A stretch of DNA of 64,000 nucleotides, taken from assembly GCA_035559995.1 (NCBI GenBank), contig DATMAM010000009.1, positions 3,855 through 67,854 on the forward strand. Direction: 5' to 3'. The stretch comes from Candidatus Acidiferrales bacterium (GTDB lineage: Bacteria; Desulfobacterota; Binatia; UBA9968). The translations under genes and the position numbers were made by a program. This document shows positions 1 to 64,000 of this stretch, piece after piece; position 1 is the first letter of the stretch, and every line of letters starts with the position of its first letter. The notes under the pieces were generated by a model that was not told the DNA's origin, searched no databases, and was given only the letters and a program-made list of their open reading frames with translations.

Positions 1-2
1 GC

Positions 3-320
3 ATGCAAGTCGTCCTCCAGGGAGGCGAGACGAACCGGCATGCGCACACGGGTCAGGACGCGGCCTGGCTCGTCCTGGAAGGGCGCGCCCGCTTCTATGG
101 AAAGACCGACGACGAGGTGTTTGAGCTTGAGCCGATGGAAGGTATTTTTATCCCCGACGGCCAGGACTACTGGTTCGAGTCCGCCTCGGATAAGCCGTTA
201 AAGATTCTCCGCATGTCCGCGCGCGACCCGCGTGGCGAAAGCAAGCGCCTCAACTACGAGGATTTGAAAAGCTGGCAGACCCATCTCGGCGGCGAGCGGG
301 TAACGCACAAGCAAGCCTAA
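3..320 (+). CDS. Cupin-domain small protein (possibly 5'-partial at window edge)
   Basis: 105-aa ORF with cupin-like composition (FYG...FIPDGQDYWFES); starts 2 nt from the window edge, so the true start may lie upstream. Confidence 0.5.
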   Translation: MQVVLQGGETNRHAHTGQDAAWLVLEGRARFYGKTDDEVFELEPMEGIFIPDGQDYWFESASDKPLKILRMSARDPRGESKRLNYEDLKSWQTHLGGERVTHKQA

Positions 321-332
321 AAGCGCAAAAGC

Positions 333-356
333 GGGCGCGCCGAGTTCGGCGCGCCC
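333..356 (+). terminator. Perfect 10-bp GC stem (GGGCGCGCCG-agtt-CGGCGCGCCC) 13 nt after the cupin stop; terminator-like hairpin without a clear U-tract
   Basis: Inverted repeat read directly from the sequence; no downstream T-run. Confidence 0.35.
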
Positions 357-527
357 CGCCGGTCGTTCCTCAGGATTCCCGTTTTACCTCCCGATAAGCC
401 TGCTCAAAGACGGCGAGGTCCTGAGGGCTCGCGCGCCAACCTTTCCGCCGCGTGCCCTTGACCTGGCCGACCCCTTTCCGCTACGAGAAGAGCGAGCGGG
501 GCACCGACGTCATTAAGGAGAAAGCGT

Positions 528-1118
528 ATGCCTAGAATTCAGGGCGTTACCAGGGAAAACGCGCCGGAGGAGGCGCGGGCGGTATTCGAAAAGCAGGAAA
601 AGCGCTACGGCGCGATTCTTAACACCGCGCCCATCTATGCGCTCAGGCCGACTATCATGAAGGGAGTGCAGGCGCTGGCGGAAGGCATCGAGCTTTCCGG
701 GCTGATCGCACCCGACCTCAGACACCTCGTTTGCATGAAAGTCGCCGCCATCAACGGCTGCCCGTACTGAATCGACATTAACGCGTCCAGTGGGATGCAA
801 AACGGCGCCTCGCCGGAGAAAGTCAGCGCCGCGCTCGGCGACTACCGAAAGAGCCCCCATCTTTCGCTGCGCGAGCGCCTGGCGCTCGAGCTGGCGGAGC
901 GGATGACCTACACCAACAAGAGAGTCACCGACCGGTTCTTCAATCGGCTCAAACGCTCTTTCAGCGATGAGGAGCTGGTCGAGCTGGCGGCGATCATCGC
1001 GCTGGAGAATTTCCGCAGCAAATTCAACCCGGTGTTTGCCGTGGAGTCGCAAAACTTTTGCCCGCTGCCGGTCGTTCGGGAGGCGGCCGCGGCCGCCACG
1101 GCGCGGCTACGACAATGA
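528..1118 (+). CDS. AhpD/carboxymuconolactone-decarboxylase-family protein with a single in-frame TGA (768-770) at the second Cys of the CxxC motif (AAINGCPY-TGA-IDIN); candidate selenoprotein (CxxU), alternatively a nonsense pseudogene
   Basis: Track ORFs 528..770 and 795..1118 are in the same frame (both = 0 mod 3) and separated only by the TGA. The LVCMKVAAINGCPY[C]xDxx motif is typical of the AhpD family. A strong RBS (AAGGAGAAAGCGTATG) sits at the 5' end and none precedes ATG 795. Confidence 0.55.
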
Positions 1119-1126
1119 GGCCGACG

Positions 1127-1855
1127 ATGAGCGCCCCGACTTACCTGCTACGGACGATGTCCGATACGGTCGAAACCGACATCGAGCGCGTGCACGTCAT
1201 CGCCAACGAGGTATTGGCCCGCTATGGCAAGGAGCCGCTCTCCTGGGAGGCGCTGAGAAAGATCGCCGACGGGCCGTTCGATCTGTTTTTGATCCCGCTC
1301 GTATTCCAGGACGAGTTTGCGGCCGACCGCAATGTGATCTTCAACGAGGCGCGGCGGCAGGAGATCAGAGATCACGCGCTCGCAATTGCGCGCCGGCGCG
1401 GCTTTGACGTCCAGCCGCCGGAGCTGATCCCCGGGGTCGAGCAATCCCTGCGGGCGGCGCAAGAAGCCGGCTTGATCAACGTTCTTTTGACGACCGGGGG
1501 GCGGCGATTTCGGCACCGCGCGATGGAAAAACACGGGATCGGCAAGTACTTCCAGGAGACGATCGATCGCGAGCAAACCTATTTTACGAAGGAGCAAGGG
1601 ATCTACTACCTTTTTCGCAAGCTCAGCTTGCCCAAGCTTCAGGTTGTGCTCCTTTCGGGGACCGCCTCCTACATCAAGGCCGGAAACAATCTTCAGTCGT
1701 GCAGGGTGGCCGGGAGCGAGCTTGCGGTAAGGACGGTCGCGCTCGCCACTGGTTACTCTTACAGCGACGAGGCGACGCTGGCCGCGGCGCGGCCGCACCG
1801 TCTGATTCACAGCCTCGAAGAGCTCGACCCGCGACTGATCGACGCGATGTTCTAG
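1127..1855 (+). CDS. HAD-like hydrolase-fold protein with degenerate motifs (no canonical DxD motif I)
   Basis: C-terminal half matches the HAD phosphatase pattern (PGVEQSL...LINVLLTTGG...KYFQETIDRE...VVLLSGTASYI). Start chosen at the first ATG after the upstream stop; the antisense ORF 1148..2155 is rejected as Arg-rich. Confidence 0.4.
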   Translation: MSAPTYLLRTMSDTVETDIERVHVIANEVLARYGKEPLSWEALRKIADGPFDLFLIPLVFQDEFAADRNVIFNEARRQEIRDHALAIARRRGFDVQPPELIPGVEQSLRAAQEAGLINVLLTTGGRRFRHRAMEKHGIGKYFQETIDREQTYFTKEQGIYYLFRKLSLPKLQVVLLSGTASYIKAGNNLQSCRVAGSELAVRTVALATGYSYSDEATLAAARPHRLIHSLEELDPRLIDAMF

Positions 1856-1948
1856 AGCCGGATCGCCGCGCGCGGTTACGGTCCTTGATCTGGGGCCGCA
1901 AGCAAAGGTAGATTGTGGCCCACCAACCGCATGAAGGAGGTGTCGCCC

Positions 1949-2422
1949 ATGCCAAAGGTCAAAGGTCTGAGCCACGTGGTCCTCTACTGTAACGATCTCG
2001 ACAAGATGGTCGCCTTCTACCGGGACGTTCTCGGGCTCGTACAGTATCACGAGCATCCGGGGCGCATGGTGTTTCTCACGCCCGATCCCGCGGTCGATGA
2101 TCATCAGCTTGCTCTGGCCAAAGGGCGGCAGGGCGACGCCAAGATTATCGGGCACATCGCCTGGCGCGTGGACACGCCGGCCGAGGTCAAAGAGTTCTAC
2201 GAGCGGTTCAAGGAGTTAGGCGTGCCGATCGACCACTGCGTGAGCCACGCTTACGTCGAGATGGGAAACACGGTCTCGTGCTATTTTCTCGATCCCGAGG
2301 GCAACCGCCTCGAGATTTATGCGCTCGTGCCGGAGCGCGATGAGGCGCGCACGAATAGACCGCTCGATCTCGACCAAAGCCTCGACGAGATCATCGCCCA
2401 GGCAAGCGGCCTTCGCCACTGA
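1949..2422 (+). CDS. VOC-family protein (glyoxalase/bleomycin-resistance/extradiol-dioxygenase fold)
   Basis: MPKVKGLSHVVLYCNDLDKMVAFYRDVLGL... is typical of the VOC family. RBS AAGGAGG lies 9 nt upstream of ATG 1949. Confidence 0.7.
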   Translation: MPKVKGLSHVVLYCNDLDKMVAFYRDVLGLVQYHEHPGRMVFLTPDPAVDDHQLALAKGRQGDAKIIGHIAWRVDTPAEVKEFYERFKELGVPIDHCVSHAYVEMGNTVSCYFLDPEGNRLEIYALVPERDEARTNRPLDLDQSLDEIIAQASGLRH

Positions 2423-2557
2423 CGGGCTTTCGGCGGAGCGAGCCCGCCCGAAACCGCCGCCGGCTGGAAGCGGCGGATCGCCCCAAACCGCACGGCCGCG
2501 CGCCGGCTGCGAGCGCCCCTGCGGTTTTCGGGATCCAACCACCAGAGCCGACATCCA

Positions 2558-3346
2558 TTGAGAGCCAACTCCGTTCTCATCGTCGCGTGCGTGATGGCAA
2601 GCTTCTGGGCCTGGCAGCAGGATCCGCAGTTCGCCGAGCGCAATCTTCTTTTCAGCTTCAACAATCTCGCCCAGGGCCGCTACTGGACCCTTGCGGCCGC
2701 GCTCTTCATCCACGGAAGCCTGTTTCATTTGATCGGAAACATGATCTTTCTTTTCGTTTTCGGCGGCACACTCCAGAGCACCATCGGCGCCGCGAGATAC
2801 CTCGTTGTGTTTTTCACCGGCGGGGTGAGCGCGTTTGTCCTGAGCGGGCTCGTCATGCCGCCGAGCGCGGGCATGGTGGGAGCCTCGGCGGCGATTTTCG
2901 CCGTGGCCGCATGCGTCATGCTGGTGCGGCCGCTCAAATTCTCCTGGCTCTTTCTTCTGCCCCAGGGACTCGTCGCGATCCTCTACTTTCTCTATAACGT
3001 GATCGTGGTCTACGATCCGACGTGGATCCCCGGCTACGACCCGCAGGTCGGCTACATCCCACACATCATCGGCTTTGCCACGGGTGTCCCGTTCGGGATC
3101 GCCTGGAGCGAAAGCTGGAAGAAAAACTTGCTCATCACGCTGGTCCTGCTGGCCGCCTATGTGGTGATCGTTACGCTCGCGGCCGATTTTGTCGCGCGCT
3201 ACGCCAAGAGCGTCGCGGCGCGCTCTCTGCCTTCAGACGCGGGGCGCATCGCCGTGCGCTCGCCCGGCTGGACCGGGAAGGCGTTTAGCGCTCGCGCGCA
3301 AGCCTGGGATCCATGGCGTCGCGCAGCGCGTCGCCCAGGAGATTGA
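2558..3346 (+). CDS. Rhomboid-family intramembrane serine protease
   Basis: Rhomboid motifs HLIGNM (TM2), GASAAIF (Gly-x-Ser active-site region) and IPHIIGFATG (catalytic His helix). TTG start in track; the true start may be GTG/ATG 11-12 codons in. The Arg-rich C-tail overlapping the convergent permease may be over-extension. Confidence 0.6.
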   Translation: MRANSVLIVACVMASFWAWQQDPQFAERNLLFSFNNLAQGRYWTLAAALFIHGSLFHLIGNMIFLFVFGGTLQSTIGAARYLVVFFTGGVSAFVLSGLVMPPSAGMVGASAAIFAVAACVMLVRPLKFSWLFLLPQGLVAILYFLYNVIVVYDPTWIPGYDPQVGYIPHIIGFATGVPFGIAWSESWKKNLLITLVLLAAYVVIVTLAADFVARYAKSVAARSLPSDAGRIAVRSPGWTGKAFSARAQAWDPWRRAARRPGD

Positions 3347-4190
3347 AACTCATCAGCGCGAGAAAGATAAACATGCCCGGCAGGAAGACCTGAAGCGGGG
3401 CGATGAAAATGTTGGTCGAAGCGTTGGTGAGAAGATTGCCCCAGCTCGGCGTGGGCGGCTGGATGCCGAGGCCCAAAAAGCTCAGCGTCGTTTCCGCGCG
3501 AATGGCGGCGCCCGCGTCCAGCGTTGCAGCCACGATGAGCGGCGCAAGCGAGTTGGGAAGCAGATGCCGCAGCATGATGCGCCAGCGCGACGCGCCCAAG
3601 CACTGCGCGGCCAAAACGAATTCCTGCTCGCGATAGGAGAGCACCGCGCCGCGCGCAAGCCGGGCCGCGGACGTCCATTCGAGCGCGACCAGAATCACGA
3701 TGATGTTGAGCAGGCCGGGGCCTGCGACCTTCGACAAGACGAGCAGGAGCACGATCCGGGGAATCGTGTTGATGACATCGACCAGCCGCATGAGAACGTT
3801 GTCCAGAAATCCCCCCACATAACCCGCGACAATCCCGATAAGGCCGCCGATGATCACCGTCGTGATGCCAACGGTGAGACCCACCGCCAGCGACACGCGG
3901 CCGCCGTGCATGATTCTCACCCAGGTATCGCGCCCCAGCTCGTCGGTGCCGAACCAGTGACGCGCGGAGGGGCCGTGCATGCGCTCGCCGAGCGACACCT
4001 GGTCGAGCTGGTACGGCACCAGATGGGGCCCGATCATCACGAGCAGGAGCAAAGCGAGAAAGAACACCAGGCCGACGTACGCGACCCTGTGCTGGCGAAA
4101 GCGGCGCCAGACGACGCGCCAGTATCCTTTGCTGGCGGGAACGGCAACCGGCTTAATTTTGGTAGCGTATGCGGGGGTCGAGCCAGCCAT
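3285..4190 (-). CDS. ABC transporter permease, DppC/OppC family
   Basis: Six-TM BPD_transp_1 permease with EAA-like loop (VLSYREQEFVLAAQCLGASRWRI); N-terminal OppC-type extension. Confidence 0.85.
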   Translation of the reverse strand: MAGSTPAYATKIKPVAVPASKGYWRVVWRRFRQHRVAYVGLVFFLALLLLVMIGPHLVPYQLDQVSLGERMHGPSARHWFGTDELGRDTWVRIMHGGRVSLAVGLTVGITTVIIGGLIGIVAGYVGGFLDNVLMRLVDVINTIPRIVLLLVLSKVAGPGLLNIIVILVALEWTSAARLARGAVLSYREQEFVLAAQCLGASRWRIMLRHLLPNSLAPLIVAATLDAGAAIRAETTLSFLGLGIQPPTPSWGNLLTNASTNIFIAPLQVFLPGMFIFLALMSFNLLGDALRDAMDPRLARER

Positions 4191-5124
4191 AGAGAATGTC
4201 CGCGAGCAAGTTAAAGAAGATCACCATAAACGCGATGATCATCACCACCGTCATCGCGACCACGAAGTCGTTTCCCATGATCGAGGTGTAGAGCAGCCGC
4301 CCCATTCCCGGATAGCCGAAGACGGTCTCCACGACCGTCGAGCCGCCGATGACGCGCGGCATGGAGATCGCGATGATGGTCACGACCGGAATGAGAGCGT
4401 TTTTCAAGGCGTGCCGTCCGATAACCGCGCGCTCGTTCAGACCCTTGGCGCGGGCCGTCGTGAGATAATCCTGCCGCAGCACTTCGAGCAGGCTCGAGCG
4501 CATGTAACGCTGCACCTGAATGATCTCGGAGATCGAAAGCACGATCACCGGCAGGATCATGTGCTTGATCTGATCCACGAAAGCTTCCCAGGTGCCGGGG
4601 ACCACGTCGGGACTGATCATCCCCGAGGTTGGCAGCCACCCGAGCTTTACGGCGAACACGATGATCATCATCAACGCCAGCCAAAAAGCCGGAATCGAAT
4701 AGCCGACGAACGTAAAGACCGTGAGGATATAGTCCCAAATCGAGTACTGCCTCACCGCGGAAACAATGCCAAAGAGGATGGCGAGAACTTTTCCGATGAC
4801 AACGGCGGTGATCGTGAGGACCAGCGTGTTTTTCAGAGTCGGCGCGATCACGTCCAGTACCGGCTGGCCGAACTCGCGCGAGTAACCCGGATTCAGCTGG
4901 AGCATCTGCCAGAGCCATTTCCAGTACTGGACGTAAAAGGGATCGTCAAGGCCATAGAGCTTCCGCAAACGCTGGTAATCTTCGGCGCGAACGTGCGGCA
5001 CGTCCTGCAGCATGCTGTAAAGCGGGTCCCCCGGCATGAGATAGAGCAGCAGATAGATCAGGACGGAAATGAAAAACAAAAGCGGCACCATCTGCAGGAA
5101 GCGCCGGATAACGTAGTGGAGCAA
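4153..5124 (-). CDS. ABC transporter permease, DppB/OppB family
   Basis: MLHYVIRRFLQMVPLLFFISVLIYLL... is a canonical DppB/OppB N-terminus; EAA motif (TARAKGLNERAVIGRHALKNA). Confidence 0.85.
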   Translation of the reverse strand: MLHYVIRRFLQMVPLLFFISVLIYLLLYLMPGDPLYSMLQDVPHVRAEDYQRLRKLYGLDDPFYVQYWKWLWQMLQLNPGYSREFGQPVLDVIAPTLKNTLVLTITAVVIGKVLAILFGIVSAVRQYSIWDYILTVFTFVGYSIPAFWLALMMIIVFAVKLGWLPTSGMISPDVVPGTWEAFVDQIKHMILPVIVLSISEIIQVQRYMRSSLLEVLRQDYLTTARAKGLNERAVIGRHALKNALIPVVTIIAISMPRVIGGSTVVETVFGYPGMGRLLYTSIMGNDFVVAMTVVMIIAFMVIFFNLLADILYGWLDPRIRYQN

Positions 5125-5227
5125 GGCTGACCTCGTGAAAACTAGGCGTTCCAGGCTCTGGGCACGCGGGCCACGGTTTGGTCGGCGCGTTCGACCGGCG
5201 GCGCGCTTGCCATGAATTTCCCCCGAC

Positions 5228-5250
5228 GAAAAGGAGCCGAAACCCTTTTC
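5228..5250. other. Intercistronic hairpin (GAAAAGG-agccgaaac-CCTTTTC) between the SBP and permease genes
   Basis: 7-bp inverted repeat in the 138-bp gap between SBP stop (5263) and permease start (5124); commonly a stabiliser or partial terminator after SBP genes. Confidence 0.3.
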
Positions 5251-5262
5251 ACCCCTGCCCGG

Positions 5263-6972
5263 TCAAACTTTTTCCCACACGTGCATGTTCCAGTTGTTCA
5301 TGTTGTTGCCGCCGCTTTCGATGCGCGGTGTGATTCCCTTCAGGCCCTTTTTGATCGCGAGAATCTCCGGGCTGTAATACATCGGCAGGTGCGGCAGGTC
5401 GCGCGTGTAAAGCTTGACGAACTCGACCTGAAGCTGGATCGACCGCTGCTCGGAGATGATGGTGTTGAGCTCGTCCATGATCCTATCCGCCTCAGGATTC
5501 TTCCAGTGAGTCACCGACTCCGTCGAATAGCGGTTCTCCTCGGTCGGGGTTCCCGCGCTGTGATAGCGCTCCGCCCACTCTTCCACCACGAGATTGTGCC
5601 CCCCGACCATCGCGCCCGGCCAGCGGTTACGGTATTCCTCGGCGTTCAGCAGCCGGCCCGGCATGTTCTTCACAAAGCACTGCACTCCGATCTTCTTCCA
5701 ATAGTCCATCACGATCGCCTGCATCTGCTCGTCCTCGCGCCGGCCGGCTTCCGCCCGGAACTCGAACTCCATGCGCTCGCCCTTGTCGTTGACCAAAACG
5801 CCGTCCGGGCCGGGCTTCCAGCCGGCCTCGGCCAAAAGCTGCTTTGCCTTTTCCGGGTTGTACTCGTACTTGATCGCGACCGCGTCGGCCTTCTTGAACG
5901 CTTTGCGGAAAGGAGACATCGGAAAATGGATCACAGACACGTAACCCTTGAAGACGTTTTTCACCAGCGCCTCGCGATCGATCGCGTGGAGCAGCGCGCG
6001 GCGCACGCGCACGTCCTTGAACATGGGATTGGTGCCGCTCAAATTGACCCAGTTGTGGCTCACCGGCCTCATGCTCACCTGCCCGAGCCCCTTCGGCTCC
6101 CACTGCTCCTTCAGAATGACCGCGCCGTCAAACGCGATCGTGTTGCGCAGCGCCAGGTCGACTTCGCCCGCGAGCACGGCCGAAAGCGACGTGTTGTTGT
6201 CTTCGATGACGCGGGCGGTCACGCGCGCGATCTTCGGCTTGCCGAAGACATAGTACGGGTTTGCCTCCAGTTCGAGCTGCGTGCCCCCGCCGTAATCCAG
6301 CAGCCGATACGGTCCGGTGCCGACGAACTTCTGGTTCCAATAGGGGTGCTTCGTCAACCCTTTGATATCGCCCGATCTGAACGCGTCCTCGAGGATGTGG
6401 CGCGGCCAGGCGCGTAGCTGCTGCTTTTGAATCGCGTACGCCTCGTTGTAGAGGCTCTTCCAGTGAATCACGATCGTGCGGTCGTCGGGCGTTTCGATCT
6501 TCTCAATCAGATCCGGCACCAGCCGATCGCGCAGCGGGAACTCCGGGTGATGATGGACTTCCCAGCCGAACTTGAAGTCCTGAGCGGTAAAAGGCTTGCC
6601 GTCGCTCCATCTCAGTCCCCGCCGCAGCCGGTACACGGTGATCATCGTTTTGCTCTTCTGGTCGATTTTCCATGTCCCTTTTTTGACCGAAGGCAGCTCC
6701 TCCGCCAGCCAGGGAAAACGCTCCAGGGTCACGGGATTTTGCCCGGCAAGCCCGGCGTCGACCAGTCCGGTTTGCTCCGTATCCGACCGGCCGTGATTGC
6801 CGAACCCCGCCGTACGGCGCTGAAAAACGATCACGATCCGTTGTTGCTGCACCTGAGCCGCCGGCGCCTTTCCCGCCAGCCAAGGCGAAAGCGCCGCTCC
6901 GGCCGCGGCGGTTCCGGCGAGCTGGACGAACGTTCTGCGGGTCATTCCGCGTTTCGCAAGCGAATCGCTCAT
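5263..6972 (-). CDS. ABC transporter substrate-binding protein, family 5 (DppA/OppA-like), Tat signal
   Basis: SBP_bac_5 architecture. Twin-arginine leader MTRRTFVQLAGTAAAGAAL. Start placed at ATG 6972 (MSDSL...), preceded by GGAGGG at 5-nt spacing. Confidence 0.8.
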   Translation of the reverse strand: MSDSLAKRGMTRRTFVQLAGTAAAGAALSPWLAGKAPAAQVQQQRIVIVFQRRTAGFGNHGRSDTEQTGLVDAGLAGQNPVTLERFPWLAEELPSVKKGTWKIDQKSKTMITVYRLRRGLRWSDGKPFTAQDFKFGWEVHHHPEFPLRDRLVPDLIEKIETPDDRTIVIHWKSLYNEAYAIQKQQLRAWPRHILEDAFRSGDIKGLTKHPYWNQKFVGTGPYRLLDYGGGTQLELEANPYYVFGKPKIARVTARVIEDNNTSLSAVLAGEVDLALRNTIAFDGAVILKEQWEPKGLGQVSMRPVSHNWVNLSGTNPMFKDVRVRRALLHAIDREALVKNVFKGYVSVIHFPMSPFRKAFKKADAVAIKYEYNPEKAKQLLAEAGWKPGPDGVLVNDKGERMEFEFRAEAGRREDEQMQAIVMDYWKKIGVQCFVKNMPGRLLNAEEYRNRWPGAMVGGHNLVVEEWAERYHSAGTPTEENRYSTESVTHWKNPEADRIMDELNTIISEQRSIQLQVEFVKLYTRDLPHLPMYYSPEILAIKKGLKGITPRIESGGNNMNNWNMHVWEKV

Positions 6973-7150
6973 GGTTCCCTCCAATGGCTTGACCGCAAGT
7001 TCAGCCGCGACATTCGCGCGTTCCCGATCGGTGCGTGTCGTTTTTTTCCTTATCTTTGGCGGCAGGCGTTTGCAAGCGCCACCCGGAGGCGGGCGCCCGC
7101 GGACAACGCCGCCGTGGCGGCGAGCGAAGTGGCCGAGGATCTAAGCGCCG

Positions 7151-8494
7151 CTAGGCGCCTTTTTGACCCGCCGGTCCCGTGTATTCGAGAATATCAAGAC
7201 CGTTCAAGCGGTCGATGAGGTAAATGATCCCCTGGTCGTCGACGAAAACATCGTTCGACTGAACCGTCTTTTGCCCTTTGCCCGGAGTCGGGATGAAGTA
7301 ACCCGTCTCTTTTGGCTTGACGGGATCGGCGATGTCGACGATCCGAAGGCCGCCGCGAAACCATGTGACGTGGACCAGGCTGTCCTTCATTCTCTCGTTG
7401 CACTGGTGCGCGCCGAACCGGGCGCTCGGGCCCAGCTCGCCCGCCTTCCACGGCGTGTCGTCTTCGGACACAAAGTAGGCGGAAAGCGGCTTGATGTTTT
7501 CGATGTCGGTCGCGTCGAAGATCCACATGAACGCCGGGACCTGGCCGCGGCGCGGCCGCGGCGGCTGCTCGTCCACGGCAACGACGATGTCCTTGCCGCC
7601 GTACCGGTACGGGGCCGGCACGACGGTGTGCGTCTTAAAAAACGGCGGGTGATAGTTGTACTGGCCGATAAGCCTGGGCTTCTCGATCTCGCTGATGTCG
7701 AGAATGATGATTCCCGCCATGCAGTAACTGACATAGAGACGATCGCCGAATCTCAAAGGGTGATGGCACTCGTAGCGCTCGTATCCCCAGGTCGGCTCTT
7801 CACCGCCCGCGATCCACTGCCCCGGCAGCCACCAGCGCGACACTTCCTCCGGCCGGCTCGGATCGGTAAGATCGACGATCATCACGATATAGCCGTTGTA
7901 GCCCTCCATCCGCGTCGAGAGATAAGCGTAGCGGCCGTCGAAATCGAACCGGTGCACGCCGTTGCCGCCGGTCTTAAAGAACGCGATCTCGCGCGGCCTC
8001 GACGGCTCCGAGACGTTGAAGATCCTGATGCCGCCGCCCTGATAGCCGCGGGCCGCCGCTTCGATGAGAGAGTTGAGATCGCCGACCGTGTAGCCGAGCG
8101 CGTCGGCGAGCTCGGCTTCGCTCGGCGGCCGCCCGAGCTCCTTTTCGAGACGCGCGCGCTCCGCGGGGATGCGGCTGCCGCCGATTTGCTGGTGACGGGT
8201 GTAGTTTTCGTTGTTGACCACCATGATATCGCCGGCCACGCGGACCTTGTGGGAGTGCGTCTCGGGGGGAACTTCCAGCATCGACAACAGCCTCGGCCGG
8301 GAGAGATCCGAGACGTCGATGATCGAGGTCCCGTTAGGCGGATCGATGTGGCCGACGTAGGCCGTTTTGCCTTGCACCACGACCTGGCCGCCGCCGGGAA
8401 TGTCCAGGCGGCCGATGCGCCTCACGTGGTGGGCGACGGCCCCGTTGCTTTCGTGATTCATTCCAAACGCTCCTTGCGCGCCCTCGATCGGCAC
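7151..8494 (-). CDS. LVIVD-repeat beta-propeller protein
   Basis: At least five repeats of the LVIVD motif (IIDVSDLSRPRL, IRIFNVSEPSRPRE, MIVDLTDPSRPEE, IIILDISEIEKPRL, LRIVDIADPVKPKE). No signal peptide recognised. Confidence 0.7.
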   Translation of the reverse strand: MPIEGAQGAFGMNHESNGAVAHHVRRIGRLDIPGGGQVVVQGKTAYVGHIDPPNGTSIIDVSDLSRPRLLSMLEVPPETHSHKVRVAGDIMVVNNENYTRHQQIGGSRIPAERARLEKELGRPPSEAELADALGYTVGDLNSLIEAAARGYQGGGIRIFNVSEPSRPREIAFFKTGGNGVHRFDFDGRYAYLSTRMEGYNGYIVMIVDLTDPSRPEEVSRWWLPGQWIAGGEEPTWGYERYECHHPLRFGDRLYVSYCMAGIIILDISEIEKPRLIGQYNYHPPFFKTHTVVPAPYRYGGKDIVVAVDEQPPRPRRGQVPAFMWIFDATDIENIKPLSAYFVSEDDTPWKAGELGPSARFGAHQCNERMKDSLVHVTWFRGGLRIVDIADPVKPKETGYFIPTPGKGQKTVQSNDVFVDDQGIIYLIDRLNGLDILEYTGPAGQKGA

Positions 8495-8519
8495 AAGCGC
8501 AAGCCGGAGATTGCTCCGG

Positions 8520-10214
8520 CTACTGCTTGTCCCAGGTATGCGCGTTCCAGGTGCTCGCGTTCTGGCCGCCGCTTTCCTGCCGCGGCGTCACGCCGGTGAG
8601 CCCGCGCTTCACGACGAGAACCTCGGGCGAGTAGAAAAGCGGCAAATGGGGCAGCTGCTCGGTGAAGAGCTTGACAAATTCCACCTGCAGTTGGTCTTCG
8701 CGCTCATCGCTGATGATCGACTTGAGTTCGTCGAGAATCGCGTCTTTCTTGGGATCGCTCCAGCCCGACACGTTCTCCAGCACGAACTTGTTTTCCGGCG
8801 CGGGAATGTTCTTCGTGTGAAAGCGCTCCGGCCATTCCTCGACCGTCATGTTGTGGCTGCCGATAAAAGCGCCCGGCCAGCGGTTGCGATTTTCCGAGGA
8901 TTCGAGGATCCGGCGCGGCATATTGTTGATGCGCACGCGCGCGCCCATCTTCTGCCAGTAGTCCGCGATGATCGCCTGCACCTGCTCGTCGTCGCGGTTG
9001 CCCGCGCGCGCGCGAAACTCGATCTCCATTCGCTCGCCCTTGGCGTTTGTCAAGACGCCGTCGGCGCCGGGTTTCCACCCGGCCTCGGCCAAAAGCTGCC
9101 TGGCTTTGTCCGGGTTGTAGTCGTAGATGATTGCGCTCGCCAGCGCCTTTTTGTACGAGCGCCGAATGCGCGACAGCGGAAAATGCGAGATCAGGTCCTC
9201 TCCCGCAAAGACGTTCTTCAGCAGCGCATGCCGGTCGATCGCGTGCAAAAGCGCGCGCCGCACGCGCACGTCCTTGAACCACGGATTGTCGCGGCTGAGG
9301 TTGAGCCAGGTCCAGGAAGCCGGGCTGATATGGACCTTGCCCTTTCCTTCCTTTTCCCACTGATTGCGCAGAATCATCGCGCCATCGAACGAGATCGTGT
9401 TGCGCAGGCAAAGATCGACCTCTCCGGCAAGCACGGCCGCGAGGTTGGTGTTGTTGTCGTCCATCTGCCTGAGCGTGATGCGATCGATCTTGGGCCGGCC
9501 CAAGACAAAATCGTTGAACGCTTCCAGCTCCATGAGCTTTCCGCCTTGCCAGTTAACGACCCGGTAAGGCCCGACGCCGACAAACTGCCGATTCCAGAAC
9601 GGGTGGTTGGCGAACGCCTTCATGTCGCCGGACTTGAAGGCGTCCTCCAGCAGGTGGCGTGGAAAAGCCCGCACCTGGGTGTATTGGACAGCGTACGCCT
9701 CCTGATAAAGCGTGTTCCAGTGGATCACGATCGTGCGCTCGTCGGGCGTTTCGATCTTGGCGATCATCTCCGGCACGAGCCGGTCCGGCATCGGAAACTC
9801 AGGATGTTTCGCGATCTGCCAACCGAATTCAAAATCCCTGGAAGTGTAAGGTTTGCCGTCGTGCCACTTGAGTCCCGGCTTGAGCCGATAAACCGTCACC
9901 ATCGTTTTTTTCTGGTAGTCGATTTTCCACGTTCCCTTCTTGACAGAGGGCAGCTCTTCCGCGAGCACGGGAACGCGCTGCAGGGTCACGGGATTTTGCG
10001 TGGCGAGACCCGCGTCCACCAGGGCGACATGCTCGGTGTCGCGCCGGTTGTGATAACCCAAGCTCGTGACGGCTCTCTCGGAATGAATCACGATGTGCTT
10101 CTTTCCCGCCTGGGCCGCCGGCGCTGGCCCCGCCCACGGCCACACCGCCAGTCCCGCCGCCGTGACGCCGGTCGCCTGAATCAGTTCGCGTCGGGTTATT
10201 CCTTTTCCTGCCAT
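8520..10214 (-). CDS. ABC transporter substrate-binding protein, family 5; paralog of 5263..6972; Tat signal
   Basis: About 60% identity to the first SBP over the full length. Start set at ATG 10214 (MAGKGITRRELIQATGVTAAGLAVWPWAG), preceded by CCAGGAGG. The track ORF extends to 10604, but that N-extension is Arg-rich and non-protein-like. Confidence 0.8.
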   Translation of the reverse strand: MAGKGITRRELIQATGVTAAGLAVWPWAGPAPAAQAGKKHIVIHSERAVTSLGYHNRRDTEHVALVDAGLATQNPVTLQRVPVLAEELPSVKKGTWKIDYQKKTMVTVYRLKPGLKWHDGKPYTSRDFEFGWQIAKHPEFPMPDRLVPEMIAKIETPDERTIVIHWNTLYQEAYAVQYTQVRAFPRHLLEDAFKSGDMKAFANHPFWNRQFVGVGPYRVVNWQGGKLMELEAFNDFVLGRPKIDRITLRQMDDNNTNLAAVLAGEVDLCLRNTISFDGAMILRNQWEKEGKGKVHISPASWTWLNLSRDNPWFKDVRVRRALLHAIDRHALLKNVFAGEDLISHFPLSRIRRSYKKALASAIIYDYNPDKARQLLAEAGWKPGADGVLTNAKGERMEIEFRARAGNRDDEQVQAIIADYWQKMGARVRINNMPRRILESSENRNRWPGAFIGSHNMTVEEWPERFHTKNIPAPENKFVLENVSGWSDPKKDAILDELKSIISDEREDQLQVEFVKLFTEQLPHLPLFYSPEVLVVKRGLTGVTPRQESGGQNASTWNAHTWDKQ

Positions 10215-10384
10215 CTGCGCCTCCTGGAGTAGGCCCAAAGTTTGCCGCTGCCCGCCGCCGGCAGCGAGTGCAGCTGACTCATATAACCGCGCGCCGATTA
10301 TTGTCAAGATGACGCGCGGCAAACTGCAAAGTCGAAACCTGGCTGCCGTGTCCAAATTCATTGTGACGAAAGAGTCCACTGCCG

Positions 10385-10418
10385 TCGATTCCCGCGCGGG
10401 CGGGAATCGAGGTTTTAT
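10385..10418 (+). terminator. 26-nt near-perfect palindrome (TCGATTCCCGC-gcgg-GCGGGAATCGA) followed by GGTTTTAT in a divergent intergenic region
   Basis: 11-bp arms read directly from the sequence, with a U-tract on the + strand only. Sits 155 nt upstream of the M24 peptidase start. Confidence 0.35.
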
Positions 10419-10572
10419 GGCGTATTTTCCTGGATTCCGGCTCTCGCGGTCGAGCCGCCCGCTCGGGCGCAATGACGTCTTAGAGAAGTACCCGAATTTA
10501 TGGAATGTGATAGCGCGCTGAACTTCCTGACGCTTGACGGCAATCTTTCTTCGCGCGATGATTCTCCGCGCT

Positions 10573-11793
10573 ATGGAAACAAAAAAGATCGATGCTTTTC
10601 GCACGGACGAATCGGGAAAGCGAGCGCTGCGCTCTTTTTCGCTCGCGGAACGCGATCGGCGGTACGCCCAGGTGCGCCAGCTGATGGCCGAGCGCGGGCT
10701 CGACGCCCTCCTGGCGCCGGCGACCGACGTCGGCGAAGCGCAGGCGAACTCGCGCTACCTGAGCCAGATCGGCGGGGTCCAGGGAGGAGCTTGGGTTGTG
10801 TTTCCCGCTTCCGGCGAGGCGACGGCGATTGTCGCCGCCGAGCGCGAGTGGCGCATGTGGAGCGCGCACCTCGTCTGGCCCAAAGACCTGCGCTGGGGAA
10901 ATTTCTCCCAGCTCGTTCCCGACCGCGTAAAAGAGCTGGGCCTCGAGCGCAGCCGCATCGGCGTGATCGGCCTGGTCGATCAGTACATGCGGCCGGAGGG
11001 CGTCATTCCCTACGAGACCTGGCGGCGCATCACCGCCGCCCTGCCCGACGCGCAGTTTGTGCCCGCGAACGACGTGCTCGAGTTTGCGCGCGTGATCAAA
11101 GGTCCCGAAGAGATTGACGTGATCGAGCGAATCACCGCGGCCAATGAAGACGCGATCGCGAGAATGATGGAGGTCGCGCGCCCGGGCGTCGAGGAGGCGA
11201 CGGTGTGGATCGAGATGGCAAAGGTTCTCATCGAGCACACCGCCGACTACCCGGCGCGCCTTTCGCTTGGCTCGAACGGCCGCCCCGCCAACGCGAGCAA
11301 CACCATGGCGCTTCCGATCGCGATGGAAGACGGCGGCGTCTTGAGCCAGGAGATCGACGCGCGGCTGCAGGGCTACCGCGCGCAATCGAACCATTCGATA
11401 CTGATCGGTACCAGGAATGCCGAGGCGTACCGCTCGGCGATGGAGGTCGCGATCGAGACCTACGCGCACCTGCTCGAGTGGATCAGGCCGGGGAAGACGA
11501 TCGGCGAGTTCCTCGACGAGTTCGTTCGGTTTGCGGACAGCCGGCGCGCCAAAGCCGGCGGCGTGATCATCCACACGAACGGCCTCGGCCAGGACCGGCC
11601 GCGCGTGGGGCCCGGCCCCGACGTCAAGGACCGCGACATGGTCATCCGGCCCGGCTTTACCTTCTCCATCAAGCCGCAGGTCGAGATGAAGGCCACGGGC
11701 GTGCGCGCGCAGGTCGGCGATCCGCTGACCGTGACCGACCGCGGCGCCAGGCGCCTGGGCCGGCGCAAGCTCGAGCCGTTTGTGACCGGATAG
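10573..11793 (+). CDS. M24-family metallopeptidase (Xaa-Pro aminopeptidase/creatinase-like)
   Basis: Creatinase_N-like N-domain plus pita-bread C-domain (HTNGLGQD...IRPGFTFSIKPQVE). Start at ATG 10573 (METKKIDAFR). Confidence 0.7.
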   Translation: METKKIDAFRTDESGKRALRSFSLAERDRRYAQVRQLMAERGLDALLAPATDVGEAQANSRYLSQIGGVQGGAWVVFPASGEATAIVAAEREWRMWSAHLVWPKDLRWGNFSQLVPDRVKELGLERSRIGVIGLVDQYMRPEGVIPYETWRRITAALPDAQFVPANDVLEFARVIKGPEEIDVIERITAANEDAIARMMEVARPGVEEATVWIEMAKVLIEHTADYPARLSLGSNGRPANASNTMALPIAMEDGGVLSQEIDARLQGYRAQSNHSILIGTRNAEAYRSAMEVAIETYAHLLEWIRPGKTIGEFLDEFVRFADSRRAKAGGVIIHTNGLGQDRPRVGPGPDVKDRDMVIRPGFTFSIKPQVEMKATGVRAQVGDPLTVTDRGARRLGRRKLEPFVTG

Positions 11794-11904
11794 CGGCCCG
11801 CGCGGGCGCGCGGAGCGGTCGGCGGCCAGCGCCGCGCCCCCGCGCGTTGCGCCGTCGATGGTTGCGCTTTGCGCTGCGCGCGCCGCTGTGCCATAAGAAT
11901 TGTT

Positions 11905-12768
11905 GTGCCCACGTGGTTGCAGCTTTCCTTTAAGGCCCCACCCGAGGCGCTCGACACCGTATCTAATTTTTTAATCGAGAGAGGATCGCCGGGAGTCGTC
12001 ATCGAGAAAAACGGCGTGCGCGCGTTTTTTCCCCTCGCCGAAGCGAGGGGCAACCTGCGCCGCGATATCCAGAACTTTCACAGAGCGCTCGGGCATATCT
12101 ATCCCAGCCTAAACGGGCAGCCGCTGCGTTGGGCGCCCTTAAAAGACAGGAACTGGAACAATTCCTGGCGGCGTTTTTTCGCGCCGATCGAGGTCGGCAG
12201 AAGCCTGTGGATCGCGCCGCCGTGGGTCCGCCGCTCACCGCCGCCGGGCCGCCAGGCCATCACGGTCGAACCGGGGATGGCGTTCGGAACCGGGACGCAT
12301 TTCACGACGCGCACCTGCCTGGAGTTCATCGAGCGGGTGGCGGCGTCGCTTGCGCCGCGCCGCTGGATCGCGCTCGACCTGGGAACCGGCTCGGGCATCC
12401 TCGCGATCGCGCTTGCCAAGCTTAAAGCGCAAAAGGTGCTGGCGCTCGATCTCGATCCGCTCGCCGTCAAAACGGCGCGCGATAATGTGCGGCGCAACCG
12501 GGTGAGCGATTTCGTTACGGTGCGCCGTGCGGGCCTGGAGAGCGTTTCGGGCTCCTTTGACGTCGTGGCGGCGAACCTTACGGCGGAAACGTTGATCGCG
12601 CTCGCCCAAAGATTGGCGCGCGCGGTGGCGCCCGGAGGATCGTTGATCGTTTCCGGCATTCTCAGGCCGAAGACGAAGAGCGTGCTCGGAAAGTTTCCGG
12701 ACATGCGCCTCGCGCACCAAAAAGCCGACCGCGAATGGTCGACATTGCTGCTGCAAAAAGAGACCTAA
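11905..12768 (+). CDS. prmA: Ribosomal protein L11 methyltransferase
   Basis: VPTWLQLSF... aligns with the PrmA N-terminus (MPWIQLKL). AdoMet motif LDLGTGSGILAIA. GTG 11905 preferred over the TTG 11869 track start. Confidence 0.75.
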   Translation: MPTWLQLSFKAPPEALDTVSNFLIERGSPGVVIEKNGVRAFFPLAEARGNLRRDIQNFHRALGHIYPSLNGQPLRWAPLKDRNWNNSWRRFFAPIEVGRSLWIAPPWVRRSPPPGRQAITVEPGMAFGTGTHFTTRTCLEFIERVAASLAPRRWIALDLGTGSGILAIALAKLKAQKVLALDLDPLAVKTARDNVRRNRVSDFVTVRRAGLESVSGSFDVVAANLTAETLIALAQRLARAVAPGGSLIVSGILRPKTKSVLGKFPDMRLAHQKADREWSTLLLQKET

Positions 12769-12769
12769 C

Positions 12770-13507
12770 GTGCGGCGCCTGTACACCGAAAATATTGACG
12801 CCGCGCGCGGCAAGGCTTCTGTCACGGGAGCGGAGTTCGACCACTTGCGCGTGCTGCGGCTTCGGACCGGCGACACTTTGCTAATCTTCGATGGCAGCGG
12901 CACCGAGCACGAAGCCCGGATCGACGCGTGCACGGACCGAGCCGCCGAGCTGAGCATCATCCGCTCGTACCGGCCACAGCGAGAGTCGCTGCTCCAGCTG
13001 ACGCTCGCGCAATGCCTCGGGAAAGGCGAAAAGATGGATTGGGTCGTGGAGAAGGCGGTCGAGCTGGGCGCGCAAAAGATCGTTCCCTTGCTCTCGGCCT
13101 ACACGGTTCCGCGCCTCGACTCCGACAAAATGGCGAAGCGTAAATCGCGCTGGGAAAAAATTGCGCTCAGCGCGGCGAAACAGTGCGGGCGCACGGCGGT
13201 TCCCGAGATCGCGCCGGTTGCGTCTTTTTTCGACTTCATCGATCTCCCTTGGCCGCAGGAGCTCAAGTTCATGTTCTGGGAAAACGAGTCGTCTCGCGGG
13301 CCGTTCGAGATCAAGCGTGACCTCCCGGAGGCCCGTTCCGCTCTTCTGCTCATCGGCCCGGAGGGCGGATTTGCCGCGCGCGAGGTGCAGGCGGCAGTCG
13401 GGCGCGGCTTTCGCACCGTGCGCCTGGGCAAGCGCATCCTCCGGACCGAAACGGCGGCCGTCGCGGCGCTGGCGATCGTGCAATCGCTCTGGGGCGATAT
13501 GGGATAG
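12770..13507 (+). CDS. rsmE: 16S rRNA (uracil1498-N3)-methyltransferase
   Basis: RsmE PUA-like N-domain plus SPOUT C-domain (LLIGPEGGFAAREV...TVRLGKRILRTETAAVAA). GTG start 2 nt after the prmA stop. Confidence 0.8.
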   Translation: MRRLYTENIDAARGKASVTGAEFDHLRVLRLRTGDTLLIFDGSGTEHEARIDACTDRAAELSIIRSYRPQRESLLQLTLAQCLGKGEKMDWVVEKAVELGAQKIVPLLSAYTVPRLDSDKMAKRKSRWEKIALSAAKQCGRTAVPEIAPVASFFDFIDLPWPQELKFMFWENESSRGPFEIKRDLPEARSALLLIGPEGGFAAREVQAAVGRGFRTVRLGKRILRTETAAVAALAIVQSLWGDMG

Positions 13508-13619
13508 CGGCGGGTCGCCGAACATGCACTGGCGTTGCGGAGCGGCGGACTCTTGGAGCGTCGGGATGGGGCCCGGCAGCGCGCTCCTTCATGCCCGCGT
13601 CGCGCCGTTACTTTAAAAG

Positions 13620-14258
13620 ATGGCCATGATTTGCCGCAGCTGCGGATTCCGCGCGTCTTCCGAAGCGAGCCATTGCCCCCTGTGCGGCAGCCGATGGGAA
13701 ATGGAAAAGGACCAGTTCGATTGGCAACTTCCGCTGGAGGACTACGGCCGTTTTCCCCGGCGCGCCGAAGCCGGTGAAACGGCCGCGGGCGCAAGCGCGG
13801 CGCCCCGCTGGGGCGGCTGGGCGCGCCGGGCGCTTGCGTTTTCGATCGATCTCGCGATGGTGGCCGCCTTTTCCGCGCTTCTGGTTTACTTGACGTATGT
13901 GGCTTACAGCGTAGGGCTTGCCGCCAACCGCCGCACCCTCTCCTTGCACAACGCGGCTCCCTTTTGGCGGCTCTCGCTCTGGGGATGTTTCTTCCTCGGC
14001 GCCTGGTATTTTATCCTTTTTCACGCCGTCGCCGGCAAAACCATCGGCAAATGGCTCCTCGGGCTGCGCGTCGTCGGTCAAAACTGCGCGCCCATCACTT
14101 ACCGCCAAGCGGTGAAGCGCTGCATCGGCTATCTCATCTCCGCCGTCTTCGGCCTGGGCTTTTTGTGGATTCTCGTGAGCCGGGAGCGCAGAGGGTGGCA
14201 CGATCATATCGCGGGCACGTGGGTGATCCGCGATCGGGCCGGAGGAAGGACGGCATGA
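13620..14258 (+). CDS. RDD-family membrane protein with N-terminal zinc ribbon
   Basis: CRSCGF...CPLCGS zinc ribbon, then RDD-domain TM helices (RRALAFSIDLAMV...GKWLLGLRVV). Confidence 0.65.
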   Translation: MAMICRSCGFRASSEASHCPLCGSRWEMEKDQFDWQLPLEDYGRFPRRAEAGETAAGASAAPRWGGWARRALAFSIDLAMVAAFSALLVYLTYVAYSVGLAANRRTLSLHNAAPFWRLSLWGCFFLGAWYFILFHAVAGKTIGKWLLGLRVVGQNCAPITYRQAVKRCIGYLISAVFGLGFLWILVSRERRGWHDHIAGTWVIRDRAGGRTA

Positions 14259-15229
14259 GCGCGCTAAAAATCGGGGTCATTATGGACCCCATCCAGAACA
14301 TCGACATCAACAAGGACACAACCTTTGTGATCATGCTCGAGGCGCAAAGAAGGGGCCACCGGCTCTTTTACATGGAGCTTCAAGACCTCTTCATCGAGAG
14401 CGCGGTTCCGTGCGCGTCGTCGCGGCCGGTGCGCGTCGTTCGCGGGACGCCTCATTTCGAGCTCGGCGCCGCCGAATCCCGGCCGCTCACCTGGTTCGAT
14501 ATCGTGCTCATGCGCAAGGACCCGCCGTTCGACATGAATTTTTTCTTCGCCACTCATCTTCTTAGCCTCGTCGACCGGCGCGAGTGCGCCGTGATCAATG
14601 ATCCTCACGGCTTGAGGGAGGCGACGGAAAAGCTCTACGCGCTGAATTTTCCCCAGATCATACCGCCGTCGATCGTGACCAGCAGCATTCAACGGCTAAA
14701 AGACTTCATGGACCAGCAAGGAGGCGAGATGATCGTCAAGCCGCTCGAAGGCGCCGGCGGGCGCGGCGTGCTGTATCTCAGCAGAAAAGATCGCAACGTT
14801 AACGCCCTGCTGGAGATGGTCACGCTGGAAGGAAAAATCCCCGTGATGGGGCAGCGCTACTTGCCGGAAATCCGGACCGGCGACAAGCGAGTGTTGGTCC
14901 TCGACGGCGAGCCGATCGGCGCGCTCTTGCGCGTGCCGCGCGACGACGACAACCGCGCCAACATTCACGCGGGAGGCGCGTCCGCGCCGGCGAGGATCAG
15001 CGCGCGCGACCGCGACATCTGCGCCGTGCTCGCGGCGCCGTTCAAGCAGCTCGGCCTCCATTTTGTCGGCCTGGACGTGATCGGCGATTTCGTCACGGAG
15101 ATAAACGTGACGAGCCCGACCTGCGTCCAGGAGATCAACGCCTTTGACGGCGTTAAACTCGAGGAGAAGATCGTCGACCTGATCGAAAAAAAAAGCGCCG
15201 CGGGGATAACGCGCGCGCCTTGGCTGTGA
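14255..15229 (+). CDS. gshB: Glutathione synthetase
   Basis: MSALKIGVIMDPIQNIDINKDTTFVIMLEAQRRGH... is a canonical GshB N-domain; ATP-grasp C-domain. ATG overlaps the upstream TGA (ATGA) for translational coupling. Confidence 0.85.
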   Translation: MSALKIGVIMDPIQNIDINKDTTFVIMLEAQRRGHRLFYMELQDLFIESAVPCASSRPVRVVRGTPHFELGAAESRPLTWFDIVLMRKDPPFDMNFFFATHLLSLVDRRECAVINDPHGLREATEKLYALNFPQIIPPSIVTSSIQRLKDFMDQQGGEMIVKPLEGAGGRGVLYLSRKDRNVNALLEMVTLEGKIPVMGQRYLPEIRTGDKRVLVLDGEPIGALLRVPRDDDNRANIHAGGASAPARISARDRDICAVLAAPFKQLGLHFVGLDVIGDFVTEINVTSPTCVQEINAFDGVKLEEKIVDLIEKKSAAGITRAPWL

Positions 15230-15280
15230 CGGGCGCCGGCGAGGAAGCGGCACGAAAGAAAAGGCGGGGGTCGGATCAGT

Positions 15281-15496
15281 CTAGGCGGCTTTCTGTGTCT
15301 TATGGGACAACTGGCTGGCCGCTAGCTGGTCTCGACCGTAGTACATGGCGATCGCGGAACTCAGGATAAAAAGCGCGCCGAGCACGATCGAGTTCCAGTA
15401 GGACTCAACAGCGCTGGTAAAACCCAGCACATACGGCGAAACGATTAACCAGAGTCCAAGAAGCAGATGCAGCCCAAACCAATAGAAGGTTTTCAT
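15281..15496 (-). CDS. Small two-TM membrane protein (SPW-repeat-like)
   Basis: 71 aa, two hydrophobic helices with SPY/W motifs. RBS GGAGGTG lies 6 nt upstream. Confidence 0.55.
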   Translation of the reverse strand: MKTFYWFGLHLLLGLWLIVSPYVLGFTSAVESYWNSIVLGALFILSSAIAMYYGRDQLAASQLSHKTQKAA

Positions 15497-15656
15497 AGGA
15501 CTTCACCTCCTTCCTTTCTATTCTCTTGGCCCTTGCCGCCGCCTCTGCCGGCAATGGTTCGGGGATAAAACCGTATCCGCTTACAATTTTAAGTTTGCCT
15601 TGTTTTCTGTCAATGGTGGGGACACCGCCCAGAGCCCCGGGACTCAAACCCCGGGT

Positions 15657-15896
15657 TCAGGTATGCTGCGGTTTTAATTCGGATGCCGTTCCGGCCGCGG
15701 CCCGCGCCGGAGCGGTTGTTCGAACCTCAGCGGCGTCTCTGGCCGGTTTTCCGAACGGGATGAGCGTGACCAGCCAGCCGACAAAGCTCACAATAAAAAC
15801 CAGAAGCGCAATGGCGAGTACCGCGGCCAGGATTCCCCCGGCGACGGCGATCAGCAAATAAGCGACAGGAGTCATAGCTGAGCCAAAATTAATCAC
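15657..15896 (-). CDS. Small single/double-TM membrane protein
   Basis: Hydrophobic 45-aa N-terminal segment plus charged tail; weak SD; start ambiguous (GTG 15896 or ATG 15875). Confidence 0.35.
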   Translation of the reverse strand: MINFGSAMTPVAYLLIAVAGGILAAVLAIALLVFIVSFVGWLVTLIPFGKPARDAAEVRTTAPARAAAGTASELKPQHT

Positions 15897-15999
15897 AGGG
15901 CCTCAGTGCGTCAACCGGCATAGAGGGCGAAAACGCCGTTAAGCGGATCTTAACCTCTGGTTGACTCACCCGGCTTTTTACGCAATATTTCAACGCTGT

Positions 16000-16072
<73 letters not shown>

Positions 16073-16550
16073 TATCGACCCCATTCGCACAAGAAAAATG
16101 TTCCGGTTTTGTCCCAAGTTCGATTGCAGAACAGCGTTGATCGCCTTTCTTACTTCTGGCGCAACGATTGCGCTCCCCGTCTCAGATTGACTCCGCAGCG
16201 CTTCAAATTTCGTTCCTAGATCGGCCACGGCTTTGGCCTTGCGCTCCGGAACCAGGAGCGGGCATGCGATTCGATCCGCCGCGCTCTCCGGCCGCGCCCC
16301 GATCGGTCAAGCCCTCTTAGATCCCGTTCCGCTCGCGGTGCAAACTCAATGGTCCGGCCATACGGGCGCCGCAGCGTTTCGCTCGCCCTCTTTAAGCCTG
16401 CTCATCCGCTGTCGCTCAGCGTTCGTAAAGTGTTGGGCCGTTACTGTGTCGTTGCCTTCCTGCGCAGCGGTGCTATGATCGGCTCCCTGCCGTCGGAAAT
16501 GCACCGGGCAGTAACAGTGCCGTCAGCCTGACAAGAGGAGGAATTGAGCG

Positions 16551-17588
16551 ATGATTCGATATTTCGCCGAGGGAAGTTTCTTACAGGCGGGCCGGCTCGC
16601 CCCGTTGTGTCTCGCCGCCTTCCTTGTGCCCGGTCCCGTAGCGGCGGCCGAATCTCTCGACCAACTTTACGAGAAAGCCAAACAAGAAGGAGGAAGACTC
16701 ACGCTCTATGCGCCTCTATCCACGCGCACGCAGGAGGTGATTCTTCCGGCGTTCATGAAAAGGTTTCCCGGCGTGACCATCAACCATATCGACAGCACCT
16801 CGGATAAGCTGATCGCGCGCGTGGTCAGCGAGCTGCGGGGCGGGCGCGTGCTGGCCGATGTCATCAGCGGCGCGCTCAGCTACATACCACAAATGCTCGA
16901 CCAAAGTTTCCTTGCGCCGCTCAGGGTCCCCGAGGCCGCGGCTTATCCGGACCAGATGAAAGGCGAGTACTGGGTCGCCACCGATGTGCAATTTTACGTT
17001 GCCGGCTGGAACACCGGCCTGGTCAAAAAAGGCGAAGAGCCGAAAAGCTTCGAAGACTTGGCGAACCCCAGGTGGAAGAGCAACCTGATGGGCGAGCCGC
17101 GCGATTTTCAGCTCCTCGTGGGATTCGCGAAGGTGAAATACAAAAGCGATGAAAGGGCCGTCGATCTGTTCAAGAAGATCGCTGCCAACCAGGTGGAATT
17201 CCACCGCGGCCATTCCCAACTCGCGGAGCTTCTTGTGGCGGGACAGCGCGCCGTTTGTTTCACGTGTTATTCGCATCATTTTCCGCCGCGCATGAAGAAA
17301 GGCGCGCCGATTCGGCCGATGCTGACCGAAGGCGTCGGTGAAATAGGCGGCTCGGTGGCGATTCTCAAGGGCGCGCCTCATCCGAACGCGGCCATGCTGT
17401 GGGCGCGTTGGGCGGTGAGCGAAGAAGGCCAGCGGATGTACGCCCAAGCCGGAGAGACTCCGGCTCATCCGAAGGTCGAGCCGCTCGAAAAGGTCCGGCC
17501 GGAGCAACCCTACATGCTGTCGGTGGCCGACGTCAAAGAATTTCCGCGGTACGAAAAGCTGTGGAAGGAGATCTTCCAGATCCGCTAG
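16551..17588 (+). CDS. ABC transporter substrate-binding protein, family 1 (iron(III)/polyamine-type)
   Basis: Signal peptide (LCLAAFLVPGPVAAA). SBP_bac_1-like core. RBS AGAGGAGG lies 7 nt upstream. Confidence 0.7.
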   Translation: MIRYFAEGSFLQAGRLAPLCLAAFLVPGPVAAAESLDQLYEKAKQEGGRLTLYAPLSTRTQEVILPAFMKRFPGVTINHIDSTSDKLIARVVSELRGGRVLADVISGALSYIPQMLDQSFLAPLRVPEAAAYPDQMKGEYWVATDVQFYVAGWNTGLVKKGEEPKSFEDLANPRWKSNLMGEPRDFQLLVGFAKVKYKSDERAVDLFKKIAANQVEFHRGHSQLAELLVAGQRAVCFTCYSHHFPPRMKKGAPIRPMLTEGVGEIGGSVAILKGAPHPNAAMLWARWAVSEEGQRMYAQAGETPAHPKVEPLEKVRPEQPYMLSVADVKEFPRYEKLWKEIFQIR

Positions 17589-17939
17589 AGCGACGGGCGC
17601 CGGCGTCCTTCAATTGTCTCTTTCGCCGTTTCGAACCGGCCTTCTCGGGAACTTCAGGACTCCTCCACGGCTCGCCTTCGTAATCGCGCGACATAAGCCT
17701 CCCGCGCAAGAGCCCGCCGCCATCAGGGAAGGGTCGGTGATCCGCGAGATGCCGCCGAGCCGCGTTCTTTATGTCCGCAGGAACCGCGCCGCAGGCGGGC
17801 GCGAACTTGAGATTGGCCATCCTTCGCTGAACCGCTGGCAATTTTTTCGTCTCGGCAGTCTTCCCGCGAGCTTGTTCAGAGCTACTTTTCATTTACGGAG
17901 GCCTAAATTCGCCCCGCATCCGGGCATCGCATCTTGCGC

Positions 17940-17969
17940 TTGACAGCGCCGGACCGGGAGCAGTATGGG
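17940..17969 (+). promoter_or_regulatory. Sigma-70-like promoter candidate for tctC (TTGACA-N18-TATGGG)
   Basis: Consensus -35 hexamer plus 4/6 -10, 28 nt upstream of ATG 17998. Confidence 0.3.
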
Positions 17970-17997
17970 ACAGACAGACCAACCCCGGGGGCATCGT

Positions 17998-19074
17998 ATG
18001 GCCAGGATCGTAAATTGGCTCGTTGTGTCGGGCTTGGCGCTCGCGCTCGCAACGCCGGCATTGGGCGCGGCGCCGTATTACGAGGGAAAAACCATCGAGG
18101 TGATCATTCCCTTCCCGGTTGCCGGCGGATCGGATATCTGGATCCGCACGATCGGTCCCTATCTCGAGAAGCAAATACCGGGCAATCCAAAGTTCAGCTA
18201 CCGCAACATCGCTGGCGGCAGGGGCATCCCGGGGATGATGGAGTTTGCGCTCAAAGCAAAACCCGACGGCCTCATGGTTCTTGTCACCTCGGCGACCAAT
18301 TACTTTCCGGTTCTCTTGGGCGACAAAGCGGCGAAGTACGATTTTCGCCAGTGGAAGCCGCTCCTCGTGAATCCCGTCGGCGGCGTCATGTACGTTTCCC
18401 CGACTTCAGGCGTCAAGAGGGTAGAAGATCTCGCCCACGCCAAGGACCTGATCTACGGCGGCATCAGCGCGATCGGGCTCGACATGATTCCCTTGATTAC
18501 GTTCGAGCTCCTGGAGCTCGACGCCAAGGGAGTGCTCGGCTTTAAGGGAAGAGGCGAGGCGCGCATTGCGTTCGAGCGCGGCGAAACCAATATCGATTAT
18601 CAGACGACGCCCGCGTACAACGCCACCGTGCTCCCTCTAATCAAGGAAGGCAAAGCGATCCCTTTGATGACTTTTGGCCAGCTCGACGAGAGCGGCCAAA
18701 TCGTTCGCGACCCGGCCGTGCCCGATCTGCTTACGGTTCCGGAAGTTTACGAGAAGCTCAAAGGGAAAAAACCCGCAGGCCGGTTCTGGGACACGTACAA
18801 GACCTTTATGCCTTCGGCGTTTGCCGTGCAGAAGATACTTTGGGTCAAAGGAGACGCGCCCGCCGAGGTCCTGCGGTCTTTTTATGAAGCTGCGGACCGC
18901 CTCGCGAAGGACAAGGACTTCGTCGCCAAAACCGACAAGGTCCTGGGCGGCTACCCCCTGTTGCGCGGCGATCGGCTGGAAAAAACCATCCAGCAAGCCT
19001 TTCAGATCGACCCGGACACGCAGCGCTTCGTGAGGGAATGGGTGAGTCGAAAGTATCGCGTCAAGTTCGACTAG
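17998..19074 (+). CDS. tctC: Tripartite tricarboxylate transporter substrate-binding protein (Bug/TctC family)
   Basis: Signal peptide plus Bug-family core (GGSDIW...NIAGGRGIPGMM). Start ATG 17998 (MARIVNWLVV). Confidence 0.8.
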   Translation: MARIVNWLVVSGLALALATPALGAAPYYEGKTIEVIIPFPVAGGSDIWIRTIGPYLEKQIPGNPKFSYRNIAGGRGIPGMMEFALKAKPDGLMVLVTSATNYFPVLLGDKAAKYDFRQWKPLLVNPVGGVMYVSPTSGVKRVEDLAHAKDLIYGGISAIGLDMIPLITFELLELDAKGVLGFKGRGEARIAFERGETNIDYQTTPAYNATVLPLIKEGKAIPLMTFGQLDESGQIVRDPAVPDLLTVPEVYEKLKGKKPAGRFWDTYKTFMPSAFAVQKILWVKGDAPAEVLRSFYEAADRLAKDKDFVAKTDKVLGGYPLLRGDRLEKTIQQAFQIDPDTQRFVREWVSRKYRVKFD

Positions 19075-19156
19075 GGCTGGAGTATTGGCGTCGCGGAGTA
19101 AAGATTTGGCCCCACCACTCCGACACTGCGCTACTCCGATACGCCAGTGACCCACC

Positions 19157-21091
19157 ATGTGGGACGCTGCCCTAGTCGCGCTCGAGAGGTTCGCCAGCCC
19201 TCTTCATCTCGGCATGCTCACGGCCGGCGTGCTCGCCGGCACGGTGATCGGCATCTTGCCCGGCCTGGGCGGAATCGCGTGCGTCGCGATTCTTCTTCCT
19301 TTCATCTACACGCTCGACGTGCACAGCGCGATGATTCTCCTGGTCGGCTCGCTCGCGGTCGTGCACACTTCGGACACCATCACCTCCGTGCTGATCGGCA
19401 CTCCCGGCTCGGCAGCGGCCGCGGCAACGGTCCTCGACGGCCATCCCCTCGCAAAGCAGGGTCAGGCGGCGCGGGCTTTGAGCGCCGCCTTCCTGTCGTC
19501 GCTGATCGGCGGGTTGATCGGCGCGGTTGTTCTCACCCTCTCGCTTCCGATCGCGCGGCCTCTCGTGCTGCTGTTCGGCTCTCCGGAGCTACTGATGCTC
19601 TGCGTGTTAGGTTTGTCGTTCGCCGGCTTTCTCACGGGCGGCGAGCCGCTCAAGGGCGGGCTTGCGGCCTGTCTCGGCCTGCTGCTGGGAAGCGTCGGCG
19701 CCGCTCCTGCCGAGGCCGTCAACCGCTACACGTTCGACCAACTGTACCTCTTCGACGGCATTCCGCTGGCCGCGGTGGCGTTGGGAGTCTTTGGCATCGC
19801 CGAGGTGATCGACCTTCTCGCCAAAGGGGGCCGGATCGCCGAACGGGTCGGTCTCGGCAGCGGTTGGCTTCAGGGCGCTCGCGATGTCGTTCAGCACTGG
19901 GGGATTCTCGTGCGCGGCGCGCTCATCGGCGTCTGGGCGGGAATCCTTCCCGGCATCGGCGCGACCGCGGGATCGTGGATGAGCTACGGGCACGTGGTTG
20001 CGATGGCGCGCGACCGCGAGCGCTTCGGCAAGGGCGACATCCGCGGCGTCATCGGCCCGGAGAGCGCGAACAATTCCGTGGAGGCGGGCGATTTCATCCC
20101 CACGCTTCTCTTCAGCGTTCCCGGCGGCGCCCCGGCCGCGATCATGCTCGGCGCGCTCTTTTTCTACGGCATTCAGCCGGGCCCCCGCATGGTGCAAGAA
20201 AATCTCGACCTCATATTCACGATCATCTGGAGCTTTGCCATCGCCAATACGATCGGCGCCGGCCTGTGCCTTCTTTTGAGCCCCGCGCTGGCGCGGCTTA
20301 CCTGGCTGCCGTTTGCCAAACTGGCGCCGACCGTCATCGTCACGATCTTTTTCGGCGCTTTTCAAAGTTCCCAGGCCTTCGGCGATATCTATGCGATGCT
20401 CGGATTGGGACTGCTGGGCTGGGTGATGAAGCAGCTCGCCTGGCCGCGCGCGCCCTTTCTGGTCGGTTTTGTTCTCACCAAGCCGACCGAGCAGTATCTG
20501 TGGCTATCGATCAGCCGCTACGGCTGGGAGTGGCTTCTCAGGCCGGGCGTGATCGCTCTGGGGCTCTTACTGCTGGCCTCGATCTTCTGGATCTTACGCG
20601 GCAAAAGCAGTGGAAAAGAGATTCCACTCGAGGAAGCCGGCGAAGCTGTCGTGTTGGGAAAGGTGCCGTCGCTACTGTTCACCGCGTTCGTTTTGCTTGT
20701 CGTTGCCGCCGCGTTCTTTGAGGCGCGCTCGTTTCCGTACCTGGGAGCGATCTTTCCGATCGCGGCTACGCTTCCTGCGATCTTCATGGCGGCGATGCAG
20801 ATCGCGGTCGAGCTCCGCGCGGTCCGCCCGCCGCCGGATGTCGACACGCGGGCGCGAGTTCGGCGGGCCCTCGGCTATTTTGTCGCGCTCGTTGTCTATC
20901 TCCTGCTGATATTGCTCTTTGGCTTTGGGCTTGCGACCGCGCTTTTCACTTTTGCGTTTCTCTACGGCTGGGTGAGAATGACTTGGCCCGGCGCGCTCCT
21001 CTACACCGGGGGCATACTCGGCGCGGCGCAGCTCATGGGCTGGCTGCTCGGCATGTACTGGCCGCAAGGGGTTCTCCTCGAGCTGTATTGA
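19157..21091 (+). CDS. tctA: Tripartite tricarboxylate transporter permease, fused TctA plus TctB-like C-terminal domain
   Basis: The first ~440 aa are canonical TctA (GLGGIACVAILLPF..., duplicated 5-6 TM halves). The last ~190 aa form 4 extra TM helices resembling the small TctB subunit. Confidence 0.75.
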   Translation: MWDAALVALERFASPLHLGMLTAGVLAGTVIGILPGLGGIACVAILLPFIYTLDVHSAMILLVGSLAVVHTSDTITSVLIGTPGSAAAAATVLDGHPLAKQGQAARALSAAFLSSLIGGLIGAVVLTLSLPIARPLVLLFGSPELLMLCVLGLSFAGFLTGGEPLKGGLAACLGLLLGSVGAAPAEAVNRYTFDQLYLFDGIPLAAVALGVFGIAEVIDLLAKGGRIAERVGLGSGWLQGARDVVQHWGILVRGALIGVWAGILPGIGATAGSWMSYGHVVAMARDRERFGKGDIRGVIGPESANNSVEAGDFIPTLLFSVPGGAPAAIMLGALFFYGIQPGPRMVQENLDLIFTIIWSFAIANTIGAGLCLLLSPALARLTWLPFAKLAPTVIVTIFFGAFQSSQAFGDIYAMLGLGLLGWVMKQLAWPRAPFLVGFVLTKPTEQYLWLSISRYGWEWLLRPGVIALGLLLLASIFWILRGKSSGKEIPLEEAGEAVVLGKVPSLLFTAFVLLVVAAAFFEARSFPYLGAIFPIAATLPAIFMAAMQIAVELRAVRPPPDVDTRARVRRALGYFVALVVYLLLILLFGFGLATALFTFAFLYGWVRMTWPGALLYTGGILGAAQLMGWLLGMYWPQGVLLELY

Positions 21092-21161
21092 CAGCGTGTG
21101 CCGGCCGGCGCACTATGAGGGCCGGAAATCCGCAAGAGCCGATCAAGCACGGAGGAGAGCC

Positions 21162-21809
21162 ATGCAGATTCTTAGAAGCTTAAAAGAGCGCTGCGACCCG
21201 GCGGTTGCCTGCCTTCTGGTCGTCGACGTGCAAAACGACTTTGTGAGCAGCGAAGGCTCCTGCGCCAGGCGCGGCGAGGACGTGCGCGCGGCGCAAGCGA
21301 TGGTCCCGCGTCTGGCGCGCCTGATCGAAGAAGCGCGCGCGGTTTCTCTGCCGATCGTTTTTATCAAGACCGAGCACAGCGAGTGGACCGACGCCCCCTC
21401 GTGGGTTTATCGAAAATCGCAACAGAAGCAGCTCAACACGTGCCGCCAGGGATCCTGGGGCGCCGAGTTCTACGGGCCGATCGCGCCGCGCGCCAACGAG
21501 CGCGTCGTGATCAAGCACCGCTACAGCGCCTTCATCAACACCGATCTCAACACGGTTCTCAAAGCCAAGAACGTCCAGAGCGTTCTTGTCACGGGCGTGG
21601 CCACCAACGTCTGCGTCGAGACGACCGCGCGCGACGCTTACATGTACGATTACTACGTAACCTTGGTGGAGGACTGTAGCGCCGCGTACAGCGAGGAGAT
21701 GCACCGGAGCACGCTGAAAAATATCGCCGAGCACTTCGGGCTGGTCGCGCCTTCGGACGAAATCGTTGCTCTCTGGCGAGAGCGCCTGAGCAGCAAGGCG
21801 GTCGCGTAG
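21162..21809 (+). CDS. Isochorismatase-family cysteine hydrolase
   Basis: ACLLVVDVQNDF...VLVTGVATNVCVETTARDA is typical (catalytic Cys in VATNVCV). RBS GGAGGAG upstream of ATG 21162. Confidence 0.75.
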   Translation: MQILRSLKERCDPAVACLLVVDVQNDFVSSEGSCARRGEDVRAAQAMVPRLARLIEEARAVSLPIVFIKTEHSEWTDAPSWVYRKSQQKQLNTCRQGSWGAEFYGPIAPRANERVVIKHRYSAFINTDLNTVLKAKNVQSVLVTGVATNVCVETTARDAYMYDYYVTLVEDCSAAYSEEMHRSTLKNIAEHFGLVAPSDEIVALWRERLSSKAVA

Positions 21810-21841
21810 CGGCCGGCCACAGGGCGGAGTCGATTCTTCGG

Positions 21842-22867
21842 TTACTTGACAATCTCCCGCAACCGGCTGGCAATCGATGGCTCCAGGTTAAAGAAGCGCC
21901 CGACGATCTTCTCTAGCTCTTCCCCGCTTGCCGGAGCGAGATCCATGTTGGCCTTGCTGGCTTCGGCCAGAAATTCCGCATCCCTCATGGTCTCCATGAA
22001 TGCCTTGCGGACAAGTTGCACGCGCTCCTTCGGGGTTCCCGGCGGAAGCGAGTAGAGATAGGTGATCGCGCTCACGTCATGAATGCCGACCGCGATGAGC
22101 TTCCTCGCATCTTCGGTTTTCGCCAGGCTGATCGCGAGCGGAACGTTCGGGAGCTCGGGATGGGCGCTCGGAGCGTTTTGCAGGACGACGAGCGCGTCGC
22201 CCGCCTCCAGCGCCTTGCGCCACGTCGACTTGGCGGACGCCCACGAGATGCCGCACAGGCCCGCCACCTCGCCTGCCTCCGCCGCCACGCGGATTTCCGA
22301 CGTGCCCTTGTAGCCGGCAACGACCTGAATCGGTAACCCAAGAGCCTCCTTTAAAATCATCGAGTTCTCATACGTCGTCGCGCCCGGCGGCGTCGATCCC
22401 AATTTGACCGGCGTGCTGGCGGCCAGCCACTTCTCGACGCTTGTGATGCCGCTCGCTTTGGTCATGACGCAAACGTCGTGATTCTTCACCGGCGAGCCGA
22501 CATACTCGAACTTTCTCACGTCGAACTCGAGGCCCTTGCGACCGACCGCCTGGGCCAAGACCAGCGTGCCTATCCAATTGCCCAGCGTAAGGCCGTCCGG
22601 CTTCGCTACCTTATAGAGGTGATTGACCGCGATCATAAAGCCGGCTCCAGGCATGTTGTCGACGATGATCGCGGGATTTCCGGGAATATATTTCCCCATG
22701 TGCCGCGCGATCGCCCGCGAATACGTGTCGAACCCGCCGCCCGGAGCGGCGCCGACGACGATGCGGATGGTTTTGCCCTCGTAAAATGGCGCCGCGGCGT
22801 AAAGAGCACGCGCGCCGAAGGTTACGGCGACAAAAACCCCGGCGATCACCGAGCGCGTTTTAATCAT
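21842..22867 (-). CDS. Bug/TctC-family substrate-binding protein (second paralog)
   Basis: Signal peptide (MIKTRSVIAGVFVAVTFGARALYA) plus Bug core. Start ATG 22867. Confidence 0.75.
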   Translation of the reverse strand: MIKTRSVIAGVFVAVTFGARALYAAAPFYEGKTIRIVVGAAPGGGFDTYSRAIARHMGKYIPGNPAIIVDNMPGAGFMIAVNHLYKVAKPDGLTLGNWIGTLVLAQAVGRKGLEFDVRKFEYVGSPVKNHDVCVMTKASGITSVEKWLAASTPVKLGSTPPGATTYENSMILKEALGLPIQVVAGYKGTSEIRVAAEAGEVAGLCGISWASAKSTWRKALEAGDALVVLQNAPSAHPELPNVPLAISLAKTEDARKLIAVGIHDVSAITYLYSLPPGTPKERVQLVRKAFMETMRDAEFLAEASKANMDLAPASGEELEKIVGRFFNLEPSIASRLREIVK

Positions 22868-23166
22868 ACCCGTCTCCTGCCCGGCTTTTTCTTTCCTCGG
22901 CCCTCCCGCATTCGGGCGCGCGCCGCAATGGCCACTCTGGCTACCCATGACAAATGGGGATGACCCGGCCATGGCGGACTTTCCTTCGGGCCGCCTTCCG
23001 GCTTACTATCTCGCGCAGCAAAAATTGTCCATCGCGTTGTCTCTCCATCGAGACCGACAGGGGCTAGCGTTCGCGCCGCTTATCGACAAGAAACGGGTAG
23101 CGTTGACATGGGGCCAAAGTTTGTCGGATACTCGCGGCTCGATTCCACCCGCGATTGGAGCGCGCG

Positions 23167-24135
23167 ATGAAGATCGACGTTCACGCCCACTATATACCCG
23201 AGAGGTTTTTTACGCCCGACGGCACCATTCGCGTCACCCGCGAGCGCAGCGAGGAGGTCCTCTATCACGCCTCGCGCCGCACCGGCGCCGGCAAGGGAAT
23301 TTACGATCTCGAGCTGCGCCTGAAAGAGATGGACGCCCAGGGCGTGGATCTCCACGTCATGTCCGTTCTGCCGCCGCTCTTCGTGAACCACATCGAGCCG
23401 CAAAAGGCCGTCGCGGCGTGCCGCGTCATCAACGATGCGTTCGCCGAAGCCGTCAGCCGCCACCCGCGGCGGCTCGTCGCGATCGCAAACCTGCCGATGC
23501 AAGCGCCGCAGGAGGCGGCGCGCGAGCTCGAGCGCGCCGTCAAGGACCTCGGCATGAAAGGCGCCGAGATCTGCACCAACATTGCCGGGAAGAATCTGGA
23601 CGATGAGAGCCTTGCGCCGTTTTACCGCAAGATGCAGGAGCTGGACGTGCCCGTGTTTCTGCATCCCAACAACGTCCTCGGCCAAGACCGCCTCGCGCGC
23701 TACCACCTCGGAAATCTCATCGGCAACCCGACCGATACCGCGGTCGCCGCGGCGAGCCTTATCTTCGGCGGCGTGCTGAAAGAGTTCCCGCGCCTGAAGT
23801 TTTATCTCGCGCACGGCGGCGGTTCCTGCCCGTACCTGCGCGGGAGGTGGGAGCACGGCTGGCGCGTGAGAGCGGAAGCGAAAGTCAACATTCAAAGGCC
23901 GCCGAGCGAGTACGTGCCGCGCCTGTACTTCGACTCGCTGACGCACTCGGGGCCGGCGCTCAACTTTCTCGTCGAGACCATGGGCCCGGAGCGCGTCATG
24001 CTGGGAACCGACTATCCCGCGGACATGAGCGACCCCGATCCGGTCAAAACGATCGCCTCGCTGCCGCATCTTTCGGACGCGGAAAGGGAGATGATCTACG
24101 GCGCAAACGCGATGAGGCTCTTCCAAATCGGCTGA
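23167..24135 (+). CDS. Amidohydrolase_2 (ACMSD/LigW-like metal-dependent hydrolase/decarboxylase) family protein
   Basis: MKIDVHAHY... with the HxH metal motif at the N-terminus; His and Asp (GTDYP) later. Start ATG 23167. Confidence 0.75.
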   Translation: MKIDVHAHYIPERFFTPDGTIRVTRERSEEVLYHASRRTGAGKGIYDLELRLKEMDAQGVDLHVMSVLPPLFVNHIEPQKAVAACRVINDAFAEAVSRHPRRLVAIANLPMQAPQEAARELERAVKDLGMKGAEICTNIAGKNLDDESLAPFYRKMQELDVPVFLHPNNVLGQDRLARYHLGNLIGNPTDTAVAAASLIFGGVLKEFPRLKFYLAHGGGSCPYLRGRWEHGWRVRAEAKVNIQRPPSEYVPRLYFDSLTHSGPALNFLVETMGPERVMLGTDYPADMSDPDPVKTIASLPHLSDAEREMIYGANAMRLFQIG

Positions 24136-24182
24136 CGGCGCCGCAAGGATGACTCGACCGCGGAAGCGCGTTTGACGCGCGG

Positions 24183-25301
24183 CTATTTTCTCTCGGCTTT
24201 GGGGAAAGCGAACGCTTCCACGATCTTCGCCATCCAGAGCTGCTTGAGATGCTGCTGCTGCCAGTCCACCAGCGAAAACTTCTTTCCCCGCAGCAGCTTT
24301 TCCAGGGCGGAACCCGGCGTATAGAAAGACGCGCTGATCGGCTCGTGCTCGTCGATGATCGCCTGCCCTTCGGCGCTTGCCTGAAACTCGAGCCAGAGGA
24401 GCGCGGCGTGCGGGCTATTGGCTCCCTTCAGCACGCCCTGCGTCTCTTTGATCCTTAACGGCACTGGCTCGATCGCCTTGTAGGCCAAAGACCCCGTGGG
24501 ATCTTTTTTCATCACGCGCACGACCGCGTTCAAATCGATGCCGGCGTGGAGCGCATATTCGCCGGCGGCCATAGAAGTGAGGATTCTCGTTCCCCCGCGC
24601 ACCCAGATCGGCTCCTGCGCGGCGAGTTTTTTGCAGTAGTCGAGCACCCGCTCCAACCCAAGCGCGGGCACGAGATCGCTTTGCGTCTTGGGACGCACGT
24701 CGACGATGAATTTTCTCCCCTTGAATTCAGGCTTGAGAAAATCTTCCCAGCGATCGGGAACCTTCTCCGCGGCGATGAGATTTTTGTTGTAAGGCACCAC
24801 CCCCGCGTCCGCGGCCAGAGCCACGATGCTCCGGTTGTGCGGGTCGATCATCTTCTCCTCGATGGCCAAGATCTTCTCGGCGGCCATGCCGAGGATGTCG
24901 ACCTTCAAAGCGAACGGAACAAAGTCGTTGAAATAGTCGGCCGCAAATTGCGCCACATCCCAGCCTTTGGCGACCCCGCCCTTGAGCTCCAGCAGAAAGC
25001 GCTGCGCGGCGTCCTGGCCGTCGAGCTCCTCGACATAGAGGTCAAGGAATGGATACTTCTTCCTGAAGGCGGCTGTCATCGCCCTGATCGTCGGCGGAGC
25101 CAAAGAGGTCAAGGCTCTGACTTTCCCTTCCGCTTTCGCTCTCGCTAGGATTTCATCGCGGCTGGCGACAAAAATGTATCCCCGCGCTTCGGCCTCCTTT
25201 TGCGCCTTGAGCGGCGCGGGAGCCGACGGACCGGCGGCGGCGCCTAACAGGGAAGGTCCTGCCAAGATCCACCAAGTGAGCGCGCTCAGGAAGGCCTTCA
25301 T
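24183..25301 (-). CDS. ABC transporter substrate-binding protein, family 1
   Basis: Signal peptide (MKAFLSALTWWILAGPSLLGAAAG). SBP_bac_1-like. Confidence 0.7.
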   Translation of the reverse strand: MKAFLSALTWWILAGPSLLGAAAGPSAPAPLKAQKEAEARGYIFVASRDEILARAKAEGKVRALTSLAPPTIRAMTAAFRKKYPFLDLYVEELDGQDAAQRFLLELKGGVAKGWDVAQFAADYFNDFVPFALKVDILGMAAEKILAIEEKMIDPHNRSIVALAADAGVVPYNKNLIAAEKVPDRWEDFLKPEFKGRKFIVDVRPKTQSDLVPALGLERVLDYCKKLAAQEPIWVRGGTRILTSMAAGEYALHAGIDLNAVVRVMKKDPTGSLAYKAIEPVPLRIKETQGVLKGANSPHAALLWLEFQASAEGQAIIDEHEPISASFYTPGSALEKLLRGKKFSLVDWQQQHLKQLWMAKIVEAFAFPKAERK

Positions 25302-25397
25302 CGTCTCACCTCCGGGTAGGCTTGCGTGATCGAGCGGGGCGGTATTTGAAAAAGAGGTACTCGACGGATTTTGCCGTTTTGTTTCGCCGCGGCACGG

Positions 25398-26171
25398 CTA
25401 CTCCCACAGGCCCTCCGGCAGAGGAAGGCCGGCGAGGTCGGCGGGGCTGAGCCGGGCGGCGGGATCGATGCCGAGGCGCTCGAGCACGGCGATCAACTGG
25501 CGCGCGTGCTGCGCCGAATGCCAGGTCGAGCGCTCGAGCAGCCGGTGCAGCGAGGGCGCGCCATAAAAAGCCTTCACGTTTTGCCGGCACGACTTGTCTT
25601 CGAGCTTCGCCCACCAGCCCTTGAGCCTCTCGATCACGCGATCGCCGTACGCCGCGATCTCTCCGGCGTTCGTGCACGCCTCCTCTTTCGGCTGAAAGTT
25701 GACCGCCGCTAGCGAGTACTCGGCGCCCTCGGCGGCCACCTCGAGAAAAGCCTCGGCGATCCGAAAAATGTGGTGGCCCAGCTGCCGGATCGAGCGCGGG
25801 CGATTCTCTATCGCGCGCTCGTTCAGCCGGCCGGCCGGGATCTGGCGGATACAGCGCTCGGCGGCGCTAAGCACAATCGCCCATTTCTCGACCAGGATTT
25901 CGGGCGCAAGCGGGGTATGCGCGGTGCCCTGGAGCCCTACGAACTCGGCTACGTCTTCCAGGTTCTGGCAGAAGATGTACTGATCGCCCTTCGCGAGCAC
26001 GGGCACGGTCGCAACGCCGAGCCTCAGCAGCCTTTCGCGCGCCCCGAGATCGTTGACGATGTCGACGGCGGCGAAGTCGATGCCTTTTTGCGAAAGGAAC
26101 TCTTTCGTTCTAAGGCAACTGCTTCAGCCGGGCTGCGTGAAGAGGATGAACTGCTCGCCGGCGGCTTTCAT
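25398..26171 (-). CDS. Glutaredoxin-fold (UxxC) domain fused to DinB/YfiT-like domain; in-frame TGA at 26126..26124 (codon 16) is a candidate selenocysteine
   Basis: Translating the minus strand from ATG 26171 gives MKAAGEQFILFTQPG-[TGA]-SSCLRTKEFLSQKGIDFAAVDIVNDLGARERLLRLGVATVPVLAKGDQYIF... This is the beta-alpha-beta thioredoxin fold with the active-site dipeptide at the CxxC position and the Grx cis-Pro TVP motif. It runs in frame (39 codons) into track ORF 25398..26006, which is the DinB_2-like domain. Confidence 0.5.
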
Positions 26172-26187
26172 GGACCGACCGAGCGCG

Positions 26188-26216
26188 ACGCTATCAACGC
26201 CGGGTACGCGTGTCAA
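26188..26216 (-). promoter_or_regulatory. Sigma-70-like promoter candidate (TTGACA-N17-TAGCGT) 16 nt upstream of ATG 26171
   Basis: Consensus -35 hexamer with 17-nt spacer, read on the minus strand. Confidence 0.3.
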
Positions 26217-26292
26217 GGCGCGCCGAAGGGGCCTGCCCTGAGCGATGCCGAATCCAGATCCGCTCCTATCGCCGTTCTTTTTTTGCGCGAAC

Positions 26293-26715
26293 TCAATCAA
26301 CAAACCCGCGCATGGTCCGCGGCGTAACGAGAATAGGAACGGCGTAACTCTCCCTGAACTCGGCGGCCGTCAGATCCAGGCTCTTGATCCCTGCCGCGTA
26401 CTTTCTCAGGTACGCCTCGACTCGCTTCGCCTCCGGCGGCTCCGCCAAAATCTTTGCCTCGCCCAGAAGAACGCCCACATCCCCGCCCTCTTCGTCCGTG
26501 TTGAAGTTGAGGGCCACATTTGGATTGCCCGCGATGTGCCTCAGCTTGGCCTTATCTTTTTCGCTGAAGATCAGGACCGTCGCACCGTCCCAATGAAACC
26601 AGACCGGCCTGGGCTGAGGCTGGCTCTTTGCGTCGACCGTGGTGAGCCAGATGATTTTCTCCTCGCGCAGCCGGCGTCTTATGCGCCGGCCGAGACGGCT
26701 GTCAAAATCGAGCAT
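26293..26715 (-). CDS. Pyridoxamine 5'-phosphate oxidase-like (PPOX class, possibly F420/FMN-binding) small protein
   Basis: 140 aa with the split-barrel pattern (IIWLTTVDAKSQPQPRPVWF...NPNVALNF). Confidence 0.55.
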   Translation of the reverse strand: MLDFDSRLGRRIRRRLREEKIIWLTTVDAKSQPQPRPVWFHWDGATVLIFSEKDKAKLRHIAGNPNVALNFNTDEEGGDVGVLLGEAKILAEPPEAKRVEAYLRKYAAGIKSLDLTAAEFRESYAVPILVTPRTMRGFVD

Positions 26716-27001
26716 GCGCGCCTCCGATTGATCCGGCGAGATCCCGCCTTCAGTCGGTCGCGGTCCGGCCTAACGCCGCGCGTCATTCGGCAAGGCCGCT
26801 CCGGCGCGTATTCATCTCGCGCCGGCCGTATGCTATTAGCTTCGTGGGAACAAGAAAAGCCCTTCATGGAGAAGTCACGGAAGGCGACTTTTGGCGGCAC
26901 GGGAAAGCGCATCCGATCGCCGTCCGCCCCGAGGAGCCGAGGGGCGCGTAGCGTCGGCGGTCGCGCGCATCTGCGCGCGGCTCGATATCCGGAGGAGGAC
27001 G

Positions 27002-28114
27002 ATGGCGCGCAACGGCTTTAAGATCCTCGATAGCGACATGCACGTTTTTGAGCCGCACGACCTCTATCTCAAGTACATGGATCCCAAGTGGGGCGAGCGC
27101 ATTCCCCGCGGCGAGCCGAGAACGAAGCACGGACAGATCAAGTTCAAGCTCGCCGACGGGAGCTTCATGCGCGGATCCTCCAAGGGCCCTCCGGGCGAAG
27201 AGAAAGTCGCTCCCCGCTACGAGCGGGCGCTCAGGCGAAACTACGACGCGGTCTCCCAGCTCGAGGCCATGGACGCGGAAGGGCTGGACGCGGCCGTTCT
27301 CTTTCGCACGTTTCCCCTTCACTGCGACGACACGCTCGAGCCGCAGTACGCCAACGATCTCTGCAAAGCCTGGAACCGTTGGATCGCAGATTTCTGCAAA
27401 GAAAATCCCGCAAGGCTAAAGCCATCGGCGCTCATCACGCTGCACGACGTCGATCTTGCGGTGGAGGAGGCGCGCCGCGCGGCAAATGAGCTCGGCGCCG
27501 TCGGATTTTCCCTGGTGCCGGAGCCGGTGAACGGCCGGCACATTCACGACCGCTACTTCGATCCCTTGTGGCGCGAGGCGGAAAAACTGAACGTGCCCAT
27601 TTGCTTTCATCCGGCGGCGAATCCCAATCAGGAGCAGGTCGCGCGCCGCTTCAATGATCACCCCAACGATATTGTGCTCGTGAACGCCTATCGCAATCCC
27701 ATCGAGCTGATGCTCGCCGTCGGAAGCTTCGCCGCGGGGGGCGTTTTGGAGCGCTTTCCCAAGCTCCGCGTCGCCTTCCTGGAAGGCAACGCCAGCTGGC
27801 TTCCCTGGCTTTTGTATCGGCTGGACGAGCGCTGGGAGCTGAAAAAAGACTACGCTGCGGAGCGGCTTAGTCTGCGGCCGAGCGAATACTTCCTCCGCCA
27901 GGGCTTCATCTCGGTCGACGTGGACGAAGAGCTTGTCGTGGACGTCATCCGGCGAGTGGGCGACGACAACATCGTCATTTCGACCGACTACCCGCACGAC
28001 GACTCGCACTGGCCGAACGCGATCGACACCTTCATGGCGATCGGCGGCATCAGCGACACCTCGCGGCGCAAGATCCTCTGGGACAACTGCGCCCGGCTCT
28101 ATCAGGTAAGATGA
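27002..28114 (+). CDS. Amidohydrolase_2 family protein (paralog 2)
   Basis: ILDSDMHVFEP HxH-like start ... ISTDYPHDD. RBS GGAGGAGG upstream of ATG 27002. Confidence 0.75.
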   Translation: MARNGFKILDSDMHVFEPHDLYLKYMDPKWGERIPRGEPRTKHGQIKFKLADGSFMRGSSKGPPGEEKVAPRYERALRRNYDAVSQLEAMDAEGLDAAVLFRTFPLHCDDTLEPQYANDLCKAWNRWIADFCKENPARLKPSALITLHDVDLAVEEARRAANELGAVGFSLVPEPVNGRHIHDRYFDPLWREAEKLNVPICFHPAANPNQEQVARRFNDHPNDIVLVNAYRNPIELMLAVGSFAAGGVLERFPKLRVAFLEGNASWLPWLLYRLDERWELKKDYAAERLSLRPSEYFLRQGFISVDVDEELVVDVIRRVGDDNIVISTDYPHDDSHWPNAIDTFMAIGGISDTSRRKILWDNCARLYQVR

Positions 28115-28141
28115 ACCGCAAAAGCCCGCGCCGCGATCCGC

Positions 28142-28897
28142 TCAGCGCGACGGCAGCGCGAGAGCCTTCCTGGGGCTCCCGAACAGTCGGACAAGCTCGC
28201 CGAAGACGCGGTCGCTGAGCTCATGAAGGCGCCGGATATGTCTCGGCGTTTCCGCTTCGATTCGCGCGGGATCGATCTTTCCCGAAAGACCGGCGATCTC
28301 GTTTCGATTTTCCTCCACCCTGAGCCACCGCCTGATCATCGCCTCGTCCACCTCGAGGTGAAACTGAAGCCCGTAGACGCGCGTTCCGTAGCGAAAAGCC
28401 TGATGGGCGCAAAGATCGGAATAGGCCAACTGCACAGCGCCTCTCGGCATATCGAACGTGTCGCCGTGCCACTGAAAGACCTTCTCCGTGCCGTGAAACT
28501 GCGCCAGAAGCGGATCGCTTTCGGCTTGCTCCGTCGGGGTCACATCGTACCAGCCGATCTCCTTTTCCCGATTTGGGTACACGTCGGCGCCGAGCGTTTT
28601 CGCGATCAATTGAGCGCCCAGGCAGATCCCCAATACCCCAAGCTCTCGTTTCATGGCCTCCTCGATCAGCCTGAGTTCGGTCGTGAGATGAGGCCACCGA
28701 TCGGTGTCGTAGGCGCTCATGGGCCCGCCAAGAACGACCAGGCCGTGGTAGCCTTCCAGGGCGGGCTCGGCATCCGGGTGGCGGCCGAAGTTTACGTAAC
28801 GAATGCGAAAGCCCGCCCGCTTGAGGAGCGGATTCAAGGTCCCGAGAATCTCGTGCGGGACATGCTGGAAGACCAATAATTTTTTCACGCTCTCCAT
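28142..28897 (-). CDS. Class I glutamine amidotransferase-like protein
   Basis: GATase1 catalytic Cys (LGICLGAQL), His/Glu near the C-terminus (QFHLEVDE). Confidence 0.7.
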   Translation of the reverse strand: MESVKKLLVFQHVPHEILGTLNPLLKRAGFRIRYVNFGRHPDAEPALEGYHGLVVLGGPMSAYDTDRWPHLTTELRLIEEAMKRELGVLGICLGAQLIAKTLGADVYPNREKEIGWYDVTPTEQAESDPLLAQFHGTEKVFQWHGDTFDMPRGAVQLAYSDLCAHQAFRYGTRVYGLQFHLEVDEAMIRRWLRVEENRNEIAGLSGKIDPARIEAETPRHIRRLHELSDRVFGELVRLFGSPRKALALPSR

Positions 28898-29202
28898 CGC
28901 GCGCCGCGCCAACCGCGACCGGGCCTATCTCCCGCCAGCACCCCCCCGGCGCCAGAGCCGAAAGCCGCGATCGATCCGGTCGGCGCATTTTGCGGGCTCG
29001 TTTACGGCATTGAGATCCGCCTGCGCAAGGTCGCCGCCCCAAGCCCGCTCGGGACGACGCGACACGATCGGCCTCATGGTCACTCTTTCGCCGCCCCTTC
29101 GTCGAAGAGAAGGTCCACGAAGAACATCGCGGCGTGTGGATGCGAGAATTTCTCGGCCGACGCTGGCACGATTGCTTTTTCGATCGCCGGACTGCCGCGC
29201 CT

Positions 29203-30390
29203 TCAGGGCGCGGCGCCCAGCAGCCGCGGCCCGTAAAGCTTTACGGCATTGTCCCAAAGGATCTTCCGTTTCGCTTCTTCGGAAATCGGCTGTGCCGCGA
29301 ATTCGGGAAGCGCTCTCTCGGGCCGGATTCCATCGAGATGCGGGTAATCGGTATTCCAGACGATGTTCTCCCCCTTGAGATGCTCCACGGCGTACTTGAG
29401 CGCCGGCTCATCGCTGTCGCACGCGACCGCGCACTGGCGCAGAAAGTACTCGCTCGGCAGCATCGTTAGATTTTTCGGCTTTCCCATAATGCTGTACCGC
29501 CCGTGGCTGTGCACGTCCATGCGGCCCAGCCAGAAAGGAAGCCAGCCGGCGTTGGACTCGAGAATGGCGAGCCGGAGCTTCGGAAATCGCTCGAGGATGC
29601 CGGTGAAAATGAAATGCGCCAGGGTTGCCATATTGTCGCACGGAAAGCCGATCGCGTGATCGACGCCGCGGAGCGCCTGAAAATCATGCTGCGCGCTCTC
29701 CTCCGCTCCCGCGGCCTCCAGCGCGCGAAATCCCCTGAACGGCTGCACGCGGTAGCGATACTCGCCGTGCACCGCAACGGGAAAGTCTAAATCCGACGCG
29801 AGCCGCCAGAGCGCGTCGTATTCTCTTTCGTGCAGCCACTTGCCCTCCGGCAAGAGCGGGTTTCTCACGGAAACGGCGCCGAGACCTGCCGCGGCGCGCC
29901 GCGCTTCGGCCACCATGCTTGCCGCGTCCGAGCCCGGGATGACGGCGATAAACTTGAGCCGCTTGGAATCGGCGCTGCAGTAGTCGCGCGCCCAATTGTT
30001 GTATGCGCGGCAGAGGGCGGCCCCGAGCTCGGCATCCTTCAACGCTACCGTGCAGCCGAAGTTGCCGTTGCTGCCGGTCGGGAGCAGCACCTGGATATCC
30101 CAGCCGAAGCGGTCCATGTCCTTGAGCCGGGTCTGAGGCGCCCACCACGTTCGGTAAGCTTCGCCGTACTTTTCCTCCATGATCTTGAACGAATCCTTCG
30201 GCGGCCCTTTGAGCTGCTTTTCGTCCCCGGGAACGATTTTACCGTCCGGCTGGTAAACCATAAACGTGCCGCTCATGTAAGCGACTTTGGGAGCGCGCGC
30301 GCGATACTCGGGCTCGACATAACGGTCCCACATGTCCTTCGGCTCGTGCATGTGCGCGTCCGCGTCAACCACTCTGTATCCGTTCCACAT
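29203..30390 (-). CDS. Amidohydrolase_2 family protein (paralog 3)
   Basis: VVDADAHMHEP ... WNTDYPHLDG. Confidence 0.75.
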   Translation of the reverse strand: MWNGYRVVDADAHMHEPKDMWDRYVEPEYRARAPKVAYMSGTFMVYQPDGKIVPGDEKQLKGPPKDSFKIMEEKYGEAYRTWWAPQTRLKDMDRFGWDIQVLLPTGSNGNFGCTVALKDAELGAALCRAYNNWARDYCSADSKRLKFIAVIPGSDAASMVAEARRAAAGLGAVSVRNPLLPEGKWLHEREYDALWRLASDLDFPVAVHGEYRYRVQPFRGFRALEAAGAEESAQHDFQALRGVDHAIGFPCDNMATLAHFIFTGILERFPKLRLAILESNAGWLPFWLGRMDVHSHGRYSIMGKPKNLTMLPSEYFLRQCAVACDSDEPALKYAVEHLKGENIVWNTDYPHLDGIRPERALPEFAAQPISEEAKRKILWDNAVKLYGPRLLGAAP

Positions 30391-30558
30391 GTCTTATTTC
30401 CTTTCAGCTTGGGCTATAACACAGCGCCGTTTCGAGCGTCAATTTTCATGCGCGCCAGCGAATCGTTTTGTAGACGCCTCTGTGCCTAAAAGATACGCTC
30501 GCGCTCGGCGCGGTAGCGTTTTTGCTCAGGATGGCTCGGCAAATTCGCGGCACCAGAT

Positions 30559-30574
30559 TGGCACGTTCTCTGCT
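30559..30574 (+). promoter_or_regulatory. Sigma-54 (RpoN) -24/-12 promoter TGGCACG-N4-CTGCT
   Basis: GG and GC dinucleotides at the consensus 10-nt spacing (TGGCACGttctcTGCt). Sits about 58 nt upstream of the small ORF start; coordinates cross-checked against a track ORF. Confidence 0.45.
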
Positions 30575-30632
30575 CTACAGGAAAGCAAATGATCAGCTCG
30601 AAAAAAACAATCCAGAAAGGAGGTGAAATCGC

Positions 30633-30779
30633 ATGAAGATTGGAACGTCATTGGTCGCAGCGCTGATGTTCGCCGCCAGTCTCGCCGCGGCCGCGGCTCC
30701 CGCACGCGCCGGGGATGAGACCCTGTCGGGCCAGGCGCGCGCTCAGGAGACCCGCAAACAGAAGTACGAGCAGGAGTAG
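30633..30779 (+). CDS. 48-aa secreted/periplasmic small protein (signal peptide plus highly charged 22-aa mature part)
   Basis: MKIGTSLVAALMFAASLAAAAAPARA|GDETLSGQARAQETRKQKYEQE. RBS AAGGAGGTG 7 nt upstream. Below the 60-aa cutoff of the ORF track. Confidence 0.5.
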   Translation: MKIGTSLVAALMFAASLAAAAAPARAGDETLSGQARAQETRKQKYEQE

Positions 30780-30804
30780 CCGAGCGATACGTTAACGGAA
30801 CGAA

Positions 30805-30838
30805 GAGGAGGGAATCCTGCCCTCCTCTTTCGCTTTCC
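30805..30838 (+). terminator. Rho-independent terminator (GAGGAGGG-aatcctg-CCCTCCTC plus TTTCGCTTTCC)
   Basis: 8-bp GC-rich stem, 7-nt loop and T-rich tail 26 nt after the small-ORF stop. Confidence 0.6.
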
Positions 30839-30908
30839 TTAGGCAATTCCTGCGCGCGGCAGAACTGGCGCGGGCCCTCCGGCTTCACCGGTGAGCCATA
30901 TTGAGCAC

Positions 30909-31430
30909 CTACACCAGACGCGCCAAAACTTCGGCAGGAACCCTCTCGCGGAGGTGCGGGTGAGCTTCGAGCAGGCGCGCGATATCAGCGAGGTCTTTTT
31001 GCCGCTTGCTGGGCGGGCGGGCAGGGTCGAGAACCGCCCAGATTTTGCCTTGAAGAACATCCTCAAGGCTGGCGACGGGCAACTGAACCCCGAGGATCTC
31101 ACGCACGGTCGCACCAGCCAGGAATATCTCGTAACGGGGATCGGTCTGAATCTGGACGCGCAAATCAGACCCGGACGCGGACACATTAATGCTGTGAGGA
31201 AACCGTTCAATCTTGAACTCCTGCCCTAATACCTCCTCAGCCTTCGCGAGTTGGTTCACGGCGATAACAATATCCAGATCAAGGCTGACCACCGGTTCTG
31301 CATACGCATTGACGCCTTGTCCGCCAACGACACAATAACGAATCCTGTGGTGAGTTAGCAGCTCAATCAAGCGACTCAGAAAGTCTGACCGATCAGCTAC
31401 CACGGCTCTCCAGAAAGCTTCTGCTCGCAT
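30909..31430 (-). CDS. Minimal nucleotidyltransferase-fold protein (Pol-beta superfamily; G-G-x(n)-D-x-D motif)
   Basis: YCVVGGQGVNAYAEPVVSLDLDIVIA matches the MNT/Pol-beta signature hG[GS]x9-13Dh[DE]h; 173 aa with ~100 extra C-terminal residues. Confidence 0.5.
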   Translation of the reverse strand: MRAEAFWRAVVADRSDFLSRLIELLTHHRIRYCVVGGQGVNAYAEPVVSLDLDIVIAVNQLAKAEEVLGQEFKIERFPHSINVSASGSDLRVQIQTDPRYEIFLAGATVREILGVQLPVASLEDVLQGKIWAVLDPARPPSKRQKDLADIARLLEAHPHLRERVPAEVLARLV

Positions 31431-31647
31431 ACCAAATCCCGTTCATAAAACAATACTTTTGCTGACAGCCATCGTACCAGGACGCGGGGCGCCCGGCAAT
31501 TTTCGCCGCATTGCGCAGACAGCACGCAGGTCGTGCGTTCGGAGTAGAAAAAGACTCCGGGCTCGTGTAACGGTTGTTTCGGCGGCGTTTTTGGCAGGCT
31601 TGCTTTCTTCAGATTGTCCGTAGACGTACCCCTCATCGAGGCGCGGC

Positions 31648-34600
31648 TTACACTCTCATCAGCACCGCCGCAACCGGCGCGCTCGTGGCGGCCTGAACGG
31701 CTGCGGCGTACATCCCGACCTGCCGGCGGTATGCGGCATCCTTTTCGCTCAACTCCTCGTCCGTCTTGAAATCGACGACCGTCCAGAGCCCGCTCCGCTC
31801 GAAGGCGAGATCGATCACGCCCTCGATAAGCTCGCCGTTGTCGCGCCACGCGACAGGCACCTCCCGGCGGCACTTTCCCTGCTGAGCGGCGCTGCGCGCG
31901 GCGAGCAAAAGCGGATGCGCCAGCGCCGCGCGCGCGATTGCCGACGCCGAAGCGATCTCGGCTTCGCTGGCGCCGAGAACGCGACCGTGAAGGGTCGAAA
32001 GTCGCCGGATCGCGTCCGGGTCGCCGCCCAGGGGCACGGTCGCCAGAACGGCGTGCACGAGCGCGCCGAAGCGGCGGCCCGTCGGGCGCGCGCCGGCGCG
32101 CGGGAGCGCGACAACTTCTACATCGGGAAACTTGCCCCGCGGCGCTTCATCCCCGCCGGTTCGCGCTTCCTGCGTTACGGTTCGGACCGCAACCGAGCTC
32201 CGGCTGCCGGCGGCAACGGCCCCGTCGCGCCGCTGGCGCCACGAGTTGTAAGCCGCAAGGCCCGCCTCGACGACCTCCGGCGCCACGTCCCTCACGATCA
32301 GCTCCGGCCGCCGGACGCCGAGCGGAGCCTCCGCGCCCAGTTTTAACAGGCTCGGGTCCCACCAGACGACCGAGAACTCAGGCCCGCAGGAGCCGGCTTT
32401 GACCGCGTGCAGCCCGGGGCAAACCGTGCTCGCTCCAGGCGCAGTCGCGCCCGGCCGAACTAAGACGGAATCCTTTGACTTAAACCGCGGGCAACCGGGG
32501 GCTTGCGTCTGCTTTCGCCTCGCCGCGAGCGGCGGATAGACGGCCCGGTTCAGCGGCTGGATCCAGCCGTCTCTCTCGCCGTCGCCCACGGCAGGCACGA
32601 CCAGCAAGTCGCGCGCGCGCGTTGCGGCGACGTACGCGACGCGCACGCCTTCCGCCTCGTCGCGGACGAGTTCCTCCTCTTGGTGCTCCAGTAAATCGCT
32701 CGGCGCGCACCCGCCGAGCCGTAGCGCGCAGATCCGGCGCTCGGGATCGATGTAGCGCGCCGCGGCGGATGCGCGGAGCCTCGCCGTCATGTCGGCGAGA
32801 ATCACCACGGGGAATTCCAGACCCTTGGCTTTATGCACCGTCATCAGGCGCACGCCGTCGCTTCCTTCCTCGAGGATCGGCGCTTCCGCAGCCTCGCCGC
32901 TTTCGGCCTGCTTCCGCAGCTCGTCAATGAAACCGCGAAACGAGATGCCGCCTTCGGCCTCGTAAAAGCGCGCGAGATCGGCCACGCGCAACACGTTGGC
33001 GAGCACCTGCTCGCCGTTATGCTCGAGCGCAAAGCCCACGTGCGCCCGCGTGGCTTCGAGCAAGGAGGTGATCGTCGCCGCAACCGGCACGCGATTGCGC
33101 GAGCGATGAAGCCCCTGCAAGAGCTTTAGCGCTTCGACGATCGGCTGCAGATTGGGCGGACAGGAATTCGGGATGCGAAACGGGTGAAAGCGGCCGATGC
33201 GATGGCGGTATTCGAGCAGCTCTTCGTCTGCGATCGCAAACAGCGACCCGCGCAAGGTCGCGAACAGCGAAAGCTCGTCGTCGGGCCACTCGATCGCCGC
33301 GAGCGCCGCGCGCAGGGTCTCGATCTCCGCGCGATTGTGGAACGAGCGGCCGCCGACCAGAAGGTGGGGAATGCCGCGCGCTTCCAGCGCCTCGACGTAA
33401 GGCCGGGTCACGTCCTCCTGGTAGCTGATGAAACGGCGAAACAGAAGGCATATATGGCGCGGTTGGATCGGCACCGGATGCTCCGCTGCGCCGGGCTTAA
33501 AGGCGCCGGGCGCGACAGACGGCTGAAAAACCACCGGCCGCTCGGCGACCTTCCACCCGCTTTCCCGAACGAGCCATTCGACGAAGGCGCCGACGGCATC
33601 GGGAAGCGACTTCTCGATGGCGCTGTTGGAGACGTTCACCTGCCCGTACGGCTCGGGCACGGGGAGCACGACAACGCTCGGCCGCTCTTCGGCCTCGCTC
33701 CGAAAAGGCTCCAGCGGCACGTAGGCGGCTTGCAAGCTTTCACGGTCGCCGGTCATCGCCGGCTCAAACGCGGCATTGATCACGCGCTGGATATTCGGGC
33801 GCGCGCGAAAGCTGGTACCGAGGGTGACGCGCTGAGCGCCGGCCGCCTCGAGCATCTCGTACACGGCGCGGTAAACGCCCACGTCGGCGCGGCGGAAGCG
33901 ATAAATCGACTGCTTCGGATCGCCGACCAGGAAGAGTTTTCCGCGGACCGGACAAACCGCGCGCCAGTTCGTCGCGCCGGGATCGTCGGCCGCGAGCAGC
34001 AGCAGGATTTCGGCCTGGAGCGGGTCGGTGTCCTGAAACTCATCGACAAATATTCTCTTGAAGCGTTTCTGAAAGCTCGCGCGCACCTCGGCATCGTCCC
34101 GGATCAGGTCTCGTGTCTTGAGCAGGAGATCGAGAAAATCGAGCGCGCCGGCCCTGGCCTTTGCAGCCTCATACGCGCCGGCCAAGCCGCGCAGCTCGTC
34201 GCGCAGCGCCGCGGCCAGATCGGTGTTCGCATCCGCCTCGAAGGCGCTCAAGGCGCCGTTGAGCTCTTCGTACGCCTGCCAGACCTTCTCGCGCGGAAGC
34301 CCGCTCCGATAATATTCGCCGCGGCCTTTGCGCGCGGTTCTAAATCTGGGATTGCGCGCCAGTTCGATCAGGCCGGCCTCGAGCCGGTCGTAGTCGCGCG
34401 CCGCAACCGATTCGGTACGGCGGATCTCGTCGGCGAGCTTTCTCGCCGGCCAGGTATCGGCGTAGAGCGTGTCGTAGCCGGGGCCGGGCGGCTCCAGCAG
34501 CGCAACGAAGCCGCCCAAGAGCCCGACGAGCTCGTCGACGCGCCCGGCGCGCTCGAACGGCACGCGCCGCCAGTCGCCGTCGAAATCGCGCCATTGGATA

Positions 34601-35163
34601 AGCTCCCACCCGGCGCGCCGCAGCCGGTCGATCGGGCCGTCATCGCGCTCCGCAAACCCGCCGGACGTCGGGCGGCGAAGCGCGCGCTTTACGCCTTCTT
34701 TCGGATCGGAGAGCTCGATTTCCAGCCATTTTTGAAACGCCTCGTCGTAAAGCCGCGCGGCCTGCGCCTCGGTGAGCACCGTAAAGAGCGGATCGATGCG
34801 CGCCTCGACCGGGCGCTCGCGCAGAAGATCGGCGCAAAAGCCGTGAATCGTGCTGACCTCGGCTTCCTCGAGCCTTCCGAGAGCGGCGTCCAGACGGCTG
34901 CGCTCCGCCGATCCGCTTTGCGATCCGGTCCTTGCCTCTTCGAGTCCCTCGCGGAGCCGGAGTTTGAGCTCGCCCGCCGCCTTTTCCGTGAAGGTGACGG
35001 CGACGATCTCCGTCACCTCGGCCCGCCCGGTCTCGATGACGCGCACGATGCGCCGGACCAGCTCCGTCGTCTTGCCGGTACCGGCGGCGGCCTCCACGAT
35101 CAGCGTCTCGTCGAGCGCCGTGGCGATCAGGTCGCGCGCAGGTTGATCCGCAAGCGCCGGCAT
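31648..35163 (-). CDS. addA: ATP-dependent helicase/nuclease subunit A (UvrD-like helicase plus C-terminal PD-(D/E)xK nuclease)
   Basis: Walker A AAAGTGKT and UvrD motifs. C-terminal RecB-type nuclease (GVIDLAFE...VVDFKTDE). Start ATG 35163 overlaps the upstream stop (ATGA). Confidence 0.8.
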   Translation of the reverse strand: MPALADQPARDLIATALDETLIVEAAAGTGKTTELVRRIVRVIETGRAEVTEIVAVTFTEKAAGELKLRLREGLEEARTGSQSGSAERSRLDAALGRLEEAEVSTIHGFCADLLRERPVEARIDPLFTVLTEAQAARLYDEAFQKWLEIELSDPKEGVKRALRRPTSGGFAERDDGPIDRLRRAGWELIQWRDFDGDWRRVPFERAGRVDELVGLLGGFVALLEPPGPGYDTLYADTWPARKLADEIRRTESVAARDYDRLEAGLIELARNPRFRTARKGRGEYYRSGLPREKVWQAYEELNGALSAFEADANTDLAAALRDELRGLAGAYEAAKARAGALDFLDLLLKTRDLIRDDAEVRASFQKRFKRIFVDEFQDTDPLQAEILLLLAADDPGATNWRAVCPVRGKLFLVGDPKQSIYRFRRADVGVYRAVYEMLEAAGAQRVTLGTSFRARPNIQRVINAAFEPAMTGDRESLQAAYVPLEPFRSEAEERPSVVVLPVPEPYGQVNVSNSAIEKSLPDAVGAFVEWLVRESGWKVAERPVVFQPSVAPGAFKPGAAEHPVPIQPRHICLLFRRFISYQEDVTRPYVEALEARGIPHLLVGGRSFHNRAEIETLRAALAAIEWPDDELSLFATLRGSLFAIADEELLEYRHRIGRFHPFRIPNSCPPNLQPIVEALKLLQGLHRSRNRVPVAATITSLLEATRAHVGFALEHNGEQVLANVLRVADLARFYEAEGGISFRGFIDELRKQAESGEAAEAPILEEGSDGVRLMTVHKAKGLEFPVVILADMTARLRASAAARYIDPERRICALRLGGCAPSDLLEHQEEELVRDEAEGVRVAYVAATRARDLLVVPAVGDGERDGWIQPLNRAVYPPLAARRKQTQAPGCPRFKSKDSVLVRPGATAPGASTVCPGLHAVKAGSCGPEFSVVWWDPSLLKLGAEAPLGVRRPELIVRDVAPEVVEAGLAAYNSWRQRRDGAVAAGSRSSVAVRTVTQEARTGGDEAPRGKFPDVEVVALPRAGARPTGRRFGALVHAVLATVPLGGDPDAIRRLSTLHGRVLGASEAEIASASAIARAALAHPLLLAARSAAQQGKCRREVPVAWRDNGELIEGVIDLAFERSGLWTVVDFKTDEELSEKDAAYRRQVGMYAAAVQAATSAPVAAVLMRV

Positions 35164-38100
35164 CACGGCATCTCCCGCAGCGCGATGAGATCGGCGATCT
35201 CGGCGCGCGATTTGCGGCTCGCGCGGCGCTCCTGATTCGGGCCGCACACGACCAGAAAGTCGCAAATCGCGCAGGCCTTCTCGGCGGGCGCGGGCGGCAG
35301 CACGCCCAGCTCCACCGCGCGATCGATGATCTCCAGAGCCTCCATCCCGACGCGGCGCGTCAGCTCATTGATGGGAACGCTGTGCTCGGTAAAGCCGCCG
35401 GCGGTCGTCGAGTACGAGATGCGGGCGCTTTCCACGGTACAACCGGTCGCGGCTTCGAGCGCCAGGCTGTAAATCACCGGCTGGAGCTGTTTCCCGCCGT
35501 CGATCACCGAGCCCCGCTGCGAGCGGTTTCTCGAGGTCTTGTGATCGGTAACCCTCGCGATGTTCGTGCCGGGCCTTCGCTCGACGAGATCGATCGCGCC
35601 GCGAAGAATAAAGCGCCCGCCGATCTTGACCGGTTCGCGGCGGCTGTTGGGGTCGAGCCCCGGCGAGTCGCGCAGTCCAAAGCCAAACTCGAACAACCAC
35701 GGCTCCCATTCCGCGCTGCCGGCGAGCTCCCGCGCCCAGATGTGAAGATCCGTGCGCATGGCGGCGATCTCATCCTGCCACACGCGCTCCACCGCCGGCG
35801 CGAGCCGCTCGGCGTATTCTGCGGCGACGCGAGTGAGCGTGCCGTCGAGGGTTTCGAGGAGTTCTTCCGGCGGCGCCTTCGCAACCGGGATTTGCCGCTG
35901 CTGGAGCGCGCGGAAGAATTCCGCCAGCACCTCATGAAACAGGCTTCCCTTGGTGAGCGGATCCATGCGCTCAAGCGGCTCGGGCTCCTCGAGCGGCGCG
36001 AGGTGGTACAGCGCCGAGAGGAGAAATCGATAGGGGCAGTAGGCGAACTGCTGCAGCGCCGAGACCGAGTACGGGCGCGCGGTGAGGCGCTGCGACTCGA
36101 GAAAAGGCCGGGTCGCTTCGGTCACGCGCACAAGCCCGTCGTACGGCGACCAGCGCTGGCGCGCGCGCGCCCAGCGCTCGTTCGCCGAGCGCCTCAGGCA
36201 CTCGTTCAGCCGCAGCATGTAGTGGGCGCGCCCTTTTACGTCCCCTTCACTGCGCATCAGGACGCGGAGCACGGAAAGGTCGTGCTCGAAATCGTCGATG
36301 GCGTCTTCGGGAAGCGGCGGCGCCGGCCACGCGAGGCTCGCATGGGCTTCTTCCGCAGCTTCCAACTCAAGCAGCTGATGATCGGGCAGCCGGCCGGTCA
36401 CCGCGCGCATCACCTCGAGCGCGTAGAACGACGGGACTCGGGCGCGGGCTTCCGCCGTCTCGATCCGCGGAAAAGAACCGTACAATCGCTCGGTCGCCGC
36501 CCCGGCCGCAAGCCGCAGCCAAAGCCTTTCGCGCTCGGCGCGATCGAGTTGCAGCGCCAAGCCTTCGCCCAGCTCGCGCCTGAGATCGTCCAAAAGAAGC
36601 GGATCCTCACGCACCTTCTGGGGAAAGAGCCGCTCGGCCAGTCCCGGCGCAAAGACGACGCGAAACGCGCGACCGCGGAGCTGTTCGGCGCCGCAGACGA
36701 ATACCCGCCCGTAGCGCTGCTGGGGCGGCTCCAGCTCCACGGTGGTCAGGCGATCGGCAAGCACGTCGCGCACTTCCGCGAGAGTCACCGGGCCGACGGC
36801 CGCCATCGGACGAAGATCGGCAAGAACCCGCAGCACGAACTCGGGACGCCTGAGAACCTTCGGCGCAAACTCCTCCAGCTTCGGCAGCCACTCGCCCCAC
36901 GTCGCTTGTTTCGGCCAGGCCGACATCTCTTCGACGATGGGCAGCGCGAACGCGCGCAGATGCTGAAGGTTTTGCCGCTCGCGCTCCAGGTACCTTATGC
37001 GCGGCGAGCCGGGCTCCTCGGAAGTGAGCTCGCGCATCTTGAGCTCGTATTCCGCCGCGAGCCCGTCGAGCCGCCGCGCCCAGCGATCGCTGCCGCCGAT
37101 CACGGAAGATTCGACGAGGAGGCTTTCCCATTTCCACGGCGCGCGCAGGCTTCCCGCAACGACCGCCTGATCGGCGCTCACGTTCTCCCCCGCTTCCCGC
37201 TCGTCGCCGCTGCTGCTGGCCAAATCTTCCGCCGTGGCTTCCGAGAGAACGCCGAACACGTCGTCTGGCGAGGCCACCCAGGCGGAATCCGCGCGCGGCT
37301 TGCCGGAAGGATCCAGCGACGGCACCTGGGCAAGCGAGAGGTACTCGGCAAAGCGCTTCGCCGAGAAATTCTCCGTGGCGCAGCTCAGCATCGCAAGAAA
37401 CGCCCGGCCGGCGGGATCGGGACGGCACGTGCCGCGATCGAAATAGGCGGGAATGCGGGCCCGAGAAAGGGCATGCTCCAGAAGCCCGACGTAATCGCGC
37501 GTGGCGCGGAGAACGATCGCCATCTCGTCGAAGCGAACGCCGCGATCGGCCTCCTTGAGGATCCGCCGCGCGATCTCCACGCATTCGCGGCCTTCTCCCG
37601 GCGCCGAAAACCAAACGAGCTCCCCGGTGCGCGACCTCTCGGGCGGCGGCTCCTTGGAAAAGAGATAACGCGCAAGCTGCGTGAGATCGCTTTGCCCGGA
37701 AGCCTCGAGGCTCTGGAGACGCACGCCGCGCTTCTCCAATCGGCTTGCGGCCGCCAGGTCCCCGGCCGGGACGGTGATCAGCACCTCGGGCGATTGCTGA
37801 ACGAGCGCCCAGAGAAAACGCGCCTCGAACTCGGAATCGAAGGGAACATCGAGCAGCAAAAGCGGCATCGGGGGCCAGCCGCTCAGAGGGGAGCTTAGCG
37901 CCGCGGTTGCGATCTCAAACAGCGAGGCGCGATCGCTCGCGCCGGCCTCGTCGAGGAGCGCATCGACGCGCTCCAGCAAGGCGCCAAGGTCAGGCCCGCT
38001 GCGCGTCAGACGCGTGAGATCGCCGCCGGCGATGCCCGCAAGCCGCAAATCCAGCAATGTGCGCGCCAGCGCCTTTGGAAAACCCGGCGTATCCGAGACG

Positions 38101-38438
38101 GCGGAAAAATAGCCGAGCGCATGATCGCTCCGCGCCTCGAACGCCGCGCGCGCCGCAACCGCCTCATGGCCCAGGGTCGTCGCGGGAGCGCAGCCGCGGG
38201 CCGCAAGCTCGAGGAGCGCAAGGCGCGCGGCAAGCTGCGTAAAAGAGAGCCGGTGGAGTCCAAACGTCGCCCCTCTCTCCATCGAGATCGCACGCGCGAG
38301 ATCGTCGACCGAACCGCGCGAAGCGCCGAGGAGAAGCGCTTCCGCGCCGGGCGCGAGCCGCTCGAGAAACCTGCGCGCCTCGCCGAGCCGCGCCGCCGCC
38401 GATCCGGACTGAACCGCCCTGATATTTCGCTCGGGCAT
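35163..38438 (-). CDS. addB: ATP-dependent helicase/nuclease subunit B (inactivated-helicase scaffold plus C-terminal Fe-S PD-(D/E)xK nuclease)
   Basis: C-terminal nuclease with Cys cluster (EKACAICDFLVVCGP). Size and order relative to addA are typical of AddAB. Start ATG 38438 chosen (MPERNIRAVQ); the track N-extension is Arg-rich. Confidence 0.7.
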   Translation of the reverse strand: MPERNIRAVQSGSAAARLGEARRFLERLAPGAEALLLGASRGSVDDLARAISMERGATFGLHRLSFTQLAARLALLELAARGCAPATTLGHEAVAARAAFEARSDHALGYFSAVSDTPGFPKALARTLLDLRLAGIAGGDLTRLTRSGPDLGALLERVDALLDEAGASDRASLFEIATAALSSPLSGWPPMPLLLLDVPFDSEFEARFLWALVQQSPEVLITVPAGDLAAASRLEKRGVRLQSLEASGQSDLTQLARYLFSKEPPPERSRTGELVWFSAPGEGRECVEIARRILKEADRGVRFDEMAIVLRATRDYVGLLEHALSRARIPAYFDRGTCRPDPAGRAFLAMLSCATENFSAKRFAEYLSLAQVPSLDPSGKPRADSAWVASPDDVFGVLSEATAEDLASSSGDEREAGENVSADQAVVAGSLRAPWKWESLLVESSVIGGSDRWARRLDGLAAEYELKMRELTSEEPGSPRIRYLERERQNLQHLRAFALPIVEEMSAWPKQATWGEWLPKLEEFAPKVLRRPEFVLRVLADLRPMAAVGPVTLAEVRDVLADRLTTVELEPPQQRYGRVFVCGAEQLRGRAFRVVFAPGLAERLFPQKVREDPLLLDDLRRELGEGLALQLDRAERERLWLRLAAGAATERLYGSFPRIETAEARARVPSFYALEVMRAVTGRLPDHQLLELEAAEEAHASLAWPAPPLPEDAIDDFEHDLSVLRVLMRSEGDVKGRAHYMLRLNECLRRSANERWARARQRWSPYDGLVRVTEATRPFLESQRLTARPYSVSALQQFAYCPYRFLLSALYHLAPLEEPEPLERMDPLTKGSLFHEVLAEFFRALQQRQIPVAKAPPEELLETLDGTLTRVAAEYAERLAPAVERVWQDEIAAMRTDLHIWARELAGSAEWEPWLFEFGFGLRDSPGLDPNSRREPVKIGGRFILRGAIDLVERRPGTNIARVTDHKTSRNRSQRGSVIDGGKQLQPVIYSLALEAATGCTVESARISYSTTAGGFTEHSVPINELTRRVGMEALEIIDRAVELGVLPPAPAEKACAICDFLVVCGPNQERRASRKSRAEIADLIALREMP

Positions 38439-38794
38439 CAGCCAAACTCGATATGAAAAAAGCCGCCGCCGGACAAGAAAAAACAATCTAGCACGCCCGC
38501 TCCGATTGTTCACGCCGGGATGATCCGCTTGGCAATAGCCCGCGGCGAGCGCTTGAACGCGCAGTCGAGGTTGGCTGTAAGGACGGCGGCGAAAACAATT
38601 TGCGCGCGGCCGATGGCGCAAATAAAGAAACCAAATCCGCGGGATGGGTCGAGGCGCGCCCCGCGCCGATACCCGTCGCGCCCTCTCTCCGGTGGGTTTC
38701 GCGGGGCTCAACCCACCCTACGCCTTTAAGCTCGACCTAGGTCGTGACTTCGCCTTTTTGTGGAACAGCCGAGCCGGTCCCGGTGCGTTAAGCC

Positions 38795-39553
38795 TCAGAG
38801 ATACTTCGTCGGACGGCGGATGGTGCGCCACATGTGCGCGACCGGGCTATCGTCGAAGCCCAAGCCCTCCTTTGGCTGGCGAAAGTTCCGCCCGACGATG
38901 TCAACGAACGGCTCCCAGCTCACCACCGCGTTAGGATCGAAAGAATAGATGTCGTGGACGGTGATCATGCGCGCCGTCATGTACCATTTGTGATTGCGCG
39001 CGCGCTTGTACGCTTCCTTGATGTACTCGTCGGGCTCGTAGTCCGGTCCAAAATGCTTGATGTACATTTCCGGATACGAGTAGCCGACCGACTCGTCGGG
39101 GAAAAAGCGCAGCGCCTGGTGCGCGCGGACCGCCCAGCTCACCTCCTCGTCCACGTAGGGCTCGATCAGCTGCGCGCCCCAGTAGCCGTGGTCGCTCTTG
39201 ATGAAAATCGCATTGGCGATATCGTGCAGCAGGCACGCGAGGATCGTCTTCTCCGGCATGGACGCCTTCAGCGCGTGCGTTGCGCTCTGCAGCAGATGGT
39301 TGATGCCCTTGGCGCGGTAAGTGAAAAAATCGAGGAGCGTCGGCTTTGCCGGCATCTTCGGGAGCCGCGGATCGTCGTCCATCAGAAAGTATTTTCCGTT
39401 TCGGTTCTTGATCTCGGAACCCGTGTTGGACGGGCCGAGCTTTCCATCCGCCATATTGAACAGCGCCGATTTCGAGATCAGCACGTCGAGCTCGTCGCTC
39501 ATCTTTCGCTCCAGGGCGTCGGCGCGCTCGCTCAGCGACATCTTTTCAGCCAT
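38795..39553 (-). CDS. HD-domain protein (MIOX/PhnZ-like HD phosphohydrolase/oxygenase superfamily)
   Basis: His-Asp motif LLHDIANAIF plus additional His/Asp ligands (RAHQALRF, VHDIYSFD). Confidence 0.55.
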   Translation of the reverse strand: MAEKMSLSERADALERKMSDELDVLISKSALFNMADGKLGPSNTGSEIKNRNGKYFLMDDDPRLPKMPAKPTLLDFFTYRAKGINHLLQSATHALKASMPEKTILACLLHDIANAIFIKSDHGYWGAQLIEPYVDEEVSWAVRAHQALRFFPDESVGYSYPEMYIKHFGPDYEPDEYIKEAYKRARNHKWYMTARMITVHDIYSFDPNAVVSWEPFVDIVGRNFRQPKEGLGFDDSPVAHMWRTIRRPTKYL

Positions 39554-39718
39554 GGCTCAATCCTCCCTTTAAGTTGCCCGCTTATCGGATTAACGCCGAG
39601 TGTACTTTCGCTCGGCTGCCCGCGCAAGACACAAAAGCGGCGGCGAAGGCTTCGGGGAAAGTGGCGGCGGCCCTCCTGCTTTTTCGCCGGATCGTGCCGC
39701 GCGCCGGCAAGAACCCGC

Positions 39719-40999
39719 CTAGACTTGCACGCGCCGTATGACCGGCACCCGAAGCGCAAGATAAATTCCCAGCAGCAACACGGCAGAGCCCATCAGCCCG
39801 GTCGTCGCCGGCGCGCCGATGAAATGGGCGCTGGTCCCGGCGAGCAAAGCGCCGGCGGGCATCAAGCCGCGGTCGAGCATGTAAGTGCTCATGACTCTTC
39901 CCCGCAGTTCATCGGGAACGGTGAGATGCAGCAAGGTATTGACGGTGGCGTTGAACATCACCTGGCAGCTTCCGACGCCGACCAGCAGGAGCAGCGCCAA
40001 ACGAAAAGACTTCGTCTGCGAAAAAACGACGAGAAACAAGCCGAGCAACGTCACGGCGGCGAGCATCAACAGGCCCTGCCGCCTGACCCTGCCGGCGATC
40101 GACGCCAGCGTCAGCAACGCGAGCAAGCCGCCGATTCCGGGCGCCGCCATCAGCATGCCGAGACCTGCGGGCCCCACGCGGAGCACGTCCTTCTGAAACA
40201 CCGGCATCAAGGTCTGGTAAGGCACGGCGAGGAGCCGGGGCACCAGCGCGCTCAGTATCAGGGCCAAAACGAGGCGATTCGTCCAAACGTAGCGCAACCC
40301 CTCTTTCAAGTTCGCCAACATCGACGACTGGCGCGCCCGGGCCGGTGTTCGTGGAACCTCCATTCGGTAGATCAAGCTGAGAACGCCCGCGTAAGCGACG
40401 GCTTGGACGAAGAAGTTCGCCCCGGCGCTGAACAGGGCGATGAAAAAGCCGCCGAACGAGGGCCCGATCACTTTCATCGCGTTGTTGGCGACGGAGTTGA
40501 GCGCGACGGCATTAACCAGGTCTTGCTTGGGAACGACGTTGGGGATCAGGCTCTGGCGCACCGGGTCGGAGAACGACCACGCGACGCCCGTGGCCAGCGT
40601 GAAGACGAACAGATGCCAGGGCGCCACGGATTCCGTCACCGCCAGCCATCCCATGATCAACGCCGTCGCGAACAGGAACTGCTCCGCCAAAAGCAACAAC
40701 TTGCGGCGGTCCACGCGATCGGCAACCACGCCGGCAATGGGTCCGGCGACAAGAAATGGGATCGAGCGCGCGCCGTTCAGCACGCCGAGCAGGATCGAAG
40801 AACCGGTGAGATCGTACATGAGCCAGCCCAGAGTGACCTGCTGGATCCACTGGCCGGCGCCCATGAGCAGCGTCCCGCTCCAGAGGTAAGCGAAATTCCT
40901 GTGTCGCAGCGAAGCGAAGGTGGTAAACCTGAATCGCCGGGTTTCGGACTTGACTTCCTCTCCGAGCTCCGTCGCTGCGGTTTCTTCTTGAAGCGCCAT
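39719..40999 (-). CDS. MFS transporter (EntS/enterobactin-exporter-like family)
   Basis: 12 TM, MFS_1. Start ATG 40999 (MALQEETAATE...). Confidence 0.7.
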   Translation of the reverse strand: MALQEETAATELGEEVKSETRRFRFTTFASLRHRNFAYLWSGTLLMGAGQWIQQVTLGWLMYDLTGSSILLGVLNGARSIPFLVAGPIAGVVADRVDRRKLLLLAEQFLFATALIMGWLAVTESVAPWHLFVFTLATGVAWSFSDPVRQSLIPNVVPKQDLVNAVALNSVANNAMKVIGPSFGGFFIALFSAGANFFVQAVAYAGVLSLIYRMEVPRTPARARQSSMLANLKEGLRYVWTNRLVLALILSALVPRLLAVPYQTLMPVFQKDVLRVGPAGLGMLMAAPGIGGLLALLTLASIAGRVRRQGLLMLAAVTLLGLFLVVFSQTKSFRLALLLLVGVGSCQVMFNATVNTLLHLTVPDELRGRVMSTYMLDRGLMPAGALLAGTSAHFIGAPATTGLMGSAVLLLGIYLALRVPVIRRVQV

Positions 41000-41210
41000 G
41001 TCGTTTATCTCTGGAATCGCCGCAGCATAACACGCGCTGCGCCATTCAGCCACTCAAGCTTACGCGCGCGGCAAGGGGCCGCGCTCGATCATTGGCGCGC
41101 CTCGACTGCGCGCGCGGCCGTGCGCGGGTTGGCGCTGTCCCATTGGCTCGCTTTCGGCGGCGCTTTCTTGCGTTTTCGCCATGGCGAAAACGTGATAAGG
41201 AATTTCTGTT

Positions 41211-42011
41211 GTGGCAGAAAGCCCGAGCATCGCGTTTGCCGGATACGCCCATCTTCCCGGCGTCCGCCTGTGGTACACGGACAGCGGCGGCAGCGGCGTG
41301 CCGCTTGTCCTGCTCCACGCGAACACGGGCAATGCCGACAGCTGGCAGCCCAACATTCCGGGTTTCGTCGAGGCTGGCTATCGCGTCGTCGCCTTCGATC
41401 GTCGAGGTTGGGGCCGCAGCATCGCAAACCCCGAGACCGGCCCTCAACCCGGCACCATCGCGGAAGATCTTCACGCGCTGGCGGACTACCTGAGGCTCGA
41501 CCGGTTCCATTTGGTCGGCGTAGCGGGCGGCGGGTTTGCGGCCTACGATTACGTTCTCTGGCGGCCCGAGCGACTCCGGAGCCTGGTCGTCGCCGCAAGC
41601 GGCGGCGCGATTGTCGACGAGGAGTTGAGGCGGCTCCGTGAGAAAACAGCGCTGCCCGGATTTTCGAGCTGGCCGGCGGAATTCAGGGAAGTGAGCACGG
41701 GCTACATGGCGACCAACCCGCAGGGCCTGCAGCGCTGGCTCGAGATTCACCGCAACTCGCGGCAGAAGGGCGCGCCGGCGCAGCCGCTGCGAAGCACGAT
41801 CACGTTTGCGAAGCTTGAGACGATCCGGGTGCCGACGCTGCTGATGCCCGGCGATCAGGACTTACAGTGCCCGCCATGGGTGATGCGCCGGCAGCTCGCC
41901 CACATTCCCGGAGCCGAGTTCATCGTGCTCCCCGAAGCCGGCCACTCGATCAACTGGGAGCAGCCCGAGGCCTTCAATCGCCATGTCCTCGAGTTCATCG
42001 GCAGGCACTGA
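41211..42011 (+). CDS. Alpha/beta-hydrolase-fold protein with Ser->Ala in the nucleophile elbow (HLVGVAGGG)
   Basis: HGG-like LLHANTG, elbow GVAGG where GxSxG is expected; acid (GDQD) and His (AGHS) retained. GTG start. Confidence 0.65.
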   Translation: MAESPSIAFAGYAHLPGVRLWYTDSGGSGVPLVLLHANTGNADSWQPNIPGFVEAGYRVVAFDRRGWGRSIANPETGPQPGTIAEDLHALADYLRLDRFHLVGVAGGGFAAYDYVLWRPERLRSLVVAASGGAIVDEELRRLREKTALPGFSSWPAEFREVSTGYMATNPQGLQRWLEIHRNSRQKGAPAQPLRSTITFAKLETIRVPTLLMPGDQDLQCPPWVMRRQLAHIPGAEFIVLPEAGHSINWEQPEAFNRHVLEFIGRH

Positions 42012-42128
42012 TCGGTCCGGAGGATTGGCTGAGGACAGAGCTGCGGGAAGTGAAGTACCCGCCCGGCGGTTTGTCGCCATGGGACCGATGCGCGGGCGAC
42101 CGCGAGGCGCTCAAGCGATGAGGTTTCG

Positions 42129-43232
42129 ATGAAAGAGCAGACGAGCTTTTGGAGCAGGACAACGCCGTACGAGGCGTGGATCGAGTCGCTGGGCCTGCCG
42201 GTGTACAAGGGCTATTACATCGAGGATCCGAGAAAGCTTGAGCTGGGATGGTGGGAGGAGCGCAAGTGCTTCGGCGGCTTTCTACAGCTTGCCGGCCAGG
42301 AGGGAGTGACCGGAGCTTATGTCACGGAGATACCTCCGGGCGAGAGCCTGCCGCCGTTTCGGATGGCCTTGGACGAAGTGATTTATGTCCTTGAAGGCCG
42401 CGGCTTGACGACGGTCCGCGCAGGCTCAGCCGAGAGGACCTTCGAATGGGATAAGCGAAGCCTCTTCCGCGTTCCGGGCGGCTGGAGCTACCGGTTGAGA
42501 AACGCTCAGGGAAGCAAGCCCGTGAGGCTCCTCCACTCAAACTACCTCCCGCTTGCCTTGTCTGCTCTCCCCGATCCGGATTTTTTCTTCAAGAACGTCC
42601 CCGCCAGCCGCGGCGGCCTCGAGCGGGACGGCGGCTCCGACGTTTACTCCCACGCCAGCGTCGTTCGCCTTGTGCTTCCCGGAAGCGACGAGCAGCGCAA
42701 CGTCTGGACGGGCAATTTTTTCCCCGACATGAGCGCCTGGGATCGCCTGGATCCGTTTAGGGGAAGAGGCGCGGGCGGGCGCGTCGTCTGGGTCGGCTTT
42801 CCCGGCTCTCCGATCACCGGCCACATGTCGGTCTTTCCCGCGCAAAGCTATAAGAAGGCGCATCGCCATGGACCTGGATACATGATCGTGATCCCCGCCG
42901 GAGAGGGCTACTCGATCATGTGGCCCGAAGGGGGAGAGAAAGTCGTGATTCCGTGGCGCGAGGGAAGCATCTTTGTGCCGCCCAACCGCTGGTTTCACCA
43001 GCACTTCAACGTGAACTCCAAGCCGGCACGCTATCTCGCCATTCATCCGCCGCTGGGCTTTCGCGGCATCAGCGAAAAGATCGAAGACCGCGCGCGCGAT
43101 CAGATCGAATATCCGGACGAGGACCCTTGGATTCGCGCGAAGTTCGAAGAGGAGCTGGCGCAAAGAGGCCTCCGCTCGTTGATGCCCGAAGAGGCTTACC
43201 GCAACCGCGATTTCGAGTGGGCTTACCAATGA
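42129..43232 (+). CDS. Bicupin protein (two cupin barrels; dioxygenase/isomerase-like)
   Basis: Two cupin modules (EIPPGESLPPFRMALDEVIYVLEGRG ... HGPGYMIVIPAGEGYSIMWPEGGE). Confidence 0.6.
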   Translation: MKEQTSFWSRTTPYEAWIESLGLPVYKGYYIEDPRKLELGWWEERKCFGGFLQLAGQEGVTGAYVTEIPPGESLPPFRMALDEVIYVLEGRGLTTVRAGSAERTFEWDKRSLFRVPGGWSYRLRNAQGSKPVRLLHSNYLPLALSALPDPDFFFKNVPASRGGLERDGGSDVYSHASVVRLVLPGSDEQRNVWTGNFFPDMSAWDRLDPFRGRGAGGRVVWVGFPGSPITGHMSVFPAQSYKKAHRHGPGYMIVIPAGEGYSIMWPEGGEKVVIPWREGSIFVPPNRWFHQHFNVNSKPARYLAIHPPLGFRGISEKIEDRARDQIEYPDEDPWIRAKFEEELAQRGLRSLMPEEAYRNRDFEWAYQ

Positions 43233-43629
43233 GCGAATGACGGGCGCAAGGCCGATGAGTTGCGCGGGCTGAGCTGCTCGAACTTCGCCGGTGCTTTGCT
43301 TGGAACTTTCGCCTGCCGACCCCGACACAAACGGGCGAATCCCTTCCGGTTTCACGCCCGCCCCCTGGCCGGCCTCTGCTGCCGCGGAGCGGATGGGTGC
43401 GGCCGACGCCAAGGCGCTGGAGGTATTCCTCGACGAATACCGATGCCGCCGATGGGCCGCTCTCTCCACGCCGGCGCGGAGATCTTCGTGCTCGCCGAGC
43501 CGTGGTGACCGTGTGTGGACCTTGAAAATCCGCGGCGCGGTTTTTTTGCGATCGGCCACGTCGTGTCACTCCATGAGAGACGCATGAGTTGCCCGGACAA
43601 AGTTGACTTATCGTGAGCTACCGGAATAG

Positions 43630-43645
43630 AGTTCCGCTCGGAACT
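43630..43645. promoter_or_regulatory. Perfect 16-bp palindrome AGTTCCGCTCGGAACT about 15 nt upstream of the RBS of the Rieske gene
   Basis: 7-bp arms with a 2-bp centre, read directly; the position suggests a dimeric repressor/activator operator. Confidence 0.4.
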
Positions 43646-43673
43646 AGATTCGTTTCCGCAGGAGGGTTTGCCA

Positions 43674-45014
43674 GTGGCTCAGATGACAAAAGAGATGCAA
43701 GCCGAAGGGATGGCGTTTTCGGCCGAGGAAAACGAGCAGATCACCCGCGTCGGCCCGGGAACCCTCATGGGCGGCTTGTTCCGGCAGTACTGGATTCCCG
43801 TCCTGCCGCAAAGCTTTCTCGACGAGCCCGGCGGCCGGCCCCGGCGGATCCGACTGCTCGGCGAAGACCTCGTGCTTTTTCGCACGCGCCGGGGCGAAGT
43901 CGGACTGGTCGGCGCTTACTGCTCCCATCGGCTCGCGCCGCTGTACTTCGGCCGCATCGAGGACGACGGCATCCGCTGCCCTTACCACGGCTGGAAATAT
44001 TCGCCCGTCGGCAAGTGCCTGGAGATGCCCAACGTGCCGCCCGAGCAGCAGTTTGCCGATCTCATCAACCATCCCGGCTACCCGTGCGTCGAGCACGGCG
44101 GCGTCATCTGGACCTACATGGGACCGTCCCGGGAGCTACCGCCTCTGCCGGAGTTCGAGTTTACCATGGTGCCACCCGAGCAGCGGAGCTTTCGTCCGTT
44201 CCTTCAGGAGTGTAACTACCTGCAAGCGCTGGAAGGCGGCATCGATCCCACGCACGTGATGTGGCTCCATTCGCCTTACGATCTCGCCGATGAGGAGATC
44301 AGCCGCCTGCACCAGCCCGCGCAGCAAATCTTTGCCAGCAAATCCGGCGCGCGCACGCCGCAGGCGATCGAGTTTGTCGATACGCCCGCGGGCTTCATGT
44401 ACGGCGCGCGGCGGCCGATGGGCGACGATAAAACGCTCTGGCGCGTGAATCAGTTTCTGTTGCCTTTCTACACGATGCCGCCCGGCGGCGACATGCGCGA
44501 GGGCAGAATGTGGGTGCCGGTGGACGACGAGAATTGCGTCAAGTGGTATTTCCGCTGGTTTCCGACGCGCGCGATCATGGAAAAGACGAAGGAGAAACCC
44601 AGGTTCTATCCCGAGGAGGAATATGTTCTCGACGACACCAGACCGTACGGGTTCATCCGCCCCAAGGCGTCGAGAGCCAACGACTATCTGATCAACTGGG
44701 AGATCCACAAGACGCGGCGGCTGGGCATCTCCGGCGTCAACCTGCAGGACAAGTGCTGCCAGGAAAACGAAGGTCCGACGCCGATCCTGGACCGAACCAA
44801 AGAAAATCTCTGCTCCGGCGATTTGAGCATCATCAAGGCGCGGCGAATCCTGCTGCGCGCCGCGCGCGAGCTCAGCGAAAGCGGAAAAATTCCGCCGGGC
44901 GTGCGCAATCCGGAGGCCTACCGCCTGCGCGCGGTGTCCATGGTCTTGCCGAACGATGTGAACTGGGTCGAAGGGGTGCGCGAAGAGGTCACGGTCGGCG
45001 CGCGCGCGGCTTAG
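43674..45014 (+). CDS. Rieske [2Fe-2S] non-heme-iron oxygenase alpha subunit (alpha-only type; no beta or reductase genes adjacent)
   Basis: Rieske CSHRLAPL...CPYHGW and mononuclear-iron His motifs (DPTHVMWLH). GTG 43674 is preferred because GGAGGG lies 8 nt upstream. Confidence 0.75.
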   Translation: MAQMTKEMQAEGMAFSAEENEQITRVGPGTLMGGLFRQYWIPVLPQSFLDEPGGRPRRIRLLGEDLVLFRTRRGEVGLVGAYCSHRLAPLYFGRIEDDGIRCPYHGWKYSPVGKCLEMPNVPPEQQFADLINHPGYPCVEHGGVIWTYMGPSRELPPLPEFEFTMVPPEQRSFRPFLQECNYLQALEGGIDPTHVMWLHSPYDLADEEISRLHQPAQQIFASKSGARTPQAIEFVDTPAGFMYGARRPMGDDKTLWRVNQFLLPFYTMPPGGDMREGRMWVPVDDENCVKWYFRWFPTRAIMEKTKEKPRFYPEEEYVLDDTRPYGFIRPKASRANDYLINWEIHKTRRLGISGVNLQDKCCQENEGPTPILDRTKENLCSGDLSIIKARRILLRAARELSESGKIPPGVRNPEAYRLRAVSMVLPNDVNWVEGVREEVTVGARAA

Positions 45015-45079
45015 ATAAGCTTCGCGGGCAAGATGTTAAACCTTCCCTGTAAGGCCTCGCGCGCATCGAAAGAGCGCCG

Positions 45080-45110
45080 CAGTCGCTAAAACGCCAGCGC
45101 GACTGAAAAA
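45080..45110 (-). terminator. Hairpin (CAGTCGC-N10-GCGACTG) between convergent Rieske and coxM-like genes; weak terminator for the minus-strand operon
   Basis: 7-bp stem with U-containing tail on the minus strand (CGGCGCUCUUUCG); A-run on the plus side. Confidence 0.3.
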
Positions 45111-45130
45111 ACGAAAAGCCAGGAAACGAG

Positions 45131-45994
45131 CTATCGCGAAAGCGCTTTTAGGAAAGCCCGCTTGAGGAAAACGCCGATCAGGTGGCGCTTGTAGTCGGCG
45201 CCGCCTTCGAGGTCATCGGCGAGATCGGCTTCGTCGGCGAGAATTTCCGCGGCGTCGCCGAGCTGCCTCTCCACCTGACTCCTGGGGCCGACGAGAAGCG
45301 CGTCGGCTTTATCCGAGCGCGACGGTGTTAGACACACGCTTCCGACCACAGCGCGCGCTGATCGAATCGTCTCGCCGTTGTCTTCGGTGTCCAACACCAG
45401 CGCGAGCCCCAGGGTCGGGCGCTCGTGGATCTGAAACTTGAGATAGGCGGCGCGCGCCGACGGCGCCGGGACGGGAATTTCCACCGCGGTCAAGACCTCG
45501 TCGGGAGCGAGGCAGGTTTCGTAAGGCCCGACGATAAACTCGTTCATCGCCACCGTTCTGCTTGCCGATTTCCCCTGGATCTGCAATCGCGCGCCCAGCG
45601 CGAGCAGGAGCGCCGCCGGGTCGGAGTGCGGCTCGGCGAAGCAGAGGTTTCCGCCAAGAGTACCCGTCGCGCGCACGCGCACATTGGCGACACGCGCCTC
45701 CATCTCGGCCAAAACGGGGATGCGCTCGCGCACCACGGAGGATTTCTCTATGGCGCGGTGCGTGACGGTCGCGCCGATCACGAGCTTGGAGTCGCTCGGC
45801 TCGATCCTGTCGAGGCCGCGCACAACTTTGATGTCCACGAGGTGATCGTAGCGCAGGAGATTGTGCTTCATGGCGAGCAGAAGCTCGGTGCCTCCGGCGT
45901 AGAGCCGCCCCTTTTCTCCGTAGTGAGCGAGCATCTCGCACGCTTCCGCCACATCCTTCGGCTGGTGAATCTCAAATCGTCTTAGAACCATCAT
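45131..45994 (-). CDS. Molybdenum-hydroxylase FAD-binding medium subunit (CoxM/XdhB-like)
   Basis: FAD_binding_5 (LYAGGTELLLAM...TLGGNL) plus CO_deh_flav_C. Confidence 0.8.
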   Translation of the reverse strand: MMVLRRFEIHQPKDVAEACEMLAHYGEKGRLYAGGTELLLAMKHNLLRYDHLVDIKVVRGLDRIEPSDSKLVIGATVTHRAIEKSSVVRERIPVLAEMEARVANVRVRATGTLGGNLCFAEPHSDPAALLLALGARLQIQGKSASRTVAMNEFIVGPYETCLAPDEVLTAVEIPVPAPSARAAYLKFQIHERPTLGLALVLDTEDNGETIRSARAVVGSVCLTPSRSDKADALLVGPRSQVERQLGDAAEILADEADLADDLEGGADYKRHLIGVFLKRAFLKALSR

Positions 45995-46018
45995 AGAGAG
46001 CCCTCGCCTGCGCGAAAT

Positions 46019-48319
46019 TCACCTTTTGTTTTCCTTCAGCGCGCGCCAGACTTTTTCCGGGGTGAGCGGGGCGCGGCGCACGCGCACGCCTGTCGCGGAA
46101 AAAAGCCCGTTGGCGATGTTGACCGGCATCGAGTTCAACGAGGCTTCACCTCCGCCCTTCGCCCCGTAGGGGCCCACGCCGTCCCGGCGCTCCACCAATT
46201 GCAGCTTGACCTCACGCGGCAGATCGGAAAAACGCGGCACGCGATAGCCAAGGAGGTTGCCGTTCATGAGCTGCGGGCCATCGTAGATGAGCTCCTCGAA
46301 AAGGCCGATGCCCATCCCCATGACAGCCGCGCCGAGATCCTGCCCTTCGGCCAGCGCGGGATTAATCGCAAGGCCGACGTCGCCGACCGTGGCGAGCTTC
46401 TCCATCCGGATGCTGCCGGTTTCTTCATCGACGGAAATTTCGACGCCCGTGCAGGCGACTTCCCAGAACACCGGAAGCTGCGCCAGATCGCCGGTCTTGC
46501 GCAGGTACGCCCGGCCCAAGACATCGCCGTCGGGAAGGCCGAAATAACGGCTCAGAATCTCAGCCCAGGTGAAACGCGCCTCGCCGCACTCGACGCCGCC
46601 GGAAATCGGCTTGACGTCCTCTTCTTTTGCGGAAAGCAACTGCGCCGCCATCGCGCGCATCTGCGCGATCGCCTCGCGGCTCGCTTCCAATACCGCGCGC
46701 CCCATCAGCGTGGTCGTCCGGCTTGCTCCCGTGGAGCGATCGTAGGGGGTAATCGCCGTGTCGGAGCTGACGACGCGGACTCGGTCGAAAGGGACTCCCA
46801 GCTCCTCTGCCGCGATCTGGGCAAGGATCGTGTGGCTTCCCTGCCCCAGCTCCGTGCTCCCCGTCATCACGGAGACCGACCCGTCCGCATGCACGCGCAC
46901 GGCCGCGGACGTAAGCGGGTAGGCGCCGGCGTCGCTCCCGGAGCAGCCGATGCTCCGGCCGTGATTTTTTGCGAGCGGCTTTCCCCAGTCCAGAGCGCGC
47001 GCCGCAAGCGCGAGATCTTCGGCCAGGTTTCCATCGAACGGGCGCATCTTGGGAAAAAAAGAGTCGCCCTTCTCAGCGGCGTTGGCCAAACGGAACTCAA
47101 GCGGATCCCGCCCGAGCTTGGCCGCCAATTCGTCGATCTGCGCCTCTCCGGCGGTGGTCACCTGGGCGCAGCCAAAGCCGCGAAAAGAGCTCGCCGGCAC
47201 CGTGTTGGTGTAAACCGCATAGCACTCGATCTCGACGTTCGGGATGCGGTAGGGCCCGACGGCGCGATTGGCGGCTTTTTCTGCGACGAGCGGGCTATTC
47301 TCCGCGTAAGCGCCGGTATTGAGGTAGATCTTCGCCTGGCGCGCGATGATCCTTCCTTGCCCGTCGACGGCGGTACGCATCCAGGTCAGCGCGTCGTCGC
47401 TCCGCGTGGTGAGGATCGCCTCTTCGGCGCTGAGCTGCAGCTTGACCGGCCGCCCGGCCTTGAGCGCGCAGGCGACCACGAGCGGCTCGATTTTCGTGTA
47501 CGACTTGCTGCCGTAGCCTCCGCCCACGAAGGGCACGACCAGACGGATCTGGCTCAGCGGCAGATTCAGCACCGTCGTGAGATCGTGGCGCACCATGAAC
47601 GGATGCTGCGCCGAAGAATAGATGGTGGCGCCATTCTCGCTCACCTCCGCGATCGCGACGTACGGCTCCATCGCGTAGGCGTAAGCCATCGGGAAGTAGT
47701 ACTCGCCCTCGACCACGGTCGCCGCGCGCGCGAACGCCGCCTCGACGTCGCCCCACTTGACGCGAGCCGCCTGGCAGAGATTGCTCCCTTTGCCCGCCGT
47801 GACTTCGCCCTCGAATCCGCGAAGCGCGCCGGCCTCAAACTGCCTTTCGTGCAGGAGCGGCGCTCCCGGCGCGAGCGCCTCTTTCGGCGTCAGGACGGGC
47901 TTTAACTCCTGATATTCCACCTCGATAAGCCCGAGCGCCTCGGCGGCCGCCCGTTCGTCCTCGGCGATAACCGCCGCGACCGGCTCGCCCGCGTAGCGCA
48001 CGCGCTCGATCGCAATGAGCGGATGATCTTTGACTGCGTGCCCGTAATACGGATTGACGCCCGAGACATTTTCGCCCGTGAGAACCGCGATGACACCGGG
48101 GAACGCGGCCGCCTTGGCCGTGTCGACCGAGACGATGCGAGCGTGCGCGTGCGGGCTCCGCAAAACTTTGGCGAAGGCCATGCGCGGAACGGTCAGGTCG
48201 CTCACGTAGAGCGCTCTGCCGGTCACCTTCGCTATGCCGTCGCGGCGCGGCACCGAATGATTGACGACACGGAATTCTTCGCTTCGAGGTTGGCTCATGG
48301 GCTCTTCAAACCGCCTCAA
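46019..48319 (-). CDS. Molybdenum-hydroxylase large (molybdopterin-binding) subunit, xanthine dehydrogenase/CoxL family
   Basis: Ald_Xan_dh_C/C2 architecture. Starts MSQPRSEEF/MRRFEE. Confidence 0.8.
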   Translation of the reverse strand: MRRFEEPMSQPRSEEFRVVNHSVPRRDGIAKVTGRALYVSDLTVPRMAFAKVLRSPHAHARIVSVDTAKAAAFPGVIAVLTGENVSGVNPYYGHAVKDHPLIAIERVRYAGEPVAAVIAEDERAAAEALGLIEVEYQELKPVLTPKEALAPGAPLLHERQFEAGALRGFEGEVTAGKGSNLCQAARVKWGDVEAAFARAATVVEGEYYFPMAYAYAMEPYVAIAEVSENGATIYSSAQHPFMVRHDLTTVLNLPLSQIRLVVPFVGGGYGSKSYTKIEPLVVACALKAGRPVKLQLSAEEAILTTRSDDALTWMRTAVDGQGRIIARQAKIYLNTGAYAENSPLVAEKAANRAVGPYRIPNVEIECYAVYTNTVPASSFRGFGCAQVTTAGEAQIDELAAKLGRDPLEFRLANAAEKGDSFFPKMRPFDGNLAEDLALAARALDWGKPLAKNHGRSIGCSGSDAGAYPLTSAAVRVHADGSVSVMTGSTELGQGSHTILAQIAAEELGVPFDRVRVVSSDTAITPYDRSTGASRTTTLMGRAVLEASREAIAQMRAMAAQLLSAKEEDVKPISGGVECGEARFTWAEILSRYFGLPDGDVLGRAYLRKTGDLAQLPVFWEVACTGVEISVDEETGSIRMEKLATVGDVGLAINPALAEGQDLGAAVMGMGIGLFEELIYDGPQLMNGNLLGYRVPRFSDLPREVKLQLVERRDGVGPYGAKGGGEASLNSMPVNIANGLFSATGVRVRRAPLTPEKVWRALKENKR

Positions 48320-48385
48320 CGCGGCTTCGCCTGGATCTCGAGAATAACGGGTTATCTCTCGCAGCCTAGGTGATGACGCCGAAGC

Positions 48386-48856
48386 CTATTGGCCGCTCAT
48401 GACCTTGGCCGCGCGCTGGATCGCTTTGATAATCGGCACATAGCCGGTGCAGCGGCAGATGTTTCCGTCCATGTACTCTTTGATCTCGGCTTCGCTCGGC
48501 GCCGGGTTTTCGTCGAGCAGCGCCTTGCTCGCGAGAATCATCCCCGGCGTGCAATAACCGCACTGAAAGGCAAACTCGTCGATAAAGGCCTGCTGTATCG
48601 GATGCAAGGTGCCGTTTGGACGAGCGAGCCCTTCGATCGTAAGAACGTCCCGGTTTCGCGCCTCATAGGCAAGTAGCGTGCAGGCGCTCACCGGCAGCCC
48701 GTCGACCAACACCGTGCACGCGCCGCACACCTGGACCTCGCAGGACACCTTGGTCCCGGTCAGGTTCAGCCGGTCGCGCAAGACTTCCGCCAAGGTTTCT
48801 TGCGGCTCGAATTCCACCTCCGTGGGCTTTCCGTTGAGCTGGAACTGAATCTTCAA
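48386..48856 (-). CDS. Molybdenum-hydroxylase small [2Fe-2S] subunit (CoxS-like)
   Basis: Fer2 CxxxxCxxC...C (CEVQVCGACTV) plus Fer2_2 (CGYCTPGM...CRCTGY). Confidence 0.85.
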   Translation of the reverse strand: MKIQFQLNGKPTEVEFEPQETLAEVLRDRLNLTGTKVSCEVQVCGACTVLVDGLPVSACTLLAYEARNRDVLTIEGLARPNGTLHPIQQAFIDEFAFQCGYCTPGMILASKALLDENPAPSEAEIKEYMDGNICRCTGYVPIIKAIQRAAKVMSGQ

Positions 48857-48916
48857 ATCGATCTCCTCAAAAAAGATCTTCCGTTCTGTCCGCGCTTAAG
48901 TCGAGCCCGAAACCGT

Positions 48917-49939
48917 TCAGTCGTAGCGCGGCAGGATCTCCTTCGACCAGAGCGTCATCTGCTCGAAGAGGCTCTCCATCGTCGGGTAAATGATCTTGAG
49001 CTCGAAATGCTGCACGCCGCTCTCGATAAATTCATCGACCCTGCGCCGCACGTCGTCGACCGAGCCGAAGATGTGGCGATCGAGAGCAAACTGGATATTG
49101 TCCACGTCGCGCTCGTAGCTCGTGCTGCTTTCCCGGATCGTCGGCAGCGCCAGGTTCAACCCTTCCTCGCGCGTGCGCGCGATCGTCGCCAGTTTTTCGA
49201 TCGCGATCGTGATCTTGCTCGGATCGCGTCCTTTTTCCCGCGCCGCGCTCGCGAGCAATTCGCAGCCGTGCTTCATCTCTTTGGGCGAAAGCCAGCCGGG
49301 GATCCAGCCCTCGCCGTAGCGTCCGGCGCGGATCGCGGCAAAATCCATCCAGCCTCCCACCCACACCGGCGGATGCGGCTTTTGCACCGGCTTCGGATAG
49401 ACCTCGGCGTTTTTGAAACGGATATATTTGCTCTCGTACGAGGCGAGCGGCTGCGTCCAGACGGCCTTCATCGCCTCGATGTAATGGTCGGTCCTTCGGC
49501 CCCGCCCCTTCATGGGAACGCCAAAGACGTCGAACTCGCTCGACTCGCGCGTGGCTTTGGAGCCGAGCCCGACGCCCACGATCAGTCTGCCGTTGCAGAG
49601 CCAGTCGATCGTCGCGGTCTGCTTGGCGGCATAGACCGGATGGCGGCACGGCATCACCAGGCACGCCACTCCCAGCCGGATCGTTTTGGTCTCCGCGGCG
49701 AGATACGCGAGCATCGTCAGCGCTTCGTAGAAATTCGCATCCTGATCTTCGGTGATCGCCTCGGTCGCCCCTGACGAGATGTGATGGCGGTGCATCTCCG
49801 AGCTCCAGACCACGTGGTCATGCACCCACACCGAATCGAAGCCCAACCGCTCCGCCTCTTTTGCCGCCCTGACGACATTCTCCACGCTCGCGAGCGGCCC
49901 CGAGTTCGGGACTCTGATGCCAAATTGAATTTTTTTCAT
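48917..49939 (-). CDS. LLM-class (luciferase-like) flavin-dependent oxidoreductase
   Basis: TIM-barrel LLM signature (FGIRVPNSGP...GFDSVWVHDH). Confidence 0.75.
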   Translation of the reverse strand: MKKIQFGIRVPNSGPLASVENVVRAAKEAERLGFDSVWVHDHVVWSSEMHRHHISSGATEAITEDQDANFYEALTMLAYLAAETKTIRLGVACLVMPCRHPVYAAKQTATIDWLCNGRLIVGVGLGSKATRESSEFDVFGVPMKGRGRRTDHYIEAMKAVWTQPLASYESKYIRFKNAEVYPKPVQKPHPPVWVGGWMDFAAIRAGRYGEGWIPGWLSPKEMKHGCELLASAAREKGRDPSKITIAIEKLATIARTREEGLNLALPTIRESSTSYERDVDNIQFALDRHIFGSVDDVRRRVDEFIESGVQHFELKIIYPTMESLFEQMTLWSKEILPRYD

Positions 49940-49948
49940 CGCTTTCTC

Positions 49949-50866
49949 CTAGAGGCTCTGTCTCACCTCGATCGTCTCGTATTTCAAATAGCGATCGTAC
50001 CAGTCGACGACGGCGCTTGCGACCTGATCGAAATAGTCGTTGTAGATGCCGTAGTGCGTGGTCTGCTTAAACAGGATGAGTTTTTTGGGCTCGCCGGCCT
50101 TCTCGTAAAGGCGCACCGACTGCTCCTCGGGCGTGACCGCGTCGTTTTCCACCGCGATGAAGAGCGACGCGCGGGGCGCGATCTTGTGAACGACCTCTTC
50201 CGGATTGTACTCGATGATCGCCTGCGCGCACTGGAGCGGCATTCGCTCGGGAATTTTTTCTTCCACCTCTTTTTTGATCGTTGTCGTCTTGCGCTCCGGG
50301 GTGGCCACCATGATCTCCTCGCGCGCGCTCACGATTTCGCCCGCGCCCGTGAGCACCCGCTGCTTTCGATCCTCCTCGATCCGCTTGAGGTAATCGACCC
50401 ATTCGTACTCGCGGCGCATGCAGTGCAGCCAATCGCGCCCGCTGCTGATTCCCAGATAGCACACGACGCACTTCACCCGCGGGTCGATCGCCGCCACATA
50501 AACGGCGTTGGCGCCGCCCGTGCCTCCCGACCCGTAGGTCGCGATGCGATGAGGGTCGATCTCCGGGCGCGTTTCAAGATAGGTGATGCCGTTTCGGATA
50601 TCCTCGACCTGCCAGAGCGGCATGATCCAGCCGCGATGTCGCCCTTCGCTTTCTCCCCAGCCGCGGTAGTCGAACACGAGACAAGCGTACCCGGCCTGGC
50701 AGAGCCGCTCGAACATCATGATGTAATGCCTGGCGTCTTTGAGGCCGAGAAAACCCGGACCCTGAACGATCGCCGGCCAGGGCTTTCCCTGGTCCTGGTC
50801 CGGCAAATAAAGATCGCCGCTCAGCCTGTCGCCTTCGCTGTAGAAGCTCACCTTTTCATGGCGCAT
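49949..50866 (-). CDS. Alpha/beta-hydrolase-fold protein (dienelactone-hydrolase-like)
   Basis: AIVQGPGFLG...VFDYRGWGESEG; nucleophile region ATYGSGGTGG. Confidence 0.6.
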   Translation of the reverse strand: MRHEKVSFYSEGDRLSGDLYLPDQDQGKPWPAIVQGPGFLGLKDARHYIMMFERLCQAGYACLVFDYRGWGESEGRHRGWIMPLWQVEDIRNGITYLETRPEIDPHRIATYGSGGTGGANAVYVAAIDPRVKCVVCYLGISSGRDWLHCMRREYEWVDYLKRIEEDRKQRVLTGAGEIVSAREEIMVATPERKTTTIKKEVEEKIPERMPLQCAQAIIEYNPEEVVHKIAPRASLFIAVENDAVTPEEQSVRLYEKAGEPKKLILFKQTTHYGIYNDYFDQVASAVVDWYDRYLKYETIEVRQSL

Positions 50867-50902
50867 GCGATGCTCTCCTTTTCCGCGATCGCGCGAGCAC
50901 GA

Positions 50903-51892
50903 TCACGCCCTTAGCGCCGGCAACACCTCTTTCCCCAGATAGTCGAGCTGCTGATACCAGTCGCGGAAGCGGAAGCGCAGATCGTAAACGATGTGGTTCA
51001 AGCCGTTCTTCTCGTACTCCATCGTATCTTTGACAATATCCTCCGGCCTTCCCGCCAAAAGGAGCCCGCGGATATCTTCGAAGGTGGAAAACTTGCCGTG
51101 GTTGACCCAGGTTTTTTTGCTCGGGCTATTGCCCTCGTTGATCAAGCCCCGCGTGTTAACCTTGCTGAGGGCGGTATCGAGGTCCTTGTCGATGCTGACG
51201 ATTGGAATCGCCCCGACCGTGCCCATCGGGCGGCCGCGGAGCTTGTACTGCTCGCGCAGGTAGTTCACCATCTTGATGAACGTGAGCATCGGGATACGCC
51301 CGGGCAGCCAGCCGTCGCAATACTCCGCCGCCCGCCGGCAGGAAGCCGGCGTGCCGCCGCCGTACCAGATCGGGATCGGTTTCTTGGGTTGGGGCTTCAG
51401 CTGCACGTCGGCAAAGTTGAAGTACTGATCCTTGTAGGTCACTTTCTCGCCGCTCCACAGCCGCCGGCAAAGCTCGGCGTTGATGCGCGCGAGATTGGCG
51501 CGGTCCTGTAAGCTGTTCGGGTAGCCGGCCGCGGCGAATTCGTGTGGGAACGTGCCCAGGCCGAGCCCCATGATAACCTTGCCGTCCGAGAGCGTGCTCA
51601 GGGCCGCCATCGCCTGCGCCAGGTGAATCGGGTGGCGGTGAGAAATGATCGTCCCGGTGCCGAGCGTCAACTTCTTGCAAACCGAAGAAACAGCCGCGAG
51701 CACGAGCAACCCCTCGATGTGGGTGTTGTCCTCGCCCTCCATGCCGTGCGGCTCGAAAACCAAATGGTCCCTCACCCAGACGGAATCGAAGCCGTACGCT
51801 TCGGCCTTTTTTGCTCCCTCGATGCATTTCTCGATCGACGCGTGCTCGCCGAAGTGAGGCAGCAACAAACCAAACTTCAAACTCGTAGCCAT
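50903..51892 (-). CDS. LLM-class flavin-dependent oxidoreductase (paralog 2)
   Basis: KFGLLLPHFGEH...GFDSVWVRDH. Confidence 0.75.
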   Translation of the reverse strand: MATSLKFGLLLPHFGEHASIEKCIEGAKKAEAYGFDSVWVRDHLVFEPHGMEGEDNTHIEGLLVLAAVSSVCKKLTLGTGTIISHRHPIHLAQAMAALSTLSDGKVIMGLGLGTFPHEFAAAGYPNSLQDRANLARINAELCRRLWSGEKVTYKDQYFNFADVQLKPQPKKPIPIWYGGGTPASCRRAAEYCDGWLPGRIPMLTFIKMVNYLREQYKLRGRPMGTVGAIPIVSIDKDLDTALSKVNTRGLINEGNSPSKKTWVNHGKFSTFEDIRGLLLAGRPEDIVKDTMEYEKNGLNHIVYDLRFRFRDWYQQLDYLGKEVLPALRA

Positions 51893-51923
51893 CGATGTCC
51901 TCCTTCCGTGCCGGGGATCGGCT

Positions 51924-53303
51924 TCACTTCAGAGGCGTGATGAATTTCCCGTCGCCCGGTTTTCCGATCACCCGGCCGTTTTCCATGACGGTCTTGCCGC
52001 GCACGACGGTCATCACCGGGACTCCTTTGACGCGCCTGCCGTCGTAGGGAGTCCAACCGACCTTGGTCAAGGTGGTTTTGTTCTCGATCGTTTCTTCCTT
52101 CGCCAAATCGACGACGACGAGGTCCGCGTCCGAGCCGACCTGGATTACGCCTTTTCTCGGGTAGACGCCGAACAAACGCGCCGGATTGTACGACGTGATG
52201 CGCACCACGCGGTCGAGGCTGATCTTGCCGCGATTGACCTCCGTCAGAAACAAACGCAGATAATCCTGAATTTGTGGCTCGCCGCCGGGCGACTTCCACA
52301 TGTCTTGCCAGCCGATCTCTTTTTCCTCTCGCGTATGTGGCGCGTGGTCCGTGCCGACGACGTCGATCGTGCCGTCTTCGATCGCCCGCCAGAGCGCTTC
52401 CCTGTGCTCGTCGGGCACCCAAAAGCCGAGGCAGTAGGGGCCGAGCCTCTCAACGTTCTGCCACGTCGCCAGAAAAAGCGCCCAGGGGTTCACTTCGCAG
52501 CTCACCGGCCGCCCCTCTTCCTTCGCGCGCCTGACCAGCTCCAAGCCCCCGGGCGTGCTCATGTGCAGCACGTGGAGCTTGGCGCCGGTCGCCTTTTGAA
52601 AGCGCACCAGAGTTGCAATCGCGGTATCCCAGATGATCCCGTCGAAATCGCGGTAAGCCCTGGCGTACGCCTGCGGGCTGCGGTCGCCGCGCTCCCAGTA
52701 CCTCCGCTCGATCACGTCCATGAGGTCCTGATCGTGCGGGTGCACCATCAGCGGCAAGCCGGTCTTGGCCACGGCCTCGAAGCAGCGAAACAGCTCGCCG
52801 TGATGGTGCAGTCCCAGACCCGGCATGTGGGGGTAATCGCGCCCGGTGTCGCGCACCATAAAAATTTTGAACGCCAAGCATCCCTCTTGCGCCAGCCTGG
52901 GAACTTCGTTCGGATCGGTGCCCGAGGGATTGTGGTTGAAGTCAACGACAGCTTTCTGCCTGCTGAGCTCGATGACGTTGCGAAAGCGCTCGACCGTGGT
53001 CGTCGGCGGGTTCACGTTGGGCATGCCGACCGACAGCGTCACTCCGCCCGCCGCCGCCGCCTGCGTCGCGGTGGTAAGGTCTTCCTTATGAGTAAAACCG
53101 GGGTCGCGGTGGTGGGTGTGCGTGTCGATGAGCCCGGGAATGATGACCTTGCCCTTCACATCGACGTGTTTCGCGGCTTGAGGAAATGACCCCGGAGCGC
53201 CCAACGCCGCGATCCTTTCGCCGTCGATCGCGATGTCCGCGCGGGTGAGCCCCGCGGGGGTCCAGACGTCGGCGCCTGCAAAGACGAGTTCAAATGTCGC
53301 CAT
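51924..53303 (-). CDS. Cyclic amidohydrolase (dihydroorotase/allantoinase/hydantoinase family)
   Basis: Metal ligands IIPGLIDTHTHHRDPG, carboxylated-Lys region (AFKIF), VGTDHAP and GSDADLVVVD. Confidence 0.8.
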   Translation of the reverse strand: MATFELVFAGADVWTPAGLTRADIAIDGERIAALGAPGSFPQAAKHVDVKGKVIIPGLIDTHTHHRDPGFTHKEDLTTATQAAAAGGVTLSVGMPNVNPPTTTVERFRNVIELSRQKAVVDFNHNPSGTDPNEVPRLAQEGCLAFKIFMVRDTGRDYPHMPGLGLHHHGELFRCFEAVAKTGLPLMVHPHDQDLMDVIERRYWERGDRSPQAYARAYRDFDGIIWDTAIATLVRFQKATGAKLHVLHMSTPGGLELVRRAKEEGRPVSCEVNPWALFLATWQNVERLGPYCLGFWVPDEHREALWRAIEDGTIDVVGTDHAPHTREEKEIGWQDMWKSPGGEPQIQDYLRLFLTEVNRGKISLDRVVRITSYNPARLFGVYPRKGVIQVGSDADLVVVDLAKEETIENKTTLTKVGWTPYDGRRVKGVPVMTVVRGKTVMENGRVIGKPGDGKFITPLK

Positions 53304-53333
53304 CGTGCTCGATCCGAAATTGGATAAAAAAGT

Positions 53334-53926
53334 TTATATCGATTGTCTGACGGCGGTGTCAATCGGAAGCGCCAAAAAGGTGCGCGCGGCCCGGGCCTTT
53401 GCGCCACACGGCGAGGACCGTTTTACCGAAGCGGCCGCGCGAACGCGGATCCCCGTCAAGACAAAATGGAGCAGGCGATAAAAGTGGTAGAAGACGCGAA
53501 AGATCGCGCTTTCCGAACGGCGCGCCCGCTCGGCAAAGATGATCCGGCAATCATGAGCGGCCGCGCATTCGCGCACCAGGCGCGGCACATCGGCGGATCG
53601 TCTTCGCCGTCACCGTCCATGACGACGACGGCACGGCAGGGCCGATTCGCCTCGACGAACGCCAGGCCGACGGCGATGGCGCGCTGGTGACCGAGGTTGC
53701 GCCTGAGGCCGAGGATATCCACGGTTTTGATCGCGGCAAAAGGCCCGTCGGCAAGCCTGGGCGGCGGCGGCGCTGGCGAGGCGTCGTCAACTAAGATGAC
53801 CTCCGCCTCGAGTCCATTTTGGGCAAGCTCGCCATCGAGCGCCGGGAGAAGGAGCGCCGCCGCTTCCCAGTCGTTGAAGATCGGCATCAGGATGACCAAT
53901 TTGAGGTCGCTCGACCGCCCGCGCAC
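53334..53926 (-). pseudogene. GT2 glycosyltransferase (Dpm1/GtrB-like) disrupted by at least one frameshift
   Basis: Frame A gives LKLVILMPIFNDWEAA...VILVDDASP...VVVMDGDGEDDP. The GT2 continuation DVPRLVRECAAAHDCRIIFAERARRSESAIFRVFYHFYRLLHFVLTG is in a different frame (track ORF 53334..53588). One missing base in a CCGGCC run at about 53597-53602 is consistent with the break; the C-terminal part also looks degraded. Confidence 0.5.
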
Positions 53927-53933
53927 AGCCCCT

Positions 53934-55835
53934 TCAACTCCCGGCAACGCCGACACGCTCGCGGCTTGGAGCGGGCCGGGCGCGCTTTCGCTGGAGCCAG
54001 AGGACGCCGAGAAAGATCGCCAGGCTCGCGCCGGCCGCCGCAAGCTTCGGGACAAAGCCGAGCACGGTGGCCCCCGCTAGCAGCAGCCACTCGAGCGCGG
54101 TCATGCGGACCAAGAAAAAGCCCGTGCTCACGATCGAAAAGAGAACGGTGCCTAACGTCGCCGAGGCGATCGCGGCAACATTCTCGGCCGGCGTGCCGGT
54201 CAAAAGAAGATGCGTATAGGCAAAGAGCACGGGCATGACGTAAATAATCTTGGCGAAGCGAAAGCACGCCCAGCCGGTTTTCATCGGCTCGGCCTGCGCG
54301 ATCGCCGCGGCCGCGAACGGGCCGAGCGCAACCGGCGGCGTGATATTGGAATCCAGGCTCAGCCAAAAGATAATCAGATGCGCCGCGACGAGCGGCACGC
54401 CGAGCTTTAAGAGCGCGGGCACCGCGACCACCGCGACAATCAGATAGGTCGCCGTGATCGGGAGCGGCAAGCCCAGCACAAAGGTCGCGACGGCGATCAG
54501 CGCGATCGTGAGAAGCAGATTTTGGCCGGCGAGATCCACGAGTATATAAGGAAACCGTATGACGATTCCGGTCAGCGCGAGAACGCCGATGAGGATCCCG
54601 ACGGCCCCGGTCAGCGCGGCGACGAACAGCGAATTTTTACCCGCATCGACGAACGACTGCCAGATCTCGAGCCACCCCATGCGCGTCTCTTTTCGCAACC
54701 AGCTCACGACGACGGTAAAAGCGATGCCGTGGAGAACCGCTATCTGCGGCGAATAACCGGCGACGAGAATGACGATCAGCATCGCGATGGGCAGGAGCAG
54801 ATACCAGCCGCGCTTCCAGACCTCGCCGAGCCTCGGCAGCTCCTGCGCGGGCAATCCGCGCAGCCCCAATTTTCTCGATTCGAAGTACACCATCACGCCG
54901 ACGGACAAAAAATAGAGAATCCCCGGGATCGCCGCGACCGCGATAATCTCGACGTAAGGCATGCCCGTCATCTCGGCCATGACGAACGCGCCTGCGCCCA
55001 TGACCGGCGGCATGATCGCCGCGCCGGTCGAGGCGGCCGCCTCCACGGCGCCCGCGATGTGCGGCGGAAAGCCGGCGCGCCTCATGAGCGGGATCGTGAT
55101 CGCGCCCTTGGTTACGGTCTCGGCGATCGGGCTTCCGCTGATGGTTCCCATGAGCGCGCTCGAAACGACCGACGCCTGCGCGGGCCCGCCGGCGATCCGC
55201 CCCAGGCTCGCAAGCGAAATATCCACAAAAAACTTGGCGACGCCGGCGCGCTCGAGAAACGCGCCGAAGGCGACAAACGGCAGGATAAAAGACGCGAGCA
55301 CCTCGGCCATGATGCCGAAGATGCCGTCGGAGGTGAGATAAACGTACTCGACGATGCGCCGAAGCGAGTAGCCGCGATGGCCGATGACGTACGGGAGATA
55401 GTTGCCGAAAAGAGCGTAGACGATCGGGACGAGCGCGCAGAGCGCCATGTCGAGCCCGAGCACGCGCCGCGCCGCCTCGATGGCGACGGCCGTCACGATC
55501 ACTCCCATCCACACGTCGATGGTCGTGTAGGCGCCCGCCCGATAGGCCATCGCCTCGTGCTCGGCGATCCAGTAAACGACGCCGACGGTCGCGCAGGCGG
55601 CGAGCACCAGATCGATCCACGACGGCGCGTCCGCGCGATCCCCGCGCCAGGCCTTGTACAGAAACAGCGGCACGACCAGGCTGTAGAGGACGGCGATGCC
55701 GCGGAAATACTGGAGCGACACCACACCCATCGTCGAGGCCCATACATAATAAACGGCCGTGCCGCCCATCATGAGCTGCACGGCCATTGCACGGTAACCC
55801 GTCAGCGAACGGACCCGCGTCGCTCCATCAGCCAA
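53934..55835 (-). CDS. TRAP transporter fused permease subunit (TAXI-type DctQM-like)
   Basis: 633 aa with ~18 TM helices. Pattern typical of fused small+large TRAP membrane subunits partnering TAXI receptors. Confidence 0.75.
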   Translation of the reverse strand: MADGATRVRSLTGYRAMAVQLMMGGTAVYYVWASTMGVVSLQYFRGIAVLYSLVVPLFLYKAWRGDRADAPSWIDLVLAACATVGVVYWIAEHEAMAYRAGAYTTIDVWMGVIVTAVAIEAARRVLGLDMALCALVPIVYALFGNYLPYVIGHRGYSLRRIVEYVYLTSDGIFGIMAEVLASFILPFVAFGAFLERAGVAKFFVDISLASLGRIAGGPAQASVVSSALMGTISGSPIAETVTKGAITIPLMRRAGFPPHIAGAVEAAASTGAAIMPPVMGAGAFVMAEMTGMPYVEIIAVAAIPGILYFLSVGVMVYFESRKLGLRGLPAQELPRLGEVWKRGWYLLLPIAMLIVILVAGYSPQIAVLHGIAFTVVVSWLRKETRMGWLEIWQSFVDAGKNSLFVAALTGAVGILIGVLALTGIVIRFPYILVDLAGQNLLLTIALIAVATFVLGLPLPITATYLIVAVVAVPALLKLGVPLVAAHLIIFWLSLDSNITPPVALGPFAAAAIAQAEPMKTGWACFRFAKIIYVMPVLFAYTHLLLTGTPAENVAAIASATLGTVLFSIVSTGFFLVRMTALEWLLLAGATVLGFVPKLAAAGASLAIFLGVLWLQRKRARPAPSRERVGVAGS

Positions 55836-55847
55836 GGTTCTTCGCTC

Positions 55848-56654
55848 CTAGCGCGCGCGAATGCTTTCGGGGATTTGAATGCCCGCGCTTTTCCAGTGGT
55901 CCTCGGCGCCTCTGTGCAAAGGGATCGTGATGCCCTGCAGCGCTTTTTGCGGCAGCATGTCTTTGGCTCCGGCGTGAACTTTTTGCATGTGGGCGTATCC
56001 TTCCTTGCCGTAAGCCGCCGCCGTCATTTTCTGCACCAGCGGCGCCGCCACGTCCCGGTGGGCGTACCAGATCACCGGCACACCGACTGTGCTGGTGTCT
56101 TCTGTAATGCCTCTGTAGGAGTTGGCGGCAAAAACGTAGCGCGCGAAATAGGGATACTGCTTGAAGAAATCGGTTTTCGACACCGGCGTGTAGATGTCGA
56201 TGGCGCGGATCGGCTTTTTGCTCGCCGCTTCGGTGGTGACGCGATCGGGTTCGGGACCGGTCCAGAAAAACGCGTCCGCCTTGCCGTCGCTCAGCGCCTC
56301 GCCGGCTTGCGCCCCGAGGAGCGGAATGCGGTTGATCTTGTCCCAGAGCCCGAGAGCGCGAAAGACCCGCTCCGCGTTGGCAAACGTTCCCGAGCCGGGA
56401 GTGCCGACCGCCACGCGCTTGCCGGCGAGGTCTTGAACCGTGCGTATGCCGCTGTCGGCGTAGGTGATGAGATGAGCCACCCCAAAAAAGACGAGACCGA
56501 CGGCGCGCGCGTTGGTCAGCGGCTTCCCTTTGAACTGCTCAAGACCATGATAGGACTCGTGGAGATCGGAAGAGAACGAAAGCCCCATCTCGGCTTCGCC
56601 GCCGTTGACGCGGCGGATATTTTCGACCGAGCCGCCGGTCGCGGTGACCGACAC
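55848..56654 (-). CDS. TAXI-family TRAP solute-binding protein, apparently 5'-truncated (no signal peptide or first TGGTGG motif)
   Basis: ORF starts SVTATGGSVENIRRVNGGEAEMGLSF, which corresponds to about residue 60-70 of full-length TAXI proteins. The upstream frame closes at a stop about 100 nt further on with no ATG/GTG/TTG. Confidence 0.55.
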   Translation of the reverse strand: MSVTATGGSVENIRRVNGGEAEMGLSFSSDLHESYHGLEQFKGKPLTNARAVGLVFFGVAHLITYADSGIRTVQDLAGKRVAVGTPGSGTFANAERVFRALGLWDKINRIPLLGAQAGEALSDGKADAFFWTGPEPDRVTTEAASKKPIRAIDIYTPVSKTDFFKQYPYFARYVFAANSYRGITEDTSTVGVPVIWYAHRDVAAPLVQKMTAAAYGKEGYAHMQKVHAGAKDMLPQKALQGITIPLHRGAEDHWKSAGIQIPESIRAR

Positions 56655-56799
56655 GTCGCCGTCGGTTTGACGGCCGCGCTTGGCGCGGGCGGCTGAGCGG
56701 TTGCGGCAGCGGCTCCTTTCGGCTATACAGGCTGGCGCGGTTCGAACCCCTCCGGTTCAGGGTCACCTTCAAAGTATCGAGCTGGCGTAACTTGCACGA

Positions 56800-58056
56800 G
56801 TGGGTGGCCAACCCCAAATAGAATCCAGAGATCCCGGGAGTTCCCCCGTTCGGCCCTGGGCGTCCTTTCTGGTTCGCGACTTCGCGCTCTTGTGGTCTTC
56901 CAGCGCCTTGACCGCGATCGCCTCGCAACTTAGGCAGGTGGCGCAGCTCTACCAGGTCTACGAGATCTCGGGCTCTTCGTTGAAGCTCGGCCTCGCCGGC
57001 CTTCTTCACGGCCTGCCCTATGTCTTGCTAGGTCTTTTTGCGGGAACGGTCGCCGATACCTTTGACCGCAAAAAACTTATCCTCTTCACCCAGTGCCTCA
57101 ATCTCATCCCCGCTGCCGCGTTGGGACTTCTGACGATGGCCGGGGCCGTTCAAGTGTGGCATGTGTATCTTTTCGGCGTGATGTCCGCCTTCGTCCAAGT
57201 GTTCAACGGCCCCGCCCGCTCGGCGCTCGTCCCGCGCCTGGTGCCGCAATCGCACCTCATGAACGCCGTCTCGCTAAACGCTCTCATCCATCAGGCCAGC
57301 ATGCTGATCGGGCCTGCGGCGGCGGGTTTGCTGATCGACCTTCTCGGCGTGAGCTGGACGTATTTCATTTGCGGCGCCTTGTTCGTCCCGGCGGCTTTCG
57401 GCGTGATCGCGATCCGCACCTCCGGAGAGCCGCGAGGCGAACGCCGCCGCGTCAGTTTGCGCAGCATGATCGAGGGCGTGGAGTTTATCTGGGTCCAGCG
57501 CATTATCCTTTCGCTGTTCCTCCTCGATTTCGGCGTGATGCTCGTCGGCTACTACAATGCCGTCCTGCCGATCTTTGCGAGCGATGTCTTCAAAGCCGGG
57601 GCCGTCGGTCTGGGAACGCTCTATACGGCATCGGCGCTGGGCGCGCTTCTCGGGCTCGGCACGCTGCTCTTGCTCGGAGAGGTTCGGCGCAAAGGCGCCT
57701 TGGCGCTCACTTCGGCCGTTCTGTTCGCGGGAGCGCTCACGCTCCTGGGCCTGGCGCGATGGTTCTGGCTCGGCGTTCTCGCGGTCGCGGCTTTGGGGTT
57801 TTTCGACGCGATCAGCGTCTCGGTTCGCCGCACGGTGATTCAACTACTCGCGCCCGACGCCATGATGGGGCGCGCGTGGAGCCTCATGGCGGTCTTTGCC
57901 CAGCTGACAAACGGCTTGGGAGCGCTCGTCGTCGGGGCGATGGCCGCCGCCCTGGGCGCGCCGAAGGCGCTCGTCGCAAGTGGCGGGCTCTGCCTGCTTA
58001 TCGTCGTCATCATCGGCTGCGCGATCCCGCAACTTTGGCGCTACCGATCGGATTAG
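56800..58056 (+). CDS. MFS transporter (EntS-like; paralog of 39719..40999)
   Basis: 12 TM with the same family pattern (DRVDRRKL vs DTFDRKKL). GTG track start; true start uncertain. Confidence 0.7.
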   Translation: MGGQPQIESRDPGSSPVRPWASFLVRDFALLWSSSALTAIASQLRQVAQLYQVYEISGSSLKLGLAGLLHGLPYVLLGLFAGTVADTFDRKKLILFTQCLNLIPAAALGLLTMAGAVQVWHVYLFGVMSAFVQVFNGPARSALVPRLVPQSHLMNAVSLNALIHQASMLIGPAAAGLLIDLLGVSWTYFICGALFVPAAFGVIAIRTSGEPRGERRRVSLRSMIEGVEFIWVQRIILSLFLLDFGVMLVGYYNAVLPIFASDVFKAGAVGLGTLYTASALGALLGLGTLLLLGEVRRKGALALTSAVLFAGALTLLGLARWFWLGVLAVAALGFFDAISVSVRRTVIQLLAPDAMMGRAWSLMAVFAQLTNGLGALVVGAMAAALGAPKALVASGGLCLLIVVIIGCAIPQLWRYRSD

Positions 58057-58058
58057 CG

Positions 58059-59444
58059 CTAGATCGGCGGCCGCCGCCGGTACAGCTGGGCGTGCTGCTG
58101 GTAGGTGTAGGCGGCTCGCAGGATGGTCGTTTCAGCGAAGGGCTTGCCGGCAAGTTGCAAGGCGATCGGAAGCTGGTTGCGGGAAAATCCGCACGGCAGC
58201 ACGACCGTCGGCAACCCGGCCAAGTTAAACGGCGAAACGTACTCCGGGGCGAGGTGCCGGTAAAGGGTATCGAGCGGATCAAGCTCGTTCACCTTGGGAG
58301 CGGGCCCCAACTGCGCGGGCAGCGCGATCACATCGATTTTCTGAAACGCTTCGGCAAACTCCCGTTTGACTCGGCTGCGGATGCGCTGCGCCTGAATGTA
58401 GTCGGCGGAGCCGGTGAGCATGCCCAAGTAAATCCGCGCGCGTCGTTGAGTCGCGGCGGTTTTGATAAGCGCCGGTAGATCCTGCTTCTGAGCGTTAAAA
58501 TACTCATTGTAGTAGATCACCGCGTTAGCGGCCGTCGCGAGCTTGAGCGTCGGCAGGCTAACTTCTTCGATGCGCGCTCCCAGCGACTCCAACTCACGAA
58601 TCGCCTGATCGACGAGAGCGAGAACTTCGGGGTCCGTGCGCGCGCGGCACTCCTCGATGTAAGCCCGCGGCACGCCGACGACAAAGCCCCTCAGGTCTTC
58701 CCTGAGCGCGCCCCGGTAGTCCGGAACCGGCGCGCGACTGGAGGTGGGATCCTGGGGGTCGTAGCCGGCAACGGCCTGGAGCATGTCCGCTGCGTCCTCA
58801 ACCACCCAGGTCATCGGACCGCAATGGTCCAGCGACCAGCTTAAAGGCGCCAGACCGTGGCGGCTCACGCGACCGTAAGTCGGCTTGAGCCCGACCAGAC
58901 CGCAAAAAGAGGCAGGATTCCGTATCGACCCGGCGGTGTCTTCGCCGAGCGCGCCGAGGCACAGGCCCGCCGCGACGGCCGCTCCCGGACCGGTGCTTGA
59001 CCCGCCCGTCACGTGATCGGTGTTCCACGGGTTTCTCGCCTGCGGCGGATCGCTGGGAAGCCCGCTCATCGCGAGCTTGCCCAGGATGACGGCGCCCGCT
59101 TGCCGCAATTTTCTCACCGCCGTCGAATCCTCCGAAACGGCCGGCGGTCTCTTGCGGATCTCGGCCGGCGCTCCCTTCACATCGAGCTGATCTTTGACCG
59201 CCAGCGGAATGCCGTGTAGCGGTCCCTTGTAGCTCCCGCGCAGGATATCGGCTTCCGCAACCCTCGCCTCCGTCATGGCGCTGTCCGCCATGAGCTTCAC
59301 GAACGCGTGGAGCCGACCGTCCACGGCTTCGATGCGCTCCACGATCGCCCGCGTCAACTCGACCGGCGATAGCGCGCGATCGCGGATGAGTTTTTGTGCC
59401 TCATTGATCGTCAGATGAAACAAAGGCTTTTCTTGCGCGGCCAT
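58059..59444 (-). CDS. Amidase-signature family enzyme (GatA-like)
   Basis: AS signature [15 protein letters not shown]...[16 protein letters not shown] with the Lys-cisSer-Ser triad region. Start ATG 59444 with GTGAGG SD. Confidence 0.8.
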
Positions 59445-59452
59445 AAGACGCC

Positions 59453-59644
59453 TCACTTTTGGGTCCACTCGGCGTGAAAAACGGGCGCGATCTCCTCATC
59501 TTCAAGATCGATCGAATACAGCGTCTTCAGCGTCGCCACGTAGCCGTCGATGATTTTGCCAAAGCGCTCGAGATCCCCTTCTCGCGGCTCAAGCCCCGCT
59601 TCCGCGAGCAAGATAAGAAGTTTTTGCTCGGTCGATTTTTCCAT
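59453..59644 (-). CDS. GatC-like small subunit/chaperone domain protein
   Basis: KLLILLAEAGLEPREGDLERFGKIIDGYVATLKTLYSIDLEDEEIAPVFH follows the GatC pattern (hIAxLARLxLxxEExxxFxxQLxxILxYVxxLxEVDTEGVEP). Stop is 9 nt before the amidase start. Confidence 0.5.
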   Translation of the reverse strand: MEKSTEQKLLILLAEAGLEPREGDLERFGKIIDGYVATLKTLYSIDLEDEEIAPVFHAEWTQK

Positions 59645-59788
59645 CTCCCGCCTCACCTGCAAGAATTTCCGATCAGCCGGAACTTACGCGAAAGTCGCCG
59701 CGGCCGTCAAGCACGTTCGTTGACAGGACCTCGACAAACCGTCGAACCTGCCTTATCGTTTTGACGATCACGAGCACGATTTCCATCG

Positions 59789-61459
59789 ATGAAGATCGCT
59801 CTCGTTCAGCCGCCCGTTCAGGATTTTTATGACACCGACGTGCGCCTGCAGCCGATCGGGCTCTGCTATCTCAAGGCTGCGGTCAAAAAATATCTTCCAG
59901 AAACAGACGTTGTGATTAAGGATTATCACGGCGGTTTCGGCCGCAAAACGGTGCCGATTCCCGAACCCCTCCGCTACCTGACCGAGTACTACGCGGCCGC
60001 GGACAAATCTCCGTTTTCCACTTTCCACCAGTACTATCACTTCGGCCAGTCGTTCGACGTTATCGAAGCCGAGCTGGCCCAGATGAAGCCCGATCTGGTC
60101 GGAATCTCGTCGCTGTTCACGCCCTACTACCGTGAAGCGTTGGCAGTCGCAGCACGCGCGAAGAGGCGGCTTCGCATCCCGGTCGTGATGGGCGGGGCGC
60201 ACGCATCCGCGGCCCCGGCATCGCTTCTCTGCTCGCCCCACGTCGATTATGTCATCCGCGGCGAGGGCGAGCGGGCCTTCGTCGAATTGCTCCGATACTT
60301 GCAGGGACAAAGCAGGATCGAGCAGGTGCCAAATCTCGCCTACAAGAAAAACGGCCAGATCGTCTTCAATCCCGTCGCCGAGAACTTTGCCCTCGACGAG
60401 CTGCCGTTTCCCGACCTCGGGGACTTTTCGTTGTTTCCTTACCAGCTTGGCGGCAAGCCGATGACTTTCATGATCACTTCCCGCAGCTGCCCGCACAAGT
60501 GTTCCTTTTGCTCGGTCCATACGACCTTCGGCGACCAGTACAGGCTTCGCTCTCTGGAAAACGTCTTGGCCGAGATCGAGCTCCGCTACGAGCAGGGATA
60601 CCGGGTGATCGACTTCGAGGACGATAACCTCACGTTTTACAAAAGCGCGTTCAAGGAGCTTTGCCGCCGGCTGACCGCTCGCTTCCCCGCACGCGAGATG
60701 GAATTTGTCGCGATGAACGGCATCAGCTACTTGAGTCTCGACGAGGAACTCCTGGAGCTGATGTTGAGAGCGGGATTCTCGCATTTGAATCTCGCGCTCG
60801 TGAGCTCGGACAAGACGGTTCGGGAGACAACCAAACGGCCGCACACGCTCGCAGCCTATCTCAAGGTCGTCCGCAAGGCCCACGACCTCGGCTTCAAGAT
60901 CGTTTCCTACCAGATCCTCGGCTTGCCCCATGAAAGCTTAGACAGCATGATTCACACCCTGGCGTTCAACGCCCGGCTTCCCGTCCTGCTCGGGGCTTCT
61001 CTTTTTTACCTCACGCCCGACGCGCCGATCGCGCGCGGGTTTCATTTTGCCGAGGACGACTATCTCCGAGCGCGCCTGACGGCGATGGCGATCGAAGGGG
61101 AAGGCTTCCAACGGGAAGACCTCTACACTCTTTTCGTCACCACGCGGATTATTAATTTTCTCAAGCGCTTGCCGCTGCCGCAATCCGCGGATCTGACCGA
61201 CCTATTAGATCAAGCCTGGAGCGATCGGCGCACGCGCATCGGCTTTGAGCTGCTGAAGCTTCTGGCGCGCACCCAACGGCTATACTTCTGGACTCGAAAC
61301 GGGCTGGTCGAAAATGTCAAGTTTATCCCCGCAGTGTGCGCGCGCGTCCTTGCGGCCGCGGGGCAGATCGCCTGCCTAAACGGTCAGGAAATCAGCGTCG
61401 TGCGCTACGCGCGCGCTCTCCCTGGGCCTCCTTGCGGCGAGCGCGCGCTCGTCAACTAG
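59789..61459 (+). CDS. B12-binding-domain radical SAM protein (class B rSAM)
   Basis: N-terminal B12-binding Rossmann region (PDLVGISSLFTPYY...PVVMGGAHAS) and radical SAM CxxxCxxC (SRSCPHKCSFCSV). Confidence 0.8.
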   Translation: MKIALVQPPVQDFYDTDVRLQPIGLCYLKAAVKKYLPETDVVIKDYHGGFGRKTVPIPEPLRYLTEYYAAADKSPFSTFHQYYHFGQSFDVIEAELAQMKPDLVGISSLFTPYYREALAVAARAKRRLRIPVVMGGAHASAAPASLLCSPHVDYVIRGEGERAFVELLRYLQGQSRIEQVPNLAYKKNGQIVFNPVAENFALDELPFPDLGDFSLFPYQLGGKPMTFMITSRSCPHKCSFCSVHTTFGDQYRLRSLENVLAEIELRYEQGYRVIDFEDDNLTFYKSAFKELCRRLTARFPAREMEFVAMNGISYLSLDEELLELMLRAGFSHLNLALVSSDKTVRETTKRPHTLAAYLKVVRKAHDLGFKIVSYQILGLPHESLDSMIHTLAFNARLPVLLGASLFYLTPDAPIARGFHFAEDDYLRARLTAMAIEGEGFQREDLYTLFVTTRIINFLKRLPLPQSADLTDLLDQAWSDRRTRIGFELLKLLARTQRLYFWTRNGLVENVKFIPAVCARVLAAAGQIACLNGQEISVVRYARALPGPPCGERALVN

Positions 61460-61500
61460 TTCGGCCGCGAAGATCAGCGCGCGCTTTGCGAGCGTCGAAT

Positions 61501-62526
61501 TTATCCGAAGGCCGGCATCACCCGTTCGGCGAACAGGCGAATATTCTTGAGCGCCAGCTCCTGCGGCATGCCGCCGAAATGGAAGGTACCGGAGATCGTG
61601 GTCAGGCCGATCTGCTCCTGCCACCGCTGGATCGTGTCGATGCAGCGCTTGGGGTCTCCGGCAATGACAAACCCGCGCGCGAGCTGAGTTTCCGGATCGC
61701 GCACGATCAAAAATCCGCGTTCTTTGCGATCAGGGTCGGCCGCGGCGTGAACCTTTTGATAGTTCGCCAGATACGGAGCGGCCTCGGCCAGAGCTTGCCC
61801 GAGGCTTTGCGCAACATAGACGTGAAACTTCCCGAGAATTTGCACTTGCCCAGCATCGCGGCCCGTCCGGGCCAAAGCGGCGCGGTAAGAGCTCACAAAC
61901 GCCGGCAACAGATCCGGCTCCTTGTAGAGATACGGAAGCGTCATCAAATTGAATCCGTTTTCGCCCGCCCATCTAAAAGAGTCTTCGCTCCGCGCGCAGC
62001 CGACCCAGATCGGCGGATGCGGCCGCTGCATGGGCTTCGGCAGCACGTGAAGATCCTGATATTGAAAAATCTCGCCGCAGAAGTTGACCGGCTGTTCGGA
62101 CCAGGCTTGCAGGATGATCTCGGTGGCTTCCTTCATGCGCGCCGTCGCCTCCTCGGGCCGAGCCCCGAGCCGCCGGTATTCGATAAGCTCGCTGCCCTTT
62201 CCGAGGCCGAACTCCAATCGGCCGCCTGAAATGACGTCGACCATGGCGTAGGATTCCGCAACCTGGATCGGTTGATTGAGCGGCAGCACGCTGACCGCAA
62301 CTCCCAGGCGAATCCGCCTCGTGGTGCGAGCGATCGCGGAGAGAAAGACGGGCGGCTGCGGCAGCGTCCCGCCGTAATGGCCAAAGTGATGCTCCGTCAC
62401 CCAGACGTGATCGAAGCCGAGCCGGTCCAGCTCCTCGATCTGCTGAAACATTTCGCCGTAGAATTCCGCGACGGAACCGTCGAGCGCCGGAACATACGTC
62501 GGCAGGTAGTGCGCGCCAAATTTCAT
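61501..62526 (-). CDS. LLM-class flavin-dependent oxidoreductase (paralog 3)
   Basis: KFGAHYLPTY...GFDHVWVTEHH. Confidence 0.75.
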   Translation of the reverse strand: MKFGAHYLPTYVPALDGSVAEFYGEMFQQIEELDRLGFDHVWVTEHHFGHYGGTLPQPPVFLSAIARTTRRIRLGVAVSVLPLNQPIQVAESYAMVDVISGGRLEFGLGKGSELIEYRRLGARPEEATARMKEATEIILQAWSEQPVNFCGEIFQYQDLHVLPKPMQRPHPPIWVGCARSEDSFRWAGENGFNLMTLPYLYKEPDLLPAFVSSYRAALARTGRDAGQVQILGKFHVYVAQSLGQALAEAAPYLANYQKVHAAADPDRKERGFLIVRDPETQLARGFVIAGDPKRCIDTIQRWQEQIGLTTISGTFHFGGMPQELALKNIRLFAERVMPAFG

Positions 62527-62631
62527 CGTGGGTCAGTTCGTTTCTTCAGCAGGGAAAAGCGCCGTCATGTCACTCCAGAGTCCCGCCGGGAAGCGGGTGC
62601 GGCGTTGCTGGTCCGCGGCGCCCCGGGTCGC

Positions 62632-64000
62632 TCAGCTCTTGGCTTGCTGGCCGTCGACCGTCGGCATCGACAGGAGCGCCGGTCCGCCGATCGGCTCGGC
62701 CGCCGGCACCACATCGACTGCCGGCTCTGGCGCGCGCTCGCGCTTCCGCCAACTGCGGACTTTCCGGCTGGCGGCTTCGAAATAGAGATAGATCACAGGC
62801 GTGATGTACAGCGTGAGGAGCTGCGACACGATCAAGCCGCCGACGACCGCGATTCCCAGGGGGCGGCGCGATTCGGCTCCCGCGCCATGGCCCAGGGCAA
62901 TGGGCAGGGCGCCCATAATCGCCGCCATGGTCGTCATCATGATCGGTCGAAATCGAATCAAGCAGCCTTCATAGATGGCCGCGAACGGCGTTTTTTGTTC
63001 GCTCCGCTGGCCCTCGATCGCAAAATCGATCATCATGATCGCGTTTTTCTTGACGATACCGATGAGCATGATAATCCCGACGAAGCCGTAAATGTCCAGC
63101 TCCATTCCAAAGAGCATCAACGCGAGCAGCGCCCCGGCGCCCGCCGAGGGTAAGCCGGACAAAATCGTCAGCGGATGGACGAAGCTCTCGTAGAGGATTC
63201 CCAAAATCAGGTAGACGACGAGGATTGCCATCGCCAGCAGGAACCATAAGCTCTTCAGCGACTCCTCGAATTCCTTCGCCGTCCCCTGAAAGCTTGTGGT
63301 GATCGTGGCTGGGAGCGTCTCCCGCGCGAGGTGATTGACTCGCGCGACGGCGTCGCCGAGCGCGACTCCGGGTCTAAGATTGAACGAAATGGTGACCGAA
63401 GGAAGCTGTCCGGAATGGTTCACCGCCGAGGGACCGACGGATTCTTTCAGGTAGGCGACCGCGCTTAACGGAATGAGGTTGTTTCCCGCGGTCAACGCCG
63501 CCTGCGACGTGTTATTTCCCGTGTTGGTGCGAATGTAGAGCAGCGACAGCAACGAGGGATCGCGCTTGTACTTCGGGTCCAGCTCCATGATGACTTCGTA
63601 CTGATTGTTTGGCGCATTGATGGTGGATACCCGCCGCGATCCGTAGGCGCTGTAAAAAGTCTCCTCAATCTGCCGCGCAGAAACCCCCTGCGCGGTCGGG
63701 CCGAGCGTCGCCGCCTTGTCGCGATCGAAGACAATCTCGACTTGTGGATTCTTGATTTCGAGGTCGCTGCTCACGTCCTGGAAATCGGAGTCCTCGCTGA
63801 TTCTTTTCTCCAGCAATGGAGCATACCGGTAGAGCTCCTCCGCATTGGGACTTTGCAAAGTGAACTGGTACAGCGCTCGTGAGATTCGGCCACCGACGCG
63901 GATCGCGGGAGGGTTCTGCATGGAGATGCGGATTCCCGGGACCTGAGCCAGTTTCGGGCGAAGCTGCTGGATGATCTCATCCGCCGAAAGCTTGCGCTCC
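62632..64000 (-). CDS. RND efflux transporter permease (AcrB/MdtB-like), C-terminal part; gene continues beyond the window
   Basis: C-terminal periplasmic subdomain plus TM8-12 of HAE1-type RND pumps (ILGILYESFVHPLTILSGLPSAGAGALLAL...). No stop upstream to the window edge. Confidence 0.8.
   Translation of the reverse strand, partial: ERKLSADEIIQQLRPKLAQVPGIRISMQNPPAIRVGGRISRALYQFTLQSPNAEELYRYAPLLEKRISEDSDFQDVSSDLEIKNPQVEIVFDRDKAATLGPTAQGVSARQIEETFYSAYGSRRVSTINAPNNQYEVIMELDPKYKRDPSLLSLLYIRTNTGNNTSQAALTAGNNLIPLSAVAYLKESVGPSAVNHSGQLPSVTISFNLRPGVALGDAVARVNHLARETLPATITTSFQGTAKEFEESLKSLWFLLAMAILVVYLILGILYESFVHPLTILSGLPSAGAGALLALMLFGMELDIYGFVGIIMLIGIVKKNAIMMIDFAIEGQRSEQKTPFAAIYEGCLIRFRPIMMTTMAAIMGALPIALGHGAGAESRRPLGIAVVGGLIVSQLLTLYITPVIYLYFEAASRKVRSWRKRERAPEPAVDVVPAAEPIGGPALLSMPTVDGQQAKS

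What the first reader, a model, noticed from the sequence alone, without database searches (positions are those of the whole stretch)
528..1118. AhpD-family CxxU candidate selenoprotein: in-frame TGA at the second Cys of the AhpD motif
Track ORFs 528..770 and 795..1118 share one frame and are separated only by TGA 768-770. Read through, the protein is a single 196-aa AhpD/carboxymuconolactone-decarboxylase-like domain. Its signature LVCMKVAAINGCPY-[TGA]-IDIN places the TGA exactly where the family's second catalytic Cys (CxxC) sits. The 5' end has a strong RBS; the downstream ATG 795 has none. Sec-containing AhpD-like proteins are an established selenoprotein family. This is the second thiol-oxidoreductase gene in this window with a Cys-position TGA (the other is the Grx-DinB gene at 26171), so the two observations support each other: the organism is very likely a Sec decoder.
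Basis: partly seen in the sequence, partly recalled or inferred. Interest (0 to 1): 0.7.

Follow-up and report, generated by a model that had tools for sequence, protein, structure and literature searches.

The report
AhpD-like selenoprotein gene, split by annotators
The two short ORFs at 528-1118 are one gene for a 196-residue AhpD-type redox protein whose in-frame TGA very probably encodes selenocysteine; this is a correct call, but it belongs to a selenoprotein family known since 2005, so it is mainly an annotation fix.

Summary
ORFs 528-770 and 795-1118 share one frame and are separated only by TGA 768-770. Read through, the protein is a single AhpD/CMD-fold domain with a C78-P-Y-U81 motif.

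- **TGA conservation:** all 56 close relatives (46-80% identity; Binatia-type and Dehalococcoidia MAGs) have TGA at this codon.
- **Sec/Cys pair:** the nearest full-length homologues (31-38% identity) have Cys there in 22 of 23.
- **SECIS-like hairpin:** a hairpin at 783-798, 12 nt after the UGA with loop AGUG, forms in 57/57 sequences. It shows compensatory changes. It is the gene's peak of synonymous-site conservation. It is absent from 17/17 Cys-encoding homologues.
- **Not a reassigned code:** TGA is a normal stop in 20 of 45 genes in the window.
- **Second gene:** a Grx-DinB gene (26171-25398, minus strand) has a conserved U-S-S-C TGA in 80/80 relatives.
- **Untestable:** no Sec machinery lies in the window, so that point remains open.

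GenBank lists the gene as two hypothetical proteins. AhpD-like CxxU selenoproteins are established, so this is a new member (an uncatalogued Sec-only clade) of a known kind.

The parts
515..520 (+). Shine-Dalgarno AAGGAG, 7 nt upstream of ATG 528
   Evidence: Read directly from the sequence. No comparable motif precedes ATG 795.
528..1118 (+). Single gene for a 196-residue AhpD/CMD-fold (COG2128/YciW-like) selenoprotein, including Sec codon 81 and the stop TGA at 1116-1118
   Evidence: Translation. Pfam CMD spans the TGA. NCBIfam NF053654 aligns full length at 172.9 bits. tblastn matches residues 1-196 in relatives. The AF2 model of a 73%-identical orthologue has pLDDT 97.1 and TM 0.74-0.79 to AhpD-family structures.
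759..761 (+). Cys78 codon (TGC), first residue of the C-x-x-U redox motif
   Evidence: Nearly invariant in alignments A2/A3. Aligns with the first Cys of CxxC in solved homologues.
768..770 (+). In-frame UGA, predicted selenocysteine codon (U81)
   Evidence: TGA in 57/57 orthologues. Cys in 22/23 of the nearest full-length homologues, in 17 distant loci and in PDB homologues.
774..782 (+). Codons D83-I84-N85. Asp83 and Asn85 are invariant in the Sec clade, and Asn occupies the position of the His in CxxCxxxH of classical AhpD
   Evidence: D and N are 57/57. PDB homologues Atu0492 and PA0269 have His at that position.
783..798 (+). SECIS-like hairpin: stem GCGUCC (783-788) / GGAUGC (793-798), apical loop AGUG (789-792), starting 12 nt after the UGA. 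The 'second ORF' ATG 795-797 lies inside its 3' arm
   Evidence: The core 5 bp pairs in 57/57 sequences and 3-4 pairs show compensatory changes. Slid controls give 17-56% pairing, and 0/500 shuffles reach the observed covariation. Loop G790 and G792 are invariant. Synonymous codon identity is 0.93 here against a gene mean of 0.51. The hairpin is absent in 17/17 Cys-encoding homologues.
25398..26171 (-). Supporting evidence, not part of the gene: a second candidate selenoprotein, glutaredoxin-DinB fusion, motif FTQPG-U-SSC with TGA at 26126-26124 and a downstream hairpin at about 26117-26081
   Evidence: Translation. Pfam Glutaredoxin (residues 9-66, across the TGA) plus DinB_2. Hairpin z-score -2.1. 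TGA in 80/80 metagenomic relatives at 61-68% identity, with the following ~45 nt almost invariant.

Best explanation
Positions 528-1118 encode one 196-residue, all-helical AhpD/carboxymuconolactone-decarboxylase-fold protein of the COG2128/YciW-like branch. UGA 768-770 is recoded as selenocysteine. The mRNA hairpin at 783-798 (12 nt after the UGA, small apical loop AGUG) acts as a bacterial SECIS. It recruits SelB-GTP-Sec-tRNA(Sec) to the ribosome while it is at the UGA, so translation continues to the true stop at 1116-1118. The product carries a C78-P-Y-U81 redox pair at the N-terminus of a helix. By analogy with AhpD-family enzymes, the selenolate at position 81 is the attacking nucleophile and Cys78 resolves the intermediate into a selenenylsulfide. 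The protein is then re-reduced by a cellular thiol system. It is therefore a thiol/selenol oxidoreductase, most likely a peroxide- or disulfide-reducing one. What is shown: gene unity, the Sec/Cys pairing, a conserved RNA hairpin under RNA-level selection, the fold, and a second Sec-type gene on the same contig. What is inferred: actual Sec insertion, the SelB interaction, the roles of the individual residues, and the substrate.
For: 1. One gene. The CMD domain spans the TGA, and NF053654 aligns over 1-176. Residues just after the TGA are conserved in frame (D83 and N85 in 57/57). ATG 795 is missing in 7/57 orthologues and lacks an SD.
2. Sec/Cys pair. TGA is present in 57/57 orthologues from at least two lineage groups. 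Every database hit above ~50% identity is an 80-, 102- or 107-aa half. The nearest full-length homologues have Cys in 22/23. Solved structures have CxxC aligned.
3. SECIS. The hairpin forms in 57/57 with compensatory changes and clean slid controls. It is the synonymous-site conservation peak of the gene. It is absent from the Cys forms. It fits the published description of a bacterial SECIS as a stem-loop immediately downstream of the UGA with a small apical loop containing G (PMC1088965).
4. TGA is otherwise a stop: 20/45 genes, GC 62.7%.
5. A second gene on the contig has a conserved UxxC TGA.
6. Fold. pLDDT is 97.1, the CxxU sits at the helix 79-91 N-terminus, and TM is 0.74-0.79 to Bmp8, AhpD and peroxidase-related proteins.
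Against: No selA, selB, selD or tRNA-Sec is present in the 64-kb window, in 2.9 kb of extra upstream sequence, or in any of the 80 fetched relatives' loci. Sec-decoding capacity of this organism is therefore inferred, not shown. No Rfam family matches the hairpin. The single-sequence fold of the region is no better than shuffles (z = -0.47), so the hairpin is supported only comparatively. The stem is short (5-6 bp). The protein falls below the curated cut-offs of TIGR01926 (50 vs 81.8) and NF053654 (173 vs 310), and it lacks the His of CxxCxxxH. Function cannot simply be transferred from AhpD. There is no conserved gene neighbourhood to indicate a partner or substrate.
Confidence: 0.9

Rival explanations
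1. The TGA is a genuine stop. The locus is either a dead (pseudogenised) AhpD-like gene or two separately translated polypeptides of 80 and 107 residues, as GenBank annotates it (VNL14_01930 and VNL14_01935).
For: This is the public annotation, and it is how gene callers treat hundreds of relatives. An ATG exists at 795. No Sec machinery was found in the sequence available.
Against: A pseudogene would not keep the same TGA and both in-frame halves across 57 loci at 46-80% identity. The eight codons between the TGA and ATG 795 are conserved as protein (D83 and N85 in 57/57), match the Cys homologues' C-I-D-x-x-S, and belong to the same helix. ATG 795 is absent in 7/57 orthologues and has no SD. 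A split at the middle of the CxxC motif would destroy the active site.
Confidence: 0.04
2. The UGA is read through, but not as selenocysteine: either the genetic code is reassigned (UGA = Trp or Gly), or near-cognate/suppressor tRNA inserts Trp or Cys, with the hairpin merely slowing termination.
For: Some JGI gene calls of orthologues (P0001-P0003, P0006) translate the codon as W. No tRNA-Sec was seen.
Against: TGA terminates 20 of 45 Pfam-supported genes in this 62.7%-GC window, so the code is standard. The W calls are therefore pipeline artefacts. The codon sits exactly on a catalytic Cys of a redox motif, in a family with documented Sec forms (PMC1088965, PMC2398784). Trp there would abolish the redox pair. 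The hairpin has the position and G-containing small loop of a bacterial SECIS and is absent in Cys forms. A second UxxC-type TGA gene lies on the same contig.
Confidence: 0.04
3. The TGA is a sequencing or assembly error in this MAG, and the real codon is TGC/TGT.
For: The source is a metagenome-assembled genome. One related database protein (P0005) looks frameshifted.
Against: The same TGA appears in 56 independent assemblies from different studies, and no orthologue above 40% identity has a Cys codon there.
Confidence: 0.01

Closest known systems
AhpD-like CxxU selenoprotein family ('AhpD-like protein', COG2128/TIGR01926; Zhang et al. 2005 Sargasso Sea, PMC1088965; 'AhpD-like 1' in the GOS study, PMC2398784; listed in the 2026 review PMC13188914)
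   Same: AhpD/CMD fold. CxxU motif with Sec at the second Cys position. Many Cys-containing homologues. A SECIS-type stem-loop just after the UGA with G in a small apical loop. Predicted thiol-redox function. Environmental, uncultured hosts.
   Different: The window protein scores below the TIGR01926 cut-off (50.3 vs 81.8 bits), so it is a divergent branch. Its clade (>=46% identity) appears to be Sec-only. It comes from soil/groundwater Binatia-type and Dehalococcoidia MAGs, not marine plankton. I could not compare directly with the published representative sequences, which were not available to the tools.
NCBIfam NF053654 'GroundWater_YciW: YciW-related (seleno)protein'
   Same: Best-scoring curated model. 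The alignment covers the whole length (1-176 to 1-175 of 179) at 172.9 bits. It has the same architecture and is curated as a (seleno)protein.
   Different: The score is far below the equivalog cut-off of 310. None of five TGA-bearing relatives or two Cys homologues reach it (124-174 bits). This is a sister clade, not a member, so annotation pipelines that rely on that model cannot name it.
Mycobacterium tuberculosis-type AhpD (TIGR00777) and other solved AhpD proteins (6k40, 6e8l, 7xw1)
   Same: All-helical AhpD fold (TM 0.74-0.75). The redox pair sits at the N-terminus of a helix. From my own knowledge of the M. tuberculosis enzyme (Koshkin et al. 2003/2004, not re-read here), the second Cys (Cys133) is the nucleophile that attacks AhpC, which is the position Sec occupies here.
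   Different: TIGR00777 scores 19.3 against a cut-off of 191.95. The His of CxxCxxxH is replaced by an invariant Asn85. No ahpC or lipoamide-system gene is adjacent.
Debrominase Bmp8 (PDB 6ohi/6ohj), a CMD-family thiol-dependent reductive dehalogenase
   Same: Top structural match (TM 0.74-0.77) and a strong profile match (114 bits over 6-176). Its A-G-C-M-Y-C motif aligns with G-C-P-Y-U.
   Different: Only 23-24% identity. There are no bmp-type halogenation genes nearby. Nothing here points to a halogenated substrate.
Escherichia coli fdhF-type bacterial SECIS (minimal upper stem-loop)
   Same: A short hairpin inside the coding sequence with G-U in a 4-nt apical loop. It starts 12 nt after the UGA; the E. 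coli figure of 11 nt is from my own knowledge of the fdhF minihelix and was not re-checked here.
   Different: The stem sequence is different and no bulged U is evident. SelB binding is untested. No Rfam model exists for comparison.

Membership tests
Pfam PF02627 CMD / AhpD superfamily | Domain score above the Pfam gathering threshold | tested here: met
   44.4 bits against a cut-off of 23 for the read-through protein, residues 41-122 spanning the TGA.
Pfam PF02627 CMD / AhpD superfamily | All-alpha AhpD fold | tested here: met
   AF2 model of orthologue P0001 (73% identical) has pLDDT 97.1. Foldseek TM is 0.74-0.79 to Bmp8, 2prr, 6k40 and 3c1l. The window protein itself was not modelled.
AhpD-like CxxU selenoprotein family (Zhang et al. 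2005/2008) | In-frame TGA aligned with a conserved Cys of homologues (Sec/Cys pair), with flanks conserved | tested here: met
   TGA in 57/57 orthologues. Cys in 22/23 nearest full-length homologues, in 17 distant loci and in PDB homologues.
AhpD-like CxxU selenoprotein family (Zhang et al. 2005/2008) | CxxU redox motif | tested here: met
   C78-P-Y-U81. C-P-[YF]-U in 56 of 57 sequences (C-P-S-U in L054).
AhpD-like CxxU selenoprotein family (Zhang et al. 2005/2008) | Bacterial SECIS-like stem-loop immediately downstream of the UGA, with a small apical loop containing G | tested here: met
   Hairpin 783-798 with loop AGUG, conserved with covariation. Criterion as worded in PMC1088965.
AhpD-like CxxU selenoprotein family (Zhang et al. 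2005/2008) | Membership of TIGR01926 / COG2128, the domain identifiers given for the family | tested here: not met
   TIGR01926 scores 50.3 bits against a cut-off of 81.8, so the relation is at superfamily level only. COG2128 assignment is not testable with these tools.
AhpD-like CxxU selenoprotein family (Zhang et al. 2005/2008) | Host encodes the Sec machinery (selA, selB, selC, selD) | not testable with these tools
   None is in the window, in the extra 2.9 kb, or in the fetched loci. A second conserved Sec-type gene on the contig is indirect support.
NCBIfam NF053654 YciW-related (seleno)protein (equivalog) | Score at or above the curated cut-off of 310 bits | tested here: not met
   172.9 bits for the window protein and 124-174 bits for seven relatives.
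AhpD sensu stricto (TIGR00777; M. tuberculosis type) | Score above cut-off and a CxxCxxxH proton-relay histidine | tested here: not met
   19.3 bits against 191.95. The position of the His is an invariant Asn85.
AhpD sensu stricto (TIGR00777; M. tuberculosis type) | Genomic association with ahpC | tested here: not met
   The neighbours are cupin, HAD-like, glyoxalase and rhomboid genes. No recurrent neighbour appears in the 57 loci.

The most novel reading that the evidence does not exclude
This is an obligately Sec-dependent branch of the AhpD/YciW-like superfamily. No Cys orthologue above about 40% identity exists among 1.84 billion representative proteins, and an invariant U-x-D-x-N replaces CxxCxxxH. 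Its closest solved relative by fold is the debrominase Bmp8. It might therefore perform chemistry for which selenium is indispensable, for example halogen abstraction analogous to the Sec-dependent deiodinases or reduction of an unusual oxidant, and not generic peroxide or disulfide reduction.
Probability: 0.08. Interest if true: 0.55.

Novelty: new member of a known kind. Interest (0 to 1): 0.25.

Why it matters
It matters mainly for annotation. The gene is recorded in GenBank as two hypothetical proteins (HWP56627.1 and HWP56628.1). Hundreds of relatives in public protein databases exist only as 80- or 107-residue halves, or with a spurious Trp at the Sec position. No curated NCBIfam model reaches its cut-off for this clade. 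Recognising it adds an abundant, apparently Sec-only clade of AhpD-like selenoproteins in soil and groundwater Binatia-type and Dehalococcoidia genomes. Together with the Grx-DinB gene, it marks this organism as a probable selenium user. It does not change what is understood about selenoproteins or AhpD-family enzymes.

Tried and rejected
- **Rfam.** Scans of the whole window at gathering thresholds and of 700-900 at permissive thresholds found no SECIS family, only tRNA-Phe and a chance Chloroflexi-1 hit.
- **Single-sequence folding of 768-840.** It is not better than shuffles (z = -0.47), so only comparative evidence supports the hairpin.
It pairs fully in 1/57 sequences, with 57% of cells paired. 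Rejected as the SECIS.
- **Sec machinery.** ARAGORN on the window and on 80 loci found nothing. Pfam annotation of 46 window ORFs found nothing. The contig look-up failed for the C-terminal half. For the N-terminal half it gave only 2.9 kb more, with no sel genes.
- **Conserved synteny.** None was found with the window's neighbours. Among relatives the best recurrent neighbour is in 11/57 loci, a common solute-binding protein.
- **TGA reassignment.** Rejected from stop-codon usage.
- **'Full-length' database proteins P0001-3 and P0006 as Cys orthologues.** Rejected, because they carry W at the TGA.
- **A third same-frame TGA junction at 43230-43232.** The downstream translation is not protein-like, so it was rejected.
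- **Literature.** Searches for Binatia plus selenocysteine and for Bmp8 plus debrominase returned nothing. No BSepDB supplements are held.

Full report
**Observation.** The sequence shows ATG at 528 preceded by AAGGAG (515-520). An open frame runs to TGA 768-770, and the same frame continues to the stop TGA at 1116-1118. The ORF list gives 528..770 (80 aa) and 795..1118 (107 aa) in one frame. The read-through product is 196 residues and reads ...LVCMKVAAINGCPY-U-IDINASSGMQ....

**One gene, not two.**
- With Cys substituted for the TGA, Pfam CMD (PF02627) matches residues 41-122 at 44.4 bits, straight across the TGA. The N-terminal half alone falls below threshold, and the C-terminal half matches nothing.
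- NCBIfam's best model, NF053654 'YciW-related (seleno)protein', aligns over the whole length (1-176 to 1-175 of 179) at 172.9 bits.
- In 57 orthologous sequences the codons immediately after the TGA are conserved as protein. Asp83 and Asn85 are invariant, and Ala86 and Ser87 are present in 56/57.
- The ATG at 795 is replaced by GCG or ACG in 7 of 57 sequences, and no Shine-Dalgarno precedes it.

**Sec/Cys pair.**
- A scan of one genome per species returned 80 loci.
- All 56 close relatives (46-80% identity) have TGA at exactly this codon. They are labelled Binatia, 'Deltaproteobacteria', Thermodesulfobacteriota, Dehalococcoidia/SAR202 and a few others.
- The word-indexed protein search found 615 hits. 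Nearly all of the top 120 are 107-residue C-terminal halves.
- The few 'full-length' entries carry W at the position, meaning they were called with a TGA=Trp code. One (P0005) is frameshifted.
- An exhaustive HMMER search of 1.84 billion representatives found that every hit above about 50% identity is a fragment. The nearest full-length proteins are 31-38% identical.
- In an alignment of 23 of those, 22 have Cys at the TGA column, in the motif G-C-x-F-C-I-D.
- Distant loci likewise have TGC/TGT there, and a few independent distant lineages have TGA.
- Solved homologues (Atu0492, PA0269, Bmp8, AhpD) all align their CxxC here.
- The clade at or above 46% identity therefore appears to be Sec-only, while the wider family is Cys.

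**The SECIS.**
That pairs fully in only 1 of 57 sequences.
- The conserved element is a hairpin at 783-798: GCGUCC / AGUG / GGAUGC, starting 12 nt after the UGA.
- Its core five pairs form in 57/57 sequences. Variation includes A-U/G-C/G-U at one pair, C-G to G-C at another, and G-C to U-A and C-G to U-A in the most divergent member.
- Overall, 90.8% of cells are paired, against 17-56% when the 3' arm is slid by 1-3 columns. No shuffle out of 500 reaches the observed covariation.
- Loop positions 790 and 792 are invariant G, although the codon containing 790 changes among Ser, Gly and Arg.
- Among 30 collinear orthologues, synonymous-codon identity peaks at codons 86-90. The value is 0.93, against a gene mean of 0.51 and SD 0.09. 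This is the highest value anywhere in the gene.
- None of 17 Cys-encoding homologues forms the hairpin in that register (mean 2.2 of 5 pairs).
- This fits the published description of bacterial SECIS elements: a stem-loop immediately downstream of the UGA with a small apical loop containing guanosine (PMC1088965).
- Two weaknesses remain. Rfam has no matching family. The isolated sequence does not fold better than shuffles.

**Alternatives.**
- TGA terminates 20 of 45 Pfam-supported genes in this 62.7%-GC window, so a reassigned code is excluded.
- A pseudogene or an assembly error cannot explain an identical TGA in 56 independent assemblies.

**Is the organism a Sec decoder?** This could not be tested directly.
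- The only tRNA in the window is tRNA-Phe.
- Pfam annotation of 46 ORFs found no SelA, SelB or SelD.
- An extra 2.9 kb upstream has none.
- The 80 fetched loci hold no tRNA-Sec.
- Indirect support is strong. The minus-strand gene 26171..25398 reads MKAAGEQFILFTQPG-U-SSCLRTKEF.... Its read-through is Glutaredoxin (residues 9-66, across the TGA) plus DinB_2.
- That gene's TGA is conserved in 80/80 metagenomic relatives at 61-68% identity. The roughly 45 nt after it, including a hairpin ACGAAAG-AGUUY-CUUUCG, are almost invariant.

**Fold and likely mechanism.**
- An AlphaFold model of orthologue P0001 (73% identical) is very confident (pLDDT 97.1). It is all-helical, with Cys78 and position 81 at the N-terminus of helix 79-91.
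- Foldseek places it in the AhpD family. The hits are debrominase Bmp8, 'peroxidase-related' proteins, and Deinococcus and pneumococcal AhpD, with TM 0.74-0.79.
- From my own knowledge of M. tuberculosis AhpD, the second Cys of the motif is the nucleophile. Sec at that position is the expected gain-of-reactivity substitution.
- The likely cycle is attack by the selenolate, resolution by Cys78 to a selenenylsulfide, then re-reduction.
- The classical His of CxxCxxxH is an invariant Asn here. There is no ahpC nearby and no conserved neighbour. The substrate is therefore unknown.

**Comparison with what is known.**
- AhpD-like CxxU selenoproteins were reported from the Sargasso Sea in 2005 (27 sequences, COG2128; PMC1088965).
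- They were among the most abundant families in GOS: AhpD-like 1 had 299 Sec and 902 Cys sequences (PMC2398784).
- The 2026 review lists them under TIGR01926 (PMC13188914).
- The window protein scores below the cut-offs of TIGR01926 (50.3 vs 81.8) and of NF053654 (172.9 vs 310).
- It is best described as an uncatalogued sister clade within a known selenoprotein family.
- GenBank annotates it as two hypothetical proteins, VNL14_01930 and VNL14_01935, in a MAG labelled Candidatus Acidoferrales.

**Verdict.** It is a new member of a known kind. Its value lies in annotation and in marking the organism as a probable selenium user. Interest is low to moderate.

Noticed in passing
window 25398-26171 (minus strand); TGA at 26126-26124; hairpin about 26117-26081: A glutaredoxin-DinB fusion gene has an in-frame TGA at the first Cys of the Grx motif (FTQPG-U-SSC). 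The TGA is conserved in 80/80 metagenomic relatives, and the ~45 nt downstream are almost invariant at the nucleotide level, which implies a strongly constrained SECIS.
   Followed up: partly
database proteins P0001, P0002, P0003, P0006 (orthologues of window 528-1118): Some JGI gene calls translate the conserved TGA as Trp (CPYWIDIN), as if called under a TGA=Trp code. They masquerade as full-length non-Sec orthologues. P0005 is a frameshifted version.
   Followed up: partly
window 1053-1055 (Cys176) and 732-734 (Cys69): A third cysteine in a conserved G-F-C-x-x-P motif near the C-terminus is shared by Sec forms and many Cys homologues (consensus). Cys69 (HLVCMK) is common in the Sec clade. 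Either could be an additional resolving or partner-binding residue.
   Followed up: no
L057 (Myxococcota), L062 (Gemmatimonadales), L075 and L078 (Chloroflexota): Distant AhpD-family homologues (26-35% identity) also carry TGA at or next to the second-Cys position, with different downstream hairpins (for example GGCGC-CGUGA-GCGCC in L062). This suggests independent Cys-to-Sec conversions in the superfamily.
   Followed up: partly
window 323-360: A GC-rich inverted repeat (GGGCGCGCC-GAGTTC-GGCGCGCCC) lies directly after the upstream cupin gene's stop. It may terminate that gene's transcript, giving the AhpD-like gene its own transcription unit. The consensus scan reported neither a terminator at this repeat nor any promoter between it and ATG 528.
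   Followed up: partly
window 43233-43508: A same-frame, high-GC3 open stretch follows the TGA stop of the cupin-domain gene 42054-43232. Its translation is not protein-like, so it is not a third Sec candidate.
   Followed up: yes
window 17944-19074 (plus strand): A 376-residue ORF with coding-like GC3 (0.75) has no Pfam match at E <= 0.001. It sits between a solute-binding protein gene and a TctA transporter gene.
   Followed up: no
whole window / source record: The NCBI record labels the MAG Candidatus Acidoferrales (Acidobacteriota). However, nearly all close relatives of both Sec-type genes come from Binatia-type MAGs, and the gene content (several Amidohydro_2 genes, luciferase-like monooxygenases, TctABC-type and TRAP transporters) is typical of those. 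The taxonomic label may be unreliable.
   Followed up: no

What the first reader, a model, noticed from the sequence alone, without database searches (positions are those of the whole stretch)
25398..26216. Glutaredoxin-fold UxxC domain fused to a DinB-like domain: in-frame TGA exactly at the first active-site Cys position
Read from ATG 26171 on the minus strand, the sequence encodes MKAAGEQFILFTQPG-TGA-SSCLRTKEFLSQKGIDFAAVDIVNDLGARERLLRLGVATVPVLAKGDQYIFCQNLEDVAEF. This is a complete glutaredoxin beta-alpha-beta-alpha-beta fold, including the cis-Pro TVP motif. The TGA occupies the N-terminal redox residue of the xPG-C-xx-C motif and is followed by the resolving Cys (U-S-S-C). Reading through the TGA gives an uninterrupted 257-codon frame that ends in a DinB/YfiT-type four-helix-bundle domain (track ORF 25398..26006). 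A nonsense pseudogene would be expected to hit a random codon, not the one residue that Sec replaces in thiol oxidoreductases. A stem-loop starts 7 nt after the UGA: lower stem GCCUU/AAGGC, internal loop, upper stem GAAC/GUUC, loop GAAAGA. This is the position expected for a bacterial SECIS. A TTGACA-N17-TAGCGT promoter precedes the ATG. A Grx(Sec)-DinB fusion is not an architecture I recognise as described; the DinB-type domain in known families binds metal and is thiol-dependent (mycothiol/bacillithiol transferases, maleylpyruvate isomerase). A covalently attached Sec-glutaredoxin module would be a plausible built-in thiol/selenol donor.
Basis: partly seen in the sequence, partly recalled or inferred. 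Interest (0 to 1): 0.85.

Follow-up and report, generated by a model that had tools for sequence, protein, structure and literature searches.

The report
Unannotated selenocysteine glutaredoxin–DinB fusion enzyme
The "stop codon" inside this gene almost certainly encodes selenocysteine: the gene belongs to a widespread bacterial family that annotation pipelines cut short, in which a selenium-containing redox module is fused to a metal-binding DinB domain, and which in many bacteria sits next to the selenocysteine-insertion genes.

Summary
Confirmed. On the minus strand, ATG 26171 to TAG 25398 is one 257-codon gene with TGA at codon 16 (26126..26124). It encodes a glutaredoxin domain with active site U-S-S-C, fused to a DinB/YfiT four-helix bundle. 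In 157 of 157 homologous loci with a stop at this site, the stop is TGA, never TAA or TAG. Residues upstream of the TGA are 95-100% conserved while their synonymous codons vary. Full-length homologs carry Cys (PGC[ST]SC) at the aligned residue.

A 6-bp hairpin, CGAAAG-AGUU(U/C)-CUUUCG, has its loop 22 nt after the UGA. It is intact in 155 of 157 TGA forms, synonymous sites are frozen there, and it meets every published bSECIS criterion. Cys forms lack it. In 38 of 100 loci with enough flank, selA follows directly; selB, a TrxR-like gene and tRNA-Sec follow in many of these.

Public records truncate the protein (158-238 aa). No NCBIfam model fits, and a 2026 catalogue of 119 selenoprotein families lists no DinB-fold member.

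The substrate is unknown. Sec machinery in the window's own genome could not be checked. This is a new architectural variant of the known Sec-glutaredoxin kind.

The parts
25398..26171 (-). Complete selenoprotein CDS: 257 residues (Sec at 16) plus the TAG stop. Grx(U-S-S-C)-DinB fusion.
   Evidence: frame. (both Pfam domains). (tblastn matches residues 1-257 in most of the 80 listed loci). (ATG at codon -15 relative to the TGA in 89/157 homologs and at -14 in 40; the window has -15).
26124..26126 (-). UGA codon 16, read as selenocysteine (N-terminal redox residue of U-S-S-C).
   Evidence: TGA in 157/157 stop-containing orthologous loci, never TAA or TAG. Cys (TGC/TGT) sits at the aligned codon in Cys forms.
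26115..26117 (-). Cys19 codon, the resolving cysteine of the UxxC motif.
   Evidence: Invariant in all 161 aligned Sec and Cys forms. Invariant in the 43 Cys forms of alignment A4.
26081..26117 (-). Bacterial SECIS element, whole stem-loop. Lower stem UGCCUU/AAGGCA, internal loop AGAA/CAAA, apical hairpin.
   Evidence: MFE -12.8 kcal/mol with this structure. A 71-nt fold scores z=-2.9 against shuffles. The lower-stem pair at columns 12-44 changes C-G to U-A in 17 sequences. The element meets the published bSECIS constraints.
26091..26107 (-). Apical SECIS hairpin CGAAAG-AGUUC-CUUUCG: 6-bp stem, 5-nt loop with G-U at loop positions 2-3, loop starting 22 nt after the UGA.
   Evidence: All 6 stem pairs are intact in 155/157 TGA forms, against 2-3 of 6 in Cys forms. 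Synonymous codon entropy is about 0 at codons +6..+11, with CTT and TCG each 80/80. There is a compensatory C-G to U-A change in the 40%-identical low-GC homolog L082 and A-U to G-U wobbles in a few.
25974..26147 (-). Glutaredoxin / NrdH-like thioredoxin-fold domain (aa 9-66).
25458..25895 (-). DinB/YfiT-type four-helix-bundle domain (aa 93-238).
25770..25772 (-). His134 codon, first of the putative 3-His metal site.
   Evidence: Invariant in 161/161 aligned sequences.
25506..25520 (-). His218-x3-His222 (WHSAQH), second and third putative metal ligands.
   Evidence: Both His invariant in 161/161. The pair lies in the invariant ER-x-x-WH-x-x-QH-x-RQ helix. The HxxxH spacing matches the YfiT-type metal site as I recall it from background knowledge.
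26188..26216 (-). Weak and unverified.
   Evidence: Present in the sequence. The -10 matches only 3 of 6 positions, and the sigma-70 scan reports none.

Best explanation
Window 25398..26171 (minus strand) is an intact selenoprotein gene. During translation, SelB carrying Sec-tRNA(Sec) is recruited by the mRNA hairpin at 26117..26081, whose apical loop lies 22 nt after the UGA. UGA codon 16 is then read as selenocysteine. The product is a 257-residue two-domain enzyme.

The N-terminal domain is a small NrdH/Grx-like thioredoxin fold with a redox-active selenol/thiol pair (U16-S-S-C19). The C-terminal domain is a DinB/YfiT four-helix bundle with an invariant 3-His site (H134, H218, H222), of the kind that binds a divalent metal in low-molecular-weight-thiol transferases and isomerases.

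Shown here: the recoding signals, the family-wide Cys/Sec pair, the two folds, the invariant residues, and genomic linkage to selA-selB-tRNA(Sec) in about 38% of loci.

Inferred: the selenolate attacks a substrate held at the DinB metal site, either a disulfide or selenosulfide or an electrophile. Cys19 then resolves the adduct to a selenenylsulfide. The oxidised pair is re-reduced by a thioredoxin-reductase-like flavoprotein or by glutathione; both kinds of gene are neighbours in the betaproteobacterial loci. The layout resembles a GST: a thioredoxin-fold thiol site plus a helical substrate domain. The physiological substrate is not known.
For: Recoding:
- TGA in 80/80 and a further 77 loci, never TAA or TAG.
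- Codons -8..-1 are 95-100% conserved as amino acids, with synonymous entropy of 0.4-2.0 bits.
- Cys sits at the aligned residue in at least 53 of 150 representative clusters and at TGC/TGT in the DNA of Cys forms.

SECIS:
- Synonymous entropy is about 0 at codons +6..+11.
- The stem is intact in 155/157 TGA forms, against 2-3 of 6 pairs in Cys forms that encode the same T/A-K-E-F-L residues.
- Compensatory changes occur in L082 and at columns 12-44.
- Published bSECIS constraints are all met: loop 5 nt, stem 6 bp, G-U in the loop, spacing 22 nt, MFE -12.8.

Machinery: tRNA-Sec lies within 6 kb in 4 loci. SelA (TIGR00474, 595 bits) and SelB (TIGR00475, 447 bits) are confirmed. selA is directly downstream in 38 of 100 Sec loci with enough flank.

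Invariant U/C16, C19, H134, H218, H222 in 161 sequences.

Annotation gap: all 120 best database proteins are N-terminally truncated. The 99%-identical NCBI record is a 158-aa 'DinB family protein'.
Against: - No selA, selB, selD or tRNA-Sec lies in the 64-kb window, so Sec decoding in this particular genome is inferred, not shown.
- The apical stem is invariant, so covariation support rests on a few changes: one divergent homolog, one lower-stem pair and G-U wobbles.
- Generic folding energy of +4..+50 does not separate Sec forms from Cys forms (-13.4 against -13.5 kcal/mol). Only the in-register hairpin does.
- No Rfam SECIS model matches.
- DinB_2 passes its Pfam cutoff only marginally.
- The structural evidence comes from a 48%-identical Cys-form homolog, not the window protein, and I could not measure the distance from the active site to the His site.
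- Function, metal and reductant are inferences. No member is characterised.
- The sel-operon linkage is confined to one large clade (betaproteobacterial type). It may only reflect co-inheritance of a selenoprotein gene with the decoding machinery.
Confidence: 0.9

Rival explanations
1. The family is a real selenoprotein family, but this copy is non-functional. The Acidobacteriota genome could have acquired the gene horizontally and lack (or have lost) Sec-decoding machinery. Translation would then stop at codon 16, or only the DinB part would be made from an internal start (GTG 26006).
For: No Sec machinery lies in the window. The source annotation calls only a 158-aa DinB protein. The window is one of only 3 of 157 sequences with loop AGUUC instead of AGUUU. 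The Sec clade is 60-70% identical across distant phyla, which suggests horizontal spread.
Against: The gene keeps every family-invariant feature: TGA, C19, the 3-His site, a 6/6 stem and ATG at -15. It does so at only 67-71% identity to its nearest relatives, which implies long purifying selection on the full-length frame. It has no frameshifts or extra stops. The AGUUC loop also occurs in two other otherwise intact homologs.
Confidence: 0.06
2. This is not recoding. A 15-codon upstream leader ORF ends at a conserved UGA, followed by a regulatory hairpin (attenuator or translational coupling) that controls a separate downstream Grx-less DinB protein.
For: Gene callers everywhere start the protein after the UGA. 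A stable hairpin follows the stop.
Against: The leader encodes strand beta-1 and the first active-site residue of a Grx fold, which is incomplete without it. Contiguous Cys-form homologs carry the same residues in one polypeptide. Only TGA is ever used, 157/157. Where callers place the start after the UGA is inconsistent (TTG/ATG/GTG at varying positions). The hairpin is absent exactly where Cys replaces the stop. The gene is linked to selA, selB and tRNA-Sec.
Confidence: 0.02
3. The DinB domain uses the tethered selenol or thiol only as a covalent nucleophile, replacing a free low-molecular-weight thiol, for example in cis-trans isomerisation or conjugation of unsaturated organic acids. It would not act as a redox couple. 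This is essentially the first reader's 'built-in thiol donor' idea, placed in organic-acid catabolism.
Against: The resolving Cys19 is as invariant as the Sec/Cys16, which a pure nucleophile mechanism does not require. The MmgE/PrpD neighbours are 86-94% identical to each other, so they count as one evolutionary event. The dominant conserved context is the sel operon with a GST and a TrxR-like gene.
Confidence: 0.2

Closest known systems
Sec-containing glutaredoxin (PF00462, UxxC), e.g. Clostridium sp. OhILAs Grx1 (Kim et al. 2011, cited in PMC13188914 Table 1; solved Cys variant 'Dithiol cGrx1' 7c10)
   Different: Known Sec-Grx proteins are stand-alone proteins of about 80-90 aa. This one is fused to a 170-aa DinB/YfiT domain through a conserved linker. 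Its active site is U-S-S-C and it is more NrdH/YruB-like than classical CPYC Grx. It occurs in aerobic soil and water lineages (Binatia, Burkholderiales, Acidobacteriota) rather than clostridia.
DinB/YfiT (S-transferase-like) superfamily: B. subtilis YfiT/BstA bacillithiol S-transferase, M. tuberculosis mycothiol S-transferase (8f5v), mycothiol-dependent maleylpyruvate isomerase (2nsg)
   Different: Sequence identity is 8-17%. No known member is a selenoprotein or carries a fused redoxin. Known members use a free thiol cofactor (bacillithiol, mycothiol, glutathione). Here a selenol/thiol pair is tethered covalently. Activity is untested.
NrdH-redoxin / YruB-type Grx-like proteins and NCBIfam 'Uxx-star' Grx-like selenoproteins (NF041212, NF041211)
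   Same: A small dithiol redoxin fold. The best NCBIfam similarities are TIGR02196 (1.2e-9), NF041212 (7.4e-9) and TIGR02194 (1e-8). NrdH-type redoxins are reduced by thioredoxin reductase (background knowledge), and a TrxR-like gene is a conserved neighbour.
   Different: All scores are far below the family cutoffs (35-39 bits against 66-89). Uxx-star proteins end right after the Sec motif, whereas here the Sec is N-terminal and followed by 240 residues.
Glutathione S-transferases with a catalytic Cys (omega/DHAR/Grx2 type), as an architectural analogue only
   Different: The helical domain is a DinB bundle, not a GST C-terminal domain. No GST HMM passes its cutoff (GST_N_3 scores 14.8 against 22). 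A metal site is predicted.

Membership tests
Bacterial selenoprotein gene (Sec-UGA recoding) | In-frame UGA conserved at the same codon in orthologs | tested here: met
   TGA in 80/80 sequences and in 77 further loci. No TAA or TAG.
Bacterial selenoprotein gene (Sec-UGA recoding) | Cys-containing homologs with Cys aligned to the UGA (Cys/Sec pair) | tested here: met
   PGC[ST]SC in at least 53 of 150 representative clusters. TGC/TGT in the DNA of L083-L087 and L161.
Bacterial selenoprotein gene (Sec-UGA recoding) | Protein-level conservation on both sides of the UGA | tested here: met
   Codons -8..-1 are 95-100% conserved as amino acids while synonymous codons vary. The downstream 241 residues are 61-71% identical.
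Bacterial selenoprotein gene (Sec-UGA recoding) | bSECIS: 3-9 nt apical loop, 4-16 bp upper stem, G in the first two loop positions, 16-37 nt from UGA to loop, MFE <= -7.5 kcal/mol (PMC13188914, Fig. 2 legend) | tested here: met
   Loop AGUUC (5 nt; G at position 2, then U), 6-bp stem, 22-nt spacing, MFE -12.8. The hairpin is conserved in 155/157 TGA forms and absent from Cys forms. bSECISearch itself was not available.
Bacterial selenoprotein gene (Sec-UGA recoding) | selA, selB, selC and selD present in the same genome | not testable with these tools
In homolog genomes, selA/selB are adjacent in 29 genome loci plus 14 metagenome loci, and tRNA-Sec lies within 6 kb in 4.
Bacterial selenoprotein gene (Sec-UGA recoding) | Selenium demonstrated in the protein (75Se labelling or mass spectrometry) | not testable with these tools
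   No experimental data. No paper on this family was found.
Glutaredoxin (Pfam PF00462) | HMM score above the gathering threshold | tested here: met
   47.3 bits against 22.9, aa 9-66.
Glutaredoxin (Pfam PF00462) | CxxC/UxxC active site at the N-terminus of helix 1, and a cis-Pro (TVP) loop | tested here: met
   U16-S-S-C19 and T55-V56-P57. C19, V56 and P57 are invariant.
Glutaredoxin (Pfam PF00462) | Glutathione-dependent activity / GSH-binding site | not tested
   The active site is USSC, not CPYC, and the closest models are NrdH/YruB-type, which use thioredoxin reductase (background knowledge). GST and TrxR-like genes are both neighbours.
DinB/YfiT superfamily (Pfam DinB_2 PF12867) | HMM score above the gathering threshold | tested here: met
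   26.6 bits against 24.8, a marginal pass. Cys form P0124 scores 31.2 bits.
DinB/YfiT superfamily (Pfam DinB_2 PF12867) | Four-helix up-down-down-up bundle fold | tested here: met
DinB/YfiT superfamily (Pfam DinB_2 PF12867) | Conserved metal-binding triad (His ... HxxxH) | tested here: met
   H134, H218 and H222 are invariant in 161 sequences. Actual metal binding cannot be tested here.
Low-molecular-weight-thiol S-transferase / MDMPI (functional classes within DinB) | Demonstrated thiol-transferase or isomerase activity, or orthology to a characterised member | tested here: not met
   Only 8-17% identity to solved members. No PDB sequence hit for the DinB half. No NCBIfam equivalog. Fold-level resemblance only.
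NCBIfam selenoprotein models (Uxx-star NF041212/NF041211/NF047338; HUGP/GUXX-star NF045501) | Score above the curated cutoff | tested here: not met
   35.7 against 66, 24.4 against 100, 21.7 against 97, and 25.5 against 325.

The most novel reading that the evidence does not exclude
The GrxU-DinB protein is a dedicated component of selenium metabolism, not just another redox selenoprotein. One example would be the missing enzyme that converts glutathione- or thiol-bound selenium (GS-Se-SG or a selenopersulfide) into the form delivered to SelD. Another would be an enzyme that recycles or detoxifies selenium. It would use its Sec/Cys pair and a 3-His metal site.

The basis is gene position. In the betaproteobacterial clade the gene sits between a YibF-type GST (also the neighbour of selA in E. 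coli) and selA-selB-TrxR-like-tRNA(Sec), with mnmA upstream.
Probability: 0.1. Interest if true: 0.85.

Novelty: new variant of a known kind. Interest (0 to 1): 0.66.

Why it matters
Three reasons.

1. **Annotation.** Every one of the 120 best public protein records I saw for this family is cut at the UGA (158-238 aa, named 'DinB family protein', 'glutaredoxin' or 'hypothetical'). Relatives occur in 424 species-level genomes. The TGA form made up 76 of the 80 best metagenome hits even when the search was seeded with Cys forms. A family model with a Sec rule would correct many records.

2. **Selenoproteome.** As far as I could find, this would be the first selenoprotein with a DinB/YfiT-fold domain. 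It is also one where Sec forms appear at least as common as close Cys forms. It occurs in aerobic soil and freshwater lineages (Binatia, Burkholderiales, Acidobacteriota), not among the classic Sec-rich anaerobes.

3. **Biology.** Its conserved position next to selA-selB-tRNA(Sec), a YibF-type GST and a TrxR-like gene offers a testable handle on an open question: how selenium is handed to the Sec pathway. At the least, it may show which selenoprotein helps maintain the Sec trait in these bacteria.

The near-invariant SECIS across phyla is also a clean natural example of an RNA element constraining protein sequence.

Tried and rejected
- **Rfam, gathering thresholds and permissive E-values:** no SECIS family matched. 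Bacterial SECIS elements are family-specific, so this says little.
- **Sigma-70 scan:** no promoter found.
I used the post-UGA window sequence and a full-length Cys-form homolog instead.
- **Foldseek against AFDB50:** library unavailable.
- **Covariation on the 78-sequence alignment:** weak, because the apical stem never varies. I relied instead on synonymous-site freezing, the Cys-form negative control and one divergent homolog.
- **Generic MFE as a discriminator:** does not separate Sec forms from Cys forms. Rejected as evidence.
- **tblastn for SelA, SelB and SelD in the window:** nothing found. This is uninformative for the whole genome.
- **P0145 locus:** no DNA available.
- **P0213:** looked like a truncated Sec form but is a Cys form with a mis-called start.
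- **BSepDB supplements:** not held, so I cannot exclude that members are filed there under 'Grx'.
- **Literature on YibF and selenium:** nothing found.
- **Rhodococcus selenite-stress papers:** they show only generic induction of mycothiol enzymes. Not used as evidence.
- **Pseudogene and leader-ORF readings:** considered and rejected (see rival explanations).
Full report
**1. What is in the sequence.**
On the minus strand, ATG 26171 opens a frame with one internal TGA at 26126..26124 (codon 16). It ends at TAG 25400..25398. The product is MKAAGEQFILFTQPG-U-SSCLRTKEFLSQKG...TVPVL...WHSAQHARQ...GLPLPEGLWE.

With U replaced by C, Pfam finds Glutaredoxin (aa 9-66, E=2.4e-12). It also finds DinB_2 (aa 108-226, 26.6 bits against a cutoff of 24.8). 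The window holds a single tRNA gene (tRNA-Phe) and no other Rfam match.

**2. The TGA is conserved across the whole family.**
A search of 5.8 billion proteins returned 3,154 relatives. All 120 best hits were N-terminally truncated. Many start at 'LRTKEF', the residue right after U-x-x-C; others start at later TTG/GTG/ATG codons. The 99%-identical NCBI record is a 158-aa 'DinB family protein' from a Candidatus Acidoferrales (Acidobacteriota) MAG.

A scan of one genome per species found relatives in 424 genomes. In 79 of the 80 loci kept (L033 is cut at the contig end), plus the window, the aligned codon is TGA: 80/80, never TAA or TAG. The context is F[VI]LFTQPG-TGA-SSCLR[TA]KEFLS. These loci come from Binatia, 'Deltaproteobacteria', Burkholderiales and other Betaproteobacteria, Chloroflexota and Udaeobacter.

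A metagenome scan seeded with a Cys-form profile still returned 76 TGA forms and 4 Cys forms. A 40%-identical low-GC homolog (L082) has TGA at the same codon. In total, 157 loci carry TGA.

**3. Translation runs through the TGA.**
The eight codons upstream (F-V/I-L-F-T-Q-P-G) are 95-100% conserved as amino acids, apart from the V/I position. Their synonymous codons vary freely, with entropy of 0.4-2.0 bits. An ATG lies 15 codons upstream of the TGA in 89 of 157 loci and 14 upstream in 40; the window has 15.

An exhaustive HMMER search of 1.84 billion cluster representatives found 790 relatives. At least 53 of the best 150 are full-length proteins with PGC[ST]SC at the aligned position. In their DNA the codon is TGC or TGT. 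This is the classic Cys/Sec pair.

**4. The SECIS.**
Codons +6 to +11 after the TGA (ACG/GCG-AAA-GAG-TTT-CTT-TCG) show essentially no synonymous variation in 80 species. CTT and TCG are each 80/80, although Leu and Ser are six-fold degenerate. Flanking codons vary normally.

These bases form CGAAAG-AGUUU-CUUUCG. In the window the loop is AGUUC and the hairpin spans 26107..26091. The window also has a lower stem UGCCUU/AAGGCA, so the whole element spans 26117..26081 with an MFE of -12.8 kcal/mol.

The six apical pairs are intact in 155 of 157 TGA forms. In the six Cys-form loci, which encode the same T/A-K-E-F-L residues with other codons, only 2-3 of 6 positions could pair.

Changes that preserve pairing do occur:
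- C-G to U-A at the closing pair in L082 (GUGAAAG...CUUUCAC).
- A-U to G-U in several sequences.
- C-G to U-A at lower-stem columns 12-44 in 17 sequences.
- Betaproteobacterial forms drop the lower stem and extend the upper stem instead (G19-C37, G17-C39).

Columns 19 and 37 also tie protein residues +6 and +12 together. The counts are G-C 61, A-A 59, G-A 24 and A-C 11.

The element meets every constraint of the published bSECIS model (PMC13188914, Fig. 2). The loop is 5 nt, the stem is 6 bp, G-U occupies loop positions 2-3, the spacing is 22 nt, and the MFE is at or below -7.5.

Caveats:
- The apical stem never varies, so formal covariation is thin.
- Generic MFE does not distinguish Sec forms from Cys forms.
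- Rfam has no matching model.

It includes the variable Arg codon and omits the frozen CTT-TCG.

**5. Sec machinery.**
The window contains no selA, selB, selD or tRNA-Sec. The rest of the MAG was out of reach.

Homolog loci do contain it. ARAGORN finds tRNA-Sec about 5-6 kb downstream in L028, L065, L066 and L072. In L028 the order is mnmA, a YibF-type GST (divergent; NF007682, 184.7 bits against 181) and GrxU-DinB. Then come selA (TIGR00474, 595 bits), selB (TIGR00475, 447 bits), a TrxR-like flavoprotein with a CADC motif (TIGR01292, 243 bits, below its cutoff of 343) and tRNA-Sec.

selA lies directly downstream on the same strand in 38 of the 100 Sec-form loci with at least 1.5 kb of flank. 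Across all Sec-form loci, the GST is divergently upstream in 40 and mnmA is upstream in 57. In E. coli K-12, yibF-selA-selB are likewise adjacent. All of these loci belong to the betaproteobacterial-type clade.

**6. Other context.**
In the window the neighbours are a solute-binding protein, three Amidohydro_2 genes, TctC, TctA and an isochorismatase.

In one tight clade of 'delta'/Binatia loci, an MmgE/PrpD gene follows directly. It appears in nine loci that are 86-94% identical to each other, so this counts as one event. Independently, the 721-aa Cys-form P0196 is an MmgE/PrpD-Grx-DinB fusion.

**7. Structure and conserved residues.**
An AF2 model of the full-length Cys-form P0124 (48% identical; 60-sequence alignment) has pLDDT 93 and pTM 0.89.

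- N-terminal domain, small dithiol redoxins: BC3987 12.4, Clostridium cGrx1 11.4, NrdH 10.7.

U/C16, C19, H134, H218 and H222 are invariant in 161 sequences. So are E213, R214, W217, R224, Q225 and the C-terminal L-P-x-P motif.

**8. How it most likely works.**
*Shown:* the recoding signals and the two-domain architecture with an invariant selenol/thiol pair and a 3-His site.

*Inferred from the DinB superfamily's thiol-at-metal chemistry (reviews) and from dithiol redoxin chemistry:*
- The selenolate of U16 attacks a substrate bound at the DinB metal site.
- C19 resolves the adduct to a selenenylsulfide.
- A TrxR-like enzyme or glutathione recycles the pair.

The substrate is unknown. The invariant C19 argues for redox turnover rather than a purely tethered nucleophile.

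**9. Novelty.**
Sec-containing Grx (PF00462, UxxC) is a known, experimentally verified family. However, no NCBIfam model reaches its cutoff for this protein. No paper in the library links selenoproteins with DinB, YfiT or MDMPI domains. The 2026 catalogue of 119 families and subfamilies lists no DinB-fold member.

Homology-based resources such as BSepDB may hold members under 'Grx'. I could not check their tables.

I therefore classify this as a new architectural variant of a known kind. It is widespread and systematically mis-annotated.

**10. Verdict.**
The upper SECIS stem needs correcting and the promoter is weak.

Confidence that this is a genuine Sec-decoding gene family is about 0.95. 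Confidence that this copy is functional is about 0.9. Confidence in the specific catalytic scheme is low to moderate.

Noticed in passing
window 31648-38711 (-): Two adjacent large ORFs. One is 1182 aa with a C-terminal PD-(D/E)XK nuclease domain. The other is 1205 aa with a UvrD helicase domain plus PD-(D/E)XK. This is an AddB/AddA-type helicase-nuclease pair.
   Followed up: partly
window 19157-30390: The selenoprotein gene sits in a cluster of TctA, isochorismatase, TctC, three Amidohydro_2 genes (23155-24135 +, 26891-28114 +, 29203-30390 -) and a solute-binding protein (24183-25301 -). The solute-binding protein starts 97 nt downstream on the same strand, so co-transcription is possible.
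   Followed up: partly
window 46019-48319 (-), 59789-61459 (+), 53934-55835 (-), 7151-8494 (-): A molybdopterin xanthine-dehydrogenase/aldehyde-oxidase large subunit, a B12-binding radical SAM protein, a TRAP DctM permease, and an LVIVD-repeat protein.
   Followed up: no
window 38834-41641 (+): A 935-aa ORF with no Pfam hit. It overlaps several minus-strand ORFs (39719-41053, 41046-41750), so it may be a shadow ORF of this high-GC DNA.
   Followed up: no
family alignment; window 26108 and 26090 (SECIS columns 19 and 37): The SECIS constrains the protein. Residue +6 (Thr or Ala, ACG/GCG) and residue +12 (Lys, Arg or Gln) are coupled because their first bases face each other at the base of the hairpin. 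Counts are G-C 61, A-A 59, G-A 24 and A-C 11; the window has A-C. Shared ancestry is not controlled for.
   Followed up: partly
L028 11214-12122 and 20 other loci: A low-molecular-weight thioredoxin-reductase-like flavoprotein (CADC redox motif) lies between selB and tRNA-Sec. It scores 243 bits, below the TIGR01292 cutoff of 343. It is a conserved but unnamed member of these sel loci.
   Followed up: partly
L028 8400-9155 (+): A 251-aa ORF between selA and selB with no NCBIfam match. By eye its sequence resembles a class I SAM-dependent methyltransferase.
   Followed up: no
P0255 (representative cluster, 261 aa): A family member with PGSTSS in place of PGC/U-xx-C. Both redox residues are replaced by Ser, which suggests a redox-inactive offshoot.
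   Followed up: no
family alignment, window residue H85 (25917-25919): The linker motif LQG[TS]GH is specific to Sec forms. His85 occurs in 139 of 156 Sec forms and in none of the 5 aligned Cys forms. Cys195 (DKSC) is similarly enriched, in 127 of 156. These could be extra ligand or redox residues in the Sec clade.
   Followed up: no
L083/L084 1424-2202: The Cys-form gene was called with a late start, at the Met inside C-M-R-A-K-E-F. As a result, even Cys forms of this family can appear N-terminally truncated in databases. The true start is probably ATG 1424.
   Followed up: yes
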